Both the position numbers and the translations under genes were made by a program. Under the pieces are notes generated by a model that did not search any database, was not told the DNA's origin, and saw only the letters and a program-made list of their open reading frames with translations. A stretch of 64,000 bases of DNA from Escherichia phage EF202P1, in the sequence record OP172796.1, one strand, 5' to 3'. Positions 1 through 64,000 of this stretch are shown one piece after another. Positions within the stretch are counted from its first letter, which is position 1. Every line of letters begins with the position of its first letter.

Positions 1-9
1 GTCGGGGCT

Positions 10-444
10 ATGAAGAACTTGCAAACGGCTAATGCTCAAGTTGGGTATTTTCAAGAACAAGGTCAACATAGCTCTGGTTTTTCTTATCCTGCTTTAATGT
101 ATTTACAAGAAGTTATTGGGGTTCCTTCAGCTTCTGGTAAAGTATATCGTAGGTTGTTTGAAATCACTATGATGCTAAACAGACAGGCCTTGTTAGAGCA
201 GACTAAGAAGAATCTATATAAGCAACTTAGCAGTCTCAATACAGACCCTTCAAACACCTTAGAAGCATTTGCAAAGAATGCTCAGAAGGCAATTAAAAGA
301 GGTTTTGGTAATTCTGCTATCCTCCCTCCTAACGCACCTTCCACAGTCAAGAAAAAAGGCTTTAATGCACCTCTTGTTGAGACAGGTGACTTAAGGGATA
401 ACCTTGCTTATAAAATTTCTACTAAGAAGGGTATTAAAAAATGA
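10..444 (+). CDS. hypothetical protein, neck/structural module (may extend upstream of window)
   Basis: ORF open in frame to window edge; directly upstream of sheath/tube genes; no motif recognised. Confidence 0.35.
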   Translation: MKNLQTANAQVGYFQEQGQHSSGFSYPALMYLQEVIGVPSASGKVYRRLFEITMMLNRQALLEQTKKNLYKQLSSLNTDPSNTLEAFAKNAQKAIKRGFGNSAILPPNAPSTVKKKGFNAPLVETGDLRDNLAYKISTKKGIKK

Positions 445-842
445 GGCTCTTAAACAGACACAGCTTTGTAGTAAAGCGTAAAGTCTCTGAAGACGGTTAT
501 TATAATGATGATGGTGATTGGGTAGCTTCACAAGATATTGTAGAGGTTAACTGCAAAGGTAATATCCAGCCATACATTAAAGGTTCTGTAAAGAACGGTA
601 CACAGATTGCTTTACCGGAAGGTATTAGGCTAACCGATACAAGAATCCTATATACCACATATAAACTTAGAACTTCAGATGATGTAGAGTGGAATGAGTC
701 TGATATTGTTATGATTGATGGTCATGAGTATGAAGTATTTATGACTATGGATTGGTCACAGCAATTAGCCCATACGTCCCATTATGAATATATCATTATT
801 AGAAGGGATAAAATGAATGCAGTTAGAAACAGCAGAACTTGA
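441..842 (+). CDS. hypothetical structural-module protein
   Basis: ATGA stop/start overlap with upstream ORF, same strand as tail genes. Confidence 0.35.
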   Translation: MRLLNRHSFVVKRKVSEDGYYNDDGDWVASQDIVEVNCKGNIQPYIKGSVKNGTQIALPEGIRLTDTRILYTTYKLRTSDDVEWNESDIVMIDGHEYEVFMTMDWSQQLAHTSHYEYIIIRRDKMNAVRNSRT

Positions 843-1416
843 AAAAGGTCTAGTTAGAACCTTAGTGGATGTTATTGGTCACAGACTAGCTCGTGATAAG
901 AATAATAGACCAAATGTAATTAGAGCTTACCCTTCTGATAACTCAAATGACAAAGGTTTAAAACCTGACCAGCCATTTATTACCGTATATTGTCAAGATG
1001 CTGCAACACCTTATGGTTGGGTTCTTGATAAGTTTGTTGAGGATGATGTAGTTTGCTACAGAATTGCTTTTCAGATTCCAGTATTAATTACGGTGAATGG
1101 TAAAGGTGCTCACAGTATTATGCTTGAGCTTAAACAACGATTAGAGATGAGTTCAGTCAGAGATTTAATCCTTGAAGAAACAGGAGCTACAGTATTAGAC
1201 ACTGGAGCAATCCCTAATGATTACACTTATCTCAATACAGATTTCGAAAATTCTGCACCTCTTGTTGTAACTCTTGTAAAAAACTCAGTCCTGAAAGATG
1301 AACGTGGAAGTATTATCGAGCGTGTCATTGTTGATGGTGAGTTAGTTTATGAAGAAGGACAAGAGCCACCAGAATATATTATCCATCTAGATGTAGACTC
1401 CAAAGGGGTAAAATAA
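817..1416 (+). CDS. hypothetical protein (possible tail completion/neck protein)
   Basis: Position immediately 5' of tail sheath gene; stop abuts sheath start codon. Confidence 0.3.
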   Translation: MQLETAELEKGLVRTLVDVIGHRLARDKNNRPNVIRAYPSDNSNDKGLKPDQPFITVYCQDAATPYGWVLDKFVEDDVVCYRIAFQIPVLITVNGKGAHSIMLELKQRLEMSSVRDLILEETGATVLDTGAIPNDYTYLNTDFENSAPLVVTLVKNSVLKDERGSIIERVIVDGELVYEEGQEPPEYIIHLDVDSKGVK

Positions 1417-2769
1417 ATGTGGAATCCAATTGTTAATGTAGATATTACATTGAACACCGCAGGAACTACAAGAGAAGGTTTTGGTTTACCACTATTCTTA
1501 GCTTCAACAGATAACTTTGAAGAAAGAGTACGTGGCTACACTTCCTTAACTGAAGTTGCTGAAGATTTCGATGAGAATACTGCTGCATATAAGGCTGCTA
1601 AACAACTTTGGAGTCAGACTCCTAAAGTAACTCAGCTTTATATTGGTAGACGTGCTATGCAGTACACTGTATCAATTCCTGATGCCGTTACCGAAAGTAC
1701 AGACTACTCGATTACTGTAGCTGCTGGCGGTGGAATTTCTCAACCATACCAGTATACAGCGCAAGACTCAGACACTGCTGAAGTAGTGTTGCAACAGTTT
1801 AAAACACAGATTGAAGCTGACCCAACAATCAAAGATAAGGTTTCTGTGAACGTAACTGGTAGCAATGGTTCTGCCACAATGATTATCACTAAAGCTGGTG
1901 ACAATGATTTTGTGAAGGTAACCACTACAGCACAGACTGTATCTATTGCAAGCACAACTGCCGATACAGCATCAACTGCTCTGGCAGCCATTGAAGCTTA
2001 TTCTACTGACTGGTATTTCATTGCAGCAGAAGATAGAACTCAACAGTTTGTCCTAGCAATGGCTTCTGAGATTCAGGCTCGTAAGAAAATCTTCTTCACT
2101 GCTAACTCTGATGTATCAGCACTACAAGGTACAGAATTAAACAGTGCAAACGATGTTCCAGCACAGCTTGCTAAGAGTATGTATACTCGCACAGTTTGCT
2201 TGTGGCATCACACAGCAGCAGAAGACTATCCAGAGATGGCATACATTGCTTATGGTGCTCCATACGATGCAGGGTCAATTGCTTGGGGTAATGCTCAGTT
2301 GACTGGTGTAGCTGCTTCTCTACAGCCAGCTAATAAGAGACCTCTGACAAGTATTCAGAAGTCAGCTTTAGATGCACGTCACTGTAACTTTATTGACCTT
2401 GATGGTGGTGTTCCAGTGGTTCGTAGAGGGATTACTTCTGGTGGGGAATGGATTGATATCATCCGTGGCGTTGACTGGTTAGAATCAGACCTGAAAACTT
2501 CTCTGAGAGACTTGCTAATTAACCAGAAGGGTGGTAAGATTACTTATGATGATACTGGTATTACCCGTATTCGTCAAGTCATTGAAACCTCTCTACAAAG
2601 AGCAGTCAACAGAAACTTCCTGTCATCTTACACAGTTAATGTTCCTAAAGCCTCTCAAGTTGCTTTGGCAGACAAGAAAGCTCGTATCCTGAAAGACGTT
2701 ACCTTCGCAGGTATCTTAGCAGGGGCTATCTTGGATGTTGACTTGAAAGGTACAGTGGCTTACGAATAA
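1417..2769 (+). CDS. tail sheath protein
   Basis: 450-aa protein followed by 148-aa tube-sized ORF, chaperone pair and tape measure (canonical sheath-tube-chaperone-TMP order); AAAGGGG RBS. Confidence 0.6.
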   Translation: MWNPIVNVDITLNTAGTTREGFGLPLFLASTDNFEERVRGYTSLTEVAEDFDENTAAYKAAKQLWSQTPKVTQLYIGRRAMQYTVSIPDAVTESTDYSITVAAGGGISQPYQYTAQDSDTAEVVLQQFKTQIEADPTIKDKVSVNVTGSNGSATMIITKAGDNDFVKVTTTAQTVSIASTTADTASTALAAIEAYSTDWYFIAAEDRTQQFVLAMASEIQARKKIFFTANSDVSALQGTELNSANDVPAQLAKSMYTRTVCLWHHTAAEDYPEMAYIAYGAPYDAGSIAWGNAQLTGVAASLQPANKRPLTSIQKSALDARHCNFIDLDGGVPVVRRGITSGGEWIDIIRGVDWLESDLKTSLRDLLINQKGGKITYDDTGITRIRQVIETSLQRAVNRNFLSSYTVNVPKASQVALADKKARILKDVTFAGILAGAILDVDLKGTVAYE

Positions 2770-2784
2770 TAGAGGTAAATTGGA

Positions 2785-3231
2785 ATGGCTATGTATCAGC
2801 AATATTCCCCTAAAGACGTTGTGTGTAGCTGGAATGGTATTGCCATTGAAGGCTTTGCCCCAGACTCATTCTTACGTCTACAGAGAACATCACCACTTGT
2901 GACACCAGTTGTTGGTGCAGGTGGTCAAGTTGCTCTGACTAGAAATGCAGACAAGACAGGTACTATTGAGATTGAGCTAATGCAGACTTCTCTCTCTAAT
3001 CAGATGCTTTCTGCAATTCAAGCTAAACAAGACAATATGGAACTTGAAGAAGATATCTCTTCTAACTTCGTAATCTACGACCCATCAGGCTCTGTTCTGG
3101 CAACTGGTATCAATGCTTGGTTGCAGGAACTACCACAGATTGAACTTGGTCGTGACCAGAACTCTAAAACTTGGATTTTTGGTTGTGAGAAGCTAGACTA
3201 CACTTCTACAATTCCAGCGTCAAGTGTTTAA
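2785..3231 (+). CDS. tail tube protein
   Basis: 148 aa, between sheath and chaperone genes; strong terminator follows. Confidence 0.55.
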   Translation: MAMYQQYSPKDVVCSWNGIAIEGFAPDSFLRLQRTSPLVTPVVGAGGQVALTRNADKTGTIEIELMQTSLSNQMLSAIQAKQDNMELEEDISSNFVIYDPSGSVLATGINAWLQELPQIELGRDQNSKTWIFGCEKLDYTSTIPASSV

Positions 3232-3243
3232 TAAATCCTATAA

Positions 3244-3275
3244 GGGGGAGACTTTAAAAGGTCTTCCCCTTTTTT
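3244..3275 (+). terminator. intrinsic terminator after tail tube gene
   Basis: GGGGGAGAC-loop-GTCTTCCCC then TTTTTT. Confidence 0.7.
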
Positions 3276-3304
3276 GTTTCTTTTAAAAGTATTAAGGAAT
3301 CACA

Positions 3305-3703
3305 ATGAAAACAGAATCTAGAGTAATTAATGGTAAGAAAGTAAATATTGTTCTGCTTGGGGCAAGAGATGGTATTAAGATGTCTATGAAGTTGGGTAAA
3401 ATTGTTGTTCCAACTTTTGCACAGATGCTATCAAGTCTGACTGATAAAGATAAGAAAGAAGCTCCAATGGTTCCATTTAAAGAACTTGTTGAAGCTTGTT
3501 TTGACAGAATTGAAGAAATTAACCTTGAAGAAATGGCTACCCTATTATTTCAAGGGGCAACTGTTGATGACTTCCCACTTAATATTGATACATACTTCCA
3601 AGCAAACTATGGTGAATTTATTGATTACTTAGCATTTGCGCTGGAGGCAAATTTCGGAAGTTTTTTCGAAGCAAGCATTTTCAAAAGCCTAACTTCTCAG
3701 TAA
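3305..3703 (+). CDS. tail assembly chaperone (G-like)
   Basis: Small acidic protein directly upstream of tape measure; slippery T_TTT_TTC near 3' end. Confidence 0.55.
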   Translation: MKTESRVINGKKVNIVLLGARDGIKMSMKLGKIVVPTFAQMLSSLTDKDKKEAPMVPFKELVEACFDRIEEINLEEMATLLFQGATVDDFPLNIDTYFQANYGEFIDYLAFALEANFGSFFEASIFKSLTSQ

Positions 3704-3705
3704 AC

Positions 3706-3944
3706 ATGGGTAACACTCTACAGACACCACTAACTGATGCTGCTGTAGAGGCAACCTATGAAGAAGCAGACGAGATGAAATTTGTGCTTGCTATTTATGG
3801 TATGGAAGGGTGTAAAGAAACACTTGACCAACTCTTTGCTATGACATTCTCTGATTTATTATCATTGAGACAATTTCTTGAAATTCAGAGGTCGTATAAA
3901 GAGGAAATTGCTTACAACGAACTTAGAAGAGCAGGAAAAATGTA

Positions 3945-3945
<1 letters not shown>
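3706..3945 (+). CDS. tail assembly chaperone, -1 frame extension (GT-like)
   Basis: ORF in -1 frame relative to 3305..3703 with no stop between slippery site and this ORF; ends at tape measure start. Confidence 0.45.
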
Positions 3946-11964
<8,019 letters not shown>

Positions 11965-11966
11965 TA

Positions 11967-13154
11967 ATGGCAGTAGGTGAAATTCAAATTAGTGCCTTGC
12001 CTCAAGCAGCCTTACCAATTGACCTTAGTGATATCTTCCATCTTAAGCAGGGTATTGAGGATAAGAGGTGTACTCTTGAGCAATTACTTGCTCCACACTC
12101 AAGCCTAAAAAATAACCCTCATGGTGTTACTAAAACACAAATTGGTTTAGATAATGTTATTAATGCTCTTCAGTTAGTCGCTGCAAATAACTTATCAGAT
12201 ATTGTTAATGTAGCTGAGGCAAGAGCAAATCTACAGATTATGTCTTCAGAAGAGGTTAATAACCTTGTTCAGCAACATATCAAGGACAAGAGTAACCCAC
12301 ACAATACAACTAAGGCACAGGTTGGTTTAAGTAATGTTCAGAACTGGACAACATCTAACCTGTATAATGAAGATGCAGATAAGTATGCTACAGCAAGAGC
12401 AGTAAATAATTTGTACAAGGCTGTTCAGGCTTCTTATCCAGTAGGTACTATCCATCTTTCTATGAACTCTGCAAACCCTTCTACATACTTAATTTGTGGA
12501 GGTACTTGGGAGTTGGTTTCAAAAGGTAGGGCATTGGTTGGCTATGACTCTGATACAAGGCCAGCAGGTTCTGTATTTGGTGCTTCGACTGTCACTTTGT
12601 CAGTTAATAACATGCCTCAACACTCACACTCTGTATCTCTTAGTGGTGGTGGTCACACTCATAATGCAACTGTTTCAATTTCAGCTTTTGACTATGGAAC
12701 AAAGACTACCAACTCTTTTGACTATGGAACAAAGACTACTAACACAACTGGTAACCACAATCACGTTGGTAGTGGGTCAACAAGTGCTGCTGGTGCTCAC
12801 AACCACAGATTGACCTATGAAGCGGGTGGTGGCCTATCGGAGAGACCTGCAATGGTTTGGTCTACAAGAAATGACCAATCATGGTACTCAGCAGATGCTG
12901 TCTGTGAAGTCGCTGGTTCGCACACCCACTCTTTTAGCGTTACCACTAACACAACTGGTAACCATAATCATACGGTGGGTATTGGTGCTCATAGCCATAC
13001 AGTTGGTATTGGTTCACACACACACAATGGTACTGTGGCAGTTTCTTCTTCTGAGCATACACATAGTGGAAACACTAATAGTGTTGGTGGTGGACAAGCT
13101 TTCAACATTGAGCAGCCATCATTCGTGCTGTATGTATGGCAGAGAACAGCTTAA
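11967..13154 (+). CDS. tail fibre protein (short), HxH-rich receptor-binding tip
   Basis: Two NPHxxTKxQxGLxNV fibre repeats; C-terminus with many GxHxH motifs (HTHNATV, GNHNH, GAHSHTVGIGSHTHNG) ending ...WQRTA. Confidence 0.75.
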   Translation: MAVGEIQISALPQAALPIDLSDIFHLKQGIEDKRCTLEQLLAPHSSLKNNPHGVTKTQIGLDNVINALQLVAANNLSDIVNVAEARANLQIMSSEEVNNLVQQHIKDKSNPHNTTKAQVGLSNVQNWTTSNLYNEDADKYATARAVNNLYKAVQASYPVGTIHLSMNSANPSTYLICGGTWELVSKGRALVGYDSDTRPAGSVFGASTVTLSVNNMPQHSHSVSLSGGGHTHNATVSISAFDYGTKTTNSFDYGTKTTNTTGNHNHVGSGSTSAAGAHNHRLTYEAGGGLSERPAMVWSTRNDQSWYSADAVCEVAGSHTHSFSVTTNTTGNHNHTVGIGAHSHTVGIGSHTHNGTVAVSSSEHTHSGNTNSVGGGQAFNIEQPSFVLYVWQRTA

Positions 13155-13164
13155 TTTCTTTACA

Positions 13165-13186
13165 GGGGCTTTATAGCCCCTTTTAA
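13165..13186 (+). terminator. intrinsic terminator between tail-fibre genes
   Basis: GGGGCT-TTAT-AGCCCC then TTTT. Confidence 0.6.
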
Positions 13187-13200
13187 GAGGAAAATTTATA

Positions 13201-15585
13201 ATGGCAGATTACAAATTGAGTGAATTAAACTCAATCGATACAATCCGTTCAGATGACCTTCTTCATGTCAGAGTTAAAAAGAGACCTGAAATGCTGGGTG
13301 ATGAAGACCGTCGAATGACCTATCAAGATTTCTTAGCATCTTTTAAGCTTGAGAGATTTGTTCAGATTATTGGTAGTACCATGACGGGTGATTTAGGTAT
13401 TGTTAAGTTACTTTATGGTGGTAAGACAGTATTTGACCCTACAGGCTCTTCTGAGATTAATATTGGGGATGTTTTAAAGACTTTTAAAATTAACGCAAAC
13501 GGTCTTAAGCTAACTATTGCAGATGCTTCAAGGTCGGCAACTGTTTACCATACCCTGAATAAGCCAAGTCCTAATGAGCTTGGGATGAGAACTAATGAAG
13601 AGAATGATGCAAGATACTCAAGATTAGCTGCAAATAACATCTTTACCTTCCAACAGGTTATTCAAGCAAATGGCGAAGCTATTAGACTAAAAAATTCTTC
13701 TGAGAACTCACCGTTGTATATTAGAGGTCAGGACAGCACTGGTGCTAATAGGTGGTATGTAGGTAATGGTTCAGGGAATGATGATGTTATTATCCACAAC
13801 TACAAGACAGGTTGTGAAGTGAATCTGTCTAGTGTTGCTGCTATCAGTAAAACACTTAGAATCACTGGTCAAGTCCAACCTTCTGACTTCTCTAACTTAG
13901 ATGCTAGATACTTCACACAGACAGTTGCTAATCAGAGATTTGCACAGTTAGCTGCTAATAACAATTTCACTGGCACTAACACGTTTAGCAGAAACCTACT
14001 TATTATTAGTGACAGTGCTGCTTTAAGGTTGAAAAATACTGTAGCAAATGCTGCACTATACGTTAAAGCCGAAGCTAATGATGGTTCTGGTAAGTGGTAT
14101 GTAGGAAATGGTGATAATACACCTGCTGTATTCATCAGCAACTATGTGTATGGTTCTTATCTTAGACTTGACAATGGTCATGTCGCAGTAAACAAGGACT
14201 TCAGAATCACTGGTCAAGTTCAACCTTCAGATTGGGCTAACATCGACTCTAGATACATCCCAGCAGCAACTTTGAGTAACCTACCTAAACTTAATGTTGC
14301 TAACACATTTGTGAATGTGCAAACTATTGTATCAAATAATGAAGGCGTAGTATTAAGAAACTTAACACAGGGACAGCCACAATATATCCGTGGTGTTGAT
14401 ACCCAGAATGTATCTAGGTGGTGGGTAGGTGTGGGTGGCACAAATTCTACTGATGTAGCATTAAACAACAGCTACTCTGGGACTCAAATTACTCTTATGT
14501 CCTCAGCGATTAAGGCTAATAAGAATCTAACCATTACTGGTCAAGTACAACCTTCTGATTGGTCTAACTTAGATGCTAGATATTTTGTTAAAACTCAGTT
14601 ATTAAATCAATCCTTAATGACTGTCTCTGTAGATAACCTTGAAAACCCTTCAGCATTTAATCTTGGATATTCAGGTTTTGTCAGAAACAACAGTGTGACT
14701 AGTGGTCTGAAAGAGTTGGCAATTCATGTTGCTCACTCTAGTAAGTCTGCTGCACATGCAAGGGGTATCTCTTTTGTATACGGTTCAAACGGTTTGGCAA
14801 CATTCACCTATGCCTATGACAAAGACGGCAGATATGCTGGGGAAGCACAGCTTTACACAACTGATTTTAAACCAACCCCTTCAGATATTGGTGCATACAC
14901 TAAAGCTGAAACTGACCAGAAGATTGCACAGGCAGTAAGTGACTCTACAGACCTTAACAAAATCTATCCAGTTGGTATTGTAACGTGGTTTAACAGTAAT
15001 GTTGACCCTAATACAGCACTTCCTGGTCTAACTTGGACGTACCTGAACAATGGTGTTGGTAGAACTATCAGAATCGCAGCAGCAAACGGTTCAGATGTTG
15101 CTACAACTGGTGGTTCAGACTCTGTAACTTTAGCTGTTGGTAACTTACCATCACACACTCACAGTTTCTCTGCTACCACTTCATCTTTTGATTATGGTAC
15201 GAAGGGCACTAATAGTACTGGTGGTCATACTCACTCTGTAAGTGGTACAACAAGTGCTGCTGGTAACCACGCTCACCACTTAGGTTTGTTATTAGTTAAT
15301 GGTGGCGATGCTTTGTACGGTTATACAACAGTTGGTAACAATAAGACAAGGACTCTTGACTGGCTTGACAGAACTGATAACAAGTTCCCTAACACTAACA
15401 CAACTGGTAACCATACACACACATGGTCTGGTACTACAAGCAACACTGGTGCTCACACCCACTCTGTAGGTATCGGTGCTCACACTCATACAGTTAGTGG
15501 TAACACTGGTGGTACAGGTTCTGGTTCAGCATTTAGTGTTACTAACCAGTTCTACAAGTTAATGGCTTGGGTAAGAACTGCTTAA
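13201..15585 (+). CDS. tail fibre protein (long) with three internal ~110-aa repeats and HxH-rich tip
   Basis: Three repeats ending [10 protein letters not shown](W/F)(S/A)N(L/I)D(A/S)RY; C-terminus paralogous to 11967..13154 (SFDYGTKxTN, TNTTGNHx[17 protein letters not shown], ...WVRTA). Confidence 0.8.
13600..14590 (+). repeat. three tandem ~330-345-nt intragenic repeats in long tail-fibre gene
   Basis: ATCACTGGTCAAGT(C/T)CAACCTTC at about 13861, 14206, 14534. Confidence 0.6.
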
Positions 15586-15592
15586 TCCCTTG

Positions 15593-15621
15593 TTGACTGA
15601 TTGTTAAGATGGTGTTAATAT
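15593..15621 (+). promoter_or_regulatory. sigma70-like promoter (TTGACT-17-TAATAT) overlapping a 9-bp inverted repeat
   Basis: Hexamers at correct spacing; AAGATGGTG/CACCATCTT stem straddles -10. Confidence 0.45.
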
Positions 15622-15664
15622 TCTTTATGGGTATTCTCACCATCTTGGCTGATGAGGTGATTAA

Positions 15665-15862
15665 ATGCCTACAATCCTAGCAATTCTTCTAAAAAATCTA
15701 GGTAGCTTCTTCTGGAAACTCATTTTATCCCTTCTAAGTGAATACATGATTGAGAAAGTGTTCTTTAGGCTTGCAAGATACCTTGCGAGTAAAACAGACA
15801 CACCTATTGATGATGAGTTCGTAGATAACTTAGAAAAAGCTTTTAAGGGGGAGAATAAATGA
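15665..15862 (+). CDS. small membrane protein (holin-like candidate)
   Basis: 65 aa, hydrophobic N-terminus, charged C-terminus; follows promoter+hairpin after tail fibre. Confidence 0.3.
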   Translation: MPTILAILLKNLGSFFWKLILSLLSEYMIEKVFFRLARYLASKTDTPIDDEFVDNLEKAFKGENK

Positions 15863-16230
15863 AGTGGCTAGAGGAAGCTTTTAAAAATAATATTGGTGCA
15901 ATTGTAGTTGGTATTTTTAGTGTTATTGGGATGTATACCACCATGCAAGTTTCGGATGGTAAACAAGAAGTGTCTATCACAACAAAGTTACAGCAGTTGG
16001 ATAATTATTCCAAAAGTAATTATTCAGCTATCCGTGATTTACAGTCTGATATGAGGTTGCTTCAGCTAGGGATGGAGAACCAGAAAGTCCAGTTAGAGAA
16101 TGTTAAGGGTGAGAACGCAAAACTTACTAAGACTCTTGATAAATTCTCTGATAGTGTGAACAATCTGGCTCAATCAGTATCAGCCCTCCAAGCTATTACT
16201 GAAAAGAACACAAAGAATACTGAAAAGTAA
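15859..16230 (+). CDS. membrane-anchored coiled-coil protein
   Basis: N-terminal TM segment (IGAIVVGIFSVIGMYTT) plus coiled-coil rest; coupled to upstream ORF. Confidence 0.3.
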   Translation: MKWLEEAFKNNIGAIVVGIFSVIGMYTTMQVSDGKQEVSITTKLQQLDNYSKSNYSAIRDLQSDMRLLQLGMENQKVQLENVKGENAKLTKTLDKFSDSVNNLAQSVSALQAITEKNTKNTEK

Positions 16231-16237
16231 AGTTTAA

Positions 16238-16265
16238 GGCTCCTTTTTACGGGAGCCTTTTTTGT
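16238..16265 (+). terminator. intrinsic terminator at end of + strand structural block
   Basis: GGCTCC-loop-GGAGCC then TTTTTTGTTTT; convergent with thyA. Confidence 0.7.
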
Positions 16266-16266
16266 T

Positions 16267-17166
16267 TTATTTACCTACTGACAAAGGTGCTTCAATCTTT
16301 CCTGCATGTTGGTAATTGTTAATACCACCAATAAAGTCACTTGCAGTGAGATGTTTTAAGTCACTTAAAGTGTTAAGTGGGATACCAATCTCAAAAGTTG
16401 GTGCATGGAACTCTTCATTGTTCATCAGTTCATAAACCTGCTTCATATGGTTCTGATAAATCTGGGTATCTCCAAAAACACCTATCAAGTACCGTGGAGT
16501 GTATCCAGCCATCTTACAAAGAACTTCCAGAATAAAGCCATAAGATGCAATGTTAAAGGGAAGTCCTAAAAAGGTGTCTACAGAACGCTGATACCATTGT
16601 AAGTCAACTTCACCCTCGTTAGTGATATAAATCTGAAACAGAACATGACAAGGTGCTAAAGCCATTGAGTTAGCTGCAATATCTGCTGCATTCCAAGCAT
16701 TAACAAGCATGTAACGGTCTGTGATATCACCCTTCATCTTCGTTACTAAGGTATCTAACTGGTCTACAACACAACCATTATGACCTTCAAAGTTCCTCCA
16801 CTGAACCCCATAAATCCTTCCACCTGCATCTTCTAACCAATCTTGTTCAGAAGAATAATTAGAGCTTAACCAGCGTTTGAAATCATCTGACCAGATTGTC
16901 CAACGTTCTCCGTCATTTTCACCCCAAGTACGGTAACGGAGTTCACCCAGTTTATTCTCACCGTTCAGGAACCATAAAGCTTCCCCAATAACTTGCCGTG
17001 TAAACACCTGTTTAGATGTTAAAAGTGGGAAACCAGTTCTCATATCAAAACGAAATTGTGGTGGAGCAAATGCAGAGATAACAGCTCCAGTTCGTGTAGT
17101 ACGCAGTTCACCGACTGATAAAACATGGTTCAGGATATTTTTGTAACTTGTATCTGCTTGTGACAT
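16267..17166 (-). CDS. thyA: thymidylate synthase (ThyA type)
   Basis: Active-site region ALAPCHVLFQ and overall ThyA-like sequence. Confidence 0.9.
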   Translation of the reverse strand: MSQADTSYKNILNHVLSVGELRTTRTGAVISAFAPPQFRFDMRTGFPLLTSKQVFTRQVIGEALWFLNGENKLGELRYRTWGENDGERWTIWSDDFKRWLSSNYSSEQDWLEDAGGRIYGVQWRNFEGHNGCVVDQLDTLVTKMKGDITDRYMLVNAWNAADIAANSMALAPCHVLFQIYITNEGEVDLQWYQRSVDTFLGLPFNIASYGFILEVLCKMAGYTPRYLIGVFGDTQIYQNHMKQVYELMNNEEFHAPTFEIGIPLNTLSDLKHLTASDFIGGINNYQHAGKIEAPLSVGK

Positions 17167-17167
17167 A

Positions 17168-17713
17168 TCAAAAGTGTCCTTTTACTTGTGGAACATAAAT
17201 TTCAAAAGTTGCTTTACCATCCTCTGATGGTTTTGACTGTACCTTTGTAAATACACGGTTATCATACAGCTTCTCAAAGAAGTTTTCAAAAGGTAAATGC
17301 ACAGTGGCCTCTTCAGTAACTTTATGGAAAACAGTATGGAACACCACACCAGCATACGGTAAAGCATTGACAAGGATACCTGCACCACCAATTACAAAGA
17401 CATCTTCATCAATAGAGCTATCAAGATACTTCAAAAATGCTCCAAATGAATCTTTACTGGCTTTAGCATACATTACATCATCTTTGCCAAAGTCTATGCC
17501 TAAGTATGGTACAGAATTTGTTAAGATGAGGTTTGCACGTTCTGGTAAAGGCTTACTCCCCAGAGTCTTGAAAGTCTCATTCCCCATCACTACTAAGTTA
17601 TTTTTAGTGAGTCTCTTAAACTCTTGCATGTCCTGTTTATGTCGAGGCCACGGCATACCAGTTGGAGTACCAAACTCACCATTTTCACCACTTGCAAAGA
17701 TTAATTTAATCAT
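17168..17713 (-). CDS. frd: dihydrofolate reductase
   Basis: N-terminal DHFR signature (IFA...GMPWPRH...VVMGNETFKTLG); adjacent to thyA as in T4 frd-td. Confidence 0.85.
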   Translation of the reverse strand: MIKLIFASGENGEFGTPTGMPWPRHKQDMQEFKRLTKNNLVVMGNETFKTLGSKPLPERANLILTNSVPYLGIDFGKDDVMYAKASKDSFGAFLKYLDSSIDEDVFVIGGAGILVNALPYAGVVFHTVFHKVTEEATVHLPFENFFEKLYDNRVFTKVQSKPSEDGKATFEIYVPQVKGHF

Positions 17714-17970
17714 TTTGTAAACCCTCTCTTAATGAACCAGTTGATAACAGTCTTCACAGCTTTATTGCTATGGTAGATTAAGTGTGGTGTAGGTTGGTAT
17801 GAACCATAAGCCCAGAATGATAGGTGCTCACCACAACCAACACATGTAGTACTCTCTTCAGCTATATGACCATTAACAATCATATGAACTTCACCTTGCA
17901 AGTCTGTACATCCACAATGTGGACAACGAATGGGTGTTCCATCAGACTCATAACAGTGTTCAATTTTCAT
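17710..17970 (-). CDS. zinc-ribbon small protein
   Basis: CPHCGC ... CVGCGEH pattern. Confidence 0.4.
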   Translation of the reverse strand: MKIEHCYESDGTPIRCPHCGCTDLQGEVHMIVNGHIAEESTTCVGCGEHLSFWAYGSYQPTPHLIYHSNKAVKTVINWFIKRGFTK

Positions 17971-18486
17971 TTATTTAACCTCAAAAACTGGTTCAAGAAC
18001 CAATATAAAGTCTACACAGTCATCTTCTTCATCCAGAATACCATCAAAGTTCTTAGGAACGAAGTCGAAGAGGCTCATAGAGTAGCGGTCAGAAGTAATC
18101 CTGATAGCCCCTCCGATATTCTCTACAGTTAATATTGTACGGCTTTCTGTTACCTCACTAAGAAGATTACTTACAAAGTCATCCAAGAAGTACTTCATCA
18201 GTGACTTAAAACCTTTAGGATAATCTGTACCAGAGTATGTTTCAATCTGCGGAACAAGCTTAACATTTATACTAGTCTTTGTTAAGAATGTGCTAGAGAA
18301 CATACTATCAGGTAACTTACAAACAGTCTTTCCAGTACCTTCATGTTCAATCTCAACAAAACCAGCTTCGTCGCCACATGTAACTATTTTAAAAGATGCT
18401 TCATTCTCATACTGTGAAGCCATAAACTTTTTAAGCATCACTTTAAGAAAGTCTGCATGAGCATCTTGTAAGTAGATATCAATCAT
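17971..18486 (-). CDS. hypothetical protein
   Basis: ORF in minus-strand operon; no motif. Confidence 0.4.
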   Translation of the reverse strand: MIDIYLQDAHADFLKVMLKKFMASQYENEASFKIVTCGDEAGFVEIEHEGTGKTVCKLPDSMFSSTFLTKTSINVKLVPQIETYSGTDYPKGFKSLMKYFLDDFVSNLLSEVTESRTILTVENIGGAIRITSDRYSMSLFDFVPKNFDGILDEEDDCVDFILVLEPVFEVK

Positions 18487-18499
18487 AGTTAATCACCTA

Positions 18500-18859
18500 T
18501 TATGGGAACAGACACTTAATGTCATCATTTTTGAAAACGAAACTTGTGTAGTTGTGACCATCAACATCCAGCCAAACAGCCTGAACATCTACACCATCAA
18601 GATTCTGGTAAAGCTCTTTGATGAAGTGGTCTTTTACAATCTGACTGCTAGTGGTTTCCAGCTTAATGTTTGAGATTGCTGAACCTACAGCCATATAACC
18701 CATGACACGTTTCTTCTCAGTATGCTTAATCTTACCATCTTTGTAAGCCATAATGAGATTGGAAAGAATCTTCACACCGTAATACTTTTCAAGGTGTGTA
18801 GGTACACCATAAAAGCCTAATGCGAAGTTTTCAGAGTGGATAATGTTTTCACGTTTCAT
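18500..18859 (-). CDS. hypothetical protein
   Basis: ORF in minus-strand operon; no motif. Confidence 0.4.
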   Translation of the reverse strand: MKRENIIHSENFALGFYGVPTHLEKYYGVKILSNLIMAYKDGKIKHTEKKRVMGYMAVGSAISNIKLETTSSQIVKDHFIKELYQNLDGVDVQAVWLDVDGHNYTSFVFKNDDIKCLFP

Positions 18860-18860
18860 A

Positions 18861-19160
18861 TTAATCTGCCAACCTTAAATTAAAATTAACACCAAATTTT
18901 TCACATACTTCCAACATAAACTCAAGAGAGACATTACCAGTGAGATTGATTATGTTGGATACACGAGCCTGAGAGATACCACAAATTTTAGCAACTTGCT
19001 CTTGAGAAAGACCTCTGGATTTAATCTCTCTCTTAAAACGATGTGCAACGAAGTCTCGCATTTCGTCTACATCCATTGGACAAATATAACTCTCCATTTC
19101 AGCCTCTCTGTCAGCCTCCCAATCATCTTGTGGAGCATAAGGGTCAAAAACCTCATTCAT
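18861..19160 (-). CDS. XRE-family helix-turn-helix transcriptional regulator
   Basis: HTH motif LSQEQVAKICGISQARVSNI; start moved to internal ATG (MNEVF). Confidence 0.5.
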   Translation of the reverse strand: MNEVFDPYAPQDDWEADREAEMESYICPMDVDEMRDFVAHRFKREIKSRGLSQEQVAKICGISQARVSNIINLTGNVSLEFMLEVCEKFGVNFNLRLAD

Positions 19161-19365
19161 CTTTCTTCTTCCGTTTGCGTGAAGTGTCAATCAATGAATC
19201 TATGTTTGTAGCCCTAACCTTTTCACGTTCATCGTTAAGATAATCGTCGAGAGCCTTTTCAATCTGTGAATCATCTTGACAGATAACTGTAAAGACTGTA
19301 AAGCCGTCTGTATCATCAATTATCTTACCATAACCGCTTCTGGGATGTAACTTTTTAAGAGCCAT
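19153..19365 (-). CDS. hypothetical protein
   Basis: 70-aa ORF, basic C-terminus. Confidence 0.3.
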   Translation of the reverse strand: MALKKLHPRSGYGKIIDDTDGFTVFTVICQDDSQIEKALDDYLNDEREKVRATNIDSLIDTSRKRKKKDE

Positions 19366-19366
19366 A

Positions 19367-19750
19367 TCAAATACCTGTGCAGCTTCTGTTTTCTAAGAAA
19401 TACTCAACACCATACATAGCTTTTTGCATCAAATCTTCTTTAAACTGAATACGATGATTAAGCATAGCCTGTACATCAATATCATCATGGTGCTTCTCTT
19501 TAATATTTGCAGATTGCAGGAAATACTCTGCAAGAACACGATACTGATAGTCAGTTACCTTGTCAGTCATCTCTGTTAAAGACTCTTCAGAGATTGGTTT
19601 AAGTAACTCACCATTAGCCAAAGCAACACCTTTTACAATCTGGCAAGTGTCTTCTGGAACACCTGATAAGTCCACATTTGGAAGTTCTGTTGCATTGACT
19701 GGTAAATTCATTGCCATAACCATTGCAGCAGCTAATAAAATCTTTTTCAT
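19367..19750 (-). CDS. secreted/periplasmic protein with signal peptide
   Basis: N-terminal MKKILLAAAMVMAMNLPVNA signal-peptide-like segment; first gene of minus-strand operon. Confidence 0.45.
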   Translation of the reverse strand: MKKILLAAAMVMAMNLPVNATELPNVDLSGVPEDTCQIVKGVALANGELLKPISEESLTEMTDKVTDYQYRVLAEYFLQSANIKEKHHDDIDVQAMLNHRIQFKEDLMQKAMYGVEYFLENRSCTGI

Positions 19751-19970
19751 AATGACCTCAAAGTTATATTAAATTTTGTATTACATTGAGTATAAAAATA
19801 AGCTATAACACCTGACTTGTCAACAGATTTTATAGCTTATTTGGCAGATTTTTTATAAGGCTACTGCCATCCTTCCATACCTTACTTTACCGTACCTGAC
19901 AGTACAACACTTCAACTTACCCAACCACATAATACCCCACCTTATTAAAAGACCCTCTTAAAGACCTTTT

Positions 19971-20013
19971 AAAAAGGTAAGTCTCATTTTAATGTAGCTG
20001 AGACTAACTACCC
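19971..20013 (-). terminator. minus-strand hairpin with T-run (repeat unit terminator)
   Basis: On minus strand GGTAGTTAGTCTC-loop-GAGACTTACC then TTTTT. Confidence 0.45.
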
Positions 20014-20239
20014 ATACTTTACCTCGCCTAACCGCACCCGAATCAACCGGACTAGACCAAGCCCCACTGCACATCACCGAACCAAACATTACTTAAAAAC
20101 CCTTTTAAAAGACTCTTAAGTGATGTAATCGAATTTTTATGTAGTTCCGATTAACTACCCTTACCAGACATTACCGTACCTGACCCTACATAACCACTCC
20201 TTACCAAGCTCAACCTCATTAAAAGACCCTGTTTAAAGA

Positions 20240-20268
20240 CCTTTTAAAAAGGAGCCTCCGAAGAGGCT
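20240..20268 (-). terminator. minus-strand intrinsic terminator after cassette gene 20280..20720
   Basis: On minus strand AGCCTC-UUCG-GAGGCT then CCTTTTT. Confidence 0.6.
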
Positions 20269-20279
20269 ACCTAGTCAAC

Positions 20280-20720
20280 TTAGAAAGGCTTTCTACGTTG
20301 CTTGTTAATATTAGCTTTCATAGCAGCTAAGTGGTTTTGCTGTTCAATCAGTCGTGAACGTTCTTGATGACTAAGTGCCATAGTGTTCACATTCTCAATC
20401 GCTTGAGTGGCTTGCTTTAAAGCACGACCAATCTTACCAGACATTTTGCGTTTTGCAATAGTTGCTTGATGCTTAGGTTCAACCACACGATAACCAACAC
20501 CCATTGAAGCAACCAGATAAATCTTCTCTTCTTTAAGAAGCTTCTCAATAAACTTCTCAAGTCGGTTTAGACGTGTAAGTGCATAAGCCTTCATTTCATC
20601 TTCGTACTTAACAATGTCACCTTGATAAGTTGGCTTCACAATACCTAAGAAGGTATCCATCTCAGAATGTGATACAGTGTCACCGTAACTAAACTTTGCT
20701 GCTAATGCTTTTGTATTCAT
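20280..20720 (-). CDS. hypothetical protein (isolated cassette gene 2)
   Basis: 146 aa, basic C-terminus; followed on minus strand by UUCG-loop terminator. Confidence 0.45.
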   Translation of the reverse strand: MNTKALAAKFSYGDTVSHSEMDTFLGIVKPTYQGDIVKYEDEMKAYALTRLNRLEKFIEKLLKEEKIYLVASMGVGYRVVEPKHQATIAKRKMSGKIGRALKQATQAIENVNTMALSHQERSRLIEQQNHLAAMKANINKQRRKPF

Positions 20721-20722
20721 AA

Positions 20723-21355
<633 letters not shown>

Positions 21356-21359
21356 GAAC

Positions 21360-21697
21360 CCTCAACAGAAGACTCTTTAGAAACTTGGTAGATTTTTAAT
21401 GTGGCTACTACCATCCACCCATACCATGCCACACCACACCGGACCTTACCTAACCCGACCTTACCATACCTGACCTAACCCTACCATACATTATTAAAAG
21501 ACCCTGTTTAAAGACCTTTTAAAAAGGTAAGTCTCATTTTTATGTAGCTGAGACTAACTACCCACACCAAACCATAGCATACATCGCATTACCGGACAGA
21601 ACCATACTTTACCAAACATCACTTAAAAACCCTCTTAGAAGACTCTTAAGTGATGCTGGTGAGTACCCGTTGGTTTATGCTGCTCAGTATACTCACC
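21360..21697. repeat. second copy of the same intergenic unit family (two to three units)
   Basis: Same boxes and hairpins as 19866..20268, ending in GGTGAGTA/TACTCACC stem. Confidence 0.6.
21521..21563 (-). terminator. minus-strand hairpin with T-run downstream of ligase
   Basis: Same AGTCTC/GAGACT hairpin unit as at 19971..20013. Confidence 0.45.
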
Positions 21698-21719
21698 AAA
21701 TTTTCTATGTCAACAACTT

Positions 21720-22820
21720 TTATTCATAATCTCGTATAACCAGCCCAACAGGGAACTGTAAAGACCCCTTACGAGTCATCTTCTGGAACTGTACCGTTAA
21801 AGGTTTCCCGATAAACTCTTCAGGATGCTCAGCAAGATACTGTTTCTTCTCATGAGTAGTCTTCCATGAGACATCTACAAAGACATTAGGAAGAGTCTCT
21901 ACAACGAACTTGCCATGACCACGTTTATCTGTCTTTACACCAGTCACTTTAAACTCTTCAGTGTGCATCTTCTTGTGCTTAATCAAGAAGTATGAACGGT
22001 GACAACACTCATAGAAGGAGTCTTCAGAGATTGAACGGTACATTGCACCTTCAAACTTAGCTTCAACCCACTTATCATGAGCTTCATCAAACTCTTCCCA
22101 AGAATTTACACGACGAGACTTAACAGGAACAACTTTACAGCTGTCTCTGAAGTCATTCAATGGTGAAGTCTCAATAATATCTCTACGCTCAGGCCACGTC
22201 ATAGTACTGTCACAGATATCGTACCAGTAGAACTGGAGTAGATGTCGGTCTGGATTGTCAGCATTCTTAATCATAGACACAATATCTTCTAAGTCCCAAC
22301 CATGAGCATAAATCTCACCATCAAAGTCTTCGACTTGTGGATGCAATTTAAGCAACAAAAGCAAATCTGGGATTAGTTCTTCTGGGACGTTGTAAATAGT
22401 ATTCTCACGAGAATAAGCCGTGAAGCTAACTAAATCAGCATCTCTTGAAATTCTACAACGAACACCATCAAGTTTTGGTTGAGCATCAGCAGGGAATATC
22501 AAATACTTTGCATGACTAACCTTTGCAGCATCATGAGCAAGCTGCACACCTACCTTCTCAGTATTCTGTGCAGACTCTTTTGTGTAAGCATAACCTTTGC
22601 GGTCAACCTGCTTTTTATACTTTGCAGCAACTTCAAAGAGAGCTTGCTGTTCAGCGTTACGCTCATTCTTTTTACCGATGTTTTTAGGTTCTGCTGTATA
22701 CTCTTCAAACATCATCTTGCCATTTTCTTTACCGTAGGTTGTAATAACTTTGTCACCTACAGCAACACATGACCAGACGTTAAAAGAGCCGTCTTTATTT
22801 TGTTTGTACAGAATTGTCAT
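21720..22820 (-). CDS. ATP-dependent DNA ligase
   Basis: Adenylation motif I KLDGVRC; size about 366 aa from ATG with AGAGG RBS. Confidence 0.8.
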   Translation of the reverse strand: MTILYKQNKDGSFNVWSCVAVGDKVITTYGKENGKMMFEEYTAEPKNIGKKNERNAEQQALFEVAAKYKKQVDRKGYAYTKESAQNTEKVGVQLAHDAAKVSHAKYLIFPADAQPKLDGVRCRISRDADLVSFTAYSRENTIYNVPEELIPDLLLLLKLHPQVEDFDGEIYAHGWDLEDIVSMIKNADNPDRHLLQFYWYDICDSTMTWPERRDIIETSPLNDFRDSCKVVPVKSRRVNSWEEFDEAHDKWVEAKFEGAMYRSISEDSFYECCHRSYFLIKHKKMHTEEFKVTGVKTDKRGHGKFVVETLPNVFVDVSWKTTHEKKQYLAEHPEEFIGKPLTVQFQKMTRKGSLQFPVGLVIRDYE

Positions 22821-23013
22821 TTTTAACCTCTGAGTGATACCAAGTATTGCAAGCATTACATGCGTAAAGTTCTAAGTCATTTTTATCTGGTTTATGAAAA
22901 CAGTTTGCTCCACAGTGGCAACGAAACGGCTTTCCACCAACTGTCAGGATGAAGGATTGAACCTTTCCATCAGGAGTCCGTACAGCATTTTTATGCTTAT
23001 CTTCTTTATTCAT
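22795..23013 (-). CDS. zinc-finger small protein
   Basis: CHCGANC ... CNACN motif. Confidence 0.4.
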   Translation of the reverse strand: MNKEDKHKNAVRTPDGKVQSFILTVGGKPFRCHCGANCFHKPDKNDLELYACNACNTWYHSEVKNDNSVQTK

Positions 23014-23169
23014 TTGTGATATTGCCTTTGTCAGATTTCATATAGGACATGTTACTATGCCTTTTAATAAAATGTACAACGCATTTTGGTGTATCTTTTG
23101 TGTCTTTGATGTGCAATCTATCGAAACTGTGTACTGTGAAGGTTGCATCTGTCATTGTCTGCTTAGATT

Positions 23170-23376
23170 TCATTTTCTCTTACCACCAATCTCTACGTCA
23201 ATGACTTGAACATCACCAGCAACATCAAACTTATGAATGATGCTTTCCACAGTGTAAGTCCAACCCTCGATTCGAACCAACTCACCTTCTCGTGGGACGA
23301 TTGGGTTACGTTGAGCTACGGTTGTAGTGGAGTGAACAACATCATAACAGTAGATATAGTTTACTAGGACTTCCAT
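23170..23376 (-). CDS. hypothetical protein
   Basis: 68 aa from ATG with GAGG RBS, chosen to avoid overlap with lipoprotein gene. Confidence 0.3.
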   Translation of the reverse strand: MEVLVNYIYCYDVVHSTTTVAQRNPIVPREGELVRIEGWTYTVESIIHKFDVAGDVQVIDVEIGGKRK

Positions 23377-23386
23377 CTTGAAAACC

Positions 23387-23623
23387 TCACTCAATAACAG
23401 TAGTGTGTGATTGACCATTTTTGCCATAGCTATAAGATGTTGTTGTTTGAGAGTTTGGACATCTGACAACAACAATATCTCTGCTTATGGCATCACCATG
23501 TAACTTATAGACTTTGCAATCTTGCATCTCTGGTGGGAGGCTATAAGAAGCATTTTTGTCCTCGTAAGAGGGATTACAGCCAGATAGAAGGATAACACTA
23601 AGCACAATTACTGCTTTCCACAT
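23387..23623 (-). CDS. lipoprotein (candidate superinfection-exclusion/receptor-masking protein)
   Basis: MWKAVIVLSVILLSGC signal peptide with lipobox LSGC; AGGAGA RBS. Confidence 0.5.
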   Translation of the reverse strand: MWKAVIVLSVILLSGCNPSYEDKNASYSLPPEMQDCKVYKLHGDAISRDIVVVRCPNSQTTTSYSYGKNGQSHTTVIE

Positions 23624-23636
23624 AATACTTCTCCTA

Positions 23637-23795
23637 TTACTGTTCACGATGTTCTACTTCTCTGTACGTTCGTCGATAGTTTATAATAAGCTGTGCTAAC
23701 TCGTTGCTTTTAACATCTGAACGTAGAAGTTGCCAATCAAAACCTTTACCGACTCTTCCATACAAACTAAAGAATTTTACTTTGCGTTTCATTTT
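23637..23795 (-). CDS. small basic protein (not in ORF track, <60 aa)
   Basis: 52-aa ORF MKRKVKFFSLYGRVGKG... starting 12 nt after stop of 23810..24022 with GGAGA RBS; hand-derived coordinates. Confidence 0.3.
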   Translation of the reverse strand, partial: KMKRKVKFFSLYGRVGKGFDWQLLRSDVKSNELAQLIINYRRTYREVEHREQ

Positions 23796-24060
23796 GGTAT
23801 CTCCAATACTCAGATGTCAATGCTAATACGTTCACCCTTAAGGACTCCTGTACGGTCCCTTGCAATCTTACCGTCAACAATAAGGATATGTGCAGACCTT
23901 AAAGATTCGCCATTAAAAGCTTTTACGAACTTACAAGGCATTACCACAATAGACATCTCCTGAATCAACTCTGGAGTATAGCAATTGTCGTGAAGTTGCT
24001 GAATAACGTCTGCAAGTGTCATTTTTGATGTCTCCAATATTCAATGTCAATAAGTTCTTG
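23790..24060 (-). repeat. tandem duplication junctions of small-gene module
   Basis: CATTTTGGTATCTCCAATACTCAGATGTCAATGC (about 23793) vs CATTTTTGATGTCTCCAATATTCAATGTCAATAAG (about 24020). Confidence 0.5.
23810..24022 (-). CDS. small protein, paralogue B of duplicated module
   Basis: MTLADVIQQLHDNCY...GKIARDRTGVLKGERISI aligns with 24225..24443. Confidence 0.45.
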   Translation of the reverse strand: MTLADVIQQLHDNCYTPELIQEMSIVVMPCKFVKAFNGESLRSAHILIVDGKIARDRTGVLKGERISIDI

Positions 24061-24228
24061 TGCAATGCTTTTCAGATTACCTTTCAAGAAAACCTTCTCA
24101 GAACCTGAAAGAGATGAATTGTCAATTAACCTGTTCATTCTCTCAAACAACTTCTGCTTACGGTTCTTGATAGTTTCCTTTGAAGCACCTTTCATCATCG
24201 CTGCATGGGTTCTTCCACGGTGGCTCAT
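24019..24228 (-). CDS. small basic protein
   Basis: 69 aa, Lys/Arg-rich; ATGA overlaps with both neighbours. Confidence 0.35.
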   Translation of the reverse strand: MSHRGRTHAAMMKGASKETIKNRKQKLFERMNRLIDNSSLSGSEKVFLKGNLKSIAQELIDIEYWRHQK

Positions 24229-24443
24229 AGTAAACTCTCAATATTTACACGCTCACCTTTTAAGTAGCCTGTCTTATCTTTTGCGATTTTACCTCCAGCA
24301 ATAAAGATATCTACTCTACGTAGAACTTCAGGGTTTACCTTCAAATTCCTACAGCTACTGCAAAGAACAATAAACATCCCTTCAATCTCTTTTTGAGAAT
24401 AACCTGCACATTGCAACTGAACTTCAATCTCTGAAAGTGTCAT
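24225..24443 (-). CDS. small protein, paralogue A of duplicated module
   Basis: MTLSEIEVQLQCAGY...GKIAKDKTGYLKGERVNI aligns with 23810..24022. Confidence 0.45.
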   Translation of the reverse strand: MTLSEIEVQLQCAGYSQKEIEGMFIVLCSSCRNLKVNPEVLRRVDIFIAGGKIAKDKTGYLKGERVNIESLL

Positions 24444-24504
24444 GTGACCTCCTATACAAGATATAGTATAAGGTACTCTTCCATGAGCACCTTGTCAATA
24501 CTAA

Positions 24505-27204
24505 TTAGTGTACTTCAAGCCAGCTTTTGCCAACCTTACCAGTGCCTGTAACAAGCGTTTCTTTCTTAAGACCTAAGTTTTTAGAAGCTTGTCCATAATA
24601 CCAGTCAGTAACTGCTTTCACATCTGCCGTCATACTCTCTGGACATTCCCAACTCGTCTCGTCGTGATATGCGCAGAGCAAACGAGCACCAATAGCTGGT
24701 TGACGACCATTCAACTTCATCAAACCTTCGTCAATCATACGACGACAAGCAAGGTTAATCGCCTCATTTTGAATCTGAGCCTCTGAACCCATCAAAAGAT
24801 AGTTCAACAGCTTGTGTGGAGATTTACACCACAACCAAGCTCCAGCAACCTTTACAAAACCCCCTTTAGAGATTGCAGCGGTCTTACCAAACACCTCTTC
24901 AAGTGCCTTCTTAGTCGCTTTGTAGTCAGCTTCCAAGTCATCTAGCAGCTTCTTAATTTTAGGCAAACGAATAAAGTAAGTCTGTTTAGTCAGTGCACCT
25001 TCCTGAGTAGTTGCAGCTTTAATCGTCTTAGCAAACTTCTCGTCACCTGCACCGAACAGTAGTGCATAGATACCATTCTTAGCTTTCTTACGACCCTTGC
25101 TAATCTCATGAAGAAGGTTCTCATCCTGAGTAGCTCGACAAGTCAAGATATCCTGCTCATCATTCAAGCTAAAGTAAATACTGTTCAGTGTGTGTGCATC
25201 AGTCCCTGAATAGACAACGTAAAGGTCGTTCTCAGAGTCATAGCGAAGGTACTTATCAATCTCTGGGTTGAGGTACTCATCAAAGTGTTTGCAGTAATAG
25301 CGTCCATCTTCTTGACGAATAAACTCAATCTCTTCTTTACCTTGCGTTACCGCTTTGGTGAAGTCTTTGTCACCCATAAAGTTACAAAGAAGAACTAGCT
25401 GGGCTGAGTTCATGTCTACAGATACAACGTTAGTACCTTCTTCACAAATCCACACTGCCCTCATTGGTTCCCCATAGACAGCAGCACCAGACGGTACGTT
25501 TACAATACCATATTGTGTCATACGTCCAGTTGAAGTACCAAACACCATTGCACCAGCACTAAGGCGACCATCAGGACGAATCTGGTTCAACCAACCTTTT
25601 TCATCATCCTTTGAGTTCTCAATAGTTCTGCGTCGGTGCATCAAAGTATAGTATTTCGCAATCTTCTGTCCAAGCTCACCTTCAATCGTATCATAAGATG
25701 ATTCAGTAAGTTTTGGTGAAGTACGGATTAAACAAGGTTCAAGCAAATCTGTGTACTTCTTCACAGACCAGTTATGTTCAATGTACTGGACACCTTCATG
25801 TTCAACATAACTCAAACCGCACCGTTCAACCATCTCCTGCCATTTAGGATGCTTTGTAATCATCTTTTTGTTGTCTTTGAAGCGACAAACCTTAACAGGA
25901 CGACCATCAGAGTCTTTCTTATAGTTCCAGTCATCTGGAATCCAACCAACTGATTTCAAGTAGTCTTTAACAACTGCTACCTGAGTCATACGAGAAACTT
26001 CGAACTCAATTGGTGTATATGGTGCATCAATCAAACCTGTGTAGCGACTTGACTCAAGTTCAAAGTGGTTAACAATATGACTGTTATAGTACTTCACAGT
26101 TTTAACTGTTTTTACTGGCTTCCAGTCTTTGCATTTCTTACCAATCTTTGCGTTCAACTCATTGCAAATTGCACGAGCATCCTTCATTGCTACAAAACCT
26201 TCTTTGTACTCTTCACCAGTTACAGAGTTGGTTGGTGTATAGCAATTCCGCTTTTCAATGTTAAAAATCTTTGTAGTTGGCTTACCAAATGGCTTGATTT
26301 CGTATGTCTGCATCTCACCGTTACGTACCTGCTGACGATACTTCGTCTTAGGGTACTTGGTAATTCTCTTCAGTCCATCTGCATGACCGAATGCTTCAAC
26401 ATACTCATTCCAAGCTTTTGCAAATTCTTCTCCAGTGACTTTACCTTTAGTCTTAATAGTTGGAGGAAGATGTGGTTCAACTTCTGAAGCAAGCTCGTTA
26501 GTCAACTTGTCAAGTTCCTTTACATGAAACTCCATAAGCTCTTTATCAGCTTTCCAACCATTGATAGCTTGTTGACTCATCCAGAAAGATGTTTCTTTAG
26601 CTCGCATGTAGGTTTCATAGGTGTCTATGCCACACTTCTTTAGCTTCAGATATTCATTATCCAATGCACGTTTAGTTTTGGCGTTAATACGGATATCTTC
26701 CACAACACGAGTGAAGATTTCTGCATTCCACACACCCCAATGTTCAATCTCTGGTTTACGGACACCAACACGAGCACCCCATGCTGCCAAGCCATGAGCA
26801 CCTTTATAGCCTTTTGGAGTTGGTCTATCCATCCACTGAACACGAGACTGGATAAGAGAATCCTGAAAGAAATTACTCCACGGCTTACACTTTGGATTAT
26901 CAAAGTTCCACAAATCAGGTGCAATGTGATTGAAAACCCACCAGTCATACCCTAAACCATTATGGATGCAAAGTCGTTTTGCCTTTAACGCAAACTCAAT
27001 ACCTTCACGCAAACCACCCTTAATGTACTTGGTATACTTGTGACCGAGGATAGGCTCATCTGTAAAGACCCATACAGGTGGCTCTTCATCGTCAGATTTA
27101 TAGTCTGCGAAAGCCATTACGTGCACTTTAGTGAACTCAAGGAGTAAACCATCAGTTTCTGTATCACCAACTAAATGTAAGTTTTTAAAATCTACGTTTT
27201 CCAT
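24505..27204 (-). CDS. DNA polymerase, family A, with 3'-5' exonuclease domain
   Basis: Exo motif GDTETDGL; Pol A motifs (DMNSAQLVLL, KKAKNGIYALLFGAG, YHDE); start at ATG with GGAGGGAG RBS. Confidence 0.9.
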   Translation of the reverse strand: MENVDFKNLHLVGDTETDGLLLEFTKVHVMAFADYKSDDEEPPVWVFTDEPILGHKYTKYIKGGLREGIEFALKAKRLCIHNGLGYDWWVFNHIAPDLWNFDNPKCKPWSNFFQDSLIQSRVQWMDRPTPKGYKGAHGLAAWGARVGVRKPEIEHWGVWNAEIFTRVVEDIRINAKTKRALDNEYLKLKKCGIDTYETYMRAKETSFWMSQQAINGWKADKELMEFHVKELDKLTNELASEVEPHLPPTIKTKGKVTGEEFAKAWNEYVEAFGHADGLKRITKYPKTKYRQQVRNGEMQTYEIKPFGKPTTKIFNIEKRNCYTPTNSVTGEEYKEGFVAMKDARAICNELNAKIGKKCKDWKPVKTVKTVKYYNSHIVNHFELESSRYTGLIDAPYTPIEFEVSRMTQVAVVKDYLKSVGWIPDDWNYKKDSDGRPVKVCRFKDNKKMITKHPKWQEMVERCGLSYVEHEGVQYIEHNWSVKKYTDLLEPCLIRTSPKLTESSYDTIEGELGQKIAKYYTLMHRRRTIENSKDDEKGWLNQIRPDGRLSAGAMVFGTSTGRMTQYGIVNVPSGAAVYGEPMRAVWICEEGTNVVSVDMNSAQLVLLCNFMGDKDFTKAVTQGKEEIEFIRQEDGRYYCKHFDEYLNPEIDKYLRYDSENDLYVVYSGTDAHTLNSIYFSLNDEQDILTCRATQDENLLHEISKGRKKAKNGIYALLFGAGDEKFAKTIKAATTQEGALTKQTYFIRLPKIKKLLDDLEADYKATKKALEEVFGKTAAISKGGFVKVAGAWLWCKSPHKLLNYLLMGSEAQIQNEAINLACRRMIDEGLMKLNGRQPAIGARLLCAYHDETSWECPESMTADVKAVTDWYYGQASKNLGLKKETLVTGTGKVGKSWLEVH

Positions 27205-27264
27205 TTTTACTCCCTCTAAAATCATTAACCTCATACATTACTGCAAAAAATTATAAAAAGCAAG

Positions 27265-27293
27265 TTGACAATGTACTTGACAAGGTGTTAATC
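27265..27293 (+). promoter_or_regulatory. candidate promoter in divergent AT-rich region (two TTGACA boxes)
   Basis: TTGACA at about 27265 and 27277; weak -10. Confidence 0.35.
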
Positions 27294-27461
27294 TTTGCGA
27301 AGTGGGTTTTTACTTAAAAGGTTACTTAACAGTTTAACTATACAGATACTTTAAAACTCTTAAAAGATTATTTAATAGCTTTTAAAAAGCTTTAAAGTAT
27401 AACGTATAGAATACGTTAAGATAAAAGATTAAAACTTAATAGTTACTTAAAAGAGGCTTAC

Positions 27462-27884
27462 ATGCAGAAAATGTTTGTTCACCCAGACATAGCTGACTTT
27501 GTTAGAGCTTTGCAGAAGTTGGAAGAACTTGACATTGCTGCTCAACGGGAATATGCTCACCATCACAGGAGAATGGTTGATATACAACATGAAATAGAGT
27601 TGTCTGAAAACTATGAAGATGACTTAAAATGCTCTGTATTTGAGCATATGAAAGATGTTGCTACAGCGAGACGTAAAGCTAAAGATACAGTTGCTTTACT
27701 AGATTCTCTTAAAAAGAGGTTGCAAAGTGGTACAGACCTGTGTAATCTAGCATCACTGATTAACGATGTTGAAACTTCTTGGGATAGACATTACTATCCA
27801 CGTTCTGAAAAGACACTTGACTTTTCTTCGTCAGAAAACTTAAAATGTTCTAGAAAGAAACTTAACCAACTGAGAGAGAAATAA
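27462..27884 (+). CDS. hypothetical early protein
   Basis: First + strand ORF after divergent AT-rich promoter region. Confidence 0.4.
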   Translation: MQKMFVHPDIADFVRALQKLEELDIAAQREYAHHHRRMVDIQHEIELSENYEDDLKCSVFEHMKDVATARRKAKDTVALLDSLKKRLQSGTDLCNLASLINDVETSWDRHYYPRSEKTLDFSSSENLKCSRKKLNQLREK

Positions 27885-27885
27885 T

Positions 27886-28698
27886 ATGAATATCGATGTA
27901 GAAAAGATGCTTGAAGAAAAAGGTGTTGACGAAGCGTTCTTAATCAATGCCGTAGAAAGCATGGCTATGATTCTTCGTGGCAACAACTACACAGAACAGT
28001 TTATGCCTGCAAGCTATAACTTGCCTGAAGACAAGTCTGATAACGGTGCTTTTGCAGAACAGGTTAATATGATGCTGTGTGACAAAAAGCTTGCCTTAGC
28101 ATCTATTGTTGTAGGTGTTGATGCTCTTGCAGAGTTCATTTTTTATGAGATGCAGAAAAATGACTATATTGCCATGACACCTGAAGAAAAAGACTCACTA
28201 CTACTCTTAGATAATAATGAGCTAGTTGACCTGTTAATTTCGTCAACGAGTGCTGTTATGGCTGCTCTTGAGAAGCGAATGGAAGAGAATCTGTCACGAT
28301 ATGAAAAACTTGATTGGGGTGTAGAAGAGTTAAACCCACGAATCAAAGAGATTATCCAGCAAACTAAAGACTCTTTAGCAGAAGCTGTGAAAGATGACTC
28401 TGTAGCTGATGTAGAACCACTACAGGTGAAGGTTGCTCTGATGATTCCCGCTATCTCTACAATGATGAATATCGTTGCACTAATCCAACTTTCTCAGATG
28501 TTGGGTGTAACCATTGAGTTTGTTGAGGAGATGACTGGTGGTGTCAGTATGCAAGCAATCAATGATGTTTTGGTAAACATTGGTGCTTCAATCATTGAAG
28601 AGAAGCTGCGTATTAACTTCGGTGATGATTTTGTGAAGCAAATCTCAGCTATGGCTGAAAAAGAGCATTCACAGATTACCAGTGACCAACTGCACTAA
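27886..28698 (+). CDS. hypothetical acidic protein
   Basis: 270 aa; terminator follows. Confidence 0.4.
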   Translation: MNIDVEKMLEEKGVDEAFLINAVESMAMILRGNNYTEQFMPASYNLPEDKSDNGAFAEQVNMMLCDKKLALASIVVGVDALAEFIFYEMQKNDYIAMTPEEKDSLLLLDNNELVDLLISSTSAVMAALEKRMEENLSRYEKLDWGVEELNPRIKEIIQQTKDSLAEAVKDDSVADVEPLQVKVALMIPAISTMMNIVALIQLSQMLGVTIEFVEEMTGGVSMQAINDVLVNIGASIIEEKLRINFGDDFVKQISAMAEKEHSQITSDQLH

Positions 28699-28716
28699 GT
28701 CTTTATAAATCTTACA

Positions 28717-28741
28717 AGCCTCCTTAGTTGGGGGCTTTTTA
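28717..28741 (+). terminator. intrinsic terminator
   Basis: AGCCTCC-loop-GGGGGCT then TTTTT. Confidence 0.6.
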
Positions 28742-28759
28742 GTAATTAAGGGAGACAAA

Positions 28760-29503
28760 ATGAGTAATATTATTGCATTTACTGGAAAGGCACGTTCTGG
28801 AAAAGATACCTCATGCTCTATTGTTAAGAATATCCTAGAAGATGAGTATGGCTACAATGTTGCAGTAATGGCCTATGCAGACAATCTTAAGCTATCTGCA
28901 TCAAAGATATTTGACTTGACATGGAATGACCTGTACGGCGAAACTAAAGAGACTCCACAGGTTTTTGATTTATCATACTCTGAACTTATGGGTAAAGTTA
29001 CGGAAGCTATGGAGTTCACCTTCAGAGATGAACGTTACCATATGGACTTTAAGCTTATGTCGGAGTTAACCGGACGATTAATCATGGAACTTAAGAAGGT
29101 TGCCAAGCCAACTCTATTGACACGTCTGGGATTTAGTAAGAAGTATAAATTCTCATCAAGACAAATTCAACAGATTTGGGGCACTGAAGTAATCCGTAAA
29201 GTTATGGGTGACAAATTCTGGGCTAAAGACCTTGAAAAACGAATGGCTCGCTTCTTTGAATCTTGTTCACTTATGAATCAAGAGGGTGTTGTTTTAATCA
29301 GTGACTTAAGGTTTGACTCTGAAGCTGAGTGGCTGAGTAGATTTGCACACCAGATTATTGAAGTAAAAAGAGACAATGTGGACAAGGTTTCATCACATGT
29401 TTCAGAAAATGGAATTTCTACCAAATATGCGCGTGACATTATCCATAATAATGGTACTCTTGCAGACCTTGAAAGCAAGCTAAGAGCTATCCTGAAAATT
29501 TAA
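28760..29503 (+). CDS. deoxynucleoside monophosphate kinase (T4 gp1-like)
   Basis: P-loop FTGKARSGKDT and further blocks resembling T4 gene 1 dNMP kinase (from memory). Confidence 0.75.
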   Translation: MSNIIAFTGKARSGKDTSCSIVKNILEDEYGYNVAVMAYADNLKLSASKIFDLTWNDLYGETKETPQVFDLSYSELMGKVTEAMEFTFRDERYHMDFKLMSELTGRLIMELKKVAKPTLLTRLGFSKKYKFSSRQIQQIWGTEVIRKVMGDKFWAKDLEKRMARFFESCSLMNQEGVVLISDLRFDSEAEWLSRFAHQIIEVKRDNVDKVSSHVSENGISTKYARDIIHNNGTLADLESKLRAILKI

Positions 29504-29511
29504 AAGAGAGA

Positions 29512-29712
29512 ATGAAGATGAGAGTAAAAGATAATTTCAAAGTTATTGACCATCGTTTAGTGGAACTCTCATCTCTTTCCAATGAGGTAATGATTGAACG
29601 TCTTAAGAGAGTTGAATCACGAAGGAAAGAGATTGCAGATGAGATTCATGAACTGGACAAGATTGAAAATGGATTGAAGGCAGAACTACAACGAAGAGGT
29701 GCTAATGTCTAA
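29512..29712 (+). CDS. small coiled-coil protein
   Basis: 66 aa, overlaps start of primase-helicase. Confidence 0.3.
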   Translation: MKMRVKDNFKVIDHRLVELSSLSNEVMIERLKRVESRRKEIADEIHELDKIENGLKAELQRRGANV

Positions 29713-31690
29713 AGGTCGTAAATTGAAAGAGGCTGGTCAGTTTATTGGTCATTGTGCATGTCCACGTTGTGGTTCATCAGATGCTGGTTCAATCTACCAT
29801 CATGACGATGATTCTTATTCGATGACTTGCTTTAGCTGTAACAAAGGTTTCCCAGAGTGGGATTTTGATAAAGGACAAATCGTGAGCACTTATTCTACTG
29901 GTTCAGATAATAAAAACCGTACTTTCCGTGGAATGGATTTAGATGATGTAAAAGAAAACCTAGAAGCAATGGACTTGAAAGATAGGAAGATTCCTGCAAA
30001 AGTCCTTGAACGTTTAGGTATCAAGGTTGACATTGATAGTGACGGTGAAATTGATGCACATTTCTATCCGACTTACAAACGTAATGAAGATGGTAAGCTA
30101 GAACATGTTGGCTACCGTGTTCGTCACCGTTACCCAGAAGACCATCCAAAAGAACACCTACGTGGTAAGTTAAAAGACTTTTCAGGTGGTGTTGGAGACA
30201 TTAAAGGTGAACTAGCAATGTTTGGTTCATGGATTGCTCCAGAAGGTGGGAATCGTCTGTTCATCTGGGAAGGTGAGATGGAATGTGCCACAGCAATCTA
30301 CATGACTTCTTTGGCGATTAAAGATAAGTCTCGTCGTAAGAATTACTGTCACGTATCTGTTCCATCAGGCGCAAACATTAAATCTATCAAAGACAACTAT
30401 CAGTACATCACATCATTTGATGAGATTTACTTGTGCTTTGATAACGATGAAGCTGGTGCTAAAGCTACCAAAGAGGCTGCTGGTATCCTACCTATTGAGA
30501 AGGTTCGTTTATTCCAGTATCCAGAAGGTGTAAAAGACCTTAACGAATGGTGGACAAAGTTCTATAAAGAGAAAGATACAGTTCTGGAAGGATTTAAGCA
30601 GCGTATCTACAATGCACCTCGTTACTGCCCTGCTGGTATCAAGAACTTTGCAGATGGTTTTGAGGCAATGAAGAATCGTGGTCAGATTCCATTGATTCCT
30701 TTCCCAGAATCTTTCGGGGATTTGAACAGGTTGACTTATGGTGGTTACGGTTTAGGTGAGATTACAACTCTGGCAGCACCATCTTCAGTAGGTAAATCAG
30801 CATATACCCGTGAAATGATTTACACTGCTTGGAAAGAAACTGATTATAATATCGGTGTAATTCCTGTAGAAGATACCTATGAAGAGTTGATGGAGATGCT
30901 CTGTGCAATCCATCTAAGCAAGCAGATTTCTGAGATTCCTTATGATGAACGAGATTGGGATGAACTAAAGGGAGCGCACGCCGAGCTTTCAAAAGGTCGT
31001 CGCATCCATATCGTTGACCATCAAGGGGCAATTGACCAAGATAACCTGCTGGAGTTTGTTGACTATCTTGTTAATAGTTTAGACTGTAAGATTATCATTC
31101 TTGACCCTATTACGTTGGCTCTGTCACGTTCTGATACGGATGAAGAGGAAGTCTTGTCTGAACTGCTACGTCGTTGCAAACGCTACCAGTACGCACAGGT
31201 GAACGTCTGTCACGTTCGTAAGAGTGCAGGTGGTCAGAAAGCTAACTCTGAAGGTGGAGATATCTCTGAAGAGGACATTAAAGGTTCTGGTGCGTATTTC
31301 CAGATTTCCATGAACAACATTCTGTTAATGCGTAACAAGGTTGACCCAGACCCTGTTAAGAAAAACTTGACAAAAATCAAGTTAACCAAGTGTCGTCGTC
31401 ATGGTAAGTCAACAGGTATTGCTGGTCATACATGGTACAATCCAGACACAGGACGTCTTATCAAAGCTTCTGGATGTGGTGTTGACATTGATGGTGCAGC
31501 AGAAAATATTCGTCAACAGTTTGGTATTGGTGAAGCTGAAGACCATTATGACGACTCTTTACCTCATTATGAGGATGAAGTGTTTGACCGTGAGACTGGT
31601 GAAGTCTATACTGAAGAGCAACGTCAAAGCTCAACAATTCCACCTGTATTAAGTGAGGATGCAGATGACTGCCCGTTTGAAACTGAGTGA
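29699..31690 (+). CDS. DNA primase-helicase (T7 gp4-like)
   Basis: N-terminal zinc ribbon CxxC...CxxC (CACPRCGSSD, CFSC); Walker A PSSVGKS in C-terminal half. Confidence 0.85.
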   Translation: MLMSKGRKLKEAGQFIGHCACPRCGSSDAGSIYHHDDDSYSMTCFSCNKGFPEWDFDKGQIVSTYSTGSDNKNRTFRGMDLDDVKENLEAMDLKDRKIPAKVLERLGIKVDIDSDGEIDAHFYPTYKRNEDGKLEHVGYRVRHRYPEDHPKEHLRGKLKDFSGGVGDIKGELAMFGSWIAPEGGNRLFIWEGEMECATAIYMTSLAIKDKSRRKNYCHVSVPSGANIKSIKDNYQYITSFDEIYLCFDNDEAGAKATKEAAGILPIEKVRLFQYPEGVKDLNEWWTKFYKEKDTVLEGFKQRIYNAPRYCPAGIKNFADGFEAMKNRGQIPLIPFPESFGDLNRLTYGGYGLGEITTLAAPSSVGKSAYTREMIYTAWKETDYNIGVIPVEDTYEELMEMLCAIHLSKQISEIPYDERDWDELKGAHAELSKGRRIHIVDHQGAIDQDNLLEFVDYLVNSLDCKIIILDPITLALSRSDTDEEEVLSELLRRCKRYQYAQVNVCHVRKSAGGQKANSEGGDISEEDIKGSGAYFQISMNNILLMRNKVDPDPVKKNLTKIKLTKCRRHGKSTGIAGHTWYNPDTGRLIKASGCGVDIDGAAENIRQQFGIGEAEDHYDDSLPHYEDEVFDRETGEVYTEEQRQSSTIPPVLSEDADDCPFETE

Positions 31691-31946
31691 TAGTTATAAA
31701 AGAGAGGGGTTCATACCCTTCTTTGAAGAAAAAAGTTTAAATGAATTTCAGGAAGAGTGTTTGACAAAGGTTGATAGGTTCTATAGAATGCTCTACATGA
31801 AATGCGATGGGGAGGTTGCCATAAAAGAAGATTCCTACCAAAGCACGATTACAGTCATCATTACACTGCCTCAGCATAATATTAGTTGGCTGTTTATAAT
31901 TAAAGAAAATGTGTTTGAATATCAAGTATATCGGAGAATATTATGA
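31659..31946 (+). CDS. hypothetical protein
   Basis: Overlaps 3' end of primase-helicase; start uncertain. Confidence 0.25.
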   Translation: MQMTARLKLSDSYKREGFIPFFEEKSLNEFQEECLTKVDRFYRMLYMKCDGEVAIKEDSYQSTITVIITLPQHNISWLFIIKENVFEYQVYRRIL

Positions 31947-32099
31947 AACACTCTAAAGCATTTGAAAAAGTTTTTGGGGATTCCTTAAAAGCCACTGCTG
32001 GTAAACCAGCAAAATACTATGAAGAGAAGCGTGTAAGAACTGGAAAAACTGCACGTAAAGCAGCTTCTAAAGATAAGCACAACTTCCAGTAATTAATGT

Positions 32100-32128
32100 T
32101 TGACAATAGAGTATCAACAAATTAGAAT
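32100..32128 (+). promoter_or_regulatory. sigma70-like promoter TTGACA-17-TAGAAT for SSB-like gene
   Basis: Near-consensus hexamers, 17-nt spacer. Confidence 0.55.
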
Positions 32129-32164
32129 TGGTACTCTTCATAAATTGAGATAGAGGTTTAAATA

Positions 32165-33022
32165 ATGTCTAAAGTTGTTAAAATGAAAGCTCCGGTAGAG
32201 AAGTACAATGGTACTGAACGTCAAACTCTGCGTTACCTTCTGAAAGATGTTTGGTTTTATTACCTGAACACTTCACCACGTCCGGGAAAAGGTAAATCCA
32301 TTGATAAGAAATTCCCAGGCAAAGACTGTAACTACAGTGTTTCAATTCTGGCAGAAGATGGTAACAAGCTGTTTAAAGAGTTTACTAAGTCTAAGAAAAA
32401 CCCAGAAGGTTGGGATAAAGTTACTACTGAAGCAGTTGATGCAGATGACTTCGAAGAGAAGTTTGGTTGCAAACCACCATTTGAAGCAGACACTTACTAC
32501 ATCTTGAAAGTAAGTCGTGCAGCAGCTTATAAAGATGGTGCTGTGTGGACAGCTAAACAGTCATTCCCTGTAATGCTGATTGAAGAAGTAAATGGTAAGC
32601 GTGTAGCTGTTAAACAGCCGATGAAGAAAATCAAAGCTCAAGCATCTGACAAACATGAAGATGACAAGAACTATGATGTAATTCATCCAGATATTGCAGT
32701 TGGTAACGGTTCTTTTGGTAGTGTGATTCTTTCTACTCACTTCTACACTTTTGAGAACAATGTTCTGACAAAACCTATTCAGGAACAGTTTATCATTGAT
32801 ACCCTTGTACCTTACACTGGTGGTAACGGTGCTAACGGCGAACCTGAACTGGATGAAGATGAACTGGCTATGCTTGGTCTTGATGGTGTTGAAGATAACG
32901 GTGAAATCACTGAAGAAGATGCAAAAGACCACAAACCTTCGAATGATTCTGATGATGGTGACGATGAAGACTTGCCAGACCCAGATGACGAAGAAGATGA
33001 AGACTTCGATACAGAAGACTAA
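32165..33022 (+). CDS. single-stranded DNA-binding protein (acidic-tail type)
   Basis: Strongly acidic C-terminal tail (DSDDGDDEDLPDPDDEEDEDFDTED) typical of phage SSBs; own promoter and terminator. Confidence 0.5.
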   Translation: MSKVVKMKAPVEKYNGTERQTLRYLLKDVWFYYLNTSPRPGKGKSIDKKFPGKDCNYSVSILAEDGNKLFKEFTKSKKNPEGWDKVTTEAVDADDFEEKFGCKPPFEADTYYILKVSRAAAYKDGAVWTAKQSFPVMLIEEVNGKRVAVKQPMKKIKAQASDKHEDDKNYDVIHPDIAVGNGSFGSVILSTHFYTFENNVLTKPIQEQFIIDTLVPYTGGNGANGEPELDEDELAMLGLDGVEDNGEITEEDAKDHKPSNDSDDGDDEDLPDPDDEEDEDFDTED

Positions 33023-33040
33023 TCTCTAAAAGTTAATTTA

Positions 33041-33068
33041 AAGCCCTGTACTTAGTATGGGGCTTTTT
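33041..33068 (+). terminator. intrinsic terminator after SSB-like gene
   Basis: AAGCCC-loop-GGGGCTT then TTTTT. Confidence 0.6.
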
Positions 33069-33084
33069 CATATGGAGAGCCACA

Positions 33085-34125
33085 ATGGAGAAGTATACGC
33101 TAACAAAACTTCCCGATTCAGTTACACATGTCTTTATTGACTCTGATAGTATTGCCTATAAAGGTGCTTGTGTAGTTGAGAAAGCAAAATATAAGTATGT
33201 CAATAAACTCACAGCAGAAGAATCTGAACCATTTGAGAATGCAAAAGATGCTGCAAGATGGTTAGCAGACCAGAGAATCCTTGTGGAAGAACTTGGCCTG
33301 ACATTTGATGAAGATGAATGGGAAAGACAGACTTGGAAAGAAGCTAAGAGTGAAAAAGAAGCTATCATGGCTACTCAGCAGGTTCTTCAGGAATGGCTTA
33401 AGGTTGTTGGTAAAGAAAGAACTTGGGTAGGTTACTTAACAGAGAAAGGTGTACATAAACATAAAGATATTAAAGGTCTTGAGCACCAATATCAAGGTAA
33501 CCGTAAAGAGGCTGTCACACCAACACACTTAGTTGCTTGTCGTGAATATCTTCTATCAAGACCAGAGTTCAAGCTCTTAAAGGGAGGCTTCGAAGCCGAT
33601 TCCATCGTAATTGCTAAAGCTGAAAAGATGGGTAAGAAGGCTGCTCTTATGAGTATTGACAAAGACCTTCGACAAGCTGAAGGGACTTATTGTATTGATA
33701 TGACTTATGAAAAGTCACCACTAATTTTTATTGCTGATAATAATGTTGGTGATATCTGGGATTGTCCTATCAAATCAAAACCAAAAGCTGCAAAAACTGT
33801 TGGTGTAGGTTTTAAATTTTTGTGTTATCAGGCTGTTGCTGGAGATAATGCAGACAACTACTTCGGCCTTAAAGGTGCTGGCAAAGTAGCTGTGATGAAT
33901 GCTTTAGATGGTAAAGAGACCTATAAAGAGTGTCTTGACGCTATCTATGAACTCTATGCTAAAAAAGAGTCTTACACCTATGTGTCATGGGATGGACAGA
34001 CTGTCACAAAGACACCATTAGAACTAATGGAACAGCATTTCTGGATAGCATATCAAGAGAGAAATCCAAAAGATAATTTCTCTTTTAAGAAATATAATTG
34101 GGAGCCGTGTATGAATGAAGATTAA
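33085..34125 (+). CDS. 5'-3' exonuclease / flap endonuclease
   Basis: N-terminal acidic catalytic cluster (FIDSDSIAY) and helix-hairpin-helix GDNADNYFGLKGAGKVA. Confidence 0.7.
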   Translation: MEKYTLTKLPDSVTHVFIDSDSIAYKGACVVEKAKYKYVNKLTAEESEPFENAKDAARWLADQRILVEELGLTFDEDEWERQTWKEAKSEKEAIMATQQVLQEWLKVVGKERTWVGYLTEKGVHKHKDIKGLEHQYQGNRKEAVTPTHLVACREYLLSRPEFKLLKGGFEADSIVIAKAEKMGKKAALMSIDKDLRQAEGTYCIDMTYEKSPLIFIADNNVGDIWDCPIKSKPKAAKTVGVGFKFLCYQAVAGDNADNYFGLKGAGKVAVMNALDGKETYKECLDAIYELYAKKESYTYVSWDGQTVTKTPLELMEQHFWIAYQERNPKDNFSFKKYNWEPCMNED

Positions 34126-34612
34126 AGGATTTGGCAATTGTCCCACCTATGGTCATTGGGTATCTTTATGTGGGGAAGTTGACCCCACTAAACATTTTGG
34201 TTTTGTCTATTTAGTACACTGTAAGAAAACCGGACAATACTATATTGGAAAGAAACAGCTTAATAGTGTGACCAAAAGAAAAGTTGCTGGTAAGACTCGG
34301 AAGAAGGTAGTCACTAAGGAAAGTGATTGGATGACTTATGAGACTTCTTCTGAGTATATTAAAAAAGATATTGAGAGTTTTGGAAAAGAGTTTTTTGACT
34401 TTTACATTATTCAAACCTACTACACAAAAGGTGGTCTAGTTTATGGTGAAGCAAACCTTCAACATAAATTTGATGTAATGACAAAAAGGATTGACTCTAA
34501 GCTCAGACTCTTCTACAATGCCAATATTGCAGCAATTAAGTTTATTACTAAAGAAACTTATGAAGATGCTGAAAAAAGAATCCATAAGGTAATGAAAGCA
34601 AACTGTGCTTGA
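34115..34612 (+). CDS. GIY-YIG family nuclease
   Basis: FGFVYLVHCKKTGQYYIGKK matches GIY-x10-YIG motif. Confidence 0.5.
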   Translation: MKIKGFGNCPTYGHWVSLCGEVDPTKHFGFVYLVHCKKTGQYYIGKKQLNSVTKRKVAGKTRKKVVTKESDWMTYETSSEYIKKDIESFGKEFFDFYIIQTYYTKGGLVYGEANLQHKFDVMTKRIDSKLRLFYNANIAAIKFITKETYEDAEKRIHKVMKANCA

Positions 34613-34633
34613 TAACTATTGAGAGAGAATAAA

Positions 34634-34864
34634 ATGTTTAACAAAAGTAAAGCTGTGGGTCATGTAGCAAAGGTTGACAGCAAGATTGAAGAACTTGAGC
34701 GCATTCTTGCAAATGCCAGAGAGTCAATAATTAAAGAAGTTGAAGCTGTTGAGTCTCAAATGCAGCACCTAATGCTTAAACGTCAAGAGTTACGTGAGCA
34801 TCTGGAATATATTGAAACACGAGAGCTAAAAGTTAACAGATTTTTAAGGAGTCCAAATGTTTAA
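34634..34864 (+). CDS. small coiled-coil protein
   Basis: ORF with GAGAGAGAA RBS. Confidence 0.3.
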   Translation: MFNKSKAVGHVAKVDSKIEELERILANARESIIKEVEAVESQMQHLMLKRQELREHLEYIETRELKVNRFLRSPNV

Positions 34865-35612
34865 CTCAAGAGAAGCAGTAAAAAACTGGAATCTTCGTTG
34901 TGGAAACACTCAAAAGCAACCTTACAGTGATGAGTATTGGGAATCTTTAAAATCCCAGTCTCTGTGTATGCTTGAAGAAGCAAAAGAGCTTGTAAAAGCA
35001 ATTGAAGAGAAAGACCCCATTGAGACACTGGATGCTCAGGCAGATTTGCAATATGTTCTTGATGGTCTGATTTATCTGTCACAACATGACCATAATGGTG
35101 CTATGAAAGCTGTTTGCCATAATAATGACCTGAAGTACACAGATGACTATGAAGAAGCTTTAAAGCGTCTTGCAGATGTTGAGAAGCGTACTGGTCAAGA
35201 GTGTATCATCAGAATGTCAGTGGTTGATGGTAAAGAGTGGTATGCGATTGTCCGTGCAGCCGATGGGAAGATTATGAAGCAATCAAATCTCCCTAAAGTA
35301 CAGCTTGGTGAATACATTGTAGAGCTTGAAAGCCAAGAACTTTTTGTGGTAGTATCTGAGACATGCGTTATCTGCAAAGGTATTGTAGATAGCTTAAAGG
35401 ATTTGGGTGTAGATGGTTTTGTAGAAGTTAATCCAATTACCTCTAAAGCAGATAAAGATTTCTGTAAAGAGAATGGACTATGGATTGCAGATATTGTCTA
35501 CTACGATGGTGAGCAGTTCCATGTAACCTCATACCCGAAACTGAATTATGATGCTAATAACCTGAAGTGCTGGTTAAAAGGGGTTGGTTATAATGGATTC
35601 ACAGAACATTAA
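34857..35612 (+). CDS. hypothetical protein, possible MazG-like NTP pyrophosphohydrolase N-domain plus CxxC C-domain
   Basis: EEAKELVKAIEEKDPIETLDAQADLQYVLDGL region is MazG-like; CVIC motif in C-terminal half; weak. Confidence 0.3.
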   Translation: MFNSREAVKNWNLRCGNTQKQPYSDEYWESLKSQSLCMLEEAKELVKAIEEKDPIETLDAQADLQYVLDGLIYLSQHDHNGAMKAVCHNNDLKYTDDYEEALKRLADVEKRTGQECIIRMSVVDGKEWYAIVRAADGKIMKQSNLPKVQLGEYIVELESQELFVVVSETCVICKGIVDSLKDLGVDGFVEVNPITSKADKDFCKENGLWIADIVYYDGEQFHVTSYPKLNYDANNLKCWLKGVGYNGFTEH

Positions 35613-35916
35613 TAAAGAAGGTGTGGCTCAGAAGAGCCACTTCTCAAACTACAATATCTCTATGACGGTGTTTATGAATGACCCGTTACTTGAGAAGTAT
35701 GGTGAGACTCCAGATACACTTCTGGATAATGAACAAGTTTTAAAAGCAGTCCTGTATAAATACGGGATTGATATTGAGAAAGAATATTCTTTTGAAATCT
35801 GCCAACACAGAAATACTTTTGGTAAAGTTGTGATGGCTCCACTCTTCATGGGTGTAGAAAGAACTGACTATGGTTGGTTATATCTAAAAAGAAACTTGGA
35901 GAAATACCGTGTCTAA
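35593..35916 (+). CDS. hypothetical protein
   Basis: ORF, no motif. Confidence 0.3.
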   Translation: MDSQNINKEGVAQKSHFSNYNISMTVFMNDPLLEKYGETPDTLLDNEQVLKAVLYKYGIDIEKEYSFEICQHRNTFGKVVMAPLFMGVERTDYGWLYLKRNLEKYRV

Positions 35917-36247
35917 AGCAAAAAAGCTATCTTATGATGACATTATCTCAGGTGCTAAGTTAGGTGTTGACAGTATCGGACAAGATGTTAAGCACGGAGA
36001 CACAGTTATGTACTGTGATGACCGAAGAGGGAGAAGTGCAATCTTGTTTGGAAGAATTGTTTGCAAGATGCGAGGTAATTACGTTGTTGCAGACATGGAT
36101 GTGAACGTTACACAAAAACTTGAAACAATTATAGATAATAATACATCATCATGGTTCTCCCTGAATTGTATGCACACTTCTTCAGTCACAAAGGTAAGTG
36201 ATAAGTTTTACGATATGTGGCAGAATGAGCAAATTTTCAAGATTTAA
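35909..36247 (+). CDS. hypothetical protein
   Basis: ORF followed by UUCG-loop terminator. Confidence 0.4.
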   Translation: MSKAKKLSYDDIISGAKLGVDSIGQDVKHGDTVMYCDDRRGRSAILFGRIVCKMRGNYVVADMDVNVTQKLETIIDNNTSSWFSLNCMHTSSVTKVSDKFYDMWQNEQIFKI

Positions 36248-36253
36248 ACTAGG

Positions 36254-36276
36254 GAGCCTCTTCGGAGGCTCTTTTC
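36254..36276 (+). terminator. intrinsic terminator upstream of nrdA
   Basis: GAGCCTC-TTCG-GAGGCTC then TTTT. Confidence 0.7.
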
Positions 36277-36293
36277 ATCTGTAGGACTTAAAA

Positions 36294-38528
36294 ATGATTA
36301 AGACAATTAAAAAATCAAACGGTACAGTAGTAAACTTTGACCCAGAAAGACTGAATAAGTGGGCATCATGGGCAGATAAGCGTGGAATTATCTGGTCAGA
36401 AGTTACTATGGAAGCCATGAAACGTGTCTATGAGGGTTGCACTACAAAAGAGATGCACCAAGCCATGATTGATGTTTGTGTTGATAAGCAAACTCAAGAG
36501 TACTCAGACATGGCTGGACGGCTACTTCTGGGGATTATCTACAAAGAAGCCTTTGGAGGCTTTACTAAGGTTCCTACGCTGGTTACCTTCGTTAAAAATA
36601 TGGAGAGAGCAGGACTTTGGGAGAAGATGGACTATTCTCAGGAAGAGCTTGAATACCTGCAAGGGTACATTGTGCACTCAAAAGATATCTCTTATGGTTA
36701 TGCAGTCCTGAAACAGTTCAGAGACAAGTATGGTATCCGTGATATTAAAACGGGAAGACTTTTTGAGTCACCACAATTTATGTTTATGGGTATGGCTATG
36801 AAAGCCTTCGAGAAGCAACCAAAGCACCGTAGACTGCAAGATGTTATCAAGCTGTACACTTACCTATCTGACCTGAAGATTAATGCTCCTACGCCTTATC
36901 TGAATGGTTTAAGAGCTACTAAATCAGGTTATGCGTCATGCTGTTTGATTAAGGCGAATGATACCGCTGAATCTCTCGGTATTGCTGCAAAGGTTGCTTA
37001 TGATATGACTACAAAGCAAGCTGGCATTGGGATGCTGATGGAGACTCGTACTATTGGTGATGGTATCCGTCAAAATACTATTGAGCACATGGGTAAACTG
37101 CCTTATTACAAGCTTGTACGTTCATCTGTAGAGGCAAACAAACAGAAGAGCCGTGGTGGTTCAGCTAACAACTTCTACACCGCTCTAGACCCGCAGATTG
37201 AAGATTTACTGCGTTTGAAGCACCCTACAACGGTTCCTTCGAAACGTATTAACGAGATGGACTACTCATTTGGTACAAATGATTATTTCTGGCAGTGTGT
37301 TCAATATGATACAGACTGGTTGCTATTCTCTTACAAGGATGCACCAAAGCTCTATGACATGTTCTACACAGCATCTGCTGATGAGTTTGCTATGGCAGTT
37401 GGTCATGCAGTACATTCAGGTGTTAAGCACAGACGGGTGAAGGCTCGTGAAATTGCTAAACTGTTTATCCAGCAGCGTTATGCAACAGGCCGTGTGTATC
37501 CATTCTTCACAAATAATGCAAACACACATACACCATTTAAAGAGCCTTTGAAGATGTCAAACCTTTGTATGGAAATTGTGTTGCCAGTGTACGGCTTTGA
37601 GAAAGAGACAGACCTTTACAGAGATGATGCTGTGAAAGAGGATGGTGAGGTAGCTCTTTGCTTCCTAGCTAGTTTGGTTGCAGGGAGAATTTCAGAAGAT
37701 GAATACGCTGACGTTGCTTATTATGCTCTTGCAATGGTTGACTCCGTTATTGACCTTATGGATTATCCGTATCCGTCGATGCGCAACCATGTTCAGAAGC
37801 GTCGTTCTGTTGGGATTGGCCTTACAAATGTGGCTCATTACCTTGCGAAAAACTACGTGAACTACTCTTCAAGAGCAGGCAAGACAAAGCTTCACGAACT
37901 TGCAGAGATGCACTCTTACTATCTGCATGAAGCTTCTCTAAGACTTGCTAAAGAGCGCGGTGTACCTGAATACATGAAGTTCACTAAGTATCCTGAAGGT
38001 TGGGTTCCTCCGAAGACAGCTAACAAGAAGATTGATGAGAAGCATGATGCAAAACTAAGATATGATTGGGATGACTTAGCACAACGTATTAAAGAAAATG
38101 GTGGAATCCGTAACTCTGTATTAGAAGCTTACATGCCTAATGAGAGTTCTTCACTGGCAACTAATACGACAAATGGCTTGTACCCAATTCGTGACTTTAT
38201 TTTAACTAAAAAGTCTGCAACTGGTAACGTACTGTTTATTGTTCCAGATTACGAAGAGTTGAAGTATGTCTATGAAATTGCTTGGGATATTGACACCTTT
38301 GACCTAATTGATTGCTATGCAATTGTTCAAAAGTTCACTGGTCAAGCTATCTCTTCAGATTTCTATGTTGACTACGCAAAAGCTAAGAAGGTATCATTGG
38401 CTCAAGCTTTGAAGTACATGATTTATGCCAACTCAGTAGGTATGAAAACCATGTACTACCTTAACAGTCGCATTGGTGTAGGTAAATCTGCACTGCAAGA
38501 TGCTTATTGCGAGGGTTGTGGTGTTTAG
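36294..38528 (+). CDS. nrdA: ribonucleoside-diphosphate reductase large subunit (class Ia)
   Basis: 744 aa, N-terminal ATP-cone-like region, followed by NrdB and glutaredoxin genes. Confidence 0.9.
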   Translation: MIKTIKKSNGTVVNFDPERLNKWASWADKRGIIWSEVTMEAMKRVYEGCTTKEMHQAMIDVCVDKQTQEYSDMAGRLLLGIIYKEAFGGFTKVPTLVTFVKNMERAGLWEKMDYSQEELEYLQGYIVHSKDISYGYAVLKQFRDKYGIRDIKTGRLFESPQFMFMGMAMKAFEKQPKHRRLQDVIKLYTYLSDLKINAPTPYLNGLRATKSGYASCCLIKANDTAESLGIAAKVAYDMTTKQAGIGMLMETRTIGDGIRQNTIEHMGKLPYYKLVRSSVEANKQKSRGGSANNFYTALDPQIEDLLRLKHPTTVPSKRINEMDYSFGTNDYFWQCVQYDTDWLLFSYKDAPKLYDMFYTASADEFAMAVGHAVHSGVKHRRVKAREIAKLFIQQRYATGRVYPFFTNNANTHTPFKEPLKMSNLCMEIVLPVYGFEKETDLYRDDAVKEDGEVALCFLASLVAGRISEDEYADVAYYALAMVDSVIDLMDYPYPSMRNHVQKRRSVGIGLTNVAHYLAKNYVNYSSRAGKTKLHELAEMHSYYLHEASLRLAKERGVPEYMKFTKYPEGWVPPKTANKKIDEKHDAKLRYDWDDLAQRIKENGGIRNSVLEAYMPNESSSLATNTTNGLYPIRDFILTKKSATGNVLFIVPDYEELKYVYEIAWDIDTFDLIDCYAIVQKFTGQAISSDFYVDYAKAKKVSLAQALKYMIYANSVGMKTMYYLNSRIGVGKSALQDAYCEGCGV

Positions 38529-38583
38529 TTTTAATAACTATGAGGGTCGTAAAAGACCCTCTAAAATTAACTTTGGAGAAACT

Positions 38584-38859
38584 ATGAAAGAACTCATTGA
38601 AGATGCAAAAAACAGGGAACCAAACTGTGCTTTGTATCTGTATTATACTCCAAGAGAGTCTTTATATTATATTGCAGATTATCACCTGAAAGTTAAAATG
38701 CCAGATGGTTCTTGGAAAGAACATCTTCGTTACATTGATTGCTTTAATCCAAGCAATACTTATGCAAGGTCTCTTGACATGTTTAAAGTTGACCGCTGGC
38801 AAGTTTTAACAGCGTCAGAAGCCAGAGAATTTTACGAAACAGGAAAATTACCAGAATGA
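38584..38859 (+). CDS. hypothetical protein between nrdA and nrdB
   Basis: 91 aa from ATG with GGAGAA RBS. Confidence 0.35.
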   Translation: MKELIEDAKNREPNCALYLYYTPRESLYYIADYHLKVKMPDGSWKEHLRYIDCFNPSNTYARSLDMFKVDRWQVLTASEAREFYETGKLPE

Positions 38860-39929
38860 TTAACCAACACCCAATCTTTTTAGGTGGTGAGAGAAAGACG
38901 TTTGACTCACTTAATAAACACTACCCAAAAATCTTTGAACTATATAAACAACAAAAAGCACAAGACTGGTCAGAAGATGAGTTCCCTTTTGAACAATCAC
39001 GTCTTGATTTTGAAAGTGTCCCAGCATCAATGTCAGGTGTAATGCTTGAGATTCTTAAGTGGCAGTGGGAAGCAGATACCCAAGTTGCTAAGAGTTTAGC
39101 GTTTGCCTTTGCACCATTCATCTCTGATGACATTTATGCAACTGCAATTATGAAGCAGTCTGAGATTGAAAACCTACATGCTCTTACTTACTCGGAGATT
39201 GTAAGACAATGTATTAAAAATCCTGAAACAATCTTAGATGAGATTAACCAGAACATTGCTGTACAAGACCGATTAAAAACTGTGAATCGTGTTCTTGAAG
39301 AATTACTGGATGAAGGTATAAACTATCGGCTGAGTTATGTTCGTGACTCACTTCTGGACAAAGACCCTTTACACTTCCATAAAGTGATTCTAAAAGGTCT
39401 ATTTGCAGTGACTGCACTTGAAGGTATCTCTTTTATGGCATCCTTTGCATGTACTTTTGCACTTGATGCTCAAGATAAATTTCAAGGTATTGCTCAAGCT
39501 GTACAGAAAATTATGCTTGACGAAATCCTTCACACTAAAATTGATATTGAAGTTTTAAAAGAAACTTTAAGAGATGATGAGTGGCAAAAAGCTTTCCAAC
39601 AAATTCTTCCAGAGATTAAAGTAATCTTAGATGAAGTAGTTGAAAGTGAAGAAAAATGGTCGTATTATATCTTCTCCGAAGGACGTGCTGTAGTTGGTTT
39701 AAATACAAAGCTTCTTCATGAGTGGGTTTACTATAATGCTGCCCCACTGTATGATATGTTTGGCATTCCCAGAGATTTTGTAGCTCCTAAAGAACCACCT
39801 TTGAAGTATATGATTAAGAAGATGGAAATTGATAAAGAGCAGAATGCTAATCAGGAGCAACAGAACGGTGCGTATTTATTGAATACTGTTGTCGATGATT
39901 TGAATAGTGGATTTTTAGAGGTTCCTTAA
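38856..39929 (+). CDS. nrdB: ribonucleoside-diphosphate reductase small subunit
   Basis: 357 aa, size and position after nrdA. Confidence 0.85.
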   Translation: MINQHPIFLGGERKTFDSLNKHYPKIFELYKQQKAQDWSEDEFPFEQSRLDFESVPASMSGVMLEILKWQWEADTQVAKSLAFAFAPFISDDIYATAIMKQSEIENLHALTYSEIVRQCIKNPETILDEINQNIAVQDRLKTVNRVLEELLDEGINYRLSYVRDSLLDKDPLHFHKVILKGLFAVTALEGISFMASFACTFALDAQDKFQGIAQAVQKIMLDEILHTKIDIEVLKETLRDDEWQKAFQQILPEIKVILDEVVESEEKWSYYIFSEGRAVVGLNTKLLHEWVYYNAAPLYDMFGIPRDFVAPKEPPLKYMIKKMEIDKEQNANQEQQNGAYLLNTVVDDLNSGFLEVP

Positions 39930-40171
39930 TGACTTATGTAATTTACTCCAAAACTGGATGCCCTCAGTGTGAGACTGCAAAGAATTTTGCAAAAGCTCGT
40001 GGTATTGACCATGTTGTGAGAATGTTAGGGCAGGATTATGAACTGTCAGACCTGATGGATATTGCACAGATGCCAGTTCGTCAGATGCCATTCATCATGA
40101 AAACTGATGGTCAAAATCTAAAACCTGTTGGAACGCTACAGAATTTTATGGCAGAGGTGAATAATGCTTAA
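39929..40171 (+). CDS. glutaredoxin (NrdH/Grx-like)
   Basis: CPQC active site in MTYVIYSKTGCPQCETAK. Confidence 0.75.
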   Translation: MTYVIYSKTGCPQCETAKNFAKARGIDHVVRMLGQDYELSDLMDIAQMPVRQMPFIMKTDGQNLKPVGTLQNFMAEVNNA

Positions 40172-40370
40172 ACGCCTTTGGGAAGGCTTGGTTGTTGATG
40201 CACCAGCCATTGTGATTGGTATGCTTATTGTTAACCTATTTACTGATTTTGAACAAGGTTCATTGTTTGGAGCCATGTTACTATGGGTTATCTTTGAAAT
40301 ATTAGAGATACAGCTAGGCATCACTGAAAAACTAAGAAAATTCGTTTCAAAGTTTTCTAAAAAGATTTAA
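40164..40370 (+). CDS. small membrane protein
   Basis: Two hydrophobic segments. Confidence 0.3.
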   Translation: MLKRLWEGLVVDAPAIVIGMLIVNLFTDFEQGSLFGAMLLWVIFEILEIQLGITEKLRKFVSKFSKKI

Positions 40371-40377
40371 AATGAAA

Positions 40378-40400
40378 GGGTCTCTTCGGAGACCTTTTTA
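40378..40400 (+). terminator. intrinsic terminator upstream of nrdD
   Basis: GGTCTC-TTCG-GAGACC then TTTTT. Confidence 0.7.
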
Positions 40401-40418
40401 GCATGTAAAGGGGCAATA

Positions 40419-42563
40419 ATGAACAAAGTACAGATTATTAAAAAGAATGGCTCACTTGAAGAACCTGATATCAAAAAAGTTTTAGCAGCAGTAACTAAGT
40501 CAGCTAACAGGGTTGGGTATAAAGAACTTCCCCCAGATGTTACCCAAGCTCTTGAGTCAGCATTTATGAGGATTCTGGTGAAGTCCACTAAGCAGAATAA
40601 TTTGCTCATCTCGGTAAATGACATTCACAGTATTGTTGAGGGTGCTTTGGCAGAAGTCAATCACGAGATTTATGAGTCTTACTCAACATACAGAAATTAC
40701 CGTAAAGAGGTTGCTCAAAATTGGGATGAGCTTTACCAAAAGACCAGAGACACACTCTTCTTAGGTGACCGTGAAAATGCTAACTTTGACAGCAGTTTAA
40801 TTTCTACAAAAGGTTCAATTATTCGTGGCTATCTGACTAAAGAAATCTTTAAACAATACCATTTAACACCAGAGGAACTCGAAGCCATTGAAAAAGGGTT
40901 TATCTACATCCATGACTTAAGAGACCTAATTTTTGGTGGTATCAACTGTTGCCTGTTTGACATCGGTAAAGTACTGAAAGGTGGCTTTGAAATGTCTGGT
41001 ATCGAATACTGTGAACCGAAATCTGTACTGTCATCCTTACAGGTTATCGGTGATGTAGTTCTTTCAGCAACTGCACAGCAATTTGGTGGTTTTACTTTAG
41101 CAGAGATTGATAAGGTGCTTGTACCGTATGCTAAGAAGTCTCTACGCTATCATGCTGAGAAAGCAGCATCTTACGGTATTCCTAAAGAACATTACCACAA
41201 TTATGTCATGGAGCAGCTACAGCTTGAATTAACTCAAGGCTTCCAGTCACTAGAGATGAAGCTAAATACTGTACCTTGTAGCCGTGGTGATTTCGCATTC
41301 ACAACTTTAACATTTGGTTTACTTGACTCAGATATGTCTAATGAAGACAACCGACTACAATACATGATTGCAAACACTATTCTTGATGTTCGCATGAATG
41401 GACAAGGTAAGAGCAAGAAGCCTGTTGTATTCCCTAAACTGGTTTATATTCATGACCAGAAGAGACACGATGAGAATATCTGTCAAGGTCAACTGTACAG
41501 TAAAGCTATTGAGTGTTGCTCTAAAGCAATGTATCCAGATTTCTTAAGCGTCTCTGGTCATGGTGCTGTAGCAGAAGCTTTTGAGCGTTCTGGCAAGGTA
41601 ATTTCACCGATGGGTTGCAGAGCCTTCTTATCTCCATATCTTAATGAGGATGGGGAAGAGTTCTATGTTGGTCGTGCTAACATTGGTGCTGTATCTTTGA
41701 ACTTGCCAATGATTTACCAGTATTCTAAAGAGAATGGTTTAGATTTCTGGAAAGAGCTTGATAAGTACCTAGAGATGATTCGCAGCTTCCACAAGAAACG
41801 CTACGAAATGATTGCTAATATGCCAGCAAGTTCTAACCCTCTTGCATTCACACAAGGTGGTCTGTACAAAGGGACTAAGAAACCTACTGACAAGGTTGGT
41901 TGGGATATCGTGAAGTCCTTCACAGCTTCTTTTGGGGTTACTGCTCTTGATGAGTTGTCTGTTCTTGCTGAAGGTAAACGACTTCATGAAGTTGGAAGCT
42001 ATAGTTTTGCATACGATGTTCTGGCATACATTAACATGAAAACTGAAGAGTTTAAGAACGAAGATGGCTTCTTGTATGCGGTATATGGCACTCCAGCAGA
42101 ATCACTTTGTGGAACTCAGTTAAAACAGTTCAGGGATATGTTTGGCGTTATTAAAGGTGTCTCTGACAAGGAATATTTTACAAACAGTTTCCATATGAAT
42201 GTTGCAGCAGATATCTCACCATTTGAGAAGCAGGACTTAGAAGAGCCATTCTTCCATATCTGTAGAGGCGGCAGAATCCAGTATGTGAGGGTAGCTAACC
42301 CAGAAAACTTACCAGCACTTAAAAGTTGTATTACAAGAGGGATGTTGAAGGGTTTTTATCAGGGACTTAACTTTGACTTAGCAACCTGCGAACATTGTGG
42401 CAACAGACCAAAGGCTGATGTTGAAGAATGTGAGGTTTGCCATTCACATGACATCTCTGTGATTAACAGAGTGTGTGGGTATCTTGGGTGGACTAAGATT
42501 AAAGGTGAATCCCGAATGAATGATGCAAAAATTGCTGAGATTCGTGACAGGGTTTCTATGTAA
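40419..42563 (+). CDS. nrdD: anaerobic ribonucleoside-triphosphate reductase (class III)
   Basis: 714 aa, C-terminal Cys cluster and glycyl-radical region (CEHCG...CEVC...RVCGYLG). Confidence 0.9.
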   Translation: MNKVQIIKKNGSLEEPDIKKVLAAVTKSANRVGYKELPPDVTQALESAFMRILVKSTKQNNLLISVNDIHSIVEGALAEVNHEIYESYSTYRNYRKEVAQNWDELYQKTRDTLFLGDRENANFDSSLISTKGSIIRGYLTKEIFKQYHLTPEELEAIEKGFIYIHDLRDLIFGGINCCLFDIGKVLKGGFEMSGIEYCEPKSVLSSLQVIGDVVLSATAQQFGGFTLAEIDKVLVPYAKKSLRYHAEKAASYGIPKEHYHNYVMEQLQLELTQGFQSLEMKLNTVPCSRGDFAFTTLTFGLLDSDMSNEDNRLQYMIANTILDVRMNGQGKSKKPVVFPKLVYIHDQKRHDENICQGQLYSKAIECCSKAMYPDFLSVSGHGAVAEAFERSGKVISPMGCRAFLSPYLNEDGEEFYVGRANIGAVSLNLPMIYQYSKENGLDFWKELDKYLEMIRSFHKKRYEMIANMPASSNPLAFTQGGLYKGTKKPTDKVGWDIVKSFTASFGVTALDELSVLAEGKRLHEVGSYSFAYDVLAYINMKTEEFKNEDGFLYAVYGTPAESLCGTQLKQFRDMFGVIKGVSDKEYFTNSFHMNVAADISPFEKQDLEEPFFHICRGGRIQYVRVANPENLPALKSCITRGMLKGFYQGLNFDLATCEHCGNRPKADVEECEVCHSHDISVINRVCGYLGWTKIKGESRMNDAKIAEIRDRVSM

Positions 42564-42572
42564 AACTTGACA

Positions 42573-42612
42573 AGGTGGTGTGGGTCTTGATAGGCTTACA
42601 TCACCTTTTTTA
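42573..42612 (+). terminator. candidate terminator after nrdD
   Basis: AGGTGGTG ... CATCACCT then TTTTTT (long loop). Confidence 0.4.
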
Positions 42613-42717
42613 TTGGATGTTAGATATGGCAGAGAGCATCATTGGCCTGTTCATAGGTTCTGTTTTACTAGGGTTCTTTTTAGGACTCTCTTATTGTGAG
42701 TTGAGAGATAAGTTAAA

Positions 42718-42918
42718 ATGTTTAAAATATCAAAAACATTGATATACATACTCCACATTCTAATCTTCTTCTTTGGGGTTAGTGTTATGGTATGGGGTTT
42801 TTCAGACCCACAATGGAGTTTTGCATATCATGGTCAGATGGATTTATGGTCATGCTTCAAACCATTTTTAGGGTTAGCTATAGCATTCAGTGCATTACCA
42901 ACTAAGGTGAAATTATGA
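42718..42918 (+). CDS. small membrane protein
   Basis: Hydrophobic 66-aa ORF. Confidence 0.3.
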   Translation: MFKISKTLIYILHILIFFFGVSVMVWGFSDPQWSFAYHGQMDLWSCFKPFLGLAIAFSALPTKVKL

Positions 42919-43310
42919 TTAAGCTCAACCAGAAACAGTTAGAGTGGATTAAAGATTATGCCTCAGAGTGTGGCTCTTGTGAGAAGAATCACGTAAGGTA
43001 CTCAACATTCCATACAGTTTTCACATTGTATATCAGTGACAACGTTCTAAGTGATTCTGTAGAAGATGGTGTAGCGTTGCCTAATGAATTGCTTGACAAA
43101 TTAGCTGTAGTCACTGGAACTTGGTCTGAAGAAGATGGTCATGAACTATCTGGTGATGTTGTCTTCTACACCCTTGAAAACATCATGAATCCAGAGTACA
43201 TTATGCTAATGACTTGTGCACAAGACTGTGTGCCACTACAGGACTTCATTAAAGAACACTGTGAAGAATTTATTACTAAACAGGTTCCTTGTCAGGTGGT
43301 GATTGAATGA
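42915..43310 (+). CDS. hypothetical protein
   Basis: ORF between nrdD and nrdG. Confidence 0.4.
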   Translation: MIKLNQKQLEWIKDYASECGSCEKNHVRYSTFHTVFTLYISDNVLSDSVEDGVALPNELLDKLAVVTGTWSEEDGHELSGDVVFYTLENIMNPEYIMLMTCAQDCVPLQDFIKEHCEEFITKQVPCQVVIE

Positions 43311-43345
43311 GTAAAACAATTAAATAATATTGGTGAGGTAACGAG

Positions 43346-43831
43346 ATGAATTACATGGAGATTCGACCATTTGACACAGCTAATGGTGAAGGGGTTCGGA
43401 TAAGCCTCTTCGTAGCTGGCTGTAAACATCACTGTGAAGGCTGCTTTAACAGGGAGTCTTGGAAGTTTAATGCTGGTAAAGAGTTTACTTATGCAAACCT
43501 CTACGGCATCATTAAATTAATGGATGATGAGGCCATCAGTGGGTTGTCAATACTTGGCGGAGAGCCTCTTGATGACAGAAACATTCAAGAAGTCACCAAC
43601 ATATGTAAACGTATTAAAACTGTTTACCCAGAAAAATCTATATGGCTTTGGACAGGTTTTCAGTTACACGAAAAAATCCACCTCGATGTGATGAAATATG
43701 TTGACGTGGTGATTGATGGTAAGTATGATTCTTCTAAACCAACAGTTAAACCTTATCGTGGCTCTGATAACCAAAACCTCTGGAGAAAAGAGTATGGGTG
43801 GCAAGGTGATTGTCAATGGCGAGCAGAGTAG
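43346..43831 (+). CDS. nrdG: anaerobic ribonucleotide reductase activating protein (radical SAM)
   Basis: CKHHCEGC (CxxxCxxC) radical-SAM cluster motif; 161 aa. Confidence 0.8.
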   Translation: MNYMEIRPFDTANGEGVRISLFVAGCKHHCEGCFNRESWKFNAGKEFTYANLYGIIKLMDDEAISGLSILGGEPLDDRNIQEVTNICKRIKTVYPEKSIWLWTGFQLHEKIHLDVMKYVDVVIDGKYDSSKPTVKPYRGSDNQNLWRKEYGWQGDCQWRAE

Positions 43832-44063
43832 TATAGCAGGGCTATACACATACAACAGTGAGTTATTAGATGAGTGGACTAAGTTTACATCTGATAACCA
43901 CGGGAAGGATGGTTTAGAATCTCTTGCTTGTATAGTTGGAGCAGGTGTATTTCTAGTCTTAGATGAAAAGTTTGGAGAGTACTACAAAACAAACCTCTTT
44001 TGTGGAATGTGGAGAGTCGGTATTACTCCAGAAGAGTTAATCAACTTCTGTATAAAAGTTTGA
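43794..44063 (+). CDS. hypothetical protein
   Basis: ORF overlapping nrdG 3' end; start uncertain. Confidence 0.25.
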   Translation: MGGKVIVNGEQSSIAGLYTYNSELLDEWTKFTSDNHGKDGLESLACIVGAGVFLVLDEKFGEYYKTNLFCGMWRVGITPEELINFCIKV

Positions 44064-44074
44064 GAGATAGTGAA

Positions 44075-44332
44075 ATGGGAATATGGAATAGTTTTAAATC
44101 AAAAGTAAAAGCAGCATTGGCATCATTAGGTATGCTCACTGGTGTTGATGTGACCCATCTTATGCAAAACTTCAAGATGGATGAGAATCTGGCTAATGAG
44201 ATTATGAAAAGCATCTACGTAGGTCGTGGTAAAGGTGGTAAGAAACAAGCACATCGACCAACTGGTGCAGCAGCAATTAAACGTGCAGCTAAAAAAGCTC
44301 GTAACCGTAAACGTAACAAGAAGGCTAAATAA
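44075..44332 (+). CDS. small protein with highly basic C-terminus
   Basis: C-terminus GRGKGGKKQAHRPTGAAAIKRAAKKARNRKRNKKAK. Confidence 0.35.
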   Translation: MGIWNSFKSKVKAALASLGMLTGVDVTHLMQNFKMDENLANEIMKSIYVGRGKGGKKQAHRPTGAAAIKRAAKKARNRKRNKKAK

Positions 44333-44334
44333 TC

Positions 44335-44646
44335 ATGAGCAAAGTTTATAACACTCGTAAAATTCAGATTTCTGTTCTGTGTCAGTTTATGGCTGATAAA
44401 CACAATTCACATTATTGTGGCACAGGTTTCCTTACTCTTGGTGGCGGTTACATTAGCTTCAAAGAGGCTGTAAAGATGTACAATGAGCACCCTGAAGATG
44501 ATAAAGAGCTGAAGCAGCTTAAACTCTCTTATGATAAGAAACGTAAGAAAATAATCTGCTTGAACAACCTTATCAAGCCAACTGAAAAGGTCTATGATGC
44601 AATTGGCGAAGAAGGTTTCTTCAAAGTATTGAAATTAGTTCAGTAA
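44335..44646 (+). CDS. hypothetical protein
   Basis: ORF followed by terminator. Confidence 0.4.
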   Translation: MSKVYNTRKIQISVLCQFMADKHNSHYCGTGFLTLGGGYISFKEAVKMYNEHPEDDKELKQLKLSYDKKRKKIICLNNLIKPTEKVYDAIGEEGFFKVLKLVQ

Positions 44647-44659
44647 GAATCTATGATTA

Positions 44660-44688
44660 GGGAACTGTAAAGGTTCCCTTTTTTATTT
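44660..44688 (+). terminator. intrinsic terminator
   Basis: GGGAAC-TGTAAAG-GTTCCC then TTTTTT. Confidence 0.7.
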
Positions 44689-44698
44689 TGGAGATAAT

Positions 44699-45214
44699 AT
44701 GTACCTGTCAAACCTGAAACGTTCGGCTGCAATGTCAGTGTTAAGGCTCAGCTTTGAGGAACGTCAAGAGTTCATTGACTCCCACCAATACGACCCTTCT
44801 AACTCAAATCACATGATTCTCTGGAATCGTGATAACTTCCGTGAAAGAGCACTTGTCCGTTATTACCCACACTACACAATAGATAACCTGTATGAATGGT
44901 GTGTTGTGAAGAACACTATTGCAACACTTAACAATCTTTGCAGGTATACAGGCAAGCAAACATTTACACTAGGTCACCACAAGCCTGTTACAAAAGGTGG
45001 TGAACATCACTGTGCAAACTGGTTTATCCAAACTAAAGCTGATAACCAGAAGCAAGGAGATAGACTCCTAAGCATCCCTAAGATGACCTATGAAGAGCAA
45101 GAGAAATATATCAAAAATAATATGCCAGATGTGCTTGACAACAACTATACAGATTTGGCAATATCTCTCCTGTTGAAGTTTGAGACAGTTTATAGGGCAA
45201 CTTACAATGGCTAA
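44699..45214 (+). CDS. HNH endonuclease
   Basis: HNH motif LGHHKPVTKGGEHHCANWFIQTKADNQKQGD. Confidence 0.7.
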   Translation: MYLSNLKRSAAMSVLRLSFEERQEFIDSHQYDPSNSNHMILWNRDNFRERALVRYYPHYTIDNLYEWCVVKNTIATLNNLCRYTGKQTFTLGHHKPVTKGGEHHCANWFIQTKADNQKQGDRLLSIPKMTYEEQEKYIKNNMPDVLDNNYTDLAISLLLKFETVYRATYNG

Positions 45215-45485
45215 AGCAGATTGGGAAATAAAAGACCTAATAAGTGATGCTGGAAATGGTTGTGAGATGTATATGATTCGTGGTCATGTACCAGACCCAT
45301 TAGCTCTTGAGATGATTGACCATCACACAAATGGATTCTACAAAGAACTAGGTGAACCAAATGTTGAACGCACTTGGACAAAACCAGTACCAGATAGCAC
45401 AGGCAACTGTTCAGTCCTCTATCACATTGTGAATCCACAAAAATGCAAAACAGCTATGGCTGTGACATTCGTAACTTTTGATTGA
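45207..45485 (+). CDS. hypothetical protein
   Basis: ORF overlapping HNH 3' end. Confidence 0.35.
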   Translation: MAKADWEIKDLISDAGNGCEMYMIRGHVPDPLALEMIDHHTNGFYKELGEPNVERTWTKPVPDSTGNCSVLYHIVNPQKCKTAMAVTFVTFD

Positions 45486-45497
45486 GAGAGAAAAACT

Positions 45498-46379
45498 ATG
45501 AAAACATCTATCCGTGTTATAATTCATTCACCGACAAAAGGGTCTCATGAAGAAGAGTTTAACATCATCCAGTTCCCTTCTGGTGAGATTGGTGGACACT
45601 TTTCACAAGAGCTTGTTGACTTTACTGCTCACGCAGCATCATCCATCAACAATGTGATTATGATTGTAAAAGGTTATGATAAAGACACATTGTTTGCTGT
45701 GGCACTTGCTAAAGAAGCAATTGATGATTTAGTTCCTCATGAATATGCCTTAAAGACTGTCATCTTTTACTACTTACCAAATGCACGATATGACCGTCAC
45801 ATGTTTAAAGGTGATGCAGCAGCTTTGAAGGTTTTTGCTAAACAGGTTAATGCAATGGGGTTTGGTGCGGTCTGTGCAGTTGACCCTCACAGTTATGTGC
45901 CAGATAACTTGTTTAACTGCTTCCAAAGTATTCCTCAAAATGAAATTGCAGTCCACTATGCAAATGACCCACTGGTTGATTACTTAGTAGCCCCAGATGC
46001 AGGTGCTTCTAAGAAGATTGCAGAGACTGCTAAAGAGGTGGATAAACCATACATCACAATGTCTAAAGTACGTAACCTTCAGACTGGTGAAATTACTGGT
46101 ATGCGAATCCTTGATGATGTGGATTTGACAGATAAAACTGTCATGATTCTTGATGATATCTGTGATGGTGGTCGAACCTTCATAGAAGCAGCTAAACATC
46201 TTCGTGAAGCAGGTGCAAAGCGTGTGGAACTCTATGTAACACATGGTATCTTCTCTAAAGGTGTTGAAAACCTTCTTGACAATGGTATTGACCACATCTA
46301 CACTACAAACTCTTTAGGGGAAGCTAAAGACCGTGGTTTAACACATTATGGTCAAGTGACTGTAGCAAACCTTGATTAA
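45498..46379 (+). CDS. ribose-phosphate pyrophosphokinase family protein (PRPP synthetase-like; candidate ADP-ribose pyrophosphokinase Adps)
   Basis: PRPP-binding loop VMILDDICDGGRT and Prs-like fold; adjacent to NAMPT-like gene. Confidence 0.8.
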   Translation: MKTSIRVIIHSPTKGSHEEEFNIIQFPSGEIGGHFSQELVDFTAHAASSINNVIMIVKGYDKDTLFAVALAKEAIDDLVPHEYALKTVIFYYLPNARYDRHMFKGDAAALKVFAKQVNAMGFGAVCAVDPHSYVPDNLFNCFQSIPQNEIAVHYANDPLVDYLVAPDAGASKKIAETAKEVDKPYITMSKVRNLQTGEITGMRILDDVDLTDKTVMILDDICDGGRTFIEAAKHLREAGAKRVELYVTHGIFSKGVENLLDNGIDHIYTTNSLGEAKDRGLTHYGQVTVANLD

Positions 46380-46388
46380 AACTTTATA

Positions 46389-46410
46389 GGGGGCTTTTAA
46401 GCCCCATTTT
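46389..46410 (+). terminator. hairpin/terminator between Prs-like and NAMPT-like genes
   Basis: GGGGCT-TTTA-AGCCCC then ATTTT. Confidence 0.55.
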
Positions 46411-46426
46411 GAGAGAGATTAAAAAG

Positions 46427-48208
46427 ATGACTAAATCACTTTATGCAGTGCCAGCAGGTTTAAACGCAGATGCTTACAAATCTGGTCACATTTACCAGTA
46501 CCCTAGTGCAACAGAGTACTTAATGTTTAACCTGACACCACGTAGTGACAAATGGTTTAACAGTCCCTTAGCAATTGATGGTGTAGTTGCTTTTGGTATT
46601 CAACGTTTTGTTAAAGATTACTTGATAGACCACTGGAACGCCACCTTTTTTGAACGTGACAAAAAAGAAGCAATTGATGAAATCTTAGAAGTCATGAACG
46701 GTGTTCTGGGTAAAGATGCTATTGGTCGAGAGCATTGGGAAGCACTTCATGACTTGGGTTATCTACCAGTTGAAGTATACGCTGTAGAAGAAGGAACAGT
46801 TGTCCCTATGCGTGTACCAATGGTTGTCTTCCAGAACACTGTTTCAGGTTTCCATTGGGTAGCGGGGTATCTGGAAGATGCTTTCTCTGCTGAGATTTGG
46901 AAGGCTTGTACCATTGCAACTATTGCATTGCACTACAAACGTATCTGTAAGAAGTGGGCTGACCTTACTTGTGACAACGACTTGCATTTACCTTATCAGT
47001 GCCATGACTTTGCTATGCGTGGTATGTCCGGCTTTACTGATGACGCATTTAACGCTGTAGGCCACTTAACCAGCTTTAAAGGGACTGATAGCTTCCCTGC
47101 TGTATATACAGCTAAACGCATCTACGGTCAGTCCTACCCAATCTCTGATATTGGTAGCTCTGTACCAGCCACTGAACACTCTGTAATGTGTGCAAACATT
47201 GCTTGGGAAGGTGGTAATGAGTTGATTGAAGAAGAAAGACGCTTCAAAGGTGAGTTACAAACCTTCCGTCGCTTCTTAACAGAAACTTACCCAACTGGTA
47301 TTGCAAGTGTTGTTTCAGATACTTATAATTTCTGGAGAACTGTATCAGTCATATTGCCAGAACTCCGTAAAGAGATTATGGAACGAAATGGCAAACTGGT
47401 AATTCGTCCTGATTCTGGAGACCCTGTACATATTGTCACAGGTTATAAAGCAATTCACTTAGAGTGTGCTAAAAAGGCTTATTATGAACACCTAAGCAAG
47501 CTGGAAGCCAGCGACACAATGTTGAATGCTGTTCTGAACATGAAGCTTGAAAACATCAATTATGGTATTGCTGGATGGCTACTGTCAGAAGGCTATGAGA
47601 TGGTTGTTGACAGAGAAGACTTTGAAGTTGCTGATACAGTGATGTTGAAAAATGCTTATATGGTTGGTTCTGCAAACGTTGTAACACGTCCTGTAGCAGA
47701 GATTGATGGGGCTATTAAGACACTGTATAACATCTTTGGAGGGACTATCAACTCTAAAGGTTTTAAGGTACTGGATGAGCACATTGGCCTTATTTATGGT
47801 GACTCTATCACGTTGGAACGTGCAAACGAAATCCTGAAGCGTTTGTATGAAATGGGTTTTGCAAGCTCTAACGTAGTGTTTGGTGTAGGTTCTTACACTT
47901 ACCAGTACATGACTCGTGACACCTTTGCATTTGCTGTCAAAGCAACTCTTGCAAGCATTGGTGGTAAAGAGATTATGCTTGCAAAAGACCCTAAAACAGA
48001 TAGTGGTGTTAAGAAGTCTGCTTTTGGTGGTGTAGCACCTATGTGGGATGGCGATAAGATGAAAGCTGTAGATGGCTATGGATTCCAGAGCTTTGCAGAT
48101 GTGCTTGAACATCCAGCTTGTGCTTTACGTTTAGTCTTTAGTGACTCTGAGCAGTTTGGTTACACAACTCTTGGTGATATTCGAAATAATATTGACAAGC
48201 AGCTTTAA
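46427..48208 (+). CDS. nicotinamide phosphoribosyltransferase family protein (NAMPT-like; candidate Namat)
   Basis: About 593 aa, NAMPT-like throughout; GAGAGAG RBS; own terminators either side of the pair. Confidence 0.8.
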   Translation: MTKSLYAVPAGLNADAYKSGHIYQYPSATEYLMFNLTPRSDKWFNSPLAIDGVVAFGIQRFVKDYLIDHWNATFFERDKKEAIDEILEVMNGVLGKDAIGREHWEALHDLGYLPVEVYAVEEGTVVPMRVPMVVFQNTVSGFHWVAGYLEDAFSAEIWKACTIATIALHYKRICKKWADLTCDNDLHLPYQCHDFAMRGMSGFTDDAFNAVGHLTSFKGTDSFPAVYTAKRIYGQSYPISDIGSSVPATEHSVMCANIAWEGGNELIEEERRFKGELQTFRRFLTETYPTGIASVVSDTYNFWRTVSVILPELRKEIMERNGKLVIRPDSGDPVHIVTGYKAIHLECAKKAYYEHLSKLEASDTMLNAVLNMKLENINYGIAGWLLSEGYEMVVDREDFEVADTVMLKNAYMVGSANVVTRPVAEIDGAIKTLYNIFGGTINSKGFKVLDEHIGLIYGDSITLERANEILKRLYEMGFASSNVVFGVGSYTYQYMTRDTFAFAVKATLASIGGKEIMLAKDPKTDSGVKKSAFGGVAPMWDGDKMKAVDGYGFQSFADVLEHPACALRLVFSDSEQFGYTTLGDIRNNIDKQL

Positions 48209-48222
48209 AAGTATATGATAAG

Positions 48223-48246
48223 AGGCTCCTACGGGAGCCTTTTTAA
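48223..48246 (+). terminator. intrinsic terminator after NAMPT-like gene
   Basis: AGGCTCC-TACG-GGAGCCT then TTTT. Confidence 0.7.
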
Positions 48247-48261
48247 TTTCTGGAGAATGCT

Positions 48262-48606
48262 ATGGACAACCTTTCCATATGGTTTAACAAGAAACCTGTA
48301 CAACCGAAATACTTACAAGTTGCCTATACAGACATCCTTGAAGTTCTCGGTAAAGAAAAGTTTGAAAAGTTTTGTGAAGGTATCTACAATCACCACTGCC
48401 AATTTGCTACAAAAGAAGGTATGTTTGTCATAGAACAGTTCTTTGGCAGAGACCCAGATGACTACGAAGAGATTAGCTTTGTAATGAAATACATGATAGA
48501 GTATATTGAAAATCGTGGATTTGAAGTTAATCCTGAATTTTATGAGCATGAGGGTGTACCTTTAGCAAAAGGTTTTGATGGTATACTCGTTAACTGGACT
48601 TGGTGA
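48262..48606 (+). CDS. hypothetical protein
   Basis: ORF, no motif. Confidence 0.4.
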   Translation: MDNLSIWFNKKPVQPKYLQVAYTDILEVLGKEKFEKFCEGIYNHHCQFATKEGMFVIEQFFGRDPDDYEEISFVMKYMIEYIENRGFEVNPEFYEHEGVPLAKGFDGILVNWTW

Positions 48607-48611
48607 AAATT

Positions 48612-48947
48612 ATGAAAATCAAAGAGATGAACATCAACATTGTCTTAGAAGAACGTTGGGAGAACATCAAGAAGTCTGAGAATGGCCATAAGTTCCTCAA
48701 CAAAATCTTAGTAGCAGCTAAAGAAGAACTGACTGGTAAGGTTGCAGCAGCAATTACAATAAAGGTGTGTGTAAAAGGTCTTCCAGACAATCACCAATTT
48801 GCACTTGACGAGTTTAAAGAGAGCTTCTACAATCCAAACAAACAGATGCTTGAAAGTAACTTTGCAGTATCTACAAGCATCGTTCATGACAGAAGCTTTA
48901 TCCTTTACAAGAATATGAGAGGTGAGTCATGCAAGCATATTGGATAG
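48612..48947 (+). CDS. hypothetical protein
   Basis: ORF, no motif. Confidence 0.4.
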   Translation: MKIKEMNINIVLEERWENIKKSENGHKFLNKILVAAKEELTGKVAAAITIKVCVKGLPDNHQFALDEFKESFYNPNKQMLESNFAVSTSIVHDRSFILYKNMRGESCKHIG

Positions 48948-49105
48948 AAATTTTACTGTCACTCGGTAGTGTAGCAGTGTTTGTTTACCTTCTTTGCAAG
49001 TACTATGCAGAATACAAAAAATGTGACTTCTGTAATGGAGAAGGTTATACAAGAGCAGGTTGTTGCCCTATGTGTGGCGGTTCTGGTAAAATGTTTAATA
49101 AGTAA
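48929..49105 (+). CDS. small membrane-anchored zinc-finger protein (not in ORF track)
   Basis: 58-aa ORF: TM helix then CDFCNGEGYTRAGCCPMCGGSGK (DnaJ-like CxxCxGxG pair); hand-derived coordinates. Confidence 0.3.
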   Translation: MQAYWIEILLSLGSVAVFVYLLCKYYAEYKKCDFCNGEGYTRAGCCPMCGGSGKMFNK

Positions 49106-49133
49106 TTTAACAGTAAACTAAGAGGAAAGTATT

Positions 49134-51500
49134 ATGCGCATGGTAAACGACCACGCAGAAGTGATTAAGAGTTCAACTTCTTTAGAGACATCTCAAGCAC
49201 AGATTACAATGACACCTGAAATGTTCAGCCTTCTGAGTTCTGGTGTATATACCTTTAAAGAGCGAGCAGTAATTCGTGAACTGTCATGTAACGCAGTAGA
49301 TGCTCAGAAAGAAGCTGGAAAAGAGAACATCCCGTTCCATGTGCATTTACCTACTCGTTTTGAGCCTTACTTTGAAGTCCGTGATTTTGGAACTGGATTG
49401 ACTCATGATAAAGTTATGAGTTTGTATCTAAACTACGGGGCTTCTACAAAGAATGACTCTAATGACTACATTGGTGCAATGGGTATCGGCTCAAAATCTC
49501 CATTTGCAATTGCTCAGTCATTCACAGTATCTAGCTATGTTGATGGTGTTGTTAATAAGTACTCTGTTTATCTTGAGAATGGTATCCCTCAAGTAACTAA
49601 GCTGACCACTAACCCAACAAAAGAACCTAATGGTTTAGCTGTGCGTGTAGCAGTTGCTGACCATCGTATCTCAAAGTTCTTTGAAGAAGCTGGTCACGTA
49701 TACTCATACTTTGCTGTAAAACCAGAAAGTAATATCGAGTACGATGATGTATTAGCAGATATGAATGTCATTGCCCGTGAAGAAGGTGTTTATGATGCCA
49801 TGATTCATAAGCAAAGCTGGCGTTCTAGTGGTAACAGGACAGAGTTTAACGTGGTAATGGGTAACATTGCCTATCCAGTGAATATGGAAGCATTACTTGG
49901 TGATGATTTCTTCAAAGTCTTGCCAGAGTTTTTCCGCAGGAGCGTAGACCTTGTAAACATCTACATGCCTATTGGTTCAGTTGCTATTGCAGCTTCTCGT
50001 GAAGCATTGCAGATGAACGACACGACAAAAAATGTTATCATTGAGGCTACTAAAAAGATAACTGAAGCAATTACAAAGGATGTTATCAAGAAAGTTAATA
50101 GCCAACCTACACTCATGGATGCTGCACAGGCTTATGCTGAGTTACGTTTGAACTCACGAGAGATGTTTAATGCTGTGTGTCCAAAGCTAGAGTGGGGAGG
50201 TGTTAAGCTTGATTCTCTGGAGGAAGAATTACTAAACATTCGTCGTGGAATTATCTACGCAGAAGACGGCTCAGTCATTTATGAACGTGACGGTAAAGGT
50301 AATATTAAGGTTGATAGGAACGGAAACAACATCCCTAAAGTAGATTATCTTTATAATCCAGTTGCTTATGTTAAGTTCAACTCTTTAGAAAGTAAGATTC
50401 GTGCAACAGCACTTTCCTACACTCAAGAGGCAAGTATGTTCAATATCTTTGGCGCAATGCGTAAAAGCCAAATTGAACAGTTTTTGTTTGTTATAAATGA
50501 CCGTCGCAATAAAAATGGTACTGAGAAGACTGTAGGACGCAATCAGATTCTGCGTGGTGCATGTCGAGACTATGCCAGCGAGTCAAGCCTGTTTCACAGA
50601 TACAATGGTATTGTCTTTGTATTCTCTACAGAGAAAGAGTTAGACGACTTAATCACTCTGCACAAACTTGATAAAAGCTTGTTAAAGATTGTGAAGATGT
50701 CTGATAAGGAACATCATTATCAGCGTAAAGAAGCTGTAAGAGGTGTTGTAAAACTCTGGAAAGCTGTTCCAGCAGAAGGTGTAGCTTCATACAAAGAGGT
50801 GTCAGAAGACTTAGATACGATTGAAGAGCCTCAGCTTTATATTAAGGCAGTAGGAGACACAGTTGATGGCGAATGTTTTTGCTCATCTCCAGAAGATGTA
50901 GCTAAGTCAGTTGCCAATGTCATTGGAAAGACAGTATATGTTTTCCGAAAAGCAAATTGGAAAAAGATACCAGAAGACTGGATTGAAGTAGATGAGAAGC
51001 GCTTGAACGACAGCTTAACTGATGTTCACTGGATTAATCATAACAGGTATATGACACGCATCTATATGAATGGTGTCCTAGACCTTACAAGCAGTTGGAT
51101 TATTGCCAGAAACTTTACGTTCAATAACAGGAAGATTTCTCGTGGTTATTGCTATTCACGAGACACAAACAAAACTATCTTCTTAGAAGGTAATGAAGAT
51201 GCTGTTGAGGCAATGTTTGGTAAAATCCAATACGTTGCTGCACCGTTTGCATACACTTACACTATTAGTCGGTTGCAAACTTTGAAAGAATGCCTTGACA
51301 ACGATACAAAGCTGTACAAGAAGATTAAGAAAGCTGGTGACCGTATGGTCATCAAGGTGACAAACTATCTTTCAAAAAGAAAACAAGAAAACTTCTTGCT
51401 TTCTCATTTAGATTGGAATAAAGTGTCACCCATCGAAGTGAGTAAGTTCTTGGGCTTTGATGTGAAGTGTGTTCCAGAAGGGACTACAATTTACGATTAA
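49134..51500 (+). CDS. rIIA: rIIA protein (GHKL-type ATPase domain)
   Basis: N-terminal blocks VIRELSCNAVDA, RDFGTGL, SNDYIGAMGIGSKSPF resemble T4 rIIA. Confidence 0.8.
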   Translation: MRMVNDHAEVIKSSTSLETSQAQITMTPEMFSLLSSGVYTFKERAVIRELSCNAVDAQKEAGKENIPFHVHLPTRFEPYFEVRDFGTGLTHDKVMSLYLNYGASTKNDSNDYIGAMGIGSKSPFAIAQSFTVSSYVDGVVNKYSVYLENGIPQVTKLTTNPTKEPNGLAVRVAVADHRISKFFEEAGHVYSYFAVKPESNIEYDDVLADMNVIAREEGVYDAMIHKQSWRSSGNRTEFNVVMGNIAYPVNMEALLGDDFFKVLPEFFRRSVDLVNIYMPIGSVAIAASREALQMNDTTKNVIIEATKKITEAITKDVIKKVNSQPTLMDAAQAYAELRLNSREMFNAVCPKLEWGGVKLDSLEEELLNIRRGIIYAEDGSVIYERDGKGNIKVDRNGNNIPKVDYLYNPVAYVKFNSLESKIRATALSYTQEASMFNIFGAMRKSQIEQFLFVINDRRNKNGTEKTVGRNQILRGACRDYASESSLFHRYNGIVFVFSTEKELDDLITLHKLDKSLLKIVKMSDKEHHYQRKEAVRGVVKLWKAVPAEGVASYKEVSEDLDTIEEPQLYIKAVGDTVDGECFCSSPEDVAKSVANVIGKTVYVFRKANWKKIPEDWIEVDEKRLNDSLTDVHWINHNRYMTRIYMNGVLDLTSSWIIARNFTFNNRKISRGYCYSRDTNKTIFLEGNEDAVEAMFGKIQYVAAPFAYTYTISRLQTLKECLDNDTKLYKKIKKAGDRMVIKVTNYLSKRKQENFLLSHLDWNKVSPIEVSKFLGFDVKCVPEGTTIYD

Positions 51501-51504
51501 GTGT

Positions 51505-51534
51505 TTGACAAGGGGCTTTGAAGCCCCTTAGAAT
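51505..51534 (+). promoter_or_regulatory. promoter TTGACA-N17/18-TAGAAT with GGGGCT/AGCCCC hairpin inside spacer (rIIB)
   Basis: Hexamers flank AGGGGCTTTGAAGCCCCT stem-loop. Confidence 0.5.
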
Positions 51535-51578
51535 AGCCTTACAAAATGATTTATTAACTAACAAGAGAGAGTAATAAG

Positions 51579-52688
51579 ATGACTACTAAAACTAAAGCAC
51601 AGATTGACGCAGAAATTTACAAACTGGTTAAAGAAGGCAAGCTGACTAAAACAGCTATTGCACAGAAGTTCAATACTTCAACCCGTTCAGTTGGTCGTGC
51701 TGTAGAGCGTCATGAAGCAACCTTAAAAGGTAAGAAAAAGGCAGCTTCTAAACCAGCTACGAAGACTTTGAAGCAAGTTGCTAAGTCAGTTAAAAAGAAA
51801 GCTGGAAAACCAGTTGAAAAGGTTGTTAAAAAGGCTGTACAAAAGGCTCCGGTAAATAAACTACACGAAGCTATGCAGAATGGTGACCGAATTGAGTATA
51901 TGATTACTGGCGACTCTGTTATCATGACTTTCGGTGCAGATTCTGAAATCGTTGAGTCTACCCATCCGAACTACAAAGAAATCGTAATGGCTGTTGTAGG
52001 TGGTGAGTACAAGAAAGCTTTCGAACTGATGAACATTCGTAAGTCTATCGAGAACTTCACTCAGGGTGCTATCACAATTAAAGGTGACAAGCTATTCTAC
52101 GGTGCTGTTGAGATGCGTTCTACTCTGGTTGACCGTATTCTTCACATGATGAAGACTGGCGATAAAGGTTTTGAACGACTTGTAATGTTCTTCGAAAAAC
52201 TGATGGAAAACCCATCTAAAGATTCTGTAGAACAACTTTGGGGATTTGTATCTCACCTTGATGTTGAAATTGATGAAGAAGGCTACATCATTGGTTGGAA
52301 GAAAGTCTCTACTCGTGAAGGTAAGCTGGTTGACTCTCACACCTACAAAGTACCTAATGATTTGGGTAACATTGTAGAGATGCCACGTTGGATGGTTGAT
52401 AACAACCGTAACGTAACTTGCTCTCAAGGTCTTCATGTCGGTGCTTGGGATTATGTTCGCCACTTCTCAGGTGATACCATCCTGAAGGTTCGTGTCCATC
52501 CACGAGATGTTGTATCTGTTCCAACTGATTACAACGATATGAAGATGCGTTCCTCTCGTTATGAAGTTGCAGCAATCGTTGATAATCAGCGTAAAGTACT
52601 GAAAGCGTGGGATGGTAAGACTGAGGCTTTGCATGTCATCGTTGGCACTGCTGGTGAACTCATCTCCCAACGTAAACGTGAAATCTAA
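51579..52688 (+). CDS. rIIB: rIIB protein
   Basis: C-terminal blocks IVEMPR, TCSQGLHV, KVRVHPRDVVSVPTDYNDMKMRSSRYEV match T4 rIIB pattern; follows rIIA. Confidence 0.8.
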   Translation: MTTKTKAQIDAEIYKLVKEGKLTKTAIAQKFNTSTRSVGRAVERHEATLKGKKKAASKPATKTLKQVAKSVKKKAGKPVEKVVKKAVQKAPVNKLHEAMQNGDRIEYMITGDSVIMTFGADSEIVESTHPNYKEIVMAVVGGEYKKAFELMNIRKSIENFTQGAITIKGDKLFYGAVEMRSTLVDRILHMMKTGDKGFERLVMFFEKLMENPSKDSVEQLWGFVSHLDVEIDEEGYIIGWKKVSTREGKLVDSHTYKVPNDLGNIVEMPRWMVDNNRNVTCSQGLHVGAWDYVRHFSGDTILKVRVHPRDVVSVPTDYNDMKMRSSRYEVAAIVDNQRKVLKAWDGKTEALHVIVGTAGELISQRKREI

Positions 52689-52705
52689 TAAGTAATTTCT
52701 TAAAA

Positions 52706-52728
52706 GGCTGCTTCGGCGGCCTTTTTTA
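52706..52728 (+). terminator. intrinsic terminator after rIIB
   Basis: GGCTGC-TTCG-GCGGCC then TTTTTT. Confidence 0.7.
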
Positions 52729-52788
52729 TTTGTATTTTGTGCAGAGTGCTGTATAATTGAGGTCACGATAAACTAAACAGGAGAACCA

Positions 52789-53337
52789 ATGAAGAAGTTG
52801 ATTCTAGGTTTGTGCTTAATGTTTACAGCACACTTATCTTATGCAGTTGACTGCCCAGAGCTATCAATTAGTCAAAAAGTAAACATGTTAAAAGCTTACC
52901 AGTATGGTGAGAATAATATGGGTAAAGGATGGGGCATCACTCTAGCTGCTATAGCCTTACAAGAGTCAGAGTTAGGTCTGAATATGGAGAATAAAAAGAC
53001 CCATGACTATGGTATCTTCCAGAATCACTTGAAGACTGTTGTAAAGCGTAACAAAATCAGTCCTAATGTGGCTAAAAAGAAACTCTTAAAAGACTTCGAC
53101 TATGCTGCAAAGGAAACACACAAAGAGCTTGAGTTTTGGACGAAGGTACATGGTCACCCAAAGTCAAAGAAGACTTTACAAAAAGTTTTAGCATCATATA
53201 ATGCTGGGTATTCGTACAAAATTCCTAAAGCTAAGAAATACTCTCAAGATGTCTACAACAATATGAAAGTTATTGCTCAATGTGAATTTGCAACAAACAT
53301 TTCTAAGGTAAATCATGAAAAAATTAAGAAAGTCTGA
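52789..53337 (+). CDS. lytic transglycosylase / lysozyme-like protein with signal peptide (candidate endolysin)
   Basis: Signal peptide MKKLILGLCLMFTAHLSYA; SLT-like catalytic region ALQESELG ... DYGIFQ. Confidence 0.5.
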   Translation: MKKLILGLCLMFTAHLSYAVDCPELSISQKVNMLKAYQYGENNMGKGWGITLAAIALQESELGLNMENKKTHDYGIFQNHLKTVVKRNKISPNVAKKKLLKDFDYAAKETHKELEFWTKVHGHPKSKKTLQKVLASYNAGYSYKIPKAKKYSQDVYNNMKVIAQCEFATNISKVNHEKIKKV

Positions 53338-54010
53338 TGAAGTACTGTGCCATGCTTATGACTTGCATCCTCATGAGTTAGGTCTTGATTCATGTGTATG
53401 GACTCCAGAACAGTGCAGAGATTTTGAAGATACTGCAAGAGAAGTTGTATGTTCACTTGAAGAGTTCCACACGCCAGAAACAATTGTGAACGTTGTGGAC
53501 AAAGAGACTGGACAATCTATAGGTGTAAGACGTGACAGTTTAGTTATAGTCAATAAAGACCTTGTAGAAAAAGGTAACCTCATCTTAGCAGATATTGATG
53601 GTGTTCTTACAAATTTTAATCACGAAGACTGCTCAACGGAACTGATTGATGGGTCATTTTCACAGTACACTAATTTGCTTGACTCTGTAAGTGCAAAACC
53701 AACGTATGTTTTTAATATTATTGATGCAATTGCTAACCATGCTGCCATTGGACTCTTGACAGCGAGGGGTGAATCTCAGAGAATACCTACTGAGATGTTT
53801 TTAAGGCATTACATAGAGCATGATTACATGCTTTTCATGCGTGGTTTTGGAACTAACTCTATAAGTGCAGAAAGTTTAAAAGTTAGGATGATTCAGTCTT
53901 GCATTCTTCCTTACTTTAATATAGTATGCTTTATAGAAGATACAGAGAAGAATGTTCAGAAGGTAAACAGAATCCTTCCACACATTAAAACCATGTTAGT
54001 TAAACATTGA
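53315..54010 (+). CDS. HAD-superfamily hydrolase-like protein
   Basis: HAD motif I LILADIDGVLT and motif IV-like FIEDTEKN. Confidence 0.4.
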   Translation: MKKLRKSDEVLCHAYDLHPHELGLDSCVWTPEQCRDFEDTAREVVCSLEEFHTPETIVNVVDKETGQSIGVRRDSLVIVNKDLVEKGNLILADIDGVLTNFNHEDCSTELIDGSFSQYTNLLDSVSAKPTYVFNIIDAIANHAAIGLLTARGESQRIPTEMFLRHYIEHDYMLFMRGFGTNSISAESLKVRMIQSCILPYFNIVCFIEDTEKNVQKVNRILPHIKTMLVKH

Positions 54011-54021
54011 GAGAAAAACTT

Positions 54022-54486
54022 ATGAACAATATCATTACGGTAGCACTGGACGATACGACAAACAAATCTGTAGTAGTTCGTAAATTGATTCAAGGTAACT
54101 TTGAAGGTAAAATTTTTCGTGCTGTCAATGTAAAAGCTGATGGCAGCATTCGTGAATATCGTGCATTGTTGAATGTTAAAAAGCACGTAAAAGGTGCTGG
54201 TTCAACGACTGCACACAAAGAAAACCTGATGACTATTTATGATATGGGTAAGGCTTCAGAGTTAGGTGCTGAAGGTATCGTTAAAGAAGGTGCTCCGTAT
54301 CGCTCTTTCAATCTGGAAACTACTCTTATGCTTTCCTTTACAAGTGGTTCTAAAACAATCACTTACCTCTTTACTGATGCTGCAACGGTATCTGCTATTA
54401 AGGATGGCACTGTCAAAGCTGGCGTAGTTGCTGCTGCAAAAGCTTCTTCGATGGCTGCGAATATCCTTGCTAAAGTCCTCAGTTAA
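54022..54486 (+). CDS. hypothetical protein
   Basis: ORF followed by UUCG-loop terminator. Confidence 0.4.
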   Translation: MNNIITVALDDTTNKSVVVRKLIQGNFEGKIFRAVNVKADGSIREYRALLNVKKHVKGAGSTTAHKENLMTIYDMGKASELGAEGIVKEGAPYRSFNLETTLMLSFTSGSKTITYLFTDAATVSAIKDGTVKAGVVAAAKASSMAANILAKVLS

Positions 54487-54497
54487 GGTTAAGATAC

Positions 54498-54521
54498 AGG
54501 CTCCTTCGGGAGCCTTTTTCA
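54498..54521 (+). terminator. intrinsic terminator
   Basis: AGGCTCC-TTCG-GGAGCCT then TTTTT. Confidence 0.7.
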
Positions 54522-54538
54522 TTTCAGGAGATTGTTAA

Positions 54539-54886
54539 ATGACATTTAAAGAGTTCTGCCAAGCTACTTTCATAATTGTTTTCTTAGTTGGAGCAGGTGT
54601 CTGGGGAGGATACTCTTACAGAGACTACCAAGTTGCTGAAGCTGAGCTAAATAATGAGAAATTAATAAGTGTTGCCAAAGATGCTTATCAGGAAGGTTTA
54701 GCCACACTCAGCACCAATTACAAAAATGATTTGAAAGATGTGCTTGCTAAGAATAAGCATACAAAAGAGGTACTAACATATGAAAAAACTAAGCCAGAGT
54801 TTTATAATGTTTGTGTTACTGATAATTATGTCAGGGTGTTCAACGAACAAAGTGAACAGTACATTCAAAAACTCCCAAGTAAGTGA
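54539..54886 (+). CDS. candidate i-spanin (Rz-like)
   Basis: N-terminal TM segment then coiled-coil-like periplasmic part; lipoprotein ORF embedded at 3' end in another frame. Confidence 0.4.
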   Translation: MTFKEFCQATFIIVFLVGAGVWGGYSYRDYQVAEAELNNEKLISVAKDAYQEGLATLSTNYKNDLKDVLAKNKHTKEVLTYEKTKPEFYNVCVTDNYVRVFNEQSEQYIQKLPSK

Positions 54887-55049
54887 GAGTGATAAGTACA
54901 CTCAAGAAGAGTCGAGATTCACTATCAAAGGTAATACCGGCAGTGATGTGGCAGCAGCCCTTGAGTTTTATCGTGATGGTTTTTACCAGTGCACAATAAA
55001 AGCTAATAACCTTATTGATATGATTTTATTAGGGAACAAACAGCAATGA
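54780..55049 (+). CDS. candidate o-spanin lipoprotein (Rz1-like)
   Basis: Signal peptide with lipobox IMSGC; starts inside 54539..54886 in a different frame. Confidence 0.4.
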   Translation: MKKLSQSFIMFVLLIIMSGCSTNKVNSTFKNSQVSESDKYTQEESRFTIKGNTGSDVAAALEFYRDGFYQCTIKANNLIDMILLGNKQQ

Positions 55050-55315
55050 CAGAGAATGAAGACACTTTCTATGTAGAAGGGTACTTACTGCTACCACGAC
55101 CAAAAGAAACTTATATGCGGATTGATTTCTCACCAACCATTATGGATAATGTGATGTGTCATATTTTTATACAAGGTATCACAGCACAACTAAAGCATGT
55201 TGGTAAAGAGTGCAAAATAAAGGTTGACACTCATCCAGAAATCAAAGAGAATCACTACACATGGTTCTTACCAGACTCTAAAGAAATCTTAGCAGTTCTT
55301 AAAACGAGGAAATGA
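55046..55315 (+). CDS. hypothetical protein
   Basis: Coupled ORF. Confidence 0.35.
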   Translation: MTENEDTFYVEGYLLLPRPKETYMRIDFSPTIMDNVMCHIFIQGITAQLKHVGKECKIKVDTHPEIKENHYTWFLPDSKEILAVLKTRK

Positions 55316-55626
55316 TTATGCAATTCCAGCCAACAAATCGTGGATTTTCTTATGCAGAATTTAAAGATGCTAAAGGGGAAATTTGTACTTTACAAGAGAG
55401 TTCATCATATGAACCATGTATCTGGTTAGGTGCTAAAGAGGTCTCTGTTCAGTACCTAGATGGTGGCTGGAAAACACTTGATATCCCAGCATTAGTAGGT
55501 AAAGATTTTGTAGGTAACCAAAGAATGAAACTCAATCAAGAACAGGTAAAAGAACTGTTGCCGTACCTTCAATACTTTGCTGAAAATGGTGAATTACCAA
55601 CAGAGGAACTTACAAATGCAGATTAA
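55312..55626 (+). CDS. hypothetical protein
   Basis: Coupled ORF. Confidence 0.35.
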   Translation: MIMQFQPTNRGFSYAEFKDAKGEICTLQESSSYEPCIWLGAKEVSVQYLDGGWKTLDIPALVGKDFVGNQRMKLNQEQVKELLPYLQYFAENGELPTEELTNAD

Positions 55627-55942
55627 CGGAAGAGACTTTGTAGCCGTTTACTATGAGAAAGATAAAGAAGTTGGCGTAGCACAAGTATCTTATGGTAATG
55701 GTAAGTGGTTGTATGGAACAATCGCAGTAGTCGGAACAAGGAGTGATACAAAAACTTTTAAAGATTGTGTTGACCTTCTTGAAGAATCCATACACAATCA
55801 TTGGTGTCTGATATGGATGACTGACAACGAAGTGATAGAACGCTTCAAAAAGATTGGTATCAACATTGATAGTATTGAGCATGTTGATTTGTATGAGCTA
55901 ACTGAGAAGGTAAACTATGAAAGTAATACTAGCCAGAGATAA
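55616..55942 (+). CDS. hypothetical protein
   Basis: Start at ATG overlapping upstream stop. Confidence 0.35.
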   Translation: MQINGRDFVAVYYEKDKEVGVAQVSYGNGKWLYGTIAVVGTRSDTKTFKDCVDLLEESIHNHWCLIWMTDNEVIERFKKIGINIDSIEHVDLYELTEKVNYESNTSQR

Positions 55943-56150
55943 AAAGACACGTAAGATTGTAAGTTCAGCAGTATTCATAGGGAGAGATGAAGTCGTCCCG
56001 TTTGCAGGGGAAGATGTGTTAACTTATAAGAAGGGTTTAAAACGTAAATTCAGTGACCGTTTACGTGGCTTCATCTCTGAACCATTAGAAGATTTTAAAA
56101 GTCGTTGTGGTAAAGGTATCATCACTCAAGAGGTAATTATTCATGGCTGA
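55917..56150 (+). CDS. hypothetical protein
   Basis: ORF. Confidence 0.3.
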   Translation: MKVILARDKKTRKIVSSAVFIGRDEVVPFAGEDVLTYKKGLKRKFSDRLRGFISEPLEDFKSRCGKGIITQEVIIHG

Positions 56151-56343
56151 CTTCTGCAAAGACTGCTCTATCGAAATGTTCGGACGTGATACAGGCGACT
56201 TAAAAGGTCTCATCACTGAAGATGACTTTAAAGCTGGCTATGCAATGCCAGTAATCTGTGAAGGTTGTGGGTGCATCTGGGTAGACCATGAAGGGCAACG
56301 TGTAAAACCTTCAGAAGATAAAGAATCTTGGGAGAGATGTTAA
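56143..56343 (+). CDS. zinc-ribbon small protein
   Basis: CKDC ... CEGCGC motif. Confidence 0.35.
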   Translation: MADFCKDCSIEMFGRDTGDLKGLITEDDFKAGYAMPVICEGCGCIWVDHEGQRVKPSEDKESWERC

Positions 56344-57129
56344 ATGGGTATTGTAAAAATCATCAATGGGGATATCTTCTCCGCATTTGATAAAGGTAAG
56401 TTTGATATCATTGGTCACGGTTGCAACTGTATGAACTTAATGGGTGCAGGTATCGCTGACAAGATTTCTAAACTTTACCCAAAAGCATATGAGACCGATA
56501 CAGAAGTTTATCTGTATGCAGGTGGCATAGGTCACAAACCCTGTGAAAATTTACTAGGGAATTTCTCTGTAGCACGTTTAGAACAAGGCCGTATAGCTAA
56601 CCTTTACACTCAGCTTAAGACTGGTAAAGATGCCCGATACAGTGCTTTAGAGTCATCTTTGAAACAACTTAACAGATACTGTGAAGTTAATCAGTTGAAG
56701 AAAGTTGGTTTACCTATGATTGGTGCAGGTATTGGTGGACTTGACCCTCAAGCCGTCACAGTTATCATCAATCAGGTGATGAAGAGTGTAGATGTCTATC
56801 TATATGTCTATGAAGGAGAGATGTACCACAAGTTACGCTCAGGTTGGAAGAACTACTGTGAACCAGAATACTTTGCAGGTGTAGTAACGTTCACAGATAA
56901 CGCAGTTACCCTCTTCAGACGAAGAAAAGGTAAGATACATCAAAGTAACCCTCCGGTTGAAAAGATGTCTCTAAGTAACGCTCTAGTTACCCACCTGTCG
57001 AAGAGCAATCACAGAATTGCCGTGACATTTGGTAGCGATGCAGACACCTACATCTATGCAAGAACTGATGAGAATGTCGAGGAAATTTTCTCATCACCGG
57101 AAGTAACCTTCTTAGACGCAAAGAACTAA
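56344..57129 (+). CDS. macro-domain protein (ADP-ribose binding/hydrolase) with C-terminal extension
   Basis: N-terminal macro signature INGDIFSAF...FDIIGHGCNCMNLMGAGIA and later LPMIGAGIGGLDP. Confidence 0.65.
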   Translation: MGIVKIINGDIFSAFDKGKFDIIGHGCNCMNLMGAGIADKISKLYPKAYETDTEVYLYAGGIGHKPCENLLGNFSVARLEQGRIANLYTQLKTGKDARYSALESSLKQLNRYCEVNQLKKVGLPMIGAGIGGLDPQAVTVIINQVMKSVDVYLYVYEGEMYHKLRSGWKNYCEPEYFAGVVTFTDNAVTLFRRRKGKIHQSNPPVEKMSLSNALVTHLSKSNHRIAVTFGSDADTYIYARTDENVEEIFSSPEVTFLDAKN

Positions 57130-57160
57130 GAAACTCTGTATAATATTCACAATAGACTAA

Positions 57161-57204
57161 GCCTTTCTTATCTGGTAAATTTTTCAGGTAAGGAGGGCTT
57201 TTTC
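57161..57204 (+). terminator. candidate terminator after macro-domain gene
   Basis: GCCTTTCTTA ... TAAGGAGGGC then TTTTT (G-U pairs). Confidence 0.4.
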
Positions 57205-57400
57205 ATTTCAGGATTGTGCAGGTATAAATCTGTAGAGAAATCTGTAGAGAAAATTTTGAACTCCAAAGAGAAAATTCATTTTCAAACTGTGCAGATAATC
57301 TCCAAAGAGCTTTTTTATTTTCAAAACGTGCAGACCCCGCTCAGGTCGGGCAAGAAAAATCATTTTAGAATTGTGCAGGTAGGTGGGTGCAGGTGGGGAT
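57201..57400. repeat. cluster of short direct repeats (TTTTCAAA..TGTGCAGA, AATCTGTAGAGAA x2, CTCCAAAGAG x2)
   Basis: Four copies of (T)CATTTTCAAA(A/C)(T/C)GTGCAG(A/G) plus tandem 13-mers. Confidence 0.55.
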
Positions 57401-57558
57401 GTCGCCATTTCTCACAAGGCTACCACATCTGAAAAGAAAAGTCAACAGAAAAATTTGTAGCGGATTGAAAAATAATTCTTGATTGTAGTTCTGTTTTGTG
57501 GTAGTCGCGTGCACCCGTTTCATTACAGTTTTTTGCAAAAATATTTTTAAAATTCCTA

Positions 57559-57587
57559 TTGACTCTTTGAGTATGGTTATCTAATAT
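57559..57587 (+). promoter_or_regulatory. sigma70-like promoter TTGACT-17-TAATAT at start of small-ORF array
   Basis: Near-consensus hexamers. Confidence 0.5.
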
Positions 57588-57635
57588 TTGCATCAGACGG
57601 GCAATCAAGCCCACTTCCTAAACTGGAGAATCAAA

Positions 57636-57842
57636 ATGCTTTACAGTCGTGAATTGATGGTTACAACTAACGTTAACACAAAGGTAAAACGTTTTTATAT
57701 GCAAGTGTGCGGCGCATGGCGTAGAATATCAGAAGCTGACTATTGCAACTATGTAGAAACGGCTATTAATTCTAATTGCTACCTTACAAGAAACACTAAG
57801 AAATTTACAAGGCAGACAGCGATTTACTACTACGACAAATAA
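57636..57842 (+). CDS. small hypothetical protein (array gene 1)
   Basis: ATG after RBS CTGGAGAATCAAA; sigma70-like promoter upstream. Confidence 0.4.
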   Translation: MLYSRELMVTTNVNTKVKRFYMQVCGAWRRISEADYCNYVETAINSNCYLTRNTKKFTRQTAIYYYDK

Positions 57843-57928
57843 AGTACTTTACAGGGGGCTTAAAAGCTGATATCTTAAGCCCCAGATAAAGAGCTTTACC
57901 ACTCAATCCTAAATTGGAGAACTTAAAA
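57843..57928 (+). promoter_or_regulatory. class-A cassette (TTTACA - hairpin - TATCTT/TAAAGT - conserved leader - RBS)
   Basis: AAGTACTTTACAGGGGGCTT...AAGCCCCAGATAAAGAGCTTTACC...GGAGA...ATG. Confidence 0.5.
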
Positions 57929-58309
57929 ATGGCATACCGTGCACCTAAATTCATCAACAAAGACAACTTTCGCAACGCACTGGAGAAGTCACTTGATGAA
58001 AATTTTAAAGGTAACATTATCGTTGTTCACGCATTCAATTTTAAGTATGATGTAAACGGGAATAGAATCAACCATTACACAGCAACCATGTTAGATGGTA
58101 CGCTATCAAGTGAAAAAGCTGTACTGAATGCACTTGCAGGACGTGGTAAAAACCTGATAAGATGCGATAAGAGACGTTATCAGGGTGGCGCATATGGTTA
58201 TGATGATGCTGTTTATCATCTTGAAAATATGGGCTATTCAGTGGAAAAAGCTGGAGTGTCTCAAATAATCGGCAGTGACGGCTATGTGACAATTTTCAAA
58301 ATTAACTAA
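57929..58309 (+). CDS. small hypothetical protein (array gene 2)
   Basis: ATG 8 nt after GGAGA RBS of conserved cassette. Confidence 0.45.
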   Translation: MAYRAPKFINKDNFRNALEKSLDENFKGNIIVVHAFNFKYDVNGNRINHYTATMLDGTLSSEKAVLNALAGRGKNLIRCDKRRYQGGAYGYDDAVYHLENMGYSVEKAGVSQIIGSDGYVTIFKIN

Positions 58310-58311
58310 TA

Positions 58312-58397
58312 AAGTACTTTACAGGGGGCTTATAGTTCGATAAAGTAAGCCCCAGATAAAGAGCTTTACCACTAAATCCTAAATTGGAGATTCAAAA
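58312..58397 (+). promoter_or_regulatory. class-A cassette
   Basis: Near-identical copy; hairpin GGGGCTTATAGTTCGATAAAGTAAGCCCC. Confidence 0.5.
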
Positions 58398-58655
58398 ATG
58401 GCTATTATTAAAAACGTTGTAATTCCTGCAAAAACTCGTGATGACGCTCGCATCATGGCGAAAAAGTTAGGCGGAAAAGTGGTTGACAACGGAAAACAAA
58501 CTGCTGTAAGGTGGGGCGTGAAAGCTGATAAGCAACTAACCTTAAAACGCAGTTCAAACAACCTTTTTAAAGGTGTAAAATCACTCGGTAAAGTGAACGT
58601 GTTTACCAAAAAAGGCTATAAAATGCACTTATCATTAACTGGCAATTTAATCTGA
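58398..58655 (+). CDS. small hypothetical basic protein (array gene 3)
   Basis: Cassette-preceded ORF. Confidence 0.45.
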   Translation: MAIIKNVVIPAKTRDDARIMAKKLGGKVVDNGKQTAVRWGVKADKQLTLKRSSNNLFKGVKSLGKVNVFTKKGYKMHLSLTGNLI

Positions 58656-58745
58656 TAAAGTACTTTACAGGGGGCTTAAAAGCTGATATCTTAAGCCCCA
58701 GATAAAGAGCTTTACCACTCAATCCTTAAACTAGGAGATTCAAAA
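58656..58745 (+). promoter_or_regulatory. class-A cassette
   Basis: Near-identical copy. Confidence 0.5.
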
Positions 58746-59258
58746 ATGAAAACTGTAGACGCTACCTTTGAAGTTGTAAAAGAAAAATTTTCCATAATTT
58801 ATGAGGCTGTCAATTGCTACGAAGCAAGCCATAATCTTGATAATTGGAAGTTTACAGATGACCATCAAGGCGGTGTGACTATTAAAAACCCCAACTGTCA
58901 GCGTAATGGATTTAAATATGCAATTCCTTTACATTACAGCCTTAAACAGCTTTCAATTGACTATGCAAAACAAGGCCGGGAAAATCCATCGAAAGAGGCT
59001 TACATCAGCTTACAGAAAGAACTAGAAAGAGATTTAGAGGCTTCAGAATATAACATCGCCGCGAAAGTTGTAGATGCAAACGGTAGCACGGTTTTAGAGA
59101 GTTTTTATATTGGTTATGCTTTCGATTGGTGCTACAGTGACGGCGATGATTTAGATGACAGACTAAAAGAGGAAGTGAACAACGCAGACGCAGAATCTGA
59201 AGTATTAGAACGCTTGGAAGCATTAAAAGATTCAGTGATGAATATCTTTAAGAACTAA
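58746..59258 (+). CDS. hypothetical acidic protein (array gene 4)
   Basis: Cassette-preceded ORF. Confidence 0.45.
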   Translation: MKTVDATFEVVKEKFSIIYEAVNCYEASHNLDNWKFTDDHQGGVTIKNPNCQRNGFKYAIPLHYSLKQLSIDYAKQGRENPSKEAYISLQKELERDLEASEYNIAAKVVDANGSTVLESFYIGYAFDWCYSDGDDLDDRLKEEVNNADAESEVLERLEALKDSVMNIFKN

Positions 59259-59349
59259 ATAGATTTCTTTACACGGGGCTAACAAGCGGATATGATAGCC
59301 CCAGATAAAGAGATTTATCAAATTAACCCTTAAACTAGGAGATTCTAAA
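59259..59349 (+). promoter_or_regulatory. class-A cassette (divergent copy, TTTACA-17-TATGAT)
   Basis: Hairpin sequence differs (CGGGGCTA...TAGCCCC) but hexamers and spacing kept. Confidence 0.5.
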
Positions 59350-59646
59350 ATGAAATTATCAAATAAAGTTAGGGAAAACCTTAGCAAATTACTCAATAAA
59401 ATTGATTTTATCGAGACATCAAGGAATAGTCATGATGTTATGGAATGGTTACACGGCAAAATAAAAGGCCGTCGCGTCGTGATTTGCTTATGGAATAGTT
59501 GCAGGGAATATAAAAAGCCTGTATTGCAAATTAATGTTTATGATGATACTTTTAAAAGTCCTGTAAAGTCTAAAAGCGATTTATTAGAATCCTATGAGAT
59601 AACTGTAAATGGCAAAGTATCATGTAAAGAGGAAGCACCATGTTAA
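59350..59646 (+). CDS. small hypothetical protein (array gene 5)
   Basis: Cassette-preceded ORF. Confidence 0.45.
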   Translation: MKLSNKVRENLSKLLNKIDFIETSRNSHDVMEWLHGKIKGRRVVICLWNSCREYKKPVLQINVYDDTFKSPVKSKSDLLESYEITVNGKVSCKEEAPC

Positions 59647-59972
59647 TGATGGGTATCACTGCAATCATTGCCATTATAGCACTGTACAAGGCTTATAGCG
59701 CATATAATTTGGCAAGTAAGGCAATCACGCAACAGGTTAATAATAGCCTTGTAATGAGCTTTCTGGAGCGTTTAAGTGATGAACAAATAAAACGGTTAGA
59801 AATGAGCTTCAGATTTCAATCAAAAACTTATCAAATCAGCGACATTTTCAAAGATAATTTTCAGCTTGTCGATGATTATAACTCTCTGATAAATGCTTTA
59901 AATATCAGTGACTTAAAAGACTATTACACTGTAATTGTCCAAGAACTGAACAAACGAAAAAATTTCTCTTGA
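59640..59972 (+). CDS. small membrane protein (array gene 6)
   Basis: N-terminal TM helix MLMMGITAIIAIIALY; overlaps upstream ORF. Confidence 0.4.
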   Translation: MLMMGITAIIAIIALYKAYSAYNLASKAITQQVNNSLVMSFLERLSDEQIKRLEMSFRFQSKTYQISDIFKDNFQLVDDYNSLINALNISDLKDYYTVIVQELNKRKNFS

Positions 59973-60062
59973 TTTTAGTTTTAAAAACAAGTAAATTACT
60001 AATCAACGGGGAGGGAATGACCTTCCCCACTAAGTAAAGTCCTTAAACTAGGAGATTCAAAA
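59969..60062 (+). promoter_or_regulatory. class-B cassette (TTGATT-17-TAAATT promoter, 5' hairpin GGGGAGG/CCTTCCCC, RBS)
   Basis: Promoter hexamers, then AATCAACGGGGAGGGAATGACCTTCCCCACTAAGTAAAGTCCTTAAACTAGGAGATTC..ATG. Confidence 0.55.
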
Positions 60063-60335
60063 ATGTACACTACTAACAACGGTCGCACCTTAAACGTAAC
60101 CCTACGTCACTATGTGAACGGTGTAATGCACTTCGAGGATTTACAAGCTGAACAGCACATTTTGGATTGGCAACTTGCAGGATTCCAAAAAACTGCTACC
60201 GGATACGGGAAAAAGATTCCAACTAGCTGGAAAGTATACTACGAAGGCCGTTTGCGTAGAATTTATCAAGATGTATGCGGCAATAGCGCATCAAGTTACA
60301 TCATAGTAAAAGGCAAAAAGCTGCATTTAGTATAA
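60063..60335 (+). CDS. small hypothetical protein (array gene 7)
   Basis: Cassette-preceded ORF. Confidence 0.45.
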   Translation: MYTTNNGRTLNVTLRHYVNGVMHFEDLQAEQHILDWQLAGFQKTATGYGKKIPTSWKVYYEGRLRRIYQDVCGNSASSYIIVKGKKLHLV

Positions 60336-60420
60336 AGTACTTTACAAGGGGCTTATAGTTCGATAAAGTAAGCCCCAGATAAAGAGCTTTACCACTAAAT
60401 CCTAAATTGGAGATTCAAAA
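60336..60420 (+). promoter_or_regulatory. class-A cassette
   Basis: Near-identical copy. Confidence 0.5.
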
Positions 60421-60825
60421 ATGGCTATTAATAATCGTGAGTTATCTATCTTAAAAGCACGTTTGACCGTCAACCGGATTAATGTTATCACATCATCAGC
60501 ACCAGATGAAACACTGCAAAACATTATTGGGAAGATTCAAAGTATTATCTTAGACGTTGAAAGCGTAAAAAACTCATTGGCTGACGTTGCAGCCGGTATC
60601 ACGCTAGACGGTGCACAACATGAGATGGCCGACATGTTAGGCAAATCAAAGGTAATGAATAAAGAGCTTGATTTAAAGATGTTCCGATTTGCTGTTAAAG
60701 TGTGGCTATCCGTCGAGTATGACGCTAATTTTGCAATCGCTGATTTCTTTGCCACTTGGTTACAACGTAACTTAACAAATCATGATTTCCGTGATGTCTG
60801 TGATGCAATCTACGCAGAACTTTAA
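60421..60825 (+). CDS. small hypothetical protein (array gene 8)
   Basis: Cassette-preceded ORF. Confidence 0.45.
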   Translation: MAINNRELSILKARLTVNRINVITSSAPDETLQNIIGKIQSIILDVESVKNSLADVAAGITLDGAQHEMADMLGKSKVMNKELDLKMFRFAVKVWLSVEYDANFAIADFFATWLQRNLTNHDFRDVCDAIYAEL

Positions 60826-60832
60826 AAAGATG

Positions 60833-60925
60833 TTGACACTGATTTTTAGATAGATTAAATTACTCATCAACGGGGAGGCAATAGCCTCCCTACTAAGTAA
60901 AGTCCTTAAACTAGGAGATTCAAAA
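60833..60925 (+). promoter_or_regulatory. class-B cassette (TTGACA-17-TAAATT)
   Basis: As above, hairpin variant GGGGAGGCAATAGCCTCCC. Confidence 0.55.
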
Positions 60926-61123
60926 ATGGCTATTATTAACGGCTTAAACATTGAAACAACACACATCAAAGATATCAAAGTTGGTGATGTAGTCCTTTCC
61001 CACGGCGTAGAAAAAACTGTCACTGCAAAGGATATCAAAGAGGATTCTTTCATGGGTAGAACTCTCTTCGGTGATTCTTATTGCTTAGGTTATCTTGCAG
61101 TTTTAAAAGTTGTCAAAAATTAA
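60926..61123 (+). CDS. small hypothetical protein (array gene 9)
   Basis: Cassette-preceded ORF. Confidence 0.4.
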   Translation: MAIINGLNIETTHIKDIKVGDVVLSHGVEKTVTAKDIKEDSFMGRTLFGDSYCLGYLAVLKVVKN

Positions 61124-61215
61124 GTAATAAAGTGCTTTACAAGGGGCTTAAAAAGTTGGTATCTTAAGCCCCAGATAAAGAGCTTTACACAGTCCTTAAA
61201 CTAGGAGATTAAAAA
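61124..61215 (+). promoter_or_regulatory. class-A cassette
   Basis: Near-identical copy. Confidence 0.5.
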
Positions 61216-61464
61216 ATGATGAACTATTTCAATGTCCCTGATACCTGCCGACTATTGACACAAGAAGAAAACTTGGGTAAACCTTTTCTTTACCACATAC
61301 CAGACAACACACCAAAAACTTATAGTTACAATGTCAACCGTTTTACCGCATACGCTGCAAAGAACGGTTATAAGTTGGTCACTCAAAAAGTAATGCTGGT
61401 TACAACCGCTGATGAGATTCCTACAGTTGCAGTTAAACTAATTTTCTCAAAAAAAGTTAAATAA
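61216..61464 (+). CDS. small hypothetical protein (array gene 10)
   Basis: Cassette-preceded ORF. Confidence 0.45.
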   Translation: MMNYFNVPDTCRLLTQEENLGKPFLYHIPDNTPKTYSYNVNRFTAYAAKNGYKLVTQKVMLVTTADEIPTVAVKLIFSKKVK

Positions 61465-61549
61465 AGTACTTTACAAGGGGCTTATAGTTCGATAAAGTAA
61501 GCCCCAGATAAAGAGCTTTACCACTAAATCCTAAACTGGAGATTCAAAA
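61465..61549 (+). promoter_or_regulatory. class-A cassette
   Basis: Near-identical copy. Confidence 0.5.
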
Positions 61550-62113
61550 ATGAAATGCTATCACGGAACTACCCTCAAAAACTTTGTAAACCTGCTGAAT
61601 GGTGGCGACAAGCCGGAAGGAATCTGGAACTGCTCATACATGGATGATTGTTTCTACGTTTACCCAATGAACAAGATTATCAAAACGGAATGTCTGGAAG
61701 ATGAGGAAGATTCTTACATTCGTGAACGCTGCATTCAAAACGCTTTAGAATCTGGGCTTATTACGGCAGCTTTCCAAATGGAAACGCAGGATGTAATTGT
61801 CATTGAGATGGATATCCCAGAGGAAGAGCTAGAGGATGATTATTCTTGTGACAACATGAGCGATATCGCCAGCTTTACCGGACACTTTGATAAAAATTGG
61901 ATTATTGGCCTTCACTCGACGAAATTTAGTGCGATGTATGCACCTTTCTTTGTACCAGATGCAACTAACCGCAATTTAGGCTATGTTGACGATGATTTGT
62001 TAAGTATGGCGAAAATTGTACAGAATAGCGGTGATAGTTCCGTGTTTTGTGACTTGCTGGATAAAATCACGGCAAACATCACAGAGTGCAATTTAAAAGA
62101 CTTTTTAGGTTAA
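61550..62113 (+). CDS. hypothetical strongly acidic protein (array gene 11)
   Basis: Cassette-preceded ORF; Asp/Glu-rich (EDEEDSY, EEELEDDYSCD). Confidence 0.45.
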   Translation: MKCYHGTTLKNFVNLLNGGDKPEGIWNCSYMDDCFYVYPMNKIIKTECLEDEEDSYIRERCIQNALESGLITAAFQMETQDVIVIEMDIPEEELEDDYSCDNMSDIASFTGHFDKNWIIGLHSTKFSAMYAPFFVPDATNRNLGYVDDDLLSMAKIVQNSGDSSVFCDLLDKITANITECNLKDFLG

Positions 62114-62176
62114 TCAGTACAAAGACACCAACTTCCAACTTAAGGCCCATACAGGGCCATTTAAAGGGCTTAAATC

Positions 62177-62410
62177 ATGCTTACAACCGTTTATCTTATC
62201 CTTTCTATTTGTAATGGTCATTCATGTGATTTTAAAGGGCTTGAGGAGTTTACAGGGAGTAAAGAAAATGCTATTCAAGTTTGCCAGATAGCAAGACAAG
62301 ACTATCCCGCCAGTGATGATATTCAATGTTACTTTAAGACAGAAGACAGCGACGGCGTTTATTTTGACAGTGTCGATGGTCAATATGAAATTATCATTGA
62401 AAAAGACTAG
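62177..62410 (+). CDS. small hypothetical protein (array gene 12)
   Basis: ORF after GGCCC hairpin. Confidence 0.4.
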   Translation: MLTTVYLILSICNGHSCDFKGLEEFTGSKENAIQVCQIARQDYPASDDIQCYFKTEDSDGVYFDSVDGQYEIIIEKD

Positions 62411-62501
62411 ACAAGCCTGATAAAAGTCTGTAAATTGTCAATCAACGGGGAGGGAATGACCTTCCCCACTAAATAAAGTCCTTAAACTAGGAGATTCTAA
62501 A
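62408..62501 (+). promoter_or_regulatory. class-B cassette (TAGACA-17-TAAATT)
   Basis: As above. Confidence 0.5.
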
Positions 62502-62843
62502 ATGGCTTATGTAACTGTAATTACCGATAAAGCTGGCGCATCTTGGTCAACTCAAGTAAGCGATAAGATGTCACCTATGCAGTGCCTAAAATACTTTGAG
62601 CAGTGGAACAAAGGCGAGGATGTAAGCCCCTTTCAAGTGATGCAGATTATCCATGTAGACAACGAAGGGAATAAAACGACGCTGAATAGTGAGCACTATG
62701 TAAGCCGTTTTGAAACGAGAAGTAAAACAATGAAACTTTTACGTGAATCCGGTTACGCCCATATCGCCGCGTTAATCTGGGATGACCTGCTAAAAAGACA
62801 GCGTATCAGCTATGTAAAACCTGAAAAAATATTTATCAGTTAA
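62502..62843 (+). CDS. small hypothetical protein (array gene 13)
   Basis: Cassette-preceded ORF. Confidence 0.45.
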   Translation: MAYVTVITDKAGASWSTQVSDKMSPMQCLKYFEQWNKGEDVSPFQVMQIIHVDNEGNKTTLNSEHYVSRFETRSKTMKLLRESGYAHIAALIWDDLLKRQRISYVKPEKIFIS

Positions 62844-62973
62844 TCAATAACTTACAAAAAACTTTTAAAAAGATGTTGACAATCCCTCTTGACATTGGTA
62901 ACTTTGTTCGAGGGGGGTTTATCTAAAAGGGATTAACTTAAAAGATTCTTTATAGATAGACTTAAAAAATTGC

Positions 62974-63066
62974 TTGCAATCAGATATCAAAACAAGTAAA
63001 TTACTCATCAACGGGGAGGCAATAACCTCCCTACTAAGTAAAGTCCTTAAACTAGGAGATTCTAAA
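62974..63066 (+). promoter_or_regulatory. class-B cassette (TTGCAA-17-TAAATT)
   Basis: As above. Confidence 0.5.
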
Positions 63067-63597
63067 ATGAACAAGTTCAAAGCTATCAACTATATTCGTT
63101 CCGTCAATGTCATGTCAAAGCCTGTAAAAGATACGTATGAATTTCGTTGTAATGGTGTACACTTCGCAACAATCACCAAATCAGAAAACGGGGCTTATTA
63201 CGTTCATCGCCGTAATGTTGCAACCGTTGTAGTCTCTCATTTTATGCAAGCTGTCGCGGAACTTCTCCCGATGTTTTTAGGTCTTTATTTAGATGAGTGT
63301 AAAAACGTTCACAGCCACGTTAAAAACCTTTTAAATAGCTATAAAATGGCTTATGAACGTTCTATCAAGTCCTTAAACAAGTTTTACAACGCACCTGAAA
63401 ATACTGTATCAATGGCCTACGATGTAAATGGTGAGGCGGTGAGTCTCTTTGAAGTGGAAGAAATCAAGCTGCATGATTTACGCCCTAGCGGTTACTCTAA
63501 GACTCTCGGTGAAGGTTTAACGTTCAATATCAAGAACTTAGAAAAAACTTTAAAAGATATTGAAAAAGATATTGACGAGACAATCAAAAATCTGTAA
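63067..63597 (+). CDS. hypothetical protein (array gene 14)
   Basis: Start at ATG after class-B cassette RBS. Confidence 0.45.
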   Translation: MNKFKAINYIRSVNVMSKPVKDTYEFRCNGVHFATITKSENGAYYVHRRNVATVVVSHFMQAVAELLPMFLGLYLDECKNVHSHVKNLLNSYKMAYERSIKSLNKFYNAPENTVSMAYDVNGEAVSLFEVEEIKLHDLRPSGYSKTLGEGLTFNIKNLEKTLKDIEKDIDETIKNL

Positions 63598-63663
63598 ATT
63601 GTCAATCAACGGGGAGGGAATGACCTTCCCCACTAAGTAAAGTCCTAAACTGGAGATTCAAAA
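63573..63663 (+). promoter_or_regulatory. class-B cassette (TTGACG-16-TAAATT)
   Basis: As above; -35 lies in 3' end of upstream CDS. Confidence 0.5.
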
Positions 63664-63927
63664 ATGGAACACGTCGAACTGACCACAATTTTACAAATTG
63701 CAACCGACAAAGAGGATGTAGCATTATTCCACCGTATCGAAAGTGACTTGTTCAATGGTGAAATCATTAAAGAATCTTACGAAGTGGTCGGATTCAAAGA
63801 TGGTAAATCATTTGGATTCTTTGACCTCGACAAAGGCAAAGCGGTTACAAAATATGATGTTTTATCTTGTGAGATTCTGACAAAATACAACGAAAAAAGA
63901 CTTGCAACATACGCCAACATGCAGTAA
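63664..63927 (+). CDS. small hypothetical protein (array gene 15)
   Basis: Cassette-preceded ORF. Confidence 0.45.
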   Translation: MEHVELTTILQIATDKEDVALFHRIESDLFNGEIIKESYEVVGFKDGKSFGFFDLDKGKAVTKYDVLSCEILTKYNEKRLATYANMQ

Positions 63928-63996
63928 ATTACTAATCAACGGGGAGGGAATGACCTTCCCCACTAAATAAAGTCCTTAAACTAGGAGATTCTAAAA
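63902..63996 (+). promoter_or_regulatory. class-B cassette (TTGCAA-17-TAAATT)
   Basis: As above; next ORF starts at about 63997 and runs off the window. Confidence 0.5.
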
Positions 63997-64000
63997 TGGC

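What the first reader, a model, noticed from the sequence alone, without database searches (positions are those of the whole stretch)
56344..57129. Phage macro-domain protein with about 100-aa C-terminal extension
The N-terminal 150 aa carry macro-domain hallmarks (GDIFSAF...DIIGHGCNCMNLMGAGIA...LPMIGAGIGGLDP). Macro domains bind or hydrolyse ADP-ribose derivatives; in a phage this suggests reversal of ADP-ribosylation-based defence (DarT-like DNA ADP-ribosylation) or turnover of ADP-ribose-derived signals. It is the last gene before the small-ORF array and about 8 kb from the NAD+-related pair, so the genome may invest doubly in ADP-ribose/NAD+ metabolism. The C-terminal third matches nothing I recognise.
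Basis: partly seen in the sequence, partly recalled or inferred. Interest (0 to 1): 0.65.

Follow-up and report, generated by a model that had tools for sequence, protein, structure and literature searches.

The report
Phage macro-domain enzyme with orphan tail
This is the conserved macro-domain "putative phosphatase" of FelixO1-like phages: an ADP-ribose-processing enzyme that most likely supplies the phage's own NAD+-rebuilding pathway, fused to a fast-evolving C-terminal domain that matches nothing known.

Summary

The window is a Felixounavirus. The protein is 97% identical to Bas63 gp95 ("putative phosphatase", PHROG 335) and is already annotated in more than 250 phage genomes.

The active site carries invariant H25, N28 and Q90. 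It lacks the catalytic Lys of TARG1, DarG2 and phage AdfM. The same H/N/Q pattern occurs in phage Adpp (an ADPR-1''-phosphate phosphatase) and in SCO6735 (a thymidine-ADPr-DNA hydrolase), so the residues do not fix the substrate. By sequence, the nearest characterised relative is Adpp.

The "NAD+ pair" 8.1 kb upstream is NARP1 (Adps plus Namat), which was validated in Bas63.

Best reading (confidence 0.45): an unlinked Adpp-type enzyme that converts ADPR-1''-P to ADPR for NARP1, countering RES-type NAD+ cleavage. Reversal of DarT remains a live rival. The role of the C-terminal domain is unknown. It has no conserved catalytic residues and evolves twice as fast as the macro domain, which suggests a binding module. 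Verdict: a new variant of a known kind, of moderate interest.

The parts
56344..57129 (+). CDS for the 261-aa two-domain macro protein, the ortholog of Bas63 bas63_0095 ('putative phosphatase')
   Evidence: Listed as an ORF. 97% identical to Bas63 gp95 and 100% identical to the protein in phage NBEco005. PHROG 335 matches at E 3e-112 over residues 1-260.
56344..56814 (+). Macro domain (residues 1-157) of the ALC1/TARG1-like class, in the phage Tk.4/Adpp clade
56416..56427 (+). Codons for H25-G-C-N28, the start of the HxCNC motif (C29 follows)
   Evidence: H25 and N28 are invariant in 31 homologs. H25 aligns with Adpp H24, whose H24A mutant loses anti-aRES activity. It also aligns with Poa1p H23, mutated in PDB 6lfs, and with SCO6735 H24, whose H24Y mutant is inactive. 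N28 aligns with DarG N22 and SCO6735 N27.
56611..56613 (+). Codon for Q90, at the position of the catalytic Lys of TARG1 (K84), DarG (K80) and AdfM (K78)
   Evidence: Invariant Gln in the family. Alignment A4 shows K in TARG1, DarG and AdfM, Q in the query, Tk.4 and Adpp, and S in Poa1p. SCO6735 has Q85 at this position, and its Q85A mutant is inactive.
56713..56745 (+). Codons for the P124-M-I-G-A-G-I-G-G-L-D134 phosphate-binding loop
   Evidence: P124, G127 and G129 are invariant and G132 nearly invariant across all 31 homologs. D134 is invariant within the 18 two-domain members. The loop aligns with the equivalent loop of all macro comparators.
56815..57126 (+). C-terminal orphan domain (residues 158-261): helix 158-167, six beta strands, helix 243-249
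   Evidence: pLDDT 81-94 in the full-length model and 77.9 when modelled alone, with the same topology. No relatives were found. Only P174, G179 and, nearly, Y236 are conserved. Mean pairwise identity is 30%, against 58% for the macro domain.
56330..56336 (+). Shine-Dalgarno-like GGGAGAG. The upstream ORF's TAA stop (56341-56343) abuts the ATG.
   Evidence: Read directly from the sequence. Translational coupling within the operon is an inference.
57159..57210 (+). Intrinsic terminator: a 17-bp stem followed by a U tract, ending the transcription unit
   Evidence: Found by the pattern scan. The RNA fold gives -25.8 kcal/mol with z -4.73, and 0 of 200 shuffles fold as well.
45498..46379 (+). Adps (ADPR-pyrophosphate synthetase, annotated as prs), the first enzyme of NARP1 and the proposed functional partner
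   Evidence: Pfam and NCBIfam place it in the ribose-phosphate diphosphokinase family. 77% identical to Bas63 gp79, which was validated as part of NARP1. The partnership with the macro protein is inferred.
46409..48208 (+). Namat (nicotinamide ADPR-transferase, annotated as Nampt/NadV), the second enzyme of NARP1. The true start is probably the ATG at 46427.
   Evidence: NAPRTase and NAMPT_N domains are present. 98% identical to Bas63 gp80 from residue 7 onward.

Best explanation
The gene encodes a two-domain early or middle protein of Felixounaviruses.

[quoted passage not shown] It most likely acts like phage Adpp: it removes the 1''-phosphate from ADPR-1''-phosphate. That compound is produced when RES-domain defence proteins (aRES) cleave NAD+ by phosphorolysis. 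Removing the phosphate yields ADPR, which the phage's own NARP1 enzymes (Adps, then Namat, encoded 8 kb upstream) convert back to NAD+. On this reading Felixounaviruses run a 'split' NARP1-AP pathway, with the phosphatase gene outside the NARP1 operon.

**C-terminal domain.** The ~100-residue C-terminal domain is non-catalytic, specific to this lineage and fast-evolving. It probably mediates a protein-protein contact (partner unknown) or regulates the enzyme.

**Shown here:** the ORF, the macro fold, the conserved residues, the clade membership, the presence of NARP1 in the same genome, and the orphan status of the C-terminal domain.

**Inferred:** the substrate, the link to NARP1 and aRES, and the role of the C-terminal domain.
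For: - **Fold and family.** Macro fold and family membership are established.
- **Nearest characterised relative is Adpp.** BLASTP gives E 5e-13 over the whole macro domain to Vibrio phage Gary gp137 and E 6e-22 to the NARP1-operon macro of phage JG004. This compares with 2.5e-5 to SCO6735 and 1e-3 to AdfM.
- **Coherent phage clade.** Tk.4, the JG004 macro and Gary Adpp score 88-99 bits with each other, and the query scores 53-83 bits to them.
- **Catalytic His conserved.** The His that is required in Adpp (H24A abolishes anti-aRES activity; supplement table S4) is invariant here as H25. The HxCNC motif is shared with Poa1p, a bona fide ADPR-1''-P phosphatase.
- **NARP1 in the same genome.** The pair is 77% and 98% identical to the validated Bas63 gp79/gp80. 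NARP1 alone cannot use ADPR-1''-P.
- **Conserved combination.** NARP1 plus the two-domain macro protein is kept across Ounavirinae down to ~33-44% identity: phiEa104 and the metagenomic contigs L003 and L004.
- **Hosts encode aRES.** aRES systems come from E. coli, Klebsiella and Enterobacter, and table S2 lists Escherichia and Salmonella genomes.
- **Not previously counted.** The preprint counted only macro genes within two genes of NARP1. Its table S1 has no Escherichia or Salmonella phages, so this case would have been missed.
Against: - **The residues do not fix the substrate.** The H/N/Q constellation is also that of SCO6735, a DNA de-ADP-ribosylase.
- **Distance from NARP1.** The gene lies 15-17 genes away from NARP1, not in its operon.
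- **Co-occurrence is not independent evidence.** Within Ounavirinae it could simply reflect whole-genome synteny.
- **The closest macro-only relatives do not travel with NARP1.** T-even Tk.4 sits between vs and tk with no NARP1 gene nearby. Only 5 of 48 sampled non-Ounavirinae loci have NARP1-like genes within 10 kb. The clade's general function therefore cannot depend on NARP1.
- **Architecture differs.** Validated Adpp is a single-domain protein of 158 aa, and the extra domain here is unexplained.
- **Promiscuity.** ADPR-1''-P phosphatase activity has been reported in vitro for unrelated viral macrodomains, so it is not very diagnostic.
- **No experimental data.** Nothing has been reported for bas63_0095.
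Confidence: 0.45

Rival explanations
1. SCO6735-type DNA de-ADP-ribosylase (anti-DarT2). The macro domain removes ADP-ribose from thymidine in phage ssDNA through a Gln-dependent, water-mediated mechanism. The C-terminal domain may bind DarT or DNA, by analogy with the two-domain DarG2 antitoxin.
For: - DarG HMMs hit at E 1e-12 to 4e-13.
- H25, N28 and Q90 match SCO6735 H24, N27 and Q85, all required for dT-ADPr-DNA hydrolysis.
- The two-domain layout (macro plus C-terminal module) resembles DarG2.
- Phage macro proteins that counter DarTG2 exist: AdfM.
Against: - The catalytic Lys shared by DarG2, TARG1 and AdfM is absent.
- Similarity to SCO6735 and AdfM is much weaker than to Adpp (31 and 26 bits against 53-76).
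- The DarG HMM score of 47.7 bits is far below the 250-bit cutoff and covers only the macro half of the model. The validated Adpp-type protein hits DarG equally well.
- The C-terminal domain shows no similarity to any PDB structure.
- Its pI is not consistently basic across the family.
- The mobile loop after Q90 is about 5 residues shorter than in SCO6735, and the residue equivalent to K89 is not conserved.
Confidence: 0.2
2. A hydrolase for another ADP-ribose conjugate. Candidates are ADP-ribosylated RNA or protein (for example CmdTAC-type mRNA modification), O-acetyl-ADP-ribose, or ADPR-based immune signals such as His-ADPR or cyclic ADPR isomers. On this reading the enzyme is a general-purpose phage 'eraser' shared with T-even Tk.4 and acts independently of NARP1.
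For: - The clade is very broad: 2805 phage records match.
- It includes T-even Tk.4, which has no NARP1 gene in its neighbourhood.
- Only 5 of 48 non-Ounavirinae relatives have NARP1-like genes nearby.
- Comparative genomics predicts that phage macro domains mainly target soluble ADPr derivatives (PMC9503650).
- TARG1-class macro domains are known to be promiscuous.
Against: No member of this phage clade has been shown to have any of these activities. The only experimentally characterised member is the phosphatase Adpp. No ADP-ribosyltransferase partner or signal-related gene was seen next to the gene.
Confidence: 0.25
3. A non-catalytic ADP-ribose binder or sponge, or a degenerate macro domain whose real function lies in the C-terminal domain.
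For: Some macro domains are readers only. The C-terminal domain is conserved in architecture across the subfamily.
Against: H25, N28, Q90 and the Gly-rich loops are invariant across 31 homologs down to ~30% identity. Their equivalents are required for activity in Adpp and SCO6735. The macro domain is the more conserved half of the protein.
Confidence: 0.05

Closest known systems
Adpp, the macro-domain ADPR-1''-phosphate phosphatase of the NARP1-AP pathway (Vibrio phage Gary KNV71_gp137; Osterman et al., bioRxiv 2026, 10.64898/2026.01.28.702374)
   Same: - Belongs to the same phage macro clade: E 5e-13 over the whole domain, and E 6e-22 to the JG004 NARP1-operon macro.
- Shares the HxCNC motif, including the required His.
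- Has Gln at the TARG1-Lys position.
- Has a similar Gly-rich loop, IGAGIGGLD against IGCGLAGGD.
- Is encoded in a genome that carries Adps and Namat.
   Different: - Only 27-30% identical.
- Not in the NARP1 operon: 8.1 kb and 15-17 genes downstream.
- Carries an extra ~100-aa C-terminal domain that is absent from Adpp (158 aa).
- Activity is untested.
T4-group Tk.4 (uncharacterised macro-domain protein between vs and tk)
   Same: It is the closest sequence relative outside Ounavirinae (83 bits, 34% identity) and has the same HGCNC and LYTQ motifs.
   Different: Tk.4 is a single-domain protein of ~159 aa. No NARP1 genes lie in its neighbourhood. To my knowledge its function is unknown.
Saccharomyces cerevisiae Poa1p (ADPR-1''-phosphate phosphatase, PDB 6lfq)
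   Different: Poa1p has Ser, not Gln, at the position of Q90 and a long insertion before the second loop. It acts in tRNA-splicing by-product clearance, not in phage counter-defence.
SCO6735 / BT1257 (ALC1-like macro; thymidine-ADPr-DNA hydrolase that protects against DarT; PMC9411070)
   Different: Sequence similarity is weak (31-33 bits). SCO6735 has a longer Lys-bearing mobile loop. It is a single-domain protein of cellular origin.
DarG2 antitoxin and phage AdfM (PhiKZ gp104)
   Different: The catalytic Lys (K80 in DarG, K78 in AdfM) is replaced by Gln. The C-terminal domain is unrelated to the DarT-binding domain of DarG: the DarG HMM covers only model positions 4-153 of 338. Similarity to AdfM is only 26 bits.

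Membership tests
Macro domain superfamily (Pfam PF01661) | Profile match above the curated gathering score | tested here: met
   32.1 bits against a cutoff of 22, E 1.2e-7, residues 25-141.
Macro domain superfamily (Pfam PF01661) | Three-layer alpha/beta/alpha macro fold | tested here: met
Macro domain superfamily (Pfam PF01661) | Gly-rich ADP-ribose/phosphate-binding loops | tested here: met
   M33-G-A-G-I-A38 and P124-x-I-G-A-G-I-G-G132 align with the loops of all comparators. The Gly residues are invariant or nearly so.
Macro domain superfamily (Pfam PF01661) | Binds or hydrolyses ADP-ribose derivatives | not testable with these tools
   Needs biochemistry.
Adpp / NARP1-AP (phage ADPR-1''-P phosphatase) | Poa1p-like macro domain homologous to Gary gp137 | tested here: met
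   BLASTP E 1e-13 over residues 3-154. The query sits in one clade with the NARP1-operon macros.
Adpp / NARP1-AP (phage ADPR-1''-P phosphatase) | Catalytic His (Gary H24) present | tested here: met
   H25 is invariant and aligned with H24. The H24A mutant is listed in supplement table S4.
Adpp / NARP1-AP (phage ADPR-1''-P phosphatase) | Gene lies within the NARP1 operon (within two genes of Adps or Namat, the authors' criterion) | tested here: not met
   The gene lies 8.1 kb and 15-17 genes downstream. No Escherichia or Salmonella phage appears in their table S1.
Adpp / NARP1-AP (phage ADPR-1''-P phosphatase) | Adps and Namat encoded in the same genome | tested here: met
   Adps at 45498..46379 and Namat at 46409..48208 are 77% and 98% identical to the validated Bas63 gp79/gp80.
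Adpp / NARP1-AP (phage ADPR-1''-P phosphatase) | Converts ADPR-1''-P to ADPR and restores NARP1 function against aRES | not testable with these tools
   Needs an enzyme assay and a phage infection assay.
DarG2 / AdfM (DNA ADP-ribosylglycohydrolase, anti-DarT2) | Catalytic Lys (DarG K80, TARG1 K84, AdfM K78) | tested here: not met
   An invariant Gln (Q90) occupies this column.
DarG2 / AdfM (DNA ADP-ribosylglycohydrolase, anti-DarT2) | Conserved Asn (DarG N22) | tested here: met
   N28 is invariant and aligned.
DarG2 / AdfM (DNA ADP-ribosylglycohydrolase, anti-DarT2) | Full-length match to the DarG model, including the C-terminal DarT-binding domain | tested here: not met
SCO6735-type ALC1-like macro (Gln-dependent dT-ADPr-DNA hydrolase) | His24 / Asn27 / Gln85 constellation | tested here: met
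   H25, N28 and Q90 occupy these positions, read by transitive alignment through JG004 and A4.
SCO6735-type ALC1-like macro (Gln-dependent dT-ADPr-DNA hydrolase) | Extended electropositive mobile loop with Lys89 and Lys93 | tested here: inconclusive
   The loop is about 5 residues shorter. K92 is not conserved in the family, whereas K/R95 is mostly conserved. Adpp also has a basic residue at that position.
SCO6735-type ALC1-like macro (Gln-dependent dT-ADPr-DNA hydrolase) | Hydrolyses thymidine-linked ADPr on ssDNA | not testable with these tools
   Needs biochemistry.
MacroD-type O-acetyl-ADP-ribose deacetylase (the annotation in some GenBank records) | Closest similarity to MacroD/YmdB-type macro domains | tested here: not met

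The most novel reading that the evidence does not exclude
The orphan C-terminal domain may be a dedicated defence-protein-binding module. The protein would then be a dual-mode counter-defence factor, analogous to DarG2 (enzyme plus toxin binder). The macro domain would clear the product of an NAD+-consuming or ADP-ribosylating immune effector, while the fast-evolving C-terminal domain would directly bind and block that effector (a RES/aRES-type NAD+ phosphorylase or a DarT-like transferase), or dock the enzyme onto the NARP1 enzymes. The evidence does not exclude this. The domain is well folded, packs against the macro domain (pTM 0.89), has no conserved catalytic residues, evolves twice as fast as the enzyme domain, and is retained across all Ounavirinae.
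Probability: 0.12. Interest if true: 0.7.

Novelty: new variant of a known kind. Interest (0 to 1): 0.4.

Why it matters
Bas63, a close relative of this phage, is the model in which the NARP1 NAD+-reconstitution pathway was discovered. NARP1 is reported to be defeated by RES-type defence because it cannot use ADPR-1''-phosphate.

If gp95 is an unlinked Adpp, three things follow. Felixounaviruses already carry the fix. The reported figure of 15% of NARP1 phages with an associated phosphatase underestimates the trait, because only adjacent genes were counted. And the result is directly testable with existing Bas63 knockouts and aRES strains.

The work here also shows that the H/N/Q active site cannot separate a phosphatase from a DNA de-ADP-ribosylase. 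That is a caution for annotating the roughly 2800 phage genomes that carry this clade, including T4 Tk.4.

The C-terminal domain is a confidently folded, lineage-restricted module with no known relatives, attached to a counter-defence enzyme. That makes it a reasonable place to look for a new protein-protein inhibition mechanism.

Tried and rejected
1. **Assigning the substrate from the missing catalytic Lys.** I first took Q90 as excluding DNA de-ADP-ribosylation. I withdrew this after finding that SCO6735 uses Gln at that position.
2. **C-terminal domain homologous to aRad1, the aRES-binding phage inhibitor.** hhalign gave probability 0.06, so this was rejected.
4. **C-terminal domain as a nucleic-acid-binding module.** Its pI ranges from 4.6 to 8.9 across the family, so it is not consistently basic.
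5. **C-terminal domain in other architectures or as a standalone protein.** The exhaustive phmmer search found only its own family plus one 54-aa fragment. Pfam found nothing, and PHROGs returned only PHROG 335.
6. **Fold search against afdb50.** The library was not available, so AlphaFold-database neighbours of the C-terminal domain remain unchecked.
7. **Enrichment of NARP1 near macro-only relatives in IMG/VR.** Only 5 of 48 loci had NARP1-like genes nearby. The evidence is weak, and the sample is biased by the search patterns used.
8. **Published phenotype for Bas63 gene 95.** PhageMaP reports none, and its defence panel, taken from Gao et al., is not reported to include DarTG and predates aRES.
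9. **Rfam scan of the whole window at gathering thresholds.** No hits.
10. **LeRoux 2022 (DarTG).** The paper was not available in the library.
Full report
**1. Observation**

The ORF is exactly as described: 56344..57129 on the + strand, 261 aa, starting with ATG, with the quoted motifs present verbatim. The stop codon of the upstream 66-aa ORF (TAA, 56341-56343) abuts the ATG, and a GGGAGAG stretch lies 8-14 nt upstream. The gene is therefore embedded in a tightly packed + strand operon. Thirty nucleotides after its stop codon lies a 17-bp hairpin followed by a U tract (57159-57210). It folds at -25.8 kcal/mol with z -4.7 against shuffles. The gene is thus the last of its transcription unit. 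Beyond it lies an array of small ORFs, each preceded by a repeated cassette.

**2. Genome identity**

The region is 93-96% identical at the nucleotide level to many Felixounavirus genomes (Ounavirinae; Escherichia, Salmonella and Shigella phages). The protein is 100% identical to one in phage NBEco005 and 97% identical to bas63_0095 ("putative phosphatase") of phage JohannRWettstein, also called Bas63. It matches PHROG 335 ("phosphatase") at E 3e-112 over its full length. GenBank records call it phosphatase, macro domain protein, O-acetyl-ADP-ribose deacetylase or hypothetical protein. The gene is therefore not new as a gene.

**3. Macro domain**

- Pfam Macro is matched above its gathering score.
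- A profile of 31 homologs hits OARD1/TARG1 (4e-17), DarG (5e-16), SCO6735 (2.5e-15) and Poa1p (4e-15) among PDB sequences.
- The AlphaFold2 model is confident (pLDDT 90.4, pTM 0.89).

It belongs to the ALC1/TARG1-like class of macro domains.

**4. Active site**

Residues invariant in 31 homologs include H25, G26, N28, C29, M33, G36, A38, N86, L87, T89, Q90, P124, G127 and G129. I made a joint alignment with experimentally characterised proteins. Their sequences were taken from tool outputs or verified against PDB entries.

The column holding the catalytic Lys of TARG1 (K84), DarG (K80) and phage AdfM (K78; PMC13309987) reads as follows:
- Gln in the query, in T-even Tk.4 and in the Adpp proteins.
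- Ser in Poa1p.

The HxCNC motif is shared with Adpp, Tk.4 and Poa1p. Its His is the residue mutated in Adpp H24A and in Poa1p PDB entry 6lfs.

I first read this as excluding DNA de-ADP-ribosylation. That was wrong. SCO6735, an ALC1-like macro protein that hydrolyses thymidine-linked ADPr-DNA and protects Streptomyces from DarT, has H24, N27 and Q85 at exactly these positions, and all three are needed for activity (PMC9411070). The residue pattern therefore excludes a Lys-type mechanism but does not separate a phosphatase from a DNA hydrolase.

**5. Nearest characterised relative**

Pairwise BLASTP places the query in a coherent phage clade:

| Comparator | Bits |
|---|---|
| T-even Tk.4 | 83 |
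| NARP1-operon macro of Pseudomonas phage JG004 | 76 |
| Adpp-type protein of Vibrio phage Hades | 60 |
| Validated Adpp, Vibrio phage Gary | 53 |
| DarG, TARG1 | 35-43 |
| SCO6735, BT1257 | 31-33 |
| AdfM | 26 |

Tk.4, the JG004 macro and Gary Adpp score 88-99 bits with each other. The only member of this clade with a demonstrated activity is Adpp.

**6. The NAD+ pair and the literature**

The genes at 45498..46379 and 46409..48208 are a prs-like and a Nampt-like gene. They are 77% and 98% identical to Bas63 gp79 and gp80. In Bas63 this operon is NARP1. Adps pyrophosphorylates ADPR, and Namat then joins nicotinamide to it, rebuilding NAD+ after cleavage by SIR2-, TIR- or SEFIR-type defences (10.1101/2024.02.11.579819; confirmed by PhageMaP).

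A 2026 preprint (10.64898/2026.01.28.702374) reports three things:
- RES-domain defence proteins (aRES, from E. coli, Klebsiella and Enterobacter) cleave NAD+ to nicotinamide plus ADPR-1''-phosphate.
- NARP1 cannot use that product.
- About 15% of NARP1 operons contain a Poa1p-like macro gene, Adpp, that dephosphorylates it. The extended pathway is called NARP1-AP.

Their census counted only macro genes within two genes of NARP1. Its table S1 contains no Escherichia or Salmonella phage. The Felixounavirus gene lies 8.1 kb and 15-17 genes downstream and would not have been counted.

**7. Distribution**

The two-domain architecture (246-264 aa) is kept across Ounavirinae and metagenomic relatives down to ~33% identity. 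It is present in Erwinia phage phiEa104 gp016, whose C-terminus is recognised by the PHROG 335 profile at E 4.6e-13. All of these genomes keep the same synteny: Adps, Namat, rIIA, rIIB, a PNK-like gene, spanins and then the macro gene.

This co-occurrence with NARP1 is consistent with a functional link, but within one syntenic lineage it is not independent evidence. Outside the lineage the macro clade is far broader than NARP1:
- 2805 phage records match.
- T-even Tk.4 lies between vs and tk.
- Only 5 of 48 sampled non-Ounavirinae loci have NARP1-like genes within 10 kb.

This is the main reason my confidence in the Adpp reading stays below one half.

**8. C-terminal domain (residues 158-261)**

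The domain is confidently folded in the full-length model and has the same topology when modelled alone: helix 158-167, strands 179-184, 187-194, 197-200, 213-217, 225-229 and 235-238, then helix 243-249. A pTM of 0.89 implies a fixed orientation relative to the macro domain.

It has no detectable relatives:
- phmmer against 1.84 billion representatives found only its own family.
- No Pfam family matches in any of 15 members.
- The only BFVD match is the SUSP2 ortholog.
- It shows no similarity to the DarT-binding domain of DarG or to the aRES inhibitor aRad1.

Only P174, G179 and, nearly, Y236 are conserved, so it is unlikely to be an enzyme. Its pI is not consistently basic. It diverges about twice as fast as the macro domain: mean pairwise identity is 30% against 58%, and it is the lower of the two in 152 of 153 pairs. 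A fast-evolving, non-catalytic, stably attached module fits a protein-binding or regulatory role, but this is inference only.

**9. Verdict**

- The macro domain is real.
- The link to the NAD+ pair is plausible and now has a specific, published mechanism behind it.
- DarT reversal is neither shown nor excluded.

The protein family is already known and annotated, and macro domains are common in myoviruses (41%; PMC9503650).

Two things are new:
- A candidate unlinked Adpp exists in the very phage group where NARP1 was discovered.
- It carries a lineage-specific orphan domain fused to the enzyme.

I rate this a new variant of a known kind and of moderate interest (0.4). Decisive experiments are available with existing Bas63 and aRES reagents.

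Noticed in passing
window 57800-64000: Each small ORF downstream of the macro gene is preceded by a repeated intergenic cassette of ~85-103 nt. The cassette has three parts: a GC-rich hairpin (AGGGGGCTTAA...TTAAGCCCC or GGGGAGGGAATGACCTTCCCC), a conserved AAAGAGCTTTAC or AAGTCCTTAAAC block, and a strong RBS (CTAGGAGATTCAAAAATG). There are 5-8 copies per repeat family. These look like modular terminator/promoter/RBS units driving an array of early genes.
   Followed up: partly
window 57203-57381: Three to four tandem-spaced copies of a 22-35-nt repeat (TCATTTnnnnAnTGTGCAGnTA, or CTCCAAAGAG...TTTTCAAACTGTGCAGA) lie in the ~450-nt ORF-poor gap just after the terminator (families D8 and D10). Bas63 annotates two tiny minus-strand ORFs in the equivalent gap. 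The function is unknown. Many relatives align here in three pieces, which suggests indel variation.
   Followed up: no
window 53315-54010 (+), 231 aa: The homologs of this protein are annotated 'polynucleotide kinase' in Bas63 (bas63_0087) and phiEa104 (gp008). They carry weak or faint HAD_PNKP Pfam hits in metagenomic relatives. The window protein itself gave no Pfam or NCBIfam hit. phiEa104 also has a RegB-like endoribonuclease next to it. This may be an RNA-repair or end-healing function in the same operon as the macro gene.
   Followed up: partly
window 46409-46427: The mechanical ORF call for Namat starts at a TTG at 46409. The alignment to Bas63 gp80 begins at residue 7, so the real start is probably the ATG at 46427.
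   Followed up: yes
window 45498-46379 (Adps): Adps is only 77% identical to Bas63 gp79, while the adjacent Namat is 98% identical. The divergence is concentrated in the N-terminal ~180 residues. This points to allelic exchange or mosaicism within the NARP1 operon among Felixounaviruses. The tblastn identity bands also split into a 90-99% group and a ~77% group.
   Followed up: partly
L074, L076, L081 (IMG/VR contigs), around 8000-17000: In some large uncultivated phage contigs a macro-only relative sits directly downstream of a Nampt/Namat-like gene, with a prs/Adps-like gene ~4.5-6 kb further on (28% and 27% identity to the window proteins). This could be another split arrangement of NARP-type genes with a macro protein.
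   Followed up: no
Pseudomonas phage JG004 NARP1-operon macro protein (table S1 of 10.64898/2026.01.28.702374): The best PDB sequence hit of this protein is SCO6735, a DNA de-ADP-ribosylase (E 1e-10), ahead of Poa1p. Even macro proteins encoded in NARP1 operons are therefore as close to a known anti-DarT enzyme as to the phosphatase Poa1p. Dual activity in this clade seems worth testing.
   Followed up: partly

What the first reader, a model, noticed from the sequence alone, without database searches (positions are those of the whole stretch)
57201..57400. Iteron-like cluster of direct repeats at the boundary between the core genes and the small-ORF array
Within 200 bp there are four copies of (T)CATTTTCAAA(A/C)(T/C)GTGCAG(A/G), a perfect tandem AATCTGTAGAGAA x2, CTCCAAAGAG x2 and a GC-rich patch (GGTGGGTGCAGGTGGGGATGTCGCC), and no ORF. 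This looks like a multi-site binding platform: a replication origin with iterons, or operator sites for a phage regulator controlling the downstream array.
Basis: seen in the sequence. Interest (0 to 1): 0.55.

Follow-up and report, generated by a model that had tools for sequence, protein, structure and literature searches.

The report
Conserved four-repeat DNA site in Felix-O1-like phages
A 180-bp stretch of non-coding DNA holding four copies of a 19-26-bp motif occurs exactly once per genome in every Felix-O1-like phage examined and is as conserved as protein-coding sequence, so it is almost certainly a docking platform for a DNA-binding protein (possibly a replication origin), although what binds it is still unknown.

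Summary
The window is a Felixounavirus (Felix O1-like myovirus). Positions 57196-57381 carry four same-orientation units with consensus R-G-[CTTTT or AAAAW]-TCATTTT-nrAwwy-GTGC-Akrta. They sit in a 507-bp ORF-free gap, just after the terminator of a macro-domain gene and 180 bp before the first promoter of the small-ORF array.

A loose motif pattern hits only these four sites in the 64-kb window and nowhere in the rest of a related genome. The cluster is also single-copy in phiEa21-4. The same 3-4-unit array, at the same position, occurs in seven Ounavirinae lineages whose flanking non-coding DNA no longer aligns.

Within Felixounavirus the unit cores vary 2-30 times less than synonymous sites. 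It is not the genome end, not an Rfam RNA, not unusually structured, not coding, and not a sigma-70 promoter cluster, DnaA-box cluster or Chi site.

The function is unresolved:
- **Best guess (about 0.35):** an iteron-type origin or origin-like nucleoprotein platform.
- **Evidence against:** no initiator gene was found, unit spacing is irregular, there is no GC-skew change, and a better T7-style origin candidate lies at 27.3 kb.
the HTH protein is absent from Erwinia and Hafnia relatives that carry the array.

It appears undescribed in the searchable literature. Interest is moderate.

The parts
56344..57129 (+). Macro-domain (T4 Tk.4-like) gene. This is the last gene of the rIIA-to-macro block and is always the left neighbour of the array.
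   Evidence: Pfam Macro, E = 1.2e-7. The same neighbour occurs in Sf15, Zyzzx, L014 and L056 and in phiEa21-4, where it is annotated Tk.4.
57159..57200 (+). Intrinsic terminator hairpin of the macro gene. Its T-run is the T-tract of unit 1.
   Evidence: Terminator scan: 17 pairs followed by TTTCATTT. Annotated as a terminator in AYO145A. Diversity is 0.02.
57196..57224 (+). Unit 1: GGCTTTT + TCATTTCAGGATTGTGCAG + GTA (T-tract type).
57228..57251 (+). Perfect 12-bp tandem ATCTGTAGAGAA x2, the second motif family. A third, degenerate copy (AGAAAAATTTGTAGCGGA) lies at 57447-57464.
   Evidence: The motif is also present in Zyzzx.
57261..57297 (+). Unit 2: flank CTCCAAAGAG + AAAAT + TCATTTTCAAACTGTGCAG + ATA (A-tract type).
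   Evidence: Core diversity is 0.005 and flank diversity 0.0.
57300..57336 (+). Unit 3: flank CTCCAAAGAG + CTTTT + TTATTTTCAAAACGTGCAG + ACC (T-tract type).
   Evidence: Core diversity is 0.019.
57344..57381 (+). Unit 4: flank GGTCGGGCAAG + AAAAA + TCATTTTAGAATTGTGCAG + GTA (A-tract type).
   Evidence: Core diversity is 0.020.
57382..57431 (.). Strand-skewed GC-rich patch. It exists as two alternative alleles within Felixounavirus. The window has the G-rich form. The other form is CCCCTCTCCCCCTCTTACTCCCCCTCTCCCC, which is a canonical G-quadruplex motif on the minus strand.
   Evidence: Alignment. Diversity is 0.268, the highest in the gap apart from the 5'UTR.
57432..57482 (.). Conserved A-tract block, GAAAAGAAAAGTCAACAGAAAAATTTGTAGCGGATTGAAAAATAATTC. 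It contains AAAAGTCAA, which is conserved as far as Zyzzx.
   Evidence: Diversity is 0.064.
57559..57587 (+). Sigma-70-like promoter TTGACT-17-TAATAT, with an AT-rich upstream element at 57531-57555. This is the first promoter of the small-ORF array.
   Evidence: Promoter scan. Conserved in the alignments. The window starting at 57529 is the 9th least stable 60-bp window.
57636..57842 (+). First small ORF of the array (68 aa, no family match). The gene in this position differs between Felixounavirus genomes.

Best explanation
The region is a cis-acting DNA element, not a gene and not an RNA. It consists of four same-orientation binding sites of about 26 bp. Each site has a G, an A5 or T5 tract, a conserved asymmetric core TCATTTT-N6-GTGC, and a lineage-specific flank of 10-13 bp. 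The sites lie in a transcriptionally quiet gap between a strong terminator and the first early promoter.

The most likely mechanism is as follows. A sequence-specific protein occupies the four sites. Its recognition surface would be conserved across Ounavirinae, and it is probably phage-encoded with two DNA-contacting modules. The A/T tracts help it bend or wrap the DNA into a higher-order nucleoprotein complex. I consider an iteron-type replication origin the single most likely role for that complex. On this reading the adjacent GC-skewed patch and A-tract block (57382-57555) would serve as the region where strands are opened or a primer is laid down for the phage's T7-like replisome.

**Shown:** the anatomy, uniqueness, conservation and constraint of the array, and the absence of RNA, coding or promoter signatures.

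**Inferred:** protein binding, the identity of the binder, complex formation and origin function.
For: - **Unique in the genome.** The array is the only such cluster in the 64-kb window, in the rest of a close relative, and in the whole phiEa21-4 genome, apart from one isolated minus-strand hit at 39082.
- **Absent elsewhere.** No non-chance match was found outside Ounavirinae contigs in 2.9 M viral contigs. In 185k bacterial genomes there were only 3 matches, which I judge to be chance. There is no similarity in E. coli genomes.
- **Conserved arrangement.** Three or four units, in the same orientation and at the same position after the macro-gene terminator, occur in 7 lineages. These span Felixounavirus, Suspvirus, Mooglevirus, Kolesnikvirus, Hafnia Zyzzx and two metagenomic groups. 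The rest of the gap is unalignable between the distant lineages.
- **Invariant core.** Core positions A2, T3, T4 and G13-T14-G15-C16 are 100% invariant in 26 units. A5 and T5 tracts occur 13:13 and in no fixed order. That fits minor-groove or bending recognition rather than base read-out.
- **Purifying selection.** Nucleotide diversity in the unit cores is 0.005-0.065. It is 0.144 at macro-gene third codon positions and 0.02-0.03 at first and second positions.
- **Transcriptionally quiet setting.** The array lies between a terminator and a promoter pointing away from it.
- **Origin-like layout.** Direct repeats, A/T tracts, a GC-rich patch and an AT-rich block make up the classic arrangement of iteron origins such as lambda ori and plasmid oriV. 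Noncoding repeat-type origins are also known in lytic phages, for example T4 oriE and lactococcal phage ori (my own knowledge, not tested here).
Against: - No Rep/O-type initiator or other candidate was recognised among the neighbouring genes or ten replication-arm proteins.
- The replisome is T7-like: polymerase, primase-helicase, exonuclease and ligase. Origins of that type are promoter plus AT-rich DNA, not iterons.
- A region fitting that description better lies at 27235-27461. It is the least stable DNA in the window, has two tandem TTGACA hexamers, sits next to the polymerase gene and is the GC-skew minimum.
- Unit spacing is irregular and differs between genera: 73/39/45, 37/37/39 and 55/43/53. 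Classical iterons are regularly phased.
- GC skew shows no origin-like change at 57.2 kb.
- The AT-rich part of the gap is only the 9th least stable 60-bp window.
- The GC-rich patch has opposite strand polarity in the two alleles. That argues against a fixed R-loop mechanism.
Confidence: 0.35

Rival explanations
1. A transcriptional or architectural control platform. On this reading a phage or host DNA-binding protein occupies the four sites. It would insulate the early small-ORF array from read-through out of the rIIA-to-macro operon, acting as a roadblock behind the terminator. Alternatively it would activate or silence the first early promoter from a distance by bending or looping the DNA.
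For: - The array always sits exactly between the macro-gene terminator and the first early promoter of the array, in every lineage.
- Phased A-tracts and an UP-like AT block lie between the units and the promoter.
- The whole 500-bp gap, not just the units, is constrained.
- The core is conserved in phages of Escherichia, Salmonella, Shigella, Citrobacter, Erwinia and Hafnia. That would fit a conserved enterobacterial host factor.
Against: - The units are 180-355 bp from the promoter and none overlaps it. The distance and the intervening sequence vary between genera.
- Every other ORF of the array has its own promoter-hairpin cassette but no such motif.
- The sites are asymmetric, unlike typical dimeric repressor operators.
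- The only annotated regulator, the XRE-type HTH, is not found in the Erwinia or Hafnia relatives that have the array.
- By inspection I found no match to host-factor consensus sites: DnaA, IHF, CRP, PhoB, OmpR or the marbox. These comparisons rest on my own knowledge of the consensus sequences.
Confidence: 0.28
2. A polar barrier or anchoring site that marks off the terminal 9% or so of the genome. This would be analogous to the phage T5 injection-stop (iss) region. A bound protein at the four oriented sites would pause DNA entry, or block an enzyme travelling in from the right end, until early-array proteins are made.
For: - The array lies about 6.9 kb from the right terminal repeat and about 7.5 kb (8.7%) from the physical right end. 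T5's first-step-transfer DNA is 7.9% of its genome (10.1101/866236).
- Everything between the array and the end is a block of small, variable early-type ORFs.
- Like the T5 iss region, the non-coding repeats are better conserved than the neighbouring ORFs (10.1101/866236).
- All the sites are asymmetric and face the same way.
Against: - Two-step injection has not been reported for Felix O1-like phages in the papers I read.
- The T5 hallmark, paired DnaA boxes, is absent here. The best match in the window is 6 of 8 specified positions. Only the phiEa21-4 copies reach 8/9 (my inspection).
- Array genes are transcribed towards the end, and it is not known which end enters first.
- No equivalent element bounds the left-end gene block.
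Confidence: 0.08
3. An RNA-level element. This could be a non-coding RNA, or a 3'UTR made by read-through of the macro-gene terminator. The repeated motif would then bind an RNA-binding protein or pair with a host RNA.
For: The whole 185-bp stretch is constrained, including the spacers. The first unit begins inside the terminator's U-tract.
Against: - No Rfam family matches, even at E<=10.
- Folding energy is no better than that of shuffles on either strand, with z = +0.48 and +0.36.
- The helices I first proposed (57385/57514 and 57417/57497) lose their 5' partner in the alternative C-rich allele while the 3' partner stays unchanged.
- No promoter is found in or just upstream of the units. 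The only minus-strand candidate, TTGAAA-18-GATTAT, is not conserved.
- A5 and T5 tracts are interchangeable. That makes sense for duplex DNA and not for RNA.
- No complementary sequence exists in E. coli genomes.
Confidence: 0.05
4. No sequence-specific function. On this reading the repeats are a relic of local duplication, kept similar by recombination. The gap would serve only as a homologous 'linker' for exchanging early-gene cassettes.
For: The gap borders a highly mosaic array. It contains a biallelic segment and another biallelic 8-mer, which are signs of recombination.
Against: Concerted evolution cannot explain why the same core positions stay invariant in lineages where the flanks have diverged beyond alignment. 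Nor can it explain why copy number, orientation and position are all kept. Diversity is far below the synonymous rate.
Confidence: 0.05
5. A small protein-coding gene. Some GenBank records annotate a hypothetical protein here, corresponding to the 66-aa minus-strand or the 72-aa plus-strand ORF.
For: The minus-strand ORF is open in nearly all Felixounavirus sequences. Units 2-4 are spaced by multiples of 3, namely 39 and 45. Several records carry a 'hypothetical protein' annotation here.
Against: - The plus-strand ORF has stops in most relatives.
- The minus-strand ORF is broken in Sf15 (4 stops), phiEa21-4 (3), Zyzzx (8) and L028 (a 10-nt deletion), although the DNA motif is kept.
- Unit spacings of 41, 37, 55, 43 and 53 in other genera are not multiples of 3.
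- There is no ribosome-binding site or start-codon context, by my reading.
Confidence: 0.02

Closest known systems
Iteron-type replication origins (lambda ori with four O-protein sites; plasmid oriV of F, P1, pSC101 and RK2). Comparison from my own knowledge.
   Same: Three or four direct repeats of about 19 bp in one orientation. They have intrinsic A/T-tract bending and lie next to GC-rich and AT-rich segments, at a single locus per replicon.
   Different: - Spacing is irregular (37-75 bp) and differs between genera, instead of about 22-bp phasing.
- Each unit carries an extra lineage-specific flank.
- No initiator gene is adjacent or recognisable.
- The phage has a T7-like replisome.
- Origin activity is untested.
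Phage T4 oriE, with its iteron cluster and the repEA/repEB genes. Recalled from the literature and not checked here.
   Same: A virulent myovirus with rIIA/rIIB-type genes that uses short direct repeats in an early region as one of its origins.
   Different: No sequence similarity was looked for or is known. No repE-like genes were identified here. T4 origins depend on an origin transcript, and none is evident here.
Phage T5 injection-stop (iss) repeat region (Davison, bioRxiv 10.1101/866236)
   Same: An untranslated, repeat-dense region that is better conserved than the neighbouring ORFs. It lies at the inner border of a terminal block of small early genes, about 8-9% from a genome end.
   Different: - T5's region is about 1.2 kb and lies inside a 10-kb terminal repeat.
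- It is built of inverted repeats, palindromes and paired DnaA boxes.
- Here there are four direct asymmetric units and no DnaA boxes.
- The terminal repeat is about 0.6-0.7 kb (581-694 bp in the records and papers examined here) and lies elsewhere.
- Two-step entry is unknown for this group.
T7 primary origin (tandem promoters followed by an AT-rich segment). From my own knowledge.
   Same: The same type of replisome is encoded by this phage.
   Different: The array contains no promoters. The only promoter in the gap points away from it. The 27.3-kb divergent intergenic region matches the T7 pattern better.
Repeated early-promoter cassettes of related myoviruses (the 41-nt repeats of PAK_P1-like phages, PMC4309531; the promoter-hairpin cassettes of this window's small-ORF array)
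   Same: Short repeats in the early region of Felix-O1-related phages.
   Different: Those repeats contain a clear TTGACA-N17-TAgAAT promoter and are scattered in front of many genes. The units here have no promoter hexamers and are clustered at one site.

Membership tests
Iteron-type replication origin | Three or more direct repeats of about 17-22 bp in the same orientation at a single locus | tested here: met
   Four units with a 19-bp core, all on the + strand and unique in the genome.
Iteron-type replication origin | Regular, helically phased spacing of the repeats | tested here: not met
   Start-to-start spacings are 73/39/45 (Felixounavirus), 75/41/45 (Sf15), 37/37/39 (phiEa21-4) and 55/43/53 (Zyzzx).
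Iteron-type replication origin | Adjacent easily melted AT-rich unwinding element | tested here: inconclusive
   An A-tract block (57432-57482) and an AT block (57531-57555) are present. The best 60-bp window ranks only 9th in the window. The global stability minimum is at 27.3 kb.
Iteron-type replication origin | Cognate initiator (Rep/O/RepE-type) encoded next to or containing the repeats | tested here: not met
   The neighbours are a macro-domain protein and small ORFs with no family match. Ten replication-arm proteins gave no initiator family in PHROGs. The search was not exhaustive.
Iteron-type replication origin | Replication actually starts here | not testable with these tools
   This needs marker-frequency sequencing or an origin-cloning assay. 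GC skew is uninformative because it follows gene strand.
T7-type transcription-activated origin | Promoter(s) firing into an AT-rich segment | tested here: not met
   There are no promoter-like sites in the units. P57559 fires away from them.
Operator array of a phage repressor or regulator | Sites overlapping or directly flanking the regulated promoter, usually with dyad symmetry | tested here: not met
   The nearest unit ends 178 bp upstream of the -35 hexamer. The sites are asymmetric.
Operator array of a phage repressor or regulator | Co-occurrence with the candidate regulator (XRE-HTH at 18861-19160) | tested here: not met
   tblastn at E<=1e-3 finds the protein in 260 records, nearly all from phages of Escherichia, Salmonella, Shigella or Citrobacter. 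None of the Erwinia or Hafnia Ounavirinae that carry the array has it.
T5-type injection-stop (iss) region | Conserved untranslated repeat region at the inner edge of the terminal early block, about 8% from the end | tested here: met
   The array is 7.5 kb (8.7%) from the right physical end of NBSal004. Only small ORFs lie between it and the end.
T5-type injection-stop (iss) region | Paired DnaA boxes (TTWTNCACA) within inverted repeats | tested here: not met
   By inspection, the reverse complements of the window units match at most 6 of 8 specified positions, and no inverted-repeat pair is present. The phiEa21-4 copies reach 8/9.
T5-type injection-stop (iss) region | Two-step DNA entry | not testable with these tools
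   No report was found in the papers searched.
Genome terminus / pac site / terminal repeat | Coincides with the physical end or the terminal repeat | tested here: not met
   The 581-bp (D4) and 694-bp (NBSal004) terminal repeats lie about 7 kb to the right and have a different repeat family, CTGTTAAGA. Published repeat sizes are 581 bp (PMC8303462) and 608 bp (PMC4837284).
Known structured RNA family (Rfam) | Covariance-model match, or a stable and conserved secondary structure | tested here: not met
   No Rfam family reaches its gathering score anywhere in the window. In the local scan (57000-57800) the best match has E = 1.2 at 18.7 bits against a gathering score of 50. Folding z-scores are +0.48 and +0.36.

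The most novel reading that the evidence does not exclude
The four oriented sites could form a polar nucleoprotein checkpoint. It would separate the terminal 9% or so of the genome, the small-ORF 'host-takeover' array, from the rest. In other words, Felix-O1-like phages would deliver or expose their DNA in two stages, as T5 does, using a completely different cis-element and an unknown binder. A less exotic variant is a Tus/Ter-like polar block to an enzyme entering from the right end.
Probability: 0.07. Interest if true: 0.8.

Novelty: new member of a known kind. Interest (0 to 1): 0.5.

Why it matters
Felix O1 and its relatives are classic diagnostic phages and are widely used for therapy and biocontrol. 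Yet the genome paper states that nobody knows how their transcription is timed (PMC3185647), and the papers I searched identify no replication origin.

This element is the single most conspicuous conserved non-coding signal in the subfamily apart from the termini. It gives a precise 180-bp target for mutagenesis, pull-down and origin-mapping experiments.

- **If it is the origin,** it would allow construction of phage-dependent replicons. It would also explain a constraint on engineering, because insertions here would be harmful.
- **If it is a control or entry checkpoint for the early array,** it would reveal how the host-takeover and anti-defence gene block is regulated.

In practical terms, genome annotators should stop calling hypothetical proteins inside it.

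Tried and rejected
1. **Genome end, DTR or pac site: rejected.** The terminal repeat was located directly in D4 and NBSal004, about 7 kb to the right, and it carries a different repeat family.
2. **Structured RNA: rejected.** I first saw nested helices GGGTGCA/TGCACCC and GGCTACCACA/TGTGGTAGTC. Half of Felixounavirus replaces the 5' arms with an unrelated C-rich allele while keeping the 3' arms. Rfam and folding z-scores were also negative.
3. **Sigma-70 promoter cluster: rejected.** The scan finds only P57559 on the plus strand and one non-conserved minus-strand site in the gap. By eye, sigma-E (spacer 18 instead of 16, and only in unit 2), sigma-54 and the T4 MotA box do not fit across lineages.
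4. **DnaA boxes: rejected.** Only the phiEa21-4 copies resemble TTATGCACA. In addition, the invariant TCATTTT half lies outside where a DnaA box would sit.
5. **Other host-factor sites: no consistent match.** I compared the units by eye with the IHF, CRP, PhoB, OmpR, marbox and Fis consensus sequences, which I recalled from memory.
6. **Chi: rejected.** GCAGGTGG at 57389 is a 7/8 match to Chi, but the genome has no true GCTGGTGG and phiEa21-4 lacks the resemblance.
7. **Host or satellite copy of the array: none found.** There is none in 185k bacterial genomes or in E. coli genomes. The many metagenome hits are unrelated tandem satellites or Ounavirinae contigs.
8. **Coding: rejected**.
9. **GC skew as origin evidence: uninformative**.
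10. **The macro protein's C-terminal domain as the binder: not pursued.** It is poorly conserved and has no Pfam or PDB match. I did not run structure prediction.
11. **PhageMaP Bas63 knockout data: no help.** Only genes were targeted, so there is no intergenic data for this region.

Full report
**What the window is.** Megablast of 55000-60000 gives 92-96% identity to many Escherichia, Salmonella and Shigella phages of the genus Felixounavirus, the Felix O1-like myoviruses of subfamily Ounavirinae. The finding lies in a 507-bp gap, 57130-57636. On its left is a macro-domain gene (56344-57129; Pfam Macro) that ends a long plus-strand block beginning with rIIA/rIIB. On its right is the first ORF of a run of small ORFs, each with its own promoter-hairpin cassette.

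**The observation.** The four copies, the tandem repeat, the CTCCAAAGAG pair and the G-rich patch are all present.
- The copies start at 57203, 57276, 57315 and 57360.
The other two are more degenerate.
- The pattern with up to 3 mismatches gives 7 hits in 64 kb against 1.4 expected. No shuffle out of 100 reached 7, and the three best hits are all here.
- A deliberately loose regex, [TC][CT]ATT[TA][TC]N2[AG]N3GTGC, hits only these four positions on either strand of the window.
- In 300 simulated sequences it gave 0.31 hits on average, and never two within 200 bp.

**Anatomy.** The order along the plus strand is as follows.
- A strong terminator hairpin at 57159-57200 (annotated as a terminator in AYO145A). 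Its T-run is already part of unit 1.
- Four units.
- A 12-bp perfect tandem between units 1 and 2.
- A G-rich patch at 57382-57406.
- A conserved A-tract block at 57432-57482.
- A sigma-70-like promoter, TTGACT-17-TAATAT, at 57559-57587 with an AT-rich upstream element.
- The first small ORF at 57636.

Aligning 26 units from seven lineages gives the unit R-G-[CTTTT | AAAAW]-T-C-A-T-T-T-T-n-r-A-w-w-y-G-T-G-C-A-k-r-t-a. It is preceded by a 10-13-bp block that repeats within a genome but differs between genera: (GA)CTCCAAAGRG, GGTCTGGCAAG or GACACGATAG. A5 and T5 versions occur 13:13 and in no conserved order.

**Conservation.**
- The whole gap is found at 80% coverage or more in 237 phage records. 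The core, 57275-57377, still hits Erwinia and Hafnia phages at 75%.
- The same 3-4 units, in the same orientation and directly after the terminator of a macro-domain gene, occur in all of the following: SUSP2, Sf15, phiEa21-4, SPARTY, PMBT37 and Zyzzx, two metagenomic groups, and all 22 Ounavirinae contigs returned from IMG/VR.
- Between distant genera, only the units and a few short blocks align.
- Among 20 distinct Felixounavirus sequences, nucleotide diversity is 0.144 at macro-gene third codon positions and 0.02-0.03 at first and second positions. It is 0.005-0.065 in the unit cores, 0.0 in the flank of unit 2 and 0.02 in the terminator.
- Diversity is 0.27 in the patch, which exists as two unrelated alleles, one G-rich and one C-rich.

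**Uniqueness.**
- The part of a close relative's genome that lies outside the window (NBSal004, 1-24000) holds no further copy, and the overlapping right-end stretch (78000-86841) holds only the same four.
- The whole phiEa21-4 genome has the cluster once, plus one isolated chance hit.
- The two-unit pattern finds only Ounavirinae contigs in 2.9 M viral contigs, plus one chance hit inside a large ORF.
- It finds three unrelated hits in 185,579 bacterial genomes.
- E. coli genomes hold nothing similar.
- Metagenome hits are Ounavirinae contigs or unrelated satellites.

**What it is not.**
- *Not the genome end.* D4 has identical 581-bp ends and NBSal004 has identical 694-bp ends. These lie about 7 kb to the right of the array and are full of a different repeat, CTGTTAAGA. 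Published terminal-repeat sizes are 581 and 608 bp (PMC8303462, PMC4837284).
- *Not a known or structured RNA.* My first-glance helices are lost in the C-rich allele.
- *Not coding.*
- *Not a promoter cluster.*

**Which function?** The data firmly support a sequence-specific protein-binding platform on duplex DNA. Choosing between roles is inference.

For an origin:
- It is a single-copy cluster of oriented direct repeats with A/T tracts.
- It lies in a transcriptionally quiet gap next to GC-rich and AT-rich segments. This is the textbook layout.

Against an origin:
- No initiator was recognised.
- The replisome is T7-like.
- Spacing is irregular.
- GC skew only tracks gene orientation.
- The least stable DNA and the skew minimum are at 27235-27461, beside the polymerase gene, where there are tandem TTGACA hexamers.

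For a regulatory or insulating role:
- The array's position between terminator and first early promoter is invariant.

Against a regulatory or insulating role:
- The array is 180-355 bp from the promoter.
- The sites are asymmetric.

A T5-iss-like checkpoint is suggested only by position: 8.7% from the right end, bounding the early block (10.1101/866236). It lacks the T5 hallmarks.

My estimates are 0.35 for an origin-type platform, 0.28 for transcriptional or architectural control, 0.08 for an entry or polar barrier, 0.05 for RNA, 0.05 for no specific function and 0.02 for coding. The rest is unassigned.

**Literature.** The Felix O1 genome paper lists other repeats but not this one. It states that temporal regulation is unknown (PMC3185647). 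The UAB_Phi87 paper (PMC4837284), the PAK_P1 paper (PMC4309531) and the Bas63 knockout screen do not describe it either. The Bas63 screen targeted genes only (10.1101/2024.10.10.617714). Full-text searches for origin, iterons or transcriptome in this phage group found nothing relevant.

**Verdict.** This is a real, strongly constrained, subfamily-wide cis-element. As far as I can search, it is undescribed. Its kind, a clustered direct-repeat binding platform, is familiar. Its binder and role are open and directly testable.

Noticed in passing
L002 1-1100 and L003 1920-2500 (phage D4); L118 1-694 = L119 last 694 nt (NBSal004); L121 16472-17660 (phiEa21-4). All lie about 0.8 kb beyond the window's right end.: The true terminal repeat is 581-694 bp. 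It, and about 500 bp inside it, are packed with 11-bp-period direct repeats of CTGTTAAGA / CTTGTTAG. The same motif family fills the equivalent 1.2-kb non-coding region of phiEa21-4. This is the most iteron-like DNA in these genomes. It resembles response-regulator-type direct repeats such as the ArcA box (my recollection).
   Followed up: partly
window 27235-27461: A divergent intergenic region between the DNA polymerase gene (minus strand) and the plus-strand replication and nucleotide-metabolism arm. It is the least stable DNA in the whole window and the GC-skew minimum. It has two TTGACA hexamers 12 bp apart and CTTAAAAGRTTAYTTAAYAG repeats. By the T7 pattern it is a better replication-origin candidate than the finding.
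   Followed up: partly
window 21326-21719 (minus strand): A gap of about 390 nt after a TTGACA-17-TATACT promoter. It contains a (GGTNN)n run (about 21430-21500) that resembles the G-rich patch at 57382-57402. It also has GAGTCTTCTAAGAGGGTT / GAGTCTTCTGTTGAGGGTT repeats related to the terminal-repeat motif.
   Followed up: no
window 57382-57431 and its homologues in L013, L014, L016, L018, L024, L026, L030, L031: The patch after unit 4 has two unrelated alleles within one genus. One is G-rich, as in the window. The other is a pyrimidine tract, CCCCTCTCCCCCTCTTACTCCCCCTCTCCCC, which is a canonical G-quadruplex motif on the minus strand. In addition, 57333-57340 is biallelic (ACCCCGCT versus AGAAAAAT or ATAAAAAT).
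   Followed up: partly
L018 (end of locus), L013 (end), L023 (after unit 3); GenBank MN850610 (Andreotti) record start: Several independent assemblies break at or near the C-rich patch. The L018 locus runs into a Nextera adapter (CTGTCTCTTATACACATCTCCGAGCCCACGAGAC) right after it, and L013 ends at the same base. L023 is chimeric from unit 3 onward. The Andreotti record starts 34 nt past unit 4. The likely cause is a sequencing or coverage problem at the G4/C-rich tract, but a physical discontinuity was not excluded.
   Followed up: no
window 56344-57129 and homologues (alignment A2): The macro-domain protein is always the left neighbour of the array. Its N-terminal macro domain is well conserved. 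Its C-terminal 100 aa or so are poorly conserved and have no significant Pfam match (best: PH domain, E = 0.2) and no PDB sequence match.
   Followed up: partly
window 57843-64000: The small ORFs are separated by near-identical cassettes, each made of a -35-like TTTACA, a GC-rich hairpin and a conserved ribosome-binding region (CCTAAACTGGAGA). There are many internal BLAST self-matches. This resembles the mobile promoter-stem-loop cassettes of T4-type phages (my recollection) and the 57-bp repeats reported for Felix O1 (PMC3185647).
   Followed up: no
window 18861-19160 (minus strand): An XRE-type HTH 'transcriptional regulator' in a virulent phage. It is present in Felixounavirus, Suspvirus and Mooglevirus but was not detected in the Erwinia or Hafnia Ounavirinae.
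   Followed up: partly

What the first reader, a model, noticed from the sequence alone, without database searches (positions are those of the whole stretch)
57843..64000. Array of at least 16 small ORFs, each with its own conserved promoter-hairpin-RBS cassette (two classes)
From 57.6 kb to the window end almost every small gene is preceded by a near-identical 85-95-bp element. Class A (7 copies) is AAGTACTTTACA-GGGGCTT..AAGCCCC hairpin-AGATAAAGAGCTTTACCACTAAATCCTAAATTGGAGATTCAAAA-ATG. Class B (6 copies) is a -35/TAAATT promoter, then AATCAACGGGGAGG..CCTCCCC hairpin, then ACTAAGTAAAGTCCTTAAACTAGGAGATTC(A/T)AAA-ATG. One gene, one cassette is unusual and implies strong, uniform, individually controlled expression of a hyperplastic accessory region; the products (65-190 aa, several strongly acidic or membrane-anchored) are all unrecognisable and are prime candidates for host-takeover or anti-defence proteins. 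The conserved leaders also offer recombination substrates for gene shuffling.
Basis: seen in the sequence. Interest (0 to 1): 0.75.

Follow-up and report, generated by a model that had tools for sequence, protein, structure and literature searches.

The report
Repeated promoter–hairpin cassettes before phage genes
In a Felix O1-like phage, almost every small early gene of unknown function has its own copy of a ~90-base promoter + hairpin + ribosome-site cassette; related phages have gained and lost whole genes at these cassettes, a design already described in T4-like phages under the name PeSL.

Summary
Between 57.5 kb and the window end, 16 co-oriented small ORFs are preceded by 7 class A cassettes, 6 class B cassettes and one related 'head' cassette. 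Two genes have none.

The window comes from a Felix O1-like myovirus (Felixounavirus).

- **Class B and head:** a sigma-70-type promoter (TTGnnn-17-TAAATT), then a G+C-rich hairpin starting 10-11 nt after the -10, at the inferred 5' end of the transcript.
- **Class A:** the promoter is TTTACA-17-TAnnnT, with the -10 in the apical loop of a ~57-nt three-helix hairpin. That hairpin can form only in RNA read through from the upstream gene.
- **Shared 3' part:** all cassettes end in the same leader, GGAG and ATG.

The cassettes occur across the subfamily Ounavirinae, with compensatory stem changes and other hairpin positions. Homology breakpoints between relatives fall in the cassettes (41 of 52), and each gene-sized indel leaves one hybrid cassette.

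This matches the anatomy and the role of the PeSLs of T4-like phages. No sequence homology to RB49 PeSLs was detectable, and I found no paper linking PeSLs to Felix O1-like phages.

Verdict: a new member of a known kind, of moderate interest. Promoter activity, hairpin function and protein functions remain inferred.

The parts
57159..57207 (+). Canonical intrinsic terminator (17-bp stem plus T-run) that closes the upstream module. It is the left boundary of the array.
   Evidence: Same sequence as terminator t13 of Felix O1.
57559..57635 (+). Head cassette: -35 TTGACT 57559-57564; -10 TAATAT 57582-57587; hairpin GGGC-AATCAA-GCCC 57599-57612; leader CCTAAACTGGAGAATCAAA; SD 57625; ATG 57636. An AT-rich stretch lies upstream of the -35.
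   Evidence: Fold -11.1 kcal/mol. P54 has AGGC..GCCT at the same place, a compensatory change.
57636..57842 (+). g01, 68 aa, unknown function
   Evidence: phrog_5293
57840..57928 (+). Class A cassette 1: -35 TTTACA 57848-57853; -10 TATCTT 57871-57876 in the loop; apical arms 57855-57862 / 57876-57883; outer helices pair M1 (57840-57851) with M2 (57887-57899); SD 57916.
57929..58309 (+). g02, 126 aa, unknown function
58310..58397 (+). Class A cassette 2: -35 58318-58323; -10 TAAAGT 58341-58346; arms 58325-58332 / 58346-58353; M2 58357-58369; SD 58386.
   Evidence: Fold -25.0 kcal/mol, z -4.1.
58398..58655 (+). g03, 85 aa, basic (pI 10.8), unknown function
58656..58745 (+). Class A cassette 3: -35 58664-58669; -10 TATCTT 58687-58692; arms 58671-58678 / 58692-58699; SD 58734.
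58746..59258 (+). g04, 170 aa, acidic (pI 4.6), unknown function. Absent from VpaE1_ev108, where one hybrid cassette remains.
59259..59349 (+). Class A cassette 4 (variant): -35 59268-59273; -10 TATGAT 59291-59296; arms GGGGCTA/TAGCCCC; 13-bp outer helix AUAGAUUUCUUUA/UAAAGAGAUUUAU.
   Evidence: Fold -26.6 kcal/mol, z -5.1.
59350..59646 (+). g05, 98 aa, unknown function
59640..59972 (+). g06, 110 aa, N-terminal hydrophobic segment. Overlaps g05 and has no cassette of its own.
59969..60062 (+). Class B cassette 1: -35 TTGATT 59969-59974 (overlaps the g06 stop codon); -10 TAAATT 59992-59997; hairpin 60008-60028; SD 60051.
60063..60335 (+). g07, 90 aa, unknown function
60336..60420 (+). Class A cassette 5: -35 60341-60346; -10 TAAAGT 60364-60369; arms 60348-60355 / 60369-60376; SD 60409.
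60421..60825 (+). g08, 134 aa, unknown function
60826..60925 (+). Class B cassette 2: -35 TTGACA 60833-60838; -10 TAAATT 60856-60861; hairpin GGGGAGGC-AATA-GCCTCCCT 60872-60891; SD 60914.
   Evidence: Fold z -3.2.
60926..61123 (+). g09, 65 aa, unknown function
61124..61215 (+). Class A cassette 6: -35 61136-61141; 18-nt spacer; -10 TATCTT 61160-61165; arms 61143-61150 / 61165-61172; SD 61204.
61216..61464 (+). g10, 82 aa, unknown function. Absent from momo, NBEco005, LF110P2 and Felix O1.
61465..61549 (+). Class A cassette 7: -35 61470-61475; -10 TAAAGT 61493-61498; arms 61477-61484 / 61498-61505; SD 61538.
61550..62113 (+). g11, 187 aa, acidic (pI 4.2), unknown function
62114..62176 (+). Atypical spacer: hairpin GGCCC-ATACA-GGGCC, no promoter-like site, different RBS.
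   Evidence: z -1.15, not significant
62177..62410 (+). g12, 77 aa, acidic (pI 4.1), unknown function
62408..62501 (+). Class B cassette 3: -35 TAGACA 62408-62413 (includes the g12 stop codon); -10 TAAATT 62431-62436; hairpin 62447-62467.
62502..62843 (+). g13, 113 aa, unknown function
62974..63066 (+). Class B cassette 4: -35 TTGCAA 62974-62979; -10 TAAATT 62997-63002; hairpin 63013-63032. It follows a 130-nt extra spacer that holds an orphan promoter-like site.
63067..63597 (+). g14, 176 aa, unknown function
63572..63663 (+). Class B cassette 5: -35 TTGACG 63572-63577, inside the g14 coding sequence; -10 TAAATT 63595-63600 (its TAA is the g14 stop codon); hairpin 63611-63631; SD 63652.
63664..63927 (+). 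g15, 87 aa, acidic (pI 4.9), unknown function
63902..63995 (+). Class B cassette 6: -35 TTGCAA 63902-63907, inside g15; -10 TAAATT 63925-63930 (its TAA is the g15 stop codon); hairpin 63941-63961.
63996..64000 (+). Start of g16, cut off by the window end. In relatives this is a 249-nt last gene followed by a canonical terminator.

Best explanation
The region is the early accessory-gene array of a Felix O1-like phage. It is built from PeSL-type composite cassettes. Each ~90-nt cassette joins three modules. (1) A host sigma-70 promoter. (2) A G+C-rich stem-loop whose position relative to the promoter differs by class. (3) A standard leader with GGAG and an 8-9-nt A-rich spacer before the ATG.

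In class B and the head cassette the stem-loop begins 10-11 nt after the -10. The transcript would therefore start with 2-3 free bases followed by a stable hairpin. That arrangement is known to protect E. coli mRNAs from 5'-end-dependent decay.

In class A the -35 lies in the 5' strand and the -10 in the apical loop of a ~57-nt three-helix hairpin. [quoted passage not shown] It can fold only in RNA read through from the upstream gene, where it would mark or stabilise an intercistronic boundary.

No cassette has a U-tract, and canonical terminators sit only at the two ends of the array. I therefore expect nested, co-terminal transcripts rather than insulated single-gene units.

Because the same ~90 bp recurs about 14 times in direct orientation, homologous recombination between cassettes deletes, inserts or swaps whole gene+cassette units.

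Shown here: the repeats, the conserved promoter geometry, the stem covariation and the breakpoints. Inferred: promoter activity, transcription start sites, and what the hairpins do.
For: - **Source:** Felixounavirus; 252 related records at 90-96% identity, but only one covers 80% or more of the region.
- **Class B promoter:** the -35 scores at least 4 of 6 in 61 of 66 distinct contexts, against 16% in background. The spacer is 17 nt in 51 of 66. This holds even where the -35 lies in the coding ends of different genes.
- **Class B hairpin:** it starts exactly 10 nt after the -10 in every true copy found in the fetched loci (52 of 54 pattern matches; the other 2 are false matches), while about 17 different stem sequences occupy that position. 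G.U pairs occur in the stems.
- **Class A promoter:** across 42 distinct cores, the only invariant loop bases are the T and A 17 nt after TTTACA, and the closing T is also invariant. These are the sigma-70 positions -12, -11 and -7. The scan flags all 7 copies. An alternative promoter upstream of the hairpin has no -35 above background.
- **Class A apical stem:** 97.5% of cells are paired. One pair switches G-C to U-A, and another C-G to U.G.
- **Class A extended hairpin:** folds at -21 to -26.6 kcal/mol, z -2.1 to -5.1. One outer pair is G-C in 57 variants, U-A in 9 and unpaired in 6.
- **Distribution:** class A is found in 287 records, including Mooglevirus, Suspvirus and Kolesnikvirus (Erwinia phages). 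Class B is found in 235.
- **Other hairpin positions in relatives:** loop around the -35 with a U-tract; hairpin wholly within the spacer; GGGGG-TTAAAAT-CCCCC around the -10.
- **Recombination:** 41 of 52 internal alignment ends lie in cassettes, which cover 22.6% of the region. Six unit indels leave one hybrid cassette, seen as flank overlaps of 78-97 nt. Chimeric cassettes exist.
- **Terminators:** the only canonical one in the scanned region is at 57159-57200. Relatives have one after the last gene.
- **Expression timing:** Felix O1 RT-PCR puts ORFs 16, 20, 21 and 22 of this array at their maximum 5 min after infection.
- **Published analogue:** PeSLs have the same parts, the same variable hairpin positions and the same proposed role. 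I read them directly in RB49.
Against: - No transcript data exist for any of these phages in the searched literature.
- The hexamers are only moderate matches (8-10 of 12). Three class B promoters fall below the scan threshold.
- Felix O1 ORFs 14, 17, 19 and 23 of the same array peak at 25 min, not 5 min.
- The structures are more stable as + strand RNA than as - strand RNA in Mooglevirus, Suspvirus and Kolesnikvirus (about 5 kcal/mol). This is not so in Felixounavirus, the window's own genus, nor for class B. RNA-level selection is therefore not demonstrated for this genome.
- Most stem pairs never vary. The fully compensatory changes trace to one or two lineages.
- The breakpoint count treats related genomes as independent.
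- The published PeSL stem-loop was scored as a strong terminator in a reporter assay, which my no-termination reading does not explain.
Confidence: 0.75

Rival explanations
1. There are no internal promoters. One long transcript from the head promoter (57559-57587) covers the whole array. The cassettes are purely RNA elements that punctuate it: processing or stability hairpins plus a standard translation-initiation region.
For: The head promoter is the best-looking one and has an AT-rich upstream stretch. Canonical terminators occur only at the array ends. The leader and hairpins are the most conserved parts. Class A folds into a ~20-bp interrupted helix resembling the intercistronic hairpins of T7 early mRNA (the T7 comparison is from my own knowledge).
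Against: The -35 hexamers of class B are kept at a 17-nt spacing inside unrelated coding sequences (61 of 66 against 16% background). The only invariant loop bases of class A are those a -10 hexamer needs. An RNA-only element would not need either.
Confidence: 0.1
2. The hairpins are transcription terminators or attenuators that insulate each gene, as the PeSL authors proposed and as some GenBank records annotate. Each gene would then be a separate promoter-to-terminator unit.
For: The stem-loop of one RB49 PeSL lowered downstream lacZ expression as much as rrnB T1. The XTG1 and ASO1B records label the class B hairpins 'rho-independent terminator'. One Kolesnikvirus cassette has a genuine hairpin plus U-tract with the -35 in its loop.
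Against: None of the 14 cassette hairpins in the window is followed by a T-run. The scan finds no terminator in any spacer, while the same genome uses textbook terminators at module borders. The class A loops are 11-14 nt long. A class B hairpin acting as a terminator would stop its own transcript at about +25. XTG1 annotates these features on the wrong strand.
Confidence: 0.12
3. The inverted repeats are DNA operators. A phage-encoded dimeric regulator binds them, overlapping the -10 (class A) or +1 (class B), to shut off or time early transcription.
For: The repeats sit where repressors usually act. The AAAG-NN-CTTTAC motif occurs exactly twice per class A cassette. Half of the Felix O1 array genes peak late rather than early.
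Against: About 17 different stem sequences, with loops of 4 to 9 nt, occupy the same position in class B. Stems change by compensatory and G.T substitutions. The AAAG..CTTTAC motifs pair with each other and covary, which explains their conservation. A sequence-specific protein would not tolerate this variation.
Confidence: 0.05
4. The cassettes are sites for structure-specific recombination. They would be folded single-strand hairpins used like integron attC sites, or small mobile palindromic elements, rather than passive stretches of homology.
For: Breakpoints concentrate in the cassettes. Class A is an imperfect hairpin with internal loops, flanked by 12-nt direct repeats. The PeSL authors raised a dedicated recombinase as a possibility and detected mini-circles.
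Against: Crossover points differ from case to case: promoter part, hairpin or leader. That is what general homologous recombination gives. None of the array's own proteins matches any Pfam family; elsewhere in the window nothing was searched for a recombinase. The flanking direct repeats are explained by the outer helix.
Confidence: 0.04

Closest known systems
PeSLs (promoter-early stem-loops) of T4-like myoviruses RB49/phi1, T4/PST and KVP40/nt-1 (Arbiol et al. 2010, PMC2839356; Comeau et al. 2014, PMC4122927)
   Same: - Intergenic ~100-nt repeats in front of small genes of unknown function.
- The same order of parts: upstream stop codon in an AT-rich stretch, sigma-70-type -35 and -10 at 17 nt, a GGGG..CCCC stem-loop, a Shine-Dalgarno sequence, ATG.
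- The stem-loop can lie around the -35, within the spacer, around the -10 or just after the -10.
- No U-tract after the stem in the RB49 copies I read.
- Gene-sized indels between relatives with junctions in the repeats.
- The class A promoter TTTACA-17-TAnnnT resembles the T4/PST PeSL consensus TTTACW-17-TAYWAT.
   Different: - The host phage belongs to Ounavirinae, not the T4-like phages.
- No detectable sequence homology: profile searches in both directions give a best E-value of 0.014-0.047.
- Class A extends into a three-helix ~57-nt hairpin that encloses the whole promoter, and I saw nothing similar in RB49.
- All copies sit in one array of about 14 rather than ~30 spread over several regions.
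- Promoter, attenuator and mini-circle activities were shown experimentally for PeSLs only.
5'-terminal stem-loop mRNA stabilisers of E. coli, e.g. the ompA and papA leaders (Emory, Bouvet and Belasco 1992; listed in the review PMC3997798)
   Same: Class B and the head cassette put a stable hairpin 2-3 nt from the inferred 5' end, the geometry reported to block 5'-end-dependent decay.
   Different: The start site here is inferred, not mapped, and no stability data exist. Class A does not fit, because its hairpin lies upstream of its own start site.
Intercistronic RNase III processing hairpins of phage T7 early mRNA (my own knowledge, not tested here)
   Same: Class A is an interrupted ~20-bp helix (lower stem, internal loop, upper stem) between cistrons of a read-through early transcript.
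   Different: No cleavage data. T7 sites do not contain promoters. Class B hairpins (7-8 bp) are too short.
Morons of lambdoid phages and integron gene cassettes
   Same: Single accessory genes that travel with their own expression signals, and an array of short cassettes.
   Different: Morons have no shared flanking repeat. Integrons need an integrase and attC sites and rely on one common promoter. Here each unit has its own promoter, and no recombinase is evident.

Membership tests
PeSL (promoter-early stem-loop cassette) | Repeated intergenic motif placed directly upstream of small ORFs of unknown function in a variable early region | tested here: met
   14 cassettes before 14 of 16 ORFs. 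None occurs elsewhere in the 64 kb. The ORFs have no known family.
PeSL (promoter-early stem-loop cassette) | Sigma-70-like -35 and -10 boxes at about 17-nt spacing, with an AT-rich stretch upstream | tested here: met
   Class A is TTTACA-17/18-TAnnnT. Class B is TTGnnn-17-TAAATT. Conservation is far above background. Activity was not tested.
PeSL (promoter-early stem-loop cassette) | Stable G-run/C-run stem-loop joined to the promoter, at one of several positions relative to the boxes | tested here: met
   Around the -10 (class A) and just after the -10 (class B). In relatives also around the -35 and within the spacer.
PeSL (promoter-early stem-loop cassette) | Shine-Dalgarno sequence and start codon of the downstream gene at the 3' end of the motif | tested here: met
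   GGAG, then an 8-9-nt A-rich spacer, then ATG, in all cassettes.
PeSL (promoter-early stem-loop cassette) | Insertions, deletions and replacements between close relatives have their junctions in the motifs | tested here: met
   41 of 52 alignment ends lie in cassettes. Unit indels leave one hybrid cassette.
PeSL (promoter-early stem-loop cassette) | Demonstrated promoter strength, attenuation by the stem-loop, and mini-circle formation | not testable with these tools
   Needs reporter fusions and inverse PCR on infected cells.
PeSL (promoter-early stem-loop cassette) | Sequence relatedness to published PeSLs or occurrence in a T4-like phage (the known distribution, not part of the published definition) | tested here: not met
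   The phage is a Felixounavirus. The RB49 PeSL profile against Ounavirinae gives a best E-value of 0.014, and the reverse search 0.047. PeSLs of different T4-like lineages also differ in sequence from one another.
Rho-independent (intrinsic) terminator | G+C-rich hairpin with a short loop, followed directly by a U-tract | tested here: not met
   No T-run follows any cassette hairpin. The scan finds none in the spacers. Class A loops are 11-14 nt long.
5'-terminal stabilising stem-loop | Hairpin within a few unpaired nucleotides of the transcript's 5' end | tested here: inconclusive
   The hairpin starts 10 nt after the -10 in the class B copies and 11 nt in the head cassette, which implies 2-3 free nt. 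The start site itself is inferred.
Rfam RNA families | Match to a curated covariance model | tested here: not met
   Only a sub-threshold chance match to mir-22 (21 bits against a gathering score of 48).

The most novel reading that the evidence does not exclude
Class A is a dual-entry expression element. The ~57-nt hairpin that encloses the promoter would be an RNase III-type processing site in read-through RNA. Cleavage in its 3' internal loop (CCCC/AGAUAAAG) would create almost the same 5' end as initiation at the embedded promoter. Each gene would then yield the same mRNA whether it is transcribed from its own promoter or from any promoter upstream, and the upstream mRNA would keep a protective 3' hairpin. 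More broadly, unrelated virulent phage families would have converged on integrase-free 'gene cassette' arrays.
Probability: 0.15. Interest if true: 0.6.

Novelty: new member of a known kind. Interest (0 to 1): 0.36.

Why it matters
Felix O1-like phages are widely used for Salmonella typing, diagnostics and biocontrol, yet the Felix O1 genome paper states that how their transcription is organised is unknown. It listed these elements only as direct repeats.

Recognising them as PeSL-type cassettes has four consequences.

1. It gives a concrete promoter map for the early accessory region.
2. It explains the patchy gene content seen among about 250 sequenced relatives.
3. It shows that this 'one gene, one portable promoter-hairpin-RBS' design is not peculiar to T4-like phages.
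4. It points to natural, tolerated insertion sites, with ready-made expression signals, for engineering these phages.

The roughly 16 small proteins remain an uncharacterised set of likely early effectors.

Tried and rejected
1. **A second promoter upstream of the class A hairpin.** I tested TAAAGT at the stop codon as a -10, which would put the hairpin at the 5' end as in class B. Rejected: its -35 position matches TTGACA no better than background (at least 4 of 6 in 12 of 103 contexts, against 16%), and TAAAGT is not kept in the Erwinia phages.
2. **AAAG-NN-CTTTAC as a protein-binding palindrome or target-site duplication.** It occurs twice per class A cassette. The better explanation is that the two copies pair with each other as the outer helices of the hairpin and covary.
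3. **Sequence homology to RB49 PeSLs.** Short shared strings exist (GGAGAATCAAAATG, CATCAA/ATCGAAAC), but profile searches in both directions are not significant.
4. **Strand asymmetry as proof of RNA-level selection.** Significant overall for class A, but absent in the window's own genus and in class B. I do not rely on it.
5. **Rfam.** Nothing.
6. **Protein function.** Pfam, PHROGs and PDB sequence searches gave no function.
7. **Published transcript maps.** Literature searches for Felix O1-like phages found none.
8. **A 52-aa ORF inserted in a class B leader in some relatives.** I checked it for cross-family transfer. It occurs in only 26 records, all of Felix O1-like genome size (86-98 kb).
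9. **An exact motif hit at 18608.** It lies in a coding sequence and is a chance match.

Full report
**What is in the sequence.** From 57.5 kb to the end of the window there are 16 small ORFs on the + strand (65-187 aa; the last is cut off at 64000). The class A core occurs 7 times and the leader/RBS 12 times. Shuffled sequence gives none, and there are no copies elsewhere in the 64 kb.

Reading the spacers gives 7 class A cassettes, 6 class B cassettes and a related head cassette in front of the first gene. Two genes have no cassette. The gene at 59640 overlaps the end of its neighbour, and the gene at 62177 has a different 63-nt spacer.

**Where it comes from and what was already said.** The window is from a Felix O1-like myovirus (Felixounavirus, subfamily Ounavirinae). 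252 phage records match at mostly 80-96% identity, but only one covers 80% or more of the region, which already indicates mosaic content.

The Felix O1 genome paper lists a 57-bp and a 39-bp 'direct repeat' between genes 15/16, 19/20, 18/19 and 20/21. These are class A and class B. The paper assigns them no function and says that how transcription passes the terminators, and how it is timed, is unknown. Two GenBank records label some of the hairpins 'terminator' and some upstream hexamers 'promoter', piecemeal. No paper in the searchable library connects these phages with PeSLs.

**Class B and the head cassette.** Each has a -35-like hexamer (TTGACA, TTGCAA, TTGACG, TTGATT, TAGACA, TTGACT), a 17-nt spacer and a -10 (TAAATT; TAATAT in the head cassette). 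In three copies the -10 or the -35 contains the stop codon of the upstream gene, and the -35 lies inside unrelated coding sequence.

Across the window and 15 related loci, the -35 matches TTGACA in at least 4 of 6 positions in 61 of 66 distinct contexts. At random positions the figure is 16%. That is selection for a promoter, not inheritance of a repeat.

The hairpin starts exactly 10 nt after the -10 (NNNNATCAAC, then GGG...) in every true copy found in the fetched loci (11 nt in the window's head cassette). About 17 different stems occupy that position, among them GGGGAGGG/CCTTCCCC, GGGGAGGC/GCCTCCCT, GGGGGA/TCCCCC, GGGGC/GCCCC, GGGC/GCCC and GGGA/TCCC. G.U pairs occur in them. With a start 7-9 nt after the -10 (inference from standard sigma-70 geometry), the RNA begins with 2-3 free bases and then a hairpin. 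The hairpins themselves are worth about -8 to -16 kcal/mol. The predicted 5' UTRs of the five class B copies folded come to -17 to -20 kcal/mol, and the head cassette to -11.

**Class A.** The -35 is TTTACA. Seventeen nt later (18 in one copy) comes a hexamer that reads TATCTT, TAAAGT, TATGAT and, in relatives, TAAGAT, TAGTAT, TACAGT, TAATAT and others. In an alignment of 42 distinct class A cores, the only invariant bases of the 13-nt loop are this T and A, and the closing T is also invariant. These are the -12, -11 and -7 positions that matter most for sigma-70. All seven copies are picked up by the promoter scan.

I tested a rival promoter that would use TAAAGT at the stop codon as its -10. 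It has no -35 above background and is not conserved in Erwinia phages. The 5' arm of the hairpin therefore lies upstream of the cassette's own start site.

Folding the whole spacer shows more than the 8-bp GGGGCTTA/TAAGCCCC stem. The motif TAAAGTACTTTA, which contains the stop codon and the -35, pairs with TAAAGAGCTTTA downstream. Together they give a three-helix hairpin of about 57 nt, at -21 to -26.6 kcal/mol and z down to -5.1.

Covariation is modest but real:
- One apical pair switches G-C to U-A in 7 variants of the Erwinia-phage lineage.
- Another apical pair is U.G in 28 variants and C-G in 14, and overall 97.5% of cells are paired.
- One outer pair is G-C in 57 variants, U-A in 9 and unpaired in 6. 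The window's own variant cassette at 59259 carries the U-A form in a 13-bp outer helix.

**The shared leader.** All cassettes end in CACTAA..CCT(T)AAAYT(A)GGAGAWTCWAAA-ATG. A small hairpin, (U)CCU/AGG(A), takes in the first half of the GGAG. The two forms CCT..GGAG (119 copies) and CCTT..AGGAG (61 copies) never occur as hybrids. The two sites are only 6 nt apart, so linkage could explain this as well as pairing.

**Distribution and variants.** Class A-like sequence is found in 287 phage records, including Mooglevirus, Suspvirus and 29 Erwinia phages. Class B is found in 235 records. In the more distant genera the sequences diverge but the design persists. Further hairpin positions also appear:
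- A true hairpin plus U-tract whose loop is the -35 TTTACA.
- A hairpin lying entirely within the 17-nt spacer.
- GGGGG-TTAAAAT-CCCCC with the -10 as its loop.

**Gene gain and loss at the cassettes.** I aligned the array to nine Felixounavirus relatives. 41 of 52 internal alignment ends lie within cassettes, which make up 22.6% of the region. The nominal p-value is 1e-17, but the genomes are related, so this is an illustration rather than a proper test.

Six junctions show flanking alignments that overlap by 78-97 nt in the genome lacking one to four genes. One hybrid cassette remains where the window has two, which is the footprint of recombination between direct repeats. Chimeric cassettes exist: the head promoter joined to a class B hairpin, a class A 5' half joined to another leader, and a class A stub fused to the RBS. 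A 52-aa ORF sits inside a class B leader in only 26 genomes, at almost 100% identity.

Gene order is nonetheless collinear in Felixounavirus, Mooglevirus and Suspvirus, and rearranged only in the Erwinia phages. Most genes have homologues across the subfamily. 'Hyperplastic' is true only in the sense of unit presence or absence.

**What the hairpins do.** They are not canonical terminators. None is followed by a T-run, and the scan finds no terminator in any spacer. The genome does use textbook terminators at module borders, including one just before the array, and relatives have one just after its last gene. I therefore expect several promoters feeding nested transcripts that end together.

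For class B, the 5'-terminal position matches the geometry known to slow 5'-end-dependent decay in E. coli (Emory et al. 1992 and Bouvet and Belasco 1992, as listed in PMC3997798; the rule itself is from my own knowledge).

For class A, the structure can form only in read-through RNA. It could protect the 3' end of the upstream message or be a processing site. Its shape recalls the RNase III sites of T7 early RNA (my own knowledge, untested).

Whether selection acts on RNA at all is only partly shown. The + strand RNA is about 5 kcal/mol more stable than the - strand RNA in Mooglevirus, Suspvirus and Kolesnikvirus, but not in Felixounavirus and not for class B. The one experiment on a PeSL stem-loop found a strong drop in downstream reporter expression. 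Attenuation by an unknown route therefore stays open.

**The genes.** None of the 15 complete products matches a Pfam family. Each belongs to a PHROG of unknown function. The five largest have no sequence relative in the PDB. Five are acidic (pI 4.1-5.1), one is very basic, and one has an N-terminal hydrophobic segment. In Felix O1, RT-PCR detected transcripts of the tested array genes. ORFs 16, 20, 21 and 22 peak at 5 min, and ORFs 14, 17, 19 and 23 at 25 min. Host-takeover or anti-defence roles are guesses.

**Comparison with what is known.** The PeSLs of T4-like phages are defined by the features found here. They are repeats in front of ORFans in variable regions. Their parts run in the same order: stop codon in an AT-rich stretch, sigma-70-like boxes, a GGGG..CCCC stem-loop in one of five positions relative to the boxes, then SD and ATG. 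They also serve as crossover points for gene-sized indels. I read the RB49 copies directly. They have the stem-loop in the spacer or around the -10, no U-tract, and a GGAGAATCAAAATG-type initiation region.

Every architectural and comparative criterion is met. The experimental criteria cannot be tested here. Sequence homology is not detectable (best E-values 0.014 and 0.047 in reciprocal profile searches), but PeSLs of different T4-like lineages also differ in sequence from one another.

I file this as a PeSL-type system in a phage subfamily where, as far as I could find, it has not been described. The three-helix class A hairpin is a local peculiarity.

**Verdict.** The finding is real and more than chance. 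Its mechanism is largely explained by a published model, and its interest lies in extending that model outside the T4-like phages and in giving Felix O1-like phages an early-promoter map. Promoter activity, start sites, hairpin function and protein functions remain inferences that simple transcript mapping would settle.

Noticed in passing
window 57206-57378 (also 52729-52744): Four ~35-nt direct repeats, each ending in TGTGCAG(G/A), fill the gap between the canonical terminator and the head promoter of the array. One more TGTGCAG directly follows the terminator at 52705. This could be a regulator-binding or phage-specific promoter motif. The motif is only weakly enriched over the whole window (16 matches against 9.3 expected).
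   Followed up: partly
window 62866-62925: An orphan promoter-like site (AAAAAGATGTTGACA-17-TAACTT) with a CCCTC..GAGGG inverted repeat and no ORF behind it. It lies inside the unusually long 223-nt spacer before the gene at 63067. One related record annotates a promoter and a terminator here. It may be the relic of a lost gene's cassette or a small RNA.
   Followed up: no
window 19889-21655: A dense cluster of 45-90-nt direct repeats with ACC-rich periodic sequence (3-5 copies per family), apparently non-coding. Function unknown.
   Followed up: no
window 48223, 52705, 54498, 57159: Textbook intrinsic terminators mark module borders: three copies of a shared family (GGCTCC-TTCG-GGAGCC plus T-run) and a different long-stem terminator at 57159. 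They contrast with the cassette hairpins, which lack U-tracts.
   Followed up: partly
window 56344-57129: The gene just upstream of the array encodes a Macro-domain protein (PF01661, E 1.2e-7). It is annotated as 'phosphatase' in relatives.
   Followed up: partly
window 62114-62176: The one spacer with a different element: hairpin GGCCC-ATACA-GGGCC, no promoter-like site, different RBS. Relatives carry AAGCCCC-GCACA-GGGGCTT at the same place, which is the class A arms in inverted order.
   Followed up: partly
window 59640-59646: The gene at 59640 starts inside the end of the gene at 59350 (ATGTTAATGA). This suggests translational coupling, and it is the only gene pair in the array that behaves as a fixed two-gene unit in all relatives.
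   Followed up: partly
L007 5845-6003 (phage P54); also L004, L008: A 52-aa ORF inserted inside a class B leader between the homologues of the window genes at 59640 and 60063. It is present in only 26 Felix O1-like genomes, at almost 100% identity, which suggests a recent spread by recombination.
   Followed up: yes
L016 (RB49) 14500-23700: RB49 PeSLs share short strings with the Ounavirinae cassettes (GGAGAATCAAAATG; CATCAA/ATCGAAAC just after the -10), although profile searches find no significant similarity. This could be convergence on a favoured initiation context or very old exchange.
   Followed up: partly
public records PV390658.1 and GU169904.1: Database oddities. The 88-kb phage P54 is filed under Tequatrovirus but is Felix O1-like. 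The Staphylococcus phage SA1 record contains Felix O1-like cassettes.
   Followed up: no
window 12700-15500: Repeated coding segments of 30-81 nt in what are presumably tail-fibre genes, matching the repeats reported between Felix O1 gp76 and gp77.
   Followed up: no

What the first reader, a model, noticed from the sequence alone, without database searches (positions are those of the whole stretch)
57843..61549. Promoter architecture with a stable stem-loop built into the spacer (class A), also seen at the rIIB promoter
In class-A cassettes a -35-like TTTACA and a -10-like hexamer (TAAAGT, TATCTT or TATGAT) are 17-18 nt apart, and the 5' arm of a GGGGCTT/AAGCCCC hairpin fills the spacer while the 3' arm lies just past the -10. 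The divergent copy at 59259..59349 changes the hairpin sequence but keeps hexamers and spacing, which argues for selection on both. The same layout occurs at 51505..51534 (TTGACA-AGGGGCTTTGAAGCCCCT-TAGAAT before rIIB). The hairpin would form only in read-through RNA from upstream, so the element could act as a combined terminator or RNase-processing site for the upstream gene and promoter for the downstream gene.
Basis: partly seen in the sequence, partly recalled or inferred. Interest (0 to 1): 0.55.

Follow-up and report, generated by a model that had tools for sequence, protein, structure and literature searches.

The report
Promoter-plus-hairpin cassettes in Felix O1-like phage
The repeated ~90-base spacers between small early genes of this Felix O1-like phage are portable units that combine a host-type promoter with a large RNA hairpin, the same kind of element already known as "PeSL" cassettes in T4-like phages, so the design is real but not new in kind.

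Summary
The window is a Felix O1-like myovirus (Felixounavirus). Seven class-A cassettes lie between 57,840 and 61,552. [quoted passage not shown]

In 116 unique copies from three Ounavirinae genera, TTTACA is invariant, spacing is 17-18, and only T-12/A-11 are invariant in the variable loop. TG precedes the -10 in 56%.

The hairpin is larger than described. It has three helices over 59-60 nt (~20 bp) and its lower stems include the -35 hexamer. 97% of pair positions are kept, with three compensatory pairs. G.U pairs outnumber A.C 145 to 5, so it acts as sense-strand RNA. It can form only in read-through RNA.

No T-run follows it, unlike this genome's true terminators. I therefore favour RNA processing or 3'-end protection (RNase III-sized substrate) over intrinsic termination. 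This step is inferred.

ORF gains and losses between relatives end exactly in the cassettes.

All this matches PeSL cassettes of T4-like phages (Arbiol 2010), including the rIIB and class-B layouts. It has not been reported for Felix O1-like phages. Verdict: new member of a known kind, moderate interest.

The parts
57840..57931 (+). Class-A cassette 1. Stop TAA 57840-42; extended hairpin 57840-57898; -35 TTTACA 57848-53; -10 TATCTT 57871-76 (TG at -15/-14); SD GGAG 57916; ATG 57929.
   Evidence: RNA fold -21.9 kcal/mol, z -4.3
58310..58400 (+). Class-A cassette 2. Hairpin 58310-58368; -35 58318-23; -10 TAAAGT 58341-46; ATG 58398.
   Evidence: -22.4 kcal/mol, z -4.2
58656..58748 (+). Class-A cassette 3. 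Hairpin 58656-58714; -35 58664-69; -10 TATCTT 58687-92; ATG 58746.
59259..59352 (+). Class-A cassette 4, the divergent copy. Hairpin 59259-59318 with an uninterrupted 13-bp lower stem and upper stem GGGGCTA/TAGCCCC; -35 59268-73; -10 TATGAT 59291-96; ATG 59350.
   Evidence: -24.8 kcal/mol, z -7.2; carries the compensatory G-C to U-A change in the lower stem
60333..60423 (+). Class-A cassette 5. Hairpin 60333-60391; -35 60341-46; -10 TAAAGT 60364-69; ATG 60421.
61128..61218 (+). Class-A cassette 6. Hairpin 61128-61187; -35 61136-41; 18-nt spacer; -10 TATCTT 61160-65; ATG 61216.
61462..61552 (+). Class-A cassette 7. Hairpin 61462-61520; -35 61470-75; -10 TAAAGT 61493-98; ATG 61550.
51505..51534 (+). 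rIIA-rIIB intergenic promoter. TTGACA 51505-10; 18-nt spacer made entirely of the hairpin AGGGGCT-TTGA-AGCCCCT; TAGAAT 51529-34; rIIB ATG 51579.
   Evidence: hexamers and hairpin are conserved in Felixounavirus and Mooglevirus; the Erwinia phage keeps only the hairpin
59969..60065 (+). Class-B cassette. TTGATT 59969-74; N17; TAAATT 59992-97; hairpin GGGGAGGG-AATGA-CCTTCCCC 60008-28, at the 5' end of the predicted transcript; ATG 60063.
60833..60928 (+). Class-B cassette. TTGACA 60833-38; N17; TAAATT 60856-61; hairpin 60872-91 (GGGGAGGC/GCCTCCCT); ATG 60926.
62408..62504 (+). Class-B cassette. TAGACA 62408-13; TAAATT 62431-36; hairpin 62447-67; ATG 62502.
62974..63069 (+). Class-B cassette. TTGCAA 62974-79; TAAATT 62997-63002; hairpin 63013-32; ATG 63067.
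63572..63666 (+). Class-B cassette. TTGACG 63572-77; TAAATT 63595-600; hairpin 63611-31; ATG 63664.
63902..63998 (+). Class-B cassette. TTGCAA 63902-07; TAAATT 63925-30; hairpin 63941-61; ATG 63996. The window ends here.

Best explanation
Each class-A element is a portable regulatory cassette of the PeSL type (promoter-early stem-loop). It spans from the stop codon of one small early ORF to the ATG of the next.

(1) Promoter. On DNA it is a host sigma-70 promoter: CTTTACA, 17-18 bp, then (TGn)TAnnnT. It fires about 7 nt past the -10, near the 3' end of the upper helix, and produces an unstructured ~45-nt leader with GGAG and ATG.

(2) Hairpin. In RNA that reads through from upstream, the same bases fold into a 59-60-nt hairpin of about 20 bp:
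- H1: UAAAGU/GCUUUA, which starts at the stop codon.
- H2: CUUUA/UAAAG, which is the -35 hexamer.
- A 3x3 internal loop.
- H3: GGGGCUUAA/UUAAGCCCC.
- An 11-nt loop holding TGnTA of the -10.
This hairpin insulates neighbouring transcription units. No U-tract follows it, and its length and internal loop resemble phage T7 RNase III sites. I therefore think it most likely acts after transcription. It would be cut, and/or would serve as a 3'-end barrier that leaves the upstream mRNA capped by H3. Classical intrinsic termination seems less likely.

(3) Shuffling. Because about 90 bp are repeated in one orientation, recombination between copies adds, deletes and swaps ORF-plus-cassette units.

Status of each step: shown by sequence comparison are the promoter-like conservation pattern, the sense-strand RNA pairing, and indels that end in cassettes. 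Inferred are actual initiation, the fate of the RNA at the hairpin, and the recombination mechanism.
For: Identity and spread:
- The window is a Felixounavirus.
- Cassette homologues occur in 274 phage records. By organism name nearly all are Felix O1-like coliphages, Salmonella and Shigella phages, Citrobacter phages (Mooglevirus) and Erwinia phages (Kolesnikvirus). A handful carry other names, such as 'Campylobacter phage A132'.
- All 151 copies found in 28 sources lie on the gene strand.

Promoter:
- In 116 unique copies TTTACA is invariant and the spacer is 17 in 107 copies. It is 18 in 6 copies counted by the script, and in 2 more that the script mis-anchored and I read by eye.
- Thirteen different -10 hexamers all keep T1, A2 and T6. 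TG is at -15/-14 in 63 of 113 copies.
- In the apical region only T and A of the -10 are 100% conserved. The G of TGn is 91%, T-7 is 99%, and hexamer positions 3-5 are at most 39%.
- In Felix O1, class-A cassettes precede genes 16, 17 and 20. Genes 16 and 20 peak 5 min after infection by RT-PCR (PMC3185647).

Hairpin:
- Single-sequence folds are -21.6 to -24.8 kcal/mol with z from -3.3 to -7.2. 96 of 97 cores fold as one long hairpin.
- 97.4% of pair positions are paired, against 31-57% when partners are slid. The covariation score is 0.079 against 0.051 in shuffles (0 of 500 reach it).
- Compensatory pairs: columns 7-60 GC78/UA10, 21-47 GC92/UA4, 3-64 UA76/AU2.
- G.U occurs 145 times against A.C 5 times, so the structure is selected on the sense strand.
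- The primary-transcript leader is unstructured (z about 0). Read-through RNA carries the hairpin.

Not a classical terminator: true terminators of this genome (48220, 52702, 54498, 57159) have T-runs; the cassette hairpins do not.

Shuffling:
- 113 of 177 alignment-block ends fall in cassettes, which cover 18% of the region.
- Three clean ORF-plus-cassette indels leave a single cassette in relatives. In one of them that cassette is visibly built from both flanking copies, and in another its loop type matches the left copy in one relative and the right copy in two others.

Precedent: RB49/phi1 PeSLs have the same anatomy. For them promoter activity and a terminator-like reduction of downstream expression were measured (PMC2839356).
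Against: - There is no experimental RNA-end data for any Felix O1-like phage.
- The -10 hexamers are weak (4 of 6), and T-7 is also constrained by pairing.
- Covariation rests on few independent events (roughly 2-3 lineages per pair), and cassette copies are related to one another.
- Folding energies of the two strands are similar (-22.4 against -22.0 kcal/mol), so the strand call rests on pair types only.
- The 3' repeat AGATAAAGAGCTTTA is more conserved than pairing alone requires. It could have another role, such as a protein site or an initial transcribed sequence.
- Felix O1 gene 17, behind a class-A copy, peaks at 25 min rather than 5 min.
- The RB49 stem-loop was reported to behave like a strong terminator in a reporter assay, so termination cannot be excluded.
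Confidence: 0.7

Rival explanations
1. The hairpin is a transcription terminator or attenuator in the strict sense, which is the original PeSL reading. RNA polymerase coming from upstream would stop at the stem-loop, so each ORF would be transcribed mainly from its own promoter.
For: The stem-loop of RB49 PeSL211/210 reduced lacZ expression as much as rrnB T1 (PMC2839356). The upper helix is GC-rich and stable. The position between genes fits this role.
Against: No U-tract follows either the upper helix (AGAUAAAGAG) or the whole hairpin (CCACUAAAUCC). The genome's evident terminators all have T-runs. This view also does not explain why the AU-rich lower helices and the internal loop are conserved. 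The reporter result in RB49 does not separate termination from RNA cleavage.
Confidence: 0.15
2. The two flanking near-palindromes (ATAAAGnnCTTTAC, over the -35 and over +1 to +16) and the inverted repeat are DNA operators. A phage or host regulator would bind them to switch the early promoters off or on. On this view the RNA hairpin is a by-product of the symmetry.
For: The 3' repeat GATAAAGAG.TTTA is almost invariant across three genera, more than pairing needs. Each repeat is itself a near-palindrome and overlaps core promoter positions. How Felix O1 times its transcription is unknown (PMC3185647).
Against: Changes in the 5' repeat are matched by complementary changes in the 3' repeat of the same copy, at columns 7-60 and 3-64. 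Mismatches are almost all G.U on the sense strand, 145 against 5, which DNA binding does not predict. Upper-stem sequences differ within one genome (GGGGCTTA, GGGGCTA, GGGGAGGG, GGGAGGC) while pairing is kept. This rival is not exclusive of the main explanation.
Confidence: 0.08
3. The hexamers are incidental. On this view the cassette is only an RNA element (hairpin plus translation leader) in a long polycistronic early transcript started far upstream, and no initiation occurs inside it.
For: The match to consensus is only 9 of 12, and such matches are frequent in this AT-rich genome. TTTACA and T-7 are also constrained by pairing.
Against: T-12 and A-11 lie in the loop, are under no pairing constraint, and are 100% conserved, while neighbouring loop positions vary freely. 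The G of TGn is 91% conserved, and the spacer is fixed at 17-18 despite indels elsewhere in the stem. Class-B and rIIB sites show clean sigma-70 promoters joined to unrelated hairpins. RB49 PeSLs were shown to be strong promoters.
Confidence: 0.07

Closest known systems
PeSL (promoter-early stem-loop) cassettes of T4-like phages RB49/phi1, T4/PST and KVP40/nt-1 (Arbiol et al. 2010, PMC2839356; Comeau et al. 2014, PMC4122927)
   Same: [quoted passage not shown]
- A sigma-70-type early promoter. T4/PST PeSLs use TTTACW-N17-TAYWAT, almost the class-A consensus.
- A G-run/C-run stem-loop with G.T pairs, placed between -35 and -10 (as at rIIB), overlapping -10 or -35 (class A), or just downstream of -10 (class B).
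- Clustering among small ORFs of unknown function.
- ORF indels between related phages bounded by the cassettes.
   Different: - The phage lineage is different (Ounavirinae, not T4-like).
- No sequence similarity was detectable by BLAST: the cassette query listed no T4-like phage such as RB49 or phi1.
- The class-A hairpin is extended by two AU-rich lower helices built from a flanking 14-15-nt direct repeat. The -35 hexamer and the stop codon are therefore part of a ~20-bp structure.
- Promoter, terminator and mini-circle activities were measured for RB49 and not here.
RNase III processing sites of phage T7 early and late mRNAs (R0.3, R1.1 and others; from established knowledge, not tested here)
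   Same: Irregular intergenic hairpins of about two helical turns, with an upper stem, an internal loop and a lower stem. They lie between genes of a polycistronic phage transcript. Cleavage leaves a 3' hairpin that stabilises the upstream mRNA. In T7 they often lie next to phage promoters.
   Different: No sequence relation. Cleavage of the Felix O1-type hairpin has never been shown. T7 sites do not have a host promoter embedded in the stem-loop.
Extended -10 sigma-70 promoters and T4 early promoters (from established knowledge)
   Same: A -35 like GTTTAC/TTTACA, a 17-bp spacer, TGn upstream of TAnnnT, and an A/T-rich upstream region.
   Different: Positions 3-5 of the -10 are unconstrained here. 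The whole core promoter is palindromically embedded.
Canonical intrinsic (Rho-independent) terminators, for example those of this genome at 48220, 52702, 54498 and 57159
   Same: A GC-rich stem-loop directly after a stop codon.
   Different: The cassettes have no U-tract, a much larger loop (11 nt), and extra lower helices.
Bacterial intergenic repeat hairpins (REP/BIME, ERIC) that act as mRNA 3' stabilisers (from established knowledge)
   Same: Repeated, transcribed, imperfect palindromes between genes.
   Different: Those occur in both orientations and carry no promoter. Here all 151 copies are in one orientation with promoter and SD.

Membership tests
PeSL cassette | [quoted passage not shown] | tested here: met
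   Seven class-A copies in the window all run from TAA to ATG. 151 copies were found in 28 sources.
PeSL cassette | Sigma-70-like early promoter hexamers at 17 +/- 1 bp | tested here: met
   TTTACA is invariant, the spacer is 17 or 18, and TAnnnT is present in 115 of 116 copies. Initiation itself was not tested.
PeSL cassette | Stable stem-loop (G-run/C-run, with G.T pairs) placed within or next to the promoter | tested here: met
   Folds have z from -3.3 to -7.2. Pairing is conserved at 97.4%. The three placements seen here equal published PeSL subclasses.
PeSL cassette | Clustered among small ORFs of unknown function, with ORF indels between relatives bounded by cassettes | tested here: met
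   113 of 177 block ends fall in cassettes (18% of the sequence). Three clean ORF-plus-cassette indels were found. Neighbouring ORFs are annotated as hypothetical.
PeSL cassette | Measured promoter activity, terminator/attenuator activity, and mini-circle formation | not testable with these tools
   These need reporter fusions, RNA-end mapping and inverse PCR.
PeSL cassette | Sequence homology to T4-like PeSLs, or residence in a T4-like genome | tested here: not met
   BLAST of the cassette lists no T4-like phage; by organism name the hits are nearly all Felix O1-like, Citrobacter and Erwinia phages. The host genome is a Felixounavirus. It is therefore an analogue or new member of the kind, not a homologue.
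Intrinsic terminator | GC-rich hairpin followed at once by a U-tract | tested here: not met
   No T-run follows the upper helix or the whole hairpin. The scan lists none of the cassettes but does list four true terminators nearby.
RNase III processing site (T7 type) | About 20 bp of irregular double helix with an internal loop, in a transcribed intergenic position | tested here: met
   6 + 5 + 9 bp with 1x1 and 3x3 internal loops, sense strand, between ORFs.
RNase III processing site (T7 type) | Cleavage by RNase III in vivo or in vitro | not testable with these tools
   Needs an rnc mutant host or purified enzyme.
Curated RNA families (Rfam 15) | Match to a covariance model | tested here: not met
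   No match reaches a gathering score in 51-64 kb. The best hit over a cassette is a chance mir-22 shape match, 21 bits against 48 needed.

The most novel reading that the evidence does not exclude
The class-A element could be a dual-entry mRNA start. A host promoter and an RNase III-type cleavage site would be superimposed so that initiation at the promoter and cleavage of read-through RNA in the internal loop yield mRNAs with nearly the same 5' leader (AGAUAAAGAGCUUUAC...). The upstream mRNA would be left capped by the GC-rich upper helix.

A further possibility follows from the flanking repeats, which are mutually complementary. The 5' leader of each monocistronic mRNA could pair with the half-hairpin at its own 3' end and close the message into a panhandle.

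Neither idea has been described for PeSLs or for any phage promoter.
Probability: 0.25. Interest if true: 0.6.

Novelty: new member of a known kind. Interest (0 to 1): 0.38.

Why it matters
The Felix O1 genome paper listed these sequences only as direct repeats. It stated that secondary promoters and temporal control of transcription in this phage were unknown.

Recognising the repeats as promoter/hairpin cassettes gives a concrete map of early transcription units for a widely used typing and biocontrol phage group, with about 13 promoters in the last 6 kb of this window.

It also shows that PeSL-style modular gene shuffling is not confined to T4-like phages. It appears to have arisen in an unrelated myovirus subfamily too.

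For phage engineering, the cassettes mark natural, insulated insertion sites.

The extended RNase III-sized hairpin gives a testable lead on what the stem-loop half of PeSL-type elements actually does.

Tried and rejected
1. An alternative -10 at the TAAAGT of the 5' repeat, which aligns with the class-B -10 TAAATT. Rejected: the upstream coding sequence has no consistent -35 at 16-18 bp and no TGn.

2. A second promoter using TTTACC of the 3' repeat with TAAATT downstream. Rejected: the spacing is only 9 bp.

3. Intrinsic terminator on either strand, including the minus-strand 'terminator' annotation given to the class-B cassette hairpins in phage XTG1. Rejected: there is no T-run on either strand and the pair types favour the plus strand.

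4. Rfam scan of 51-64 kb found nothing above threshold.

5. MITE/REP-like selfish repeat. Rejected: strict single orientation and fixed stop-to-ATG placement.

6. More distant contigs with a 41%-identical macro-domain protein (L032, L033) gave no class-A hits. Only L032 was also checked for intergenic repeats of this kind, and it has none.

7. Literature searches for a prior description in Felix O1-like phages, or for transcript maps, found none. The phiEa21-4 genome paper could not be opened. From memory it reports a dispersed conserved terminator, which I could not compare.

8. Folding energy as a strand test was uninformative, because both strands fold about equally well.

Full report
**What the window is.** Megablast of 57.6-61.8 kb finds 247 phage records. 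Nearly all are Felix O1-like coliphages, Salmonella, Shigella and Citrobacter phages, at 90-96% identity for the best hits. The window is therefore a Felixounavirus (Ounavirinae). The region after about 57.8 kb is a run of small plus-strand ORFs annotated as hypothetical proteins in the related records.

**Checking the observation.**
- Direct-repeat analysis finds the class-A family at 57839, 58309, 58655, 60332 and 61461, with further members at 59259 and 61128. It also finds a second family, class B, at 59982, 60845, 62421, 62986, 63585 and 63915.
- A script located, for each of the seven class-A copies, TTTACA, a 17-nt spacer (18 in the copy at 61136) and a TAnnnT hexamer (TATCTT, TAAAGT or TATGAT). 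GGAG follows about 40 nt later and ATG 12-13 nt after that.
- The 5' arm GGGGCTTA(A) fills the spacer. The 3' arm starts within the last one or two bases of the -10.
- The copy at 59259 has a different stem (GGGGCTA/TAGCCCC) and the same hexamer spacing.
- The rIIB site is TTGACA-N18-TAGAAT, 11 of 12 consensus positions.
- TTTACA-N17-TAnnnT occurs seven times in the 64 kb on both strands. Six are class-A copies and 1.75 are expected by chance.
- As plain consensus matches the hexamers are weak (9 of 12), and such matches are common in this genome (77 against 44 expected in 16 kb). The case for a promoter has to come from conservation.

**The hairpin is much larger than described.** RNA folding of 70-nt segments gives one extended hairpin of 59-60 nt. 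Its parts are:
- H1: UAAAGU/GCUUUA, 6 bp, beginning with the stop codon of the upstream ORF.
- H2: CUUUA/UAAAG, 5 bp, which is the -35 hexamer.
- A 3x3 internal loop.
- H3: GGGGCUUAA/UUAAGCCCC, 9 bp.
- An 11-12-nt loop that holds TGnTA of the -10.

The energies are -21.6 to -24.8 kcal/mol, with z-scores from -3.3 to -7.2. The lower helices arise from a 14-15-nt direct repeat flanking H3 (ATAAAGTACTTTAC and ATAAAGAGCTTTAC), and each repeat is itself nearly palindromic. In the divergent copy at 59259 the lower stem becomes 13 uninterrupted pairs.

**Relatives.** A profile of the window copies was run over several sources:
- XTG1, Citrobacter phages Michonne and Moogle, and Erwinia phage phiEa21-4;
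- 29 IMG/VR loci fetched through the neighbouring macro-domain gene, so chosen without reference to the cassette sequence.

It found 151 class-A copies in 28 sources. All lie on the gene strand, and 116 are unique. BLAST of one cassette against all phage records hits 274 records, with no T4-like phage listed among them.

**Evidence for a promoter.** Across the unique copies:
- TTTACA never changes.
- The spacer is 17 in 107 copies. It is 18 in 6 copies counted by the script, and in 2 more that the script mis-anchored and I read by eye.
- Thirteen different -10 hexamers occur, and all keep T1, A2 and T6. There is one exception, TAAAGC.
- TG sits at -15/-14 in 63 of 113 copies.
- Column by column, in the apical region of the hairpin, the T and A at -12/-11 are the only 100%-conserved positions. 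The G of TGn is 91% and T-7 is 99%. Hexamer positions 3-5 are essentially free, at most 39%.

This is the signature of an extended -10 sigma-70 promoter, and it cannot be explained by pairing, because T-12 and A-11 are in the loop.

In Felix O1 itself, class-A copies precede genes 16, 17 and 20, and class-B copies precede genes 19, 21, 22 and 23. Genes 16, 20, 21 and 22 are among the 21 of 102 ORFs whose RT-PCR signal peaks at 5 min (PMC3185647). This is weak but consistent support.

**Evidence that the hairpin is selected as RNA on the sense strand.** On 97 unique cores (alignment A1) the three-helix structure has 97.4% of pair positions paired, against 31-57% when the 3' partners are slid by 1-3 columns. 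The covariation score is 0.079 against 0.051 in shuffles, and none of 500 shuffles reaches it.

Double compensatory changes occur at three pairs:

| Pair (columns) | Helix | Counts | Where |
|---|---|---|---|
| 7-60 | H1 | G-C 78, U-A 10 | two lineages |
| 21-47 | H3 | G-C 92, U-A 4 | Erwinia phages, GGTG/CACC |
| 3-64 | H1 | U-A 76, A-U 2 | Erwinia phages |

Non-Watson-Crick positions are overwhelmingly G.U: 145, against 5 A.C and 42 others. For example, pair 23-45 is C-G in 53 cores and U.G in 42. G.U on the plus strand would be an A.C mismatch on the minus strand, so the structure is constrained on the transcript of the genes.

The caveats are that cassette copies are related to each other, that the independent events are few, and that MFE energies of the two strands are similar.

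**When the hairpin can form.** With a start about 7 nt after the -10, near 57883-57885, transcripts from a class-A promoter contain only the 3' halves of H2 and H1. The predicted leader is unstructured (z about 0). RNA entering from upstream folds the whole hairpin even in a 131-nt context (z -3.1).

**What the hairpin does.** It is not a canonical intrinsic terminator:
- H3 is followed by AGAUAAAGAG, and the complete hairpin by CCACUAAAUCC.
- The consensus scan reports none of the cassettes, yet it reports four nearby hairpins with T-runs at 48220, 52702, 54498 and 57159. At least three of these correspond to terminators t2, t5 and t13 of Felix O1.
- The conserved AU-rich lower helices and the internal loop bring the helix to about 20 bp, roughly two turns. 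From established knowledge, this is the geometry of the phage T7 RNase III sites, where cleavage in the internal loop leaves a protective 3' hairpin on the upstream mRNA.

I therefore think a post-transcriptional role is the most likely action: cleavage and/or a 3'-exonuclease barrier that separates neighbouring messages. This step is inference only. Termination or attenuation, as proposed for PeSLs, remains possible.

**Cassettes as recombination substrates.** I compared 57-64 kb with 30 related loci. 113 of 177 alignment-block ends lie in class-A or class-B cassettes, which make up 18% of the region. Three indels are exact ORF-plus-cassette units:
- ORF 61216-61464 is present here but absent in L022, L006 and L015. 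There a single cassette joins the same flanking genes. Its loop type is that of the left copy in L006 and of the right copy in L022 and L015.
- ORF 58746-59258 is absent in L010 and L021. In L010 the remaining cassette is visibly built from both flanking copies.
- ORF 58398-58655 is absent in L005 and L011.

Michonne also has two cassettes in tandem with no ORF between them.

**The other layouts.**
- Class-B cassettes have a clean promoter (TTGACA-like, N17, TAAATT, A-rich upstream) placed upstream of an 8-bp hairpin that starts about 10 nt after the -10, at the 5' end of the transcript. There are 112 unique copies, with many different but always complementary stems.
- The rIIA-rIIB site keeps TTGACA, a 17/18-nt spacer consisting of a 7-8-bp hairpin, and TAGAAT in Felixounavirus and Mooglevirus. 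The Erwinia phage keeps only the hairpin.

The rIIB layout is thus related to class A but not identical to it.

**Comparison with what is known.** Arbiol et al. 2010 described PeSLs in RB49/phi1. These are repeated intergenic cassettes that begin at the upstream stop codon and end with SD and ATG. They are made of a sigma-70-like early promoter and a G-run/C-run stem-loop with G.T pairs. Five subclasses are defined by stem-loop position: between -35 and -10, overlapping -35 or -10, upstream, or just downstream of -10. The authors measured promoter activity and a terminator-like reduction of downstream expression, and showed a role in ORF shuffling and mini-circle formation. Comeau et al. 2014 extended this to T4/PST, whose consensus TTTACW-N17-TAYWAT is nearly that of class A, and to KVP40/nt-1.

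The three layouts in this window map onto three of those subclasses. All sequence-level defining features are met. Homology and lineage are not, and activity cannot be tested here.

I found no paper describing these elements in Felix O1-like phages:
- The Felix O1 paper lists the class-A 57-bp and class-B 39-bp sequences merely as direct repeats. It says promoters downstream of terminators and temporal control are unknown.
- The wV8 paper does not mention promoters.
- The other Felixounavirus papers opened (UAB_Phi87; APEC phages ASO1A/ASO1B) give only promoter counts.
- The XTG1 record labels class-B hairpins as minus-strand terminators.
- Rfam has no matching family.

**Verdict.** The architecture is the published PeSL design, here in a new phage subfamily and with a distinctive extended, RNase III-sized hairpin that incorporates the -35 hexamer and the stop codon. 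I rate it a new member of a known kind, of moderate interest. The open and testable point is what the hairpin does to the RNA.

Noticed in passing
window 59969-64000 (six copies; more probably follow beyond the window end): Class-B cassettes: a clean sigma-70 promoter (TTGACA-like, N17, TAAATT) upstream of an 8-bp GGGGAGGG/CCTTCCCC hairpin placed at the 5' end of the predicted transcript. 112 unique copies in relatives have many different but complementary stems. A 5'-terminal hairpin could protect the mRNA from 5'-end-dependent decay.
   Followed up: partly
window 13150-13200 and 46375-46425: Short relatives of the class-A core in late-gene regions: (C)TTTACA or TTTATA directly followed by a GGGGCT-loop-AGCCCC hairpin and then a T-run (TTTTAAG, ATTTTGA). 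These look like ordinary terminators and may resemble the ancestral form of the class-A hairpin.
   Followed up: partly
window 19870-20250 and 21360-21650: Two 300-400-nt non-coding stretches almost free of G on the plus strand (ACC/TAC-rich). They carry repeat families (D5, D6, D11) and small hairpins, and they flank a minus-strand two-ORF unit at 20280-21310. Function unknown.
   Followed up: no
L002 (Citrobacter phage Michonne) 7344-7520: Two class-A cassettes lie in tandem with the ATG of the first fused directly to CTTTACA of the second. Duplicated 258-nt ORFs sit on either side. This looks like a footprint of cassette-mediated duplication or deletion.
   Followed up: partly
class-A cores, e.g. 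window 57840-57900: 74 of 97 unique cassette cores contain stop codons in all three reading frames, against 50 +/- 4.5 in shuffles (TAA in each flanking repeat, TGA or TAA in the loop). A cassette would therefore close any ORF placed upstream of it.
   Followed up: partly
L001 (phage XTG1, KT184316) 8007-8027, 10619-10639, 11484-11504, 13038-13058, 14199-14219: The public record annotates these cassette hairpins as Rho-independent terminators on the minus strand. Neither strand has a T-run there. In class-B copies the stem carries G.U pairs that pair only on the plus strand, and these copies sit downstream of plus-strand promoters. The strand and label are probably wrong.
   Followed up: partly
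window 57907-57919, 58377-58389, 60040-60053: A conserved 3-4-bp mini-hairpin UCC(U)-N6-(A)GGA in the leader of both cassette classes partly covers the Shine-Dalgarno GGAG. It may tune translation.
   Followed up: no
window 12700-15480: Several direct-repeat families lie inside long plus-strand coding sequence, for example ACTGGTAACCACAATCAC. They correspond to the repeats that the Felix O1 paper reports within genes 76 and 77.
   Followed up: no
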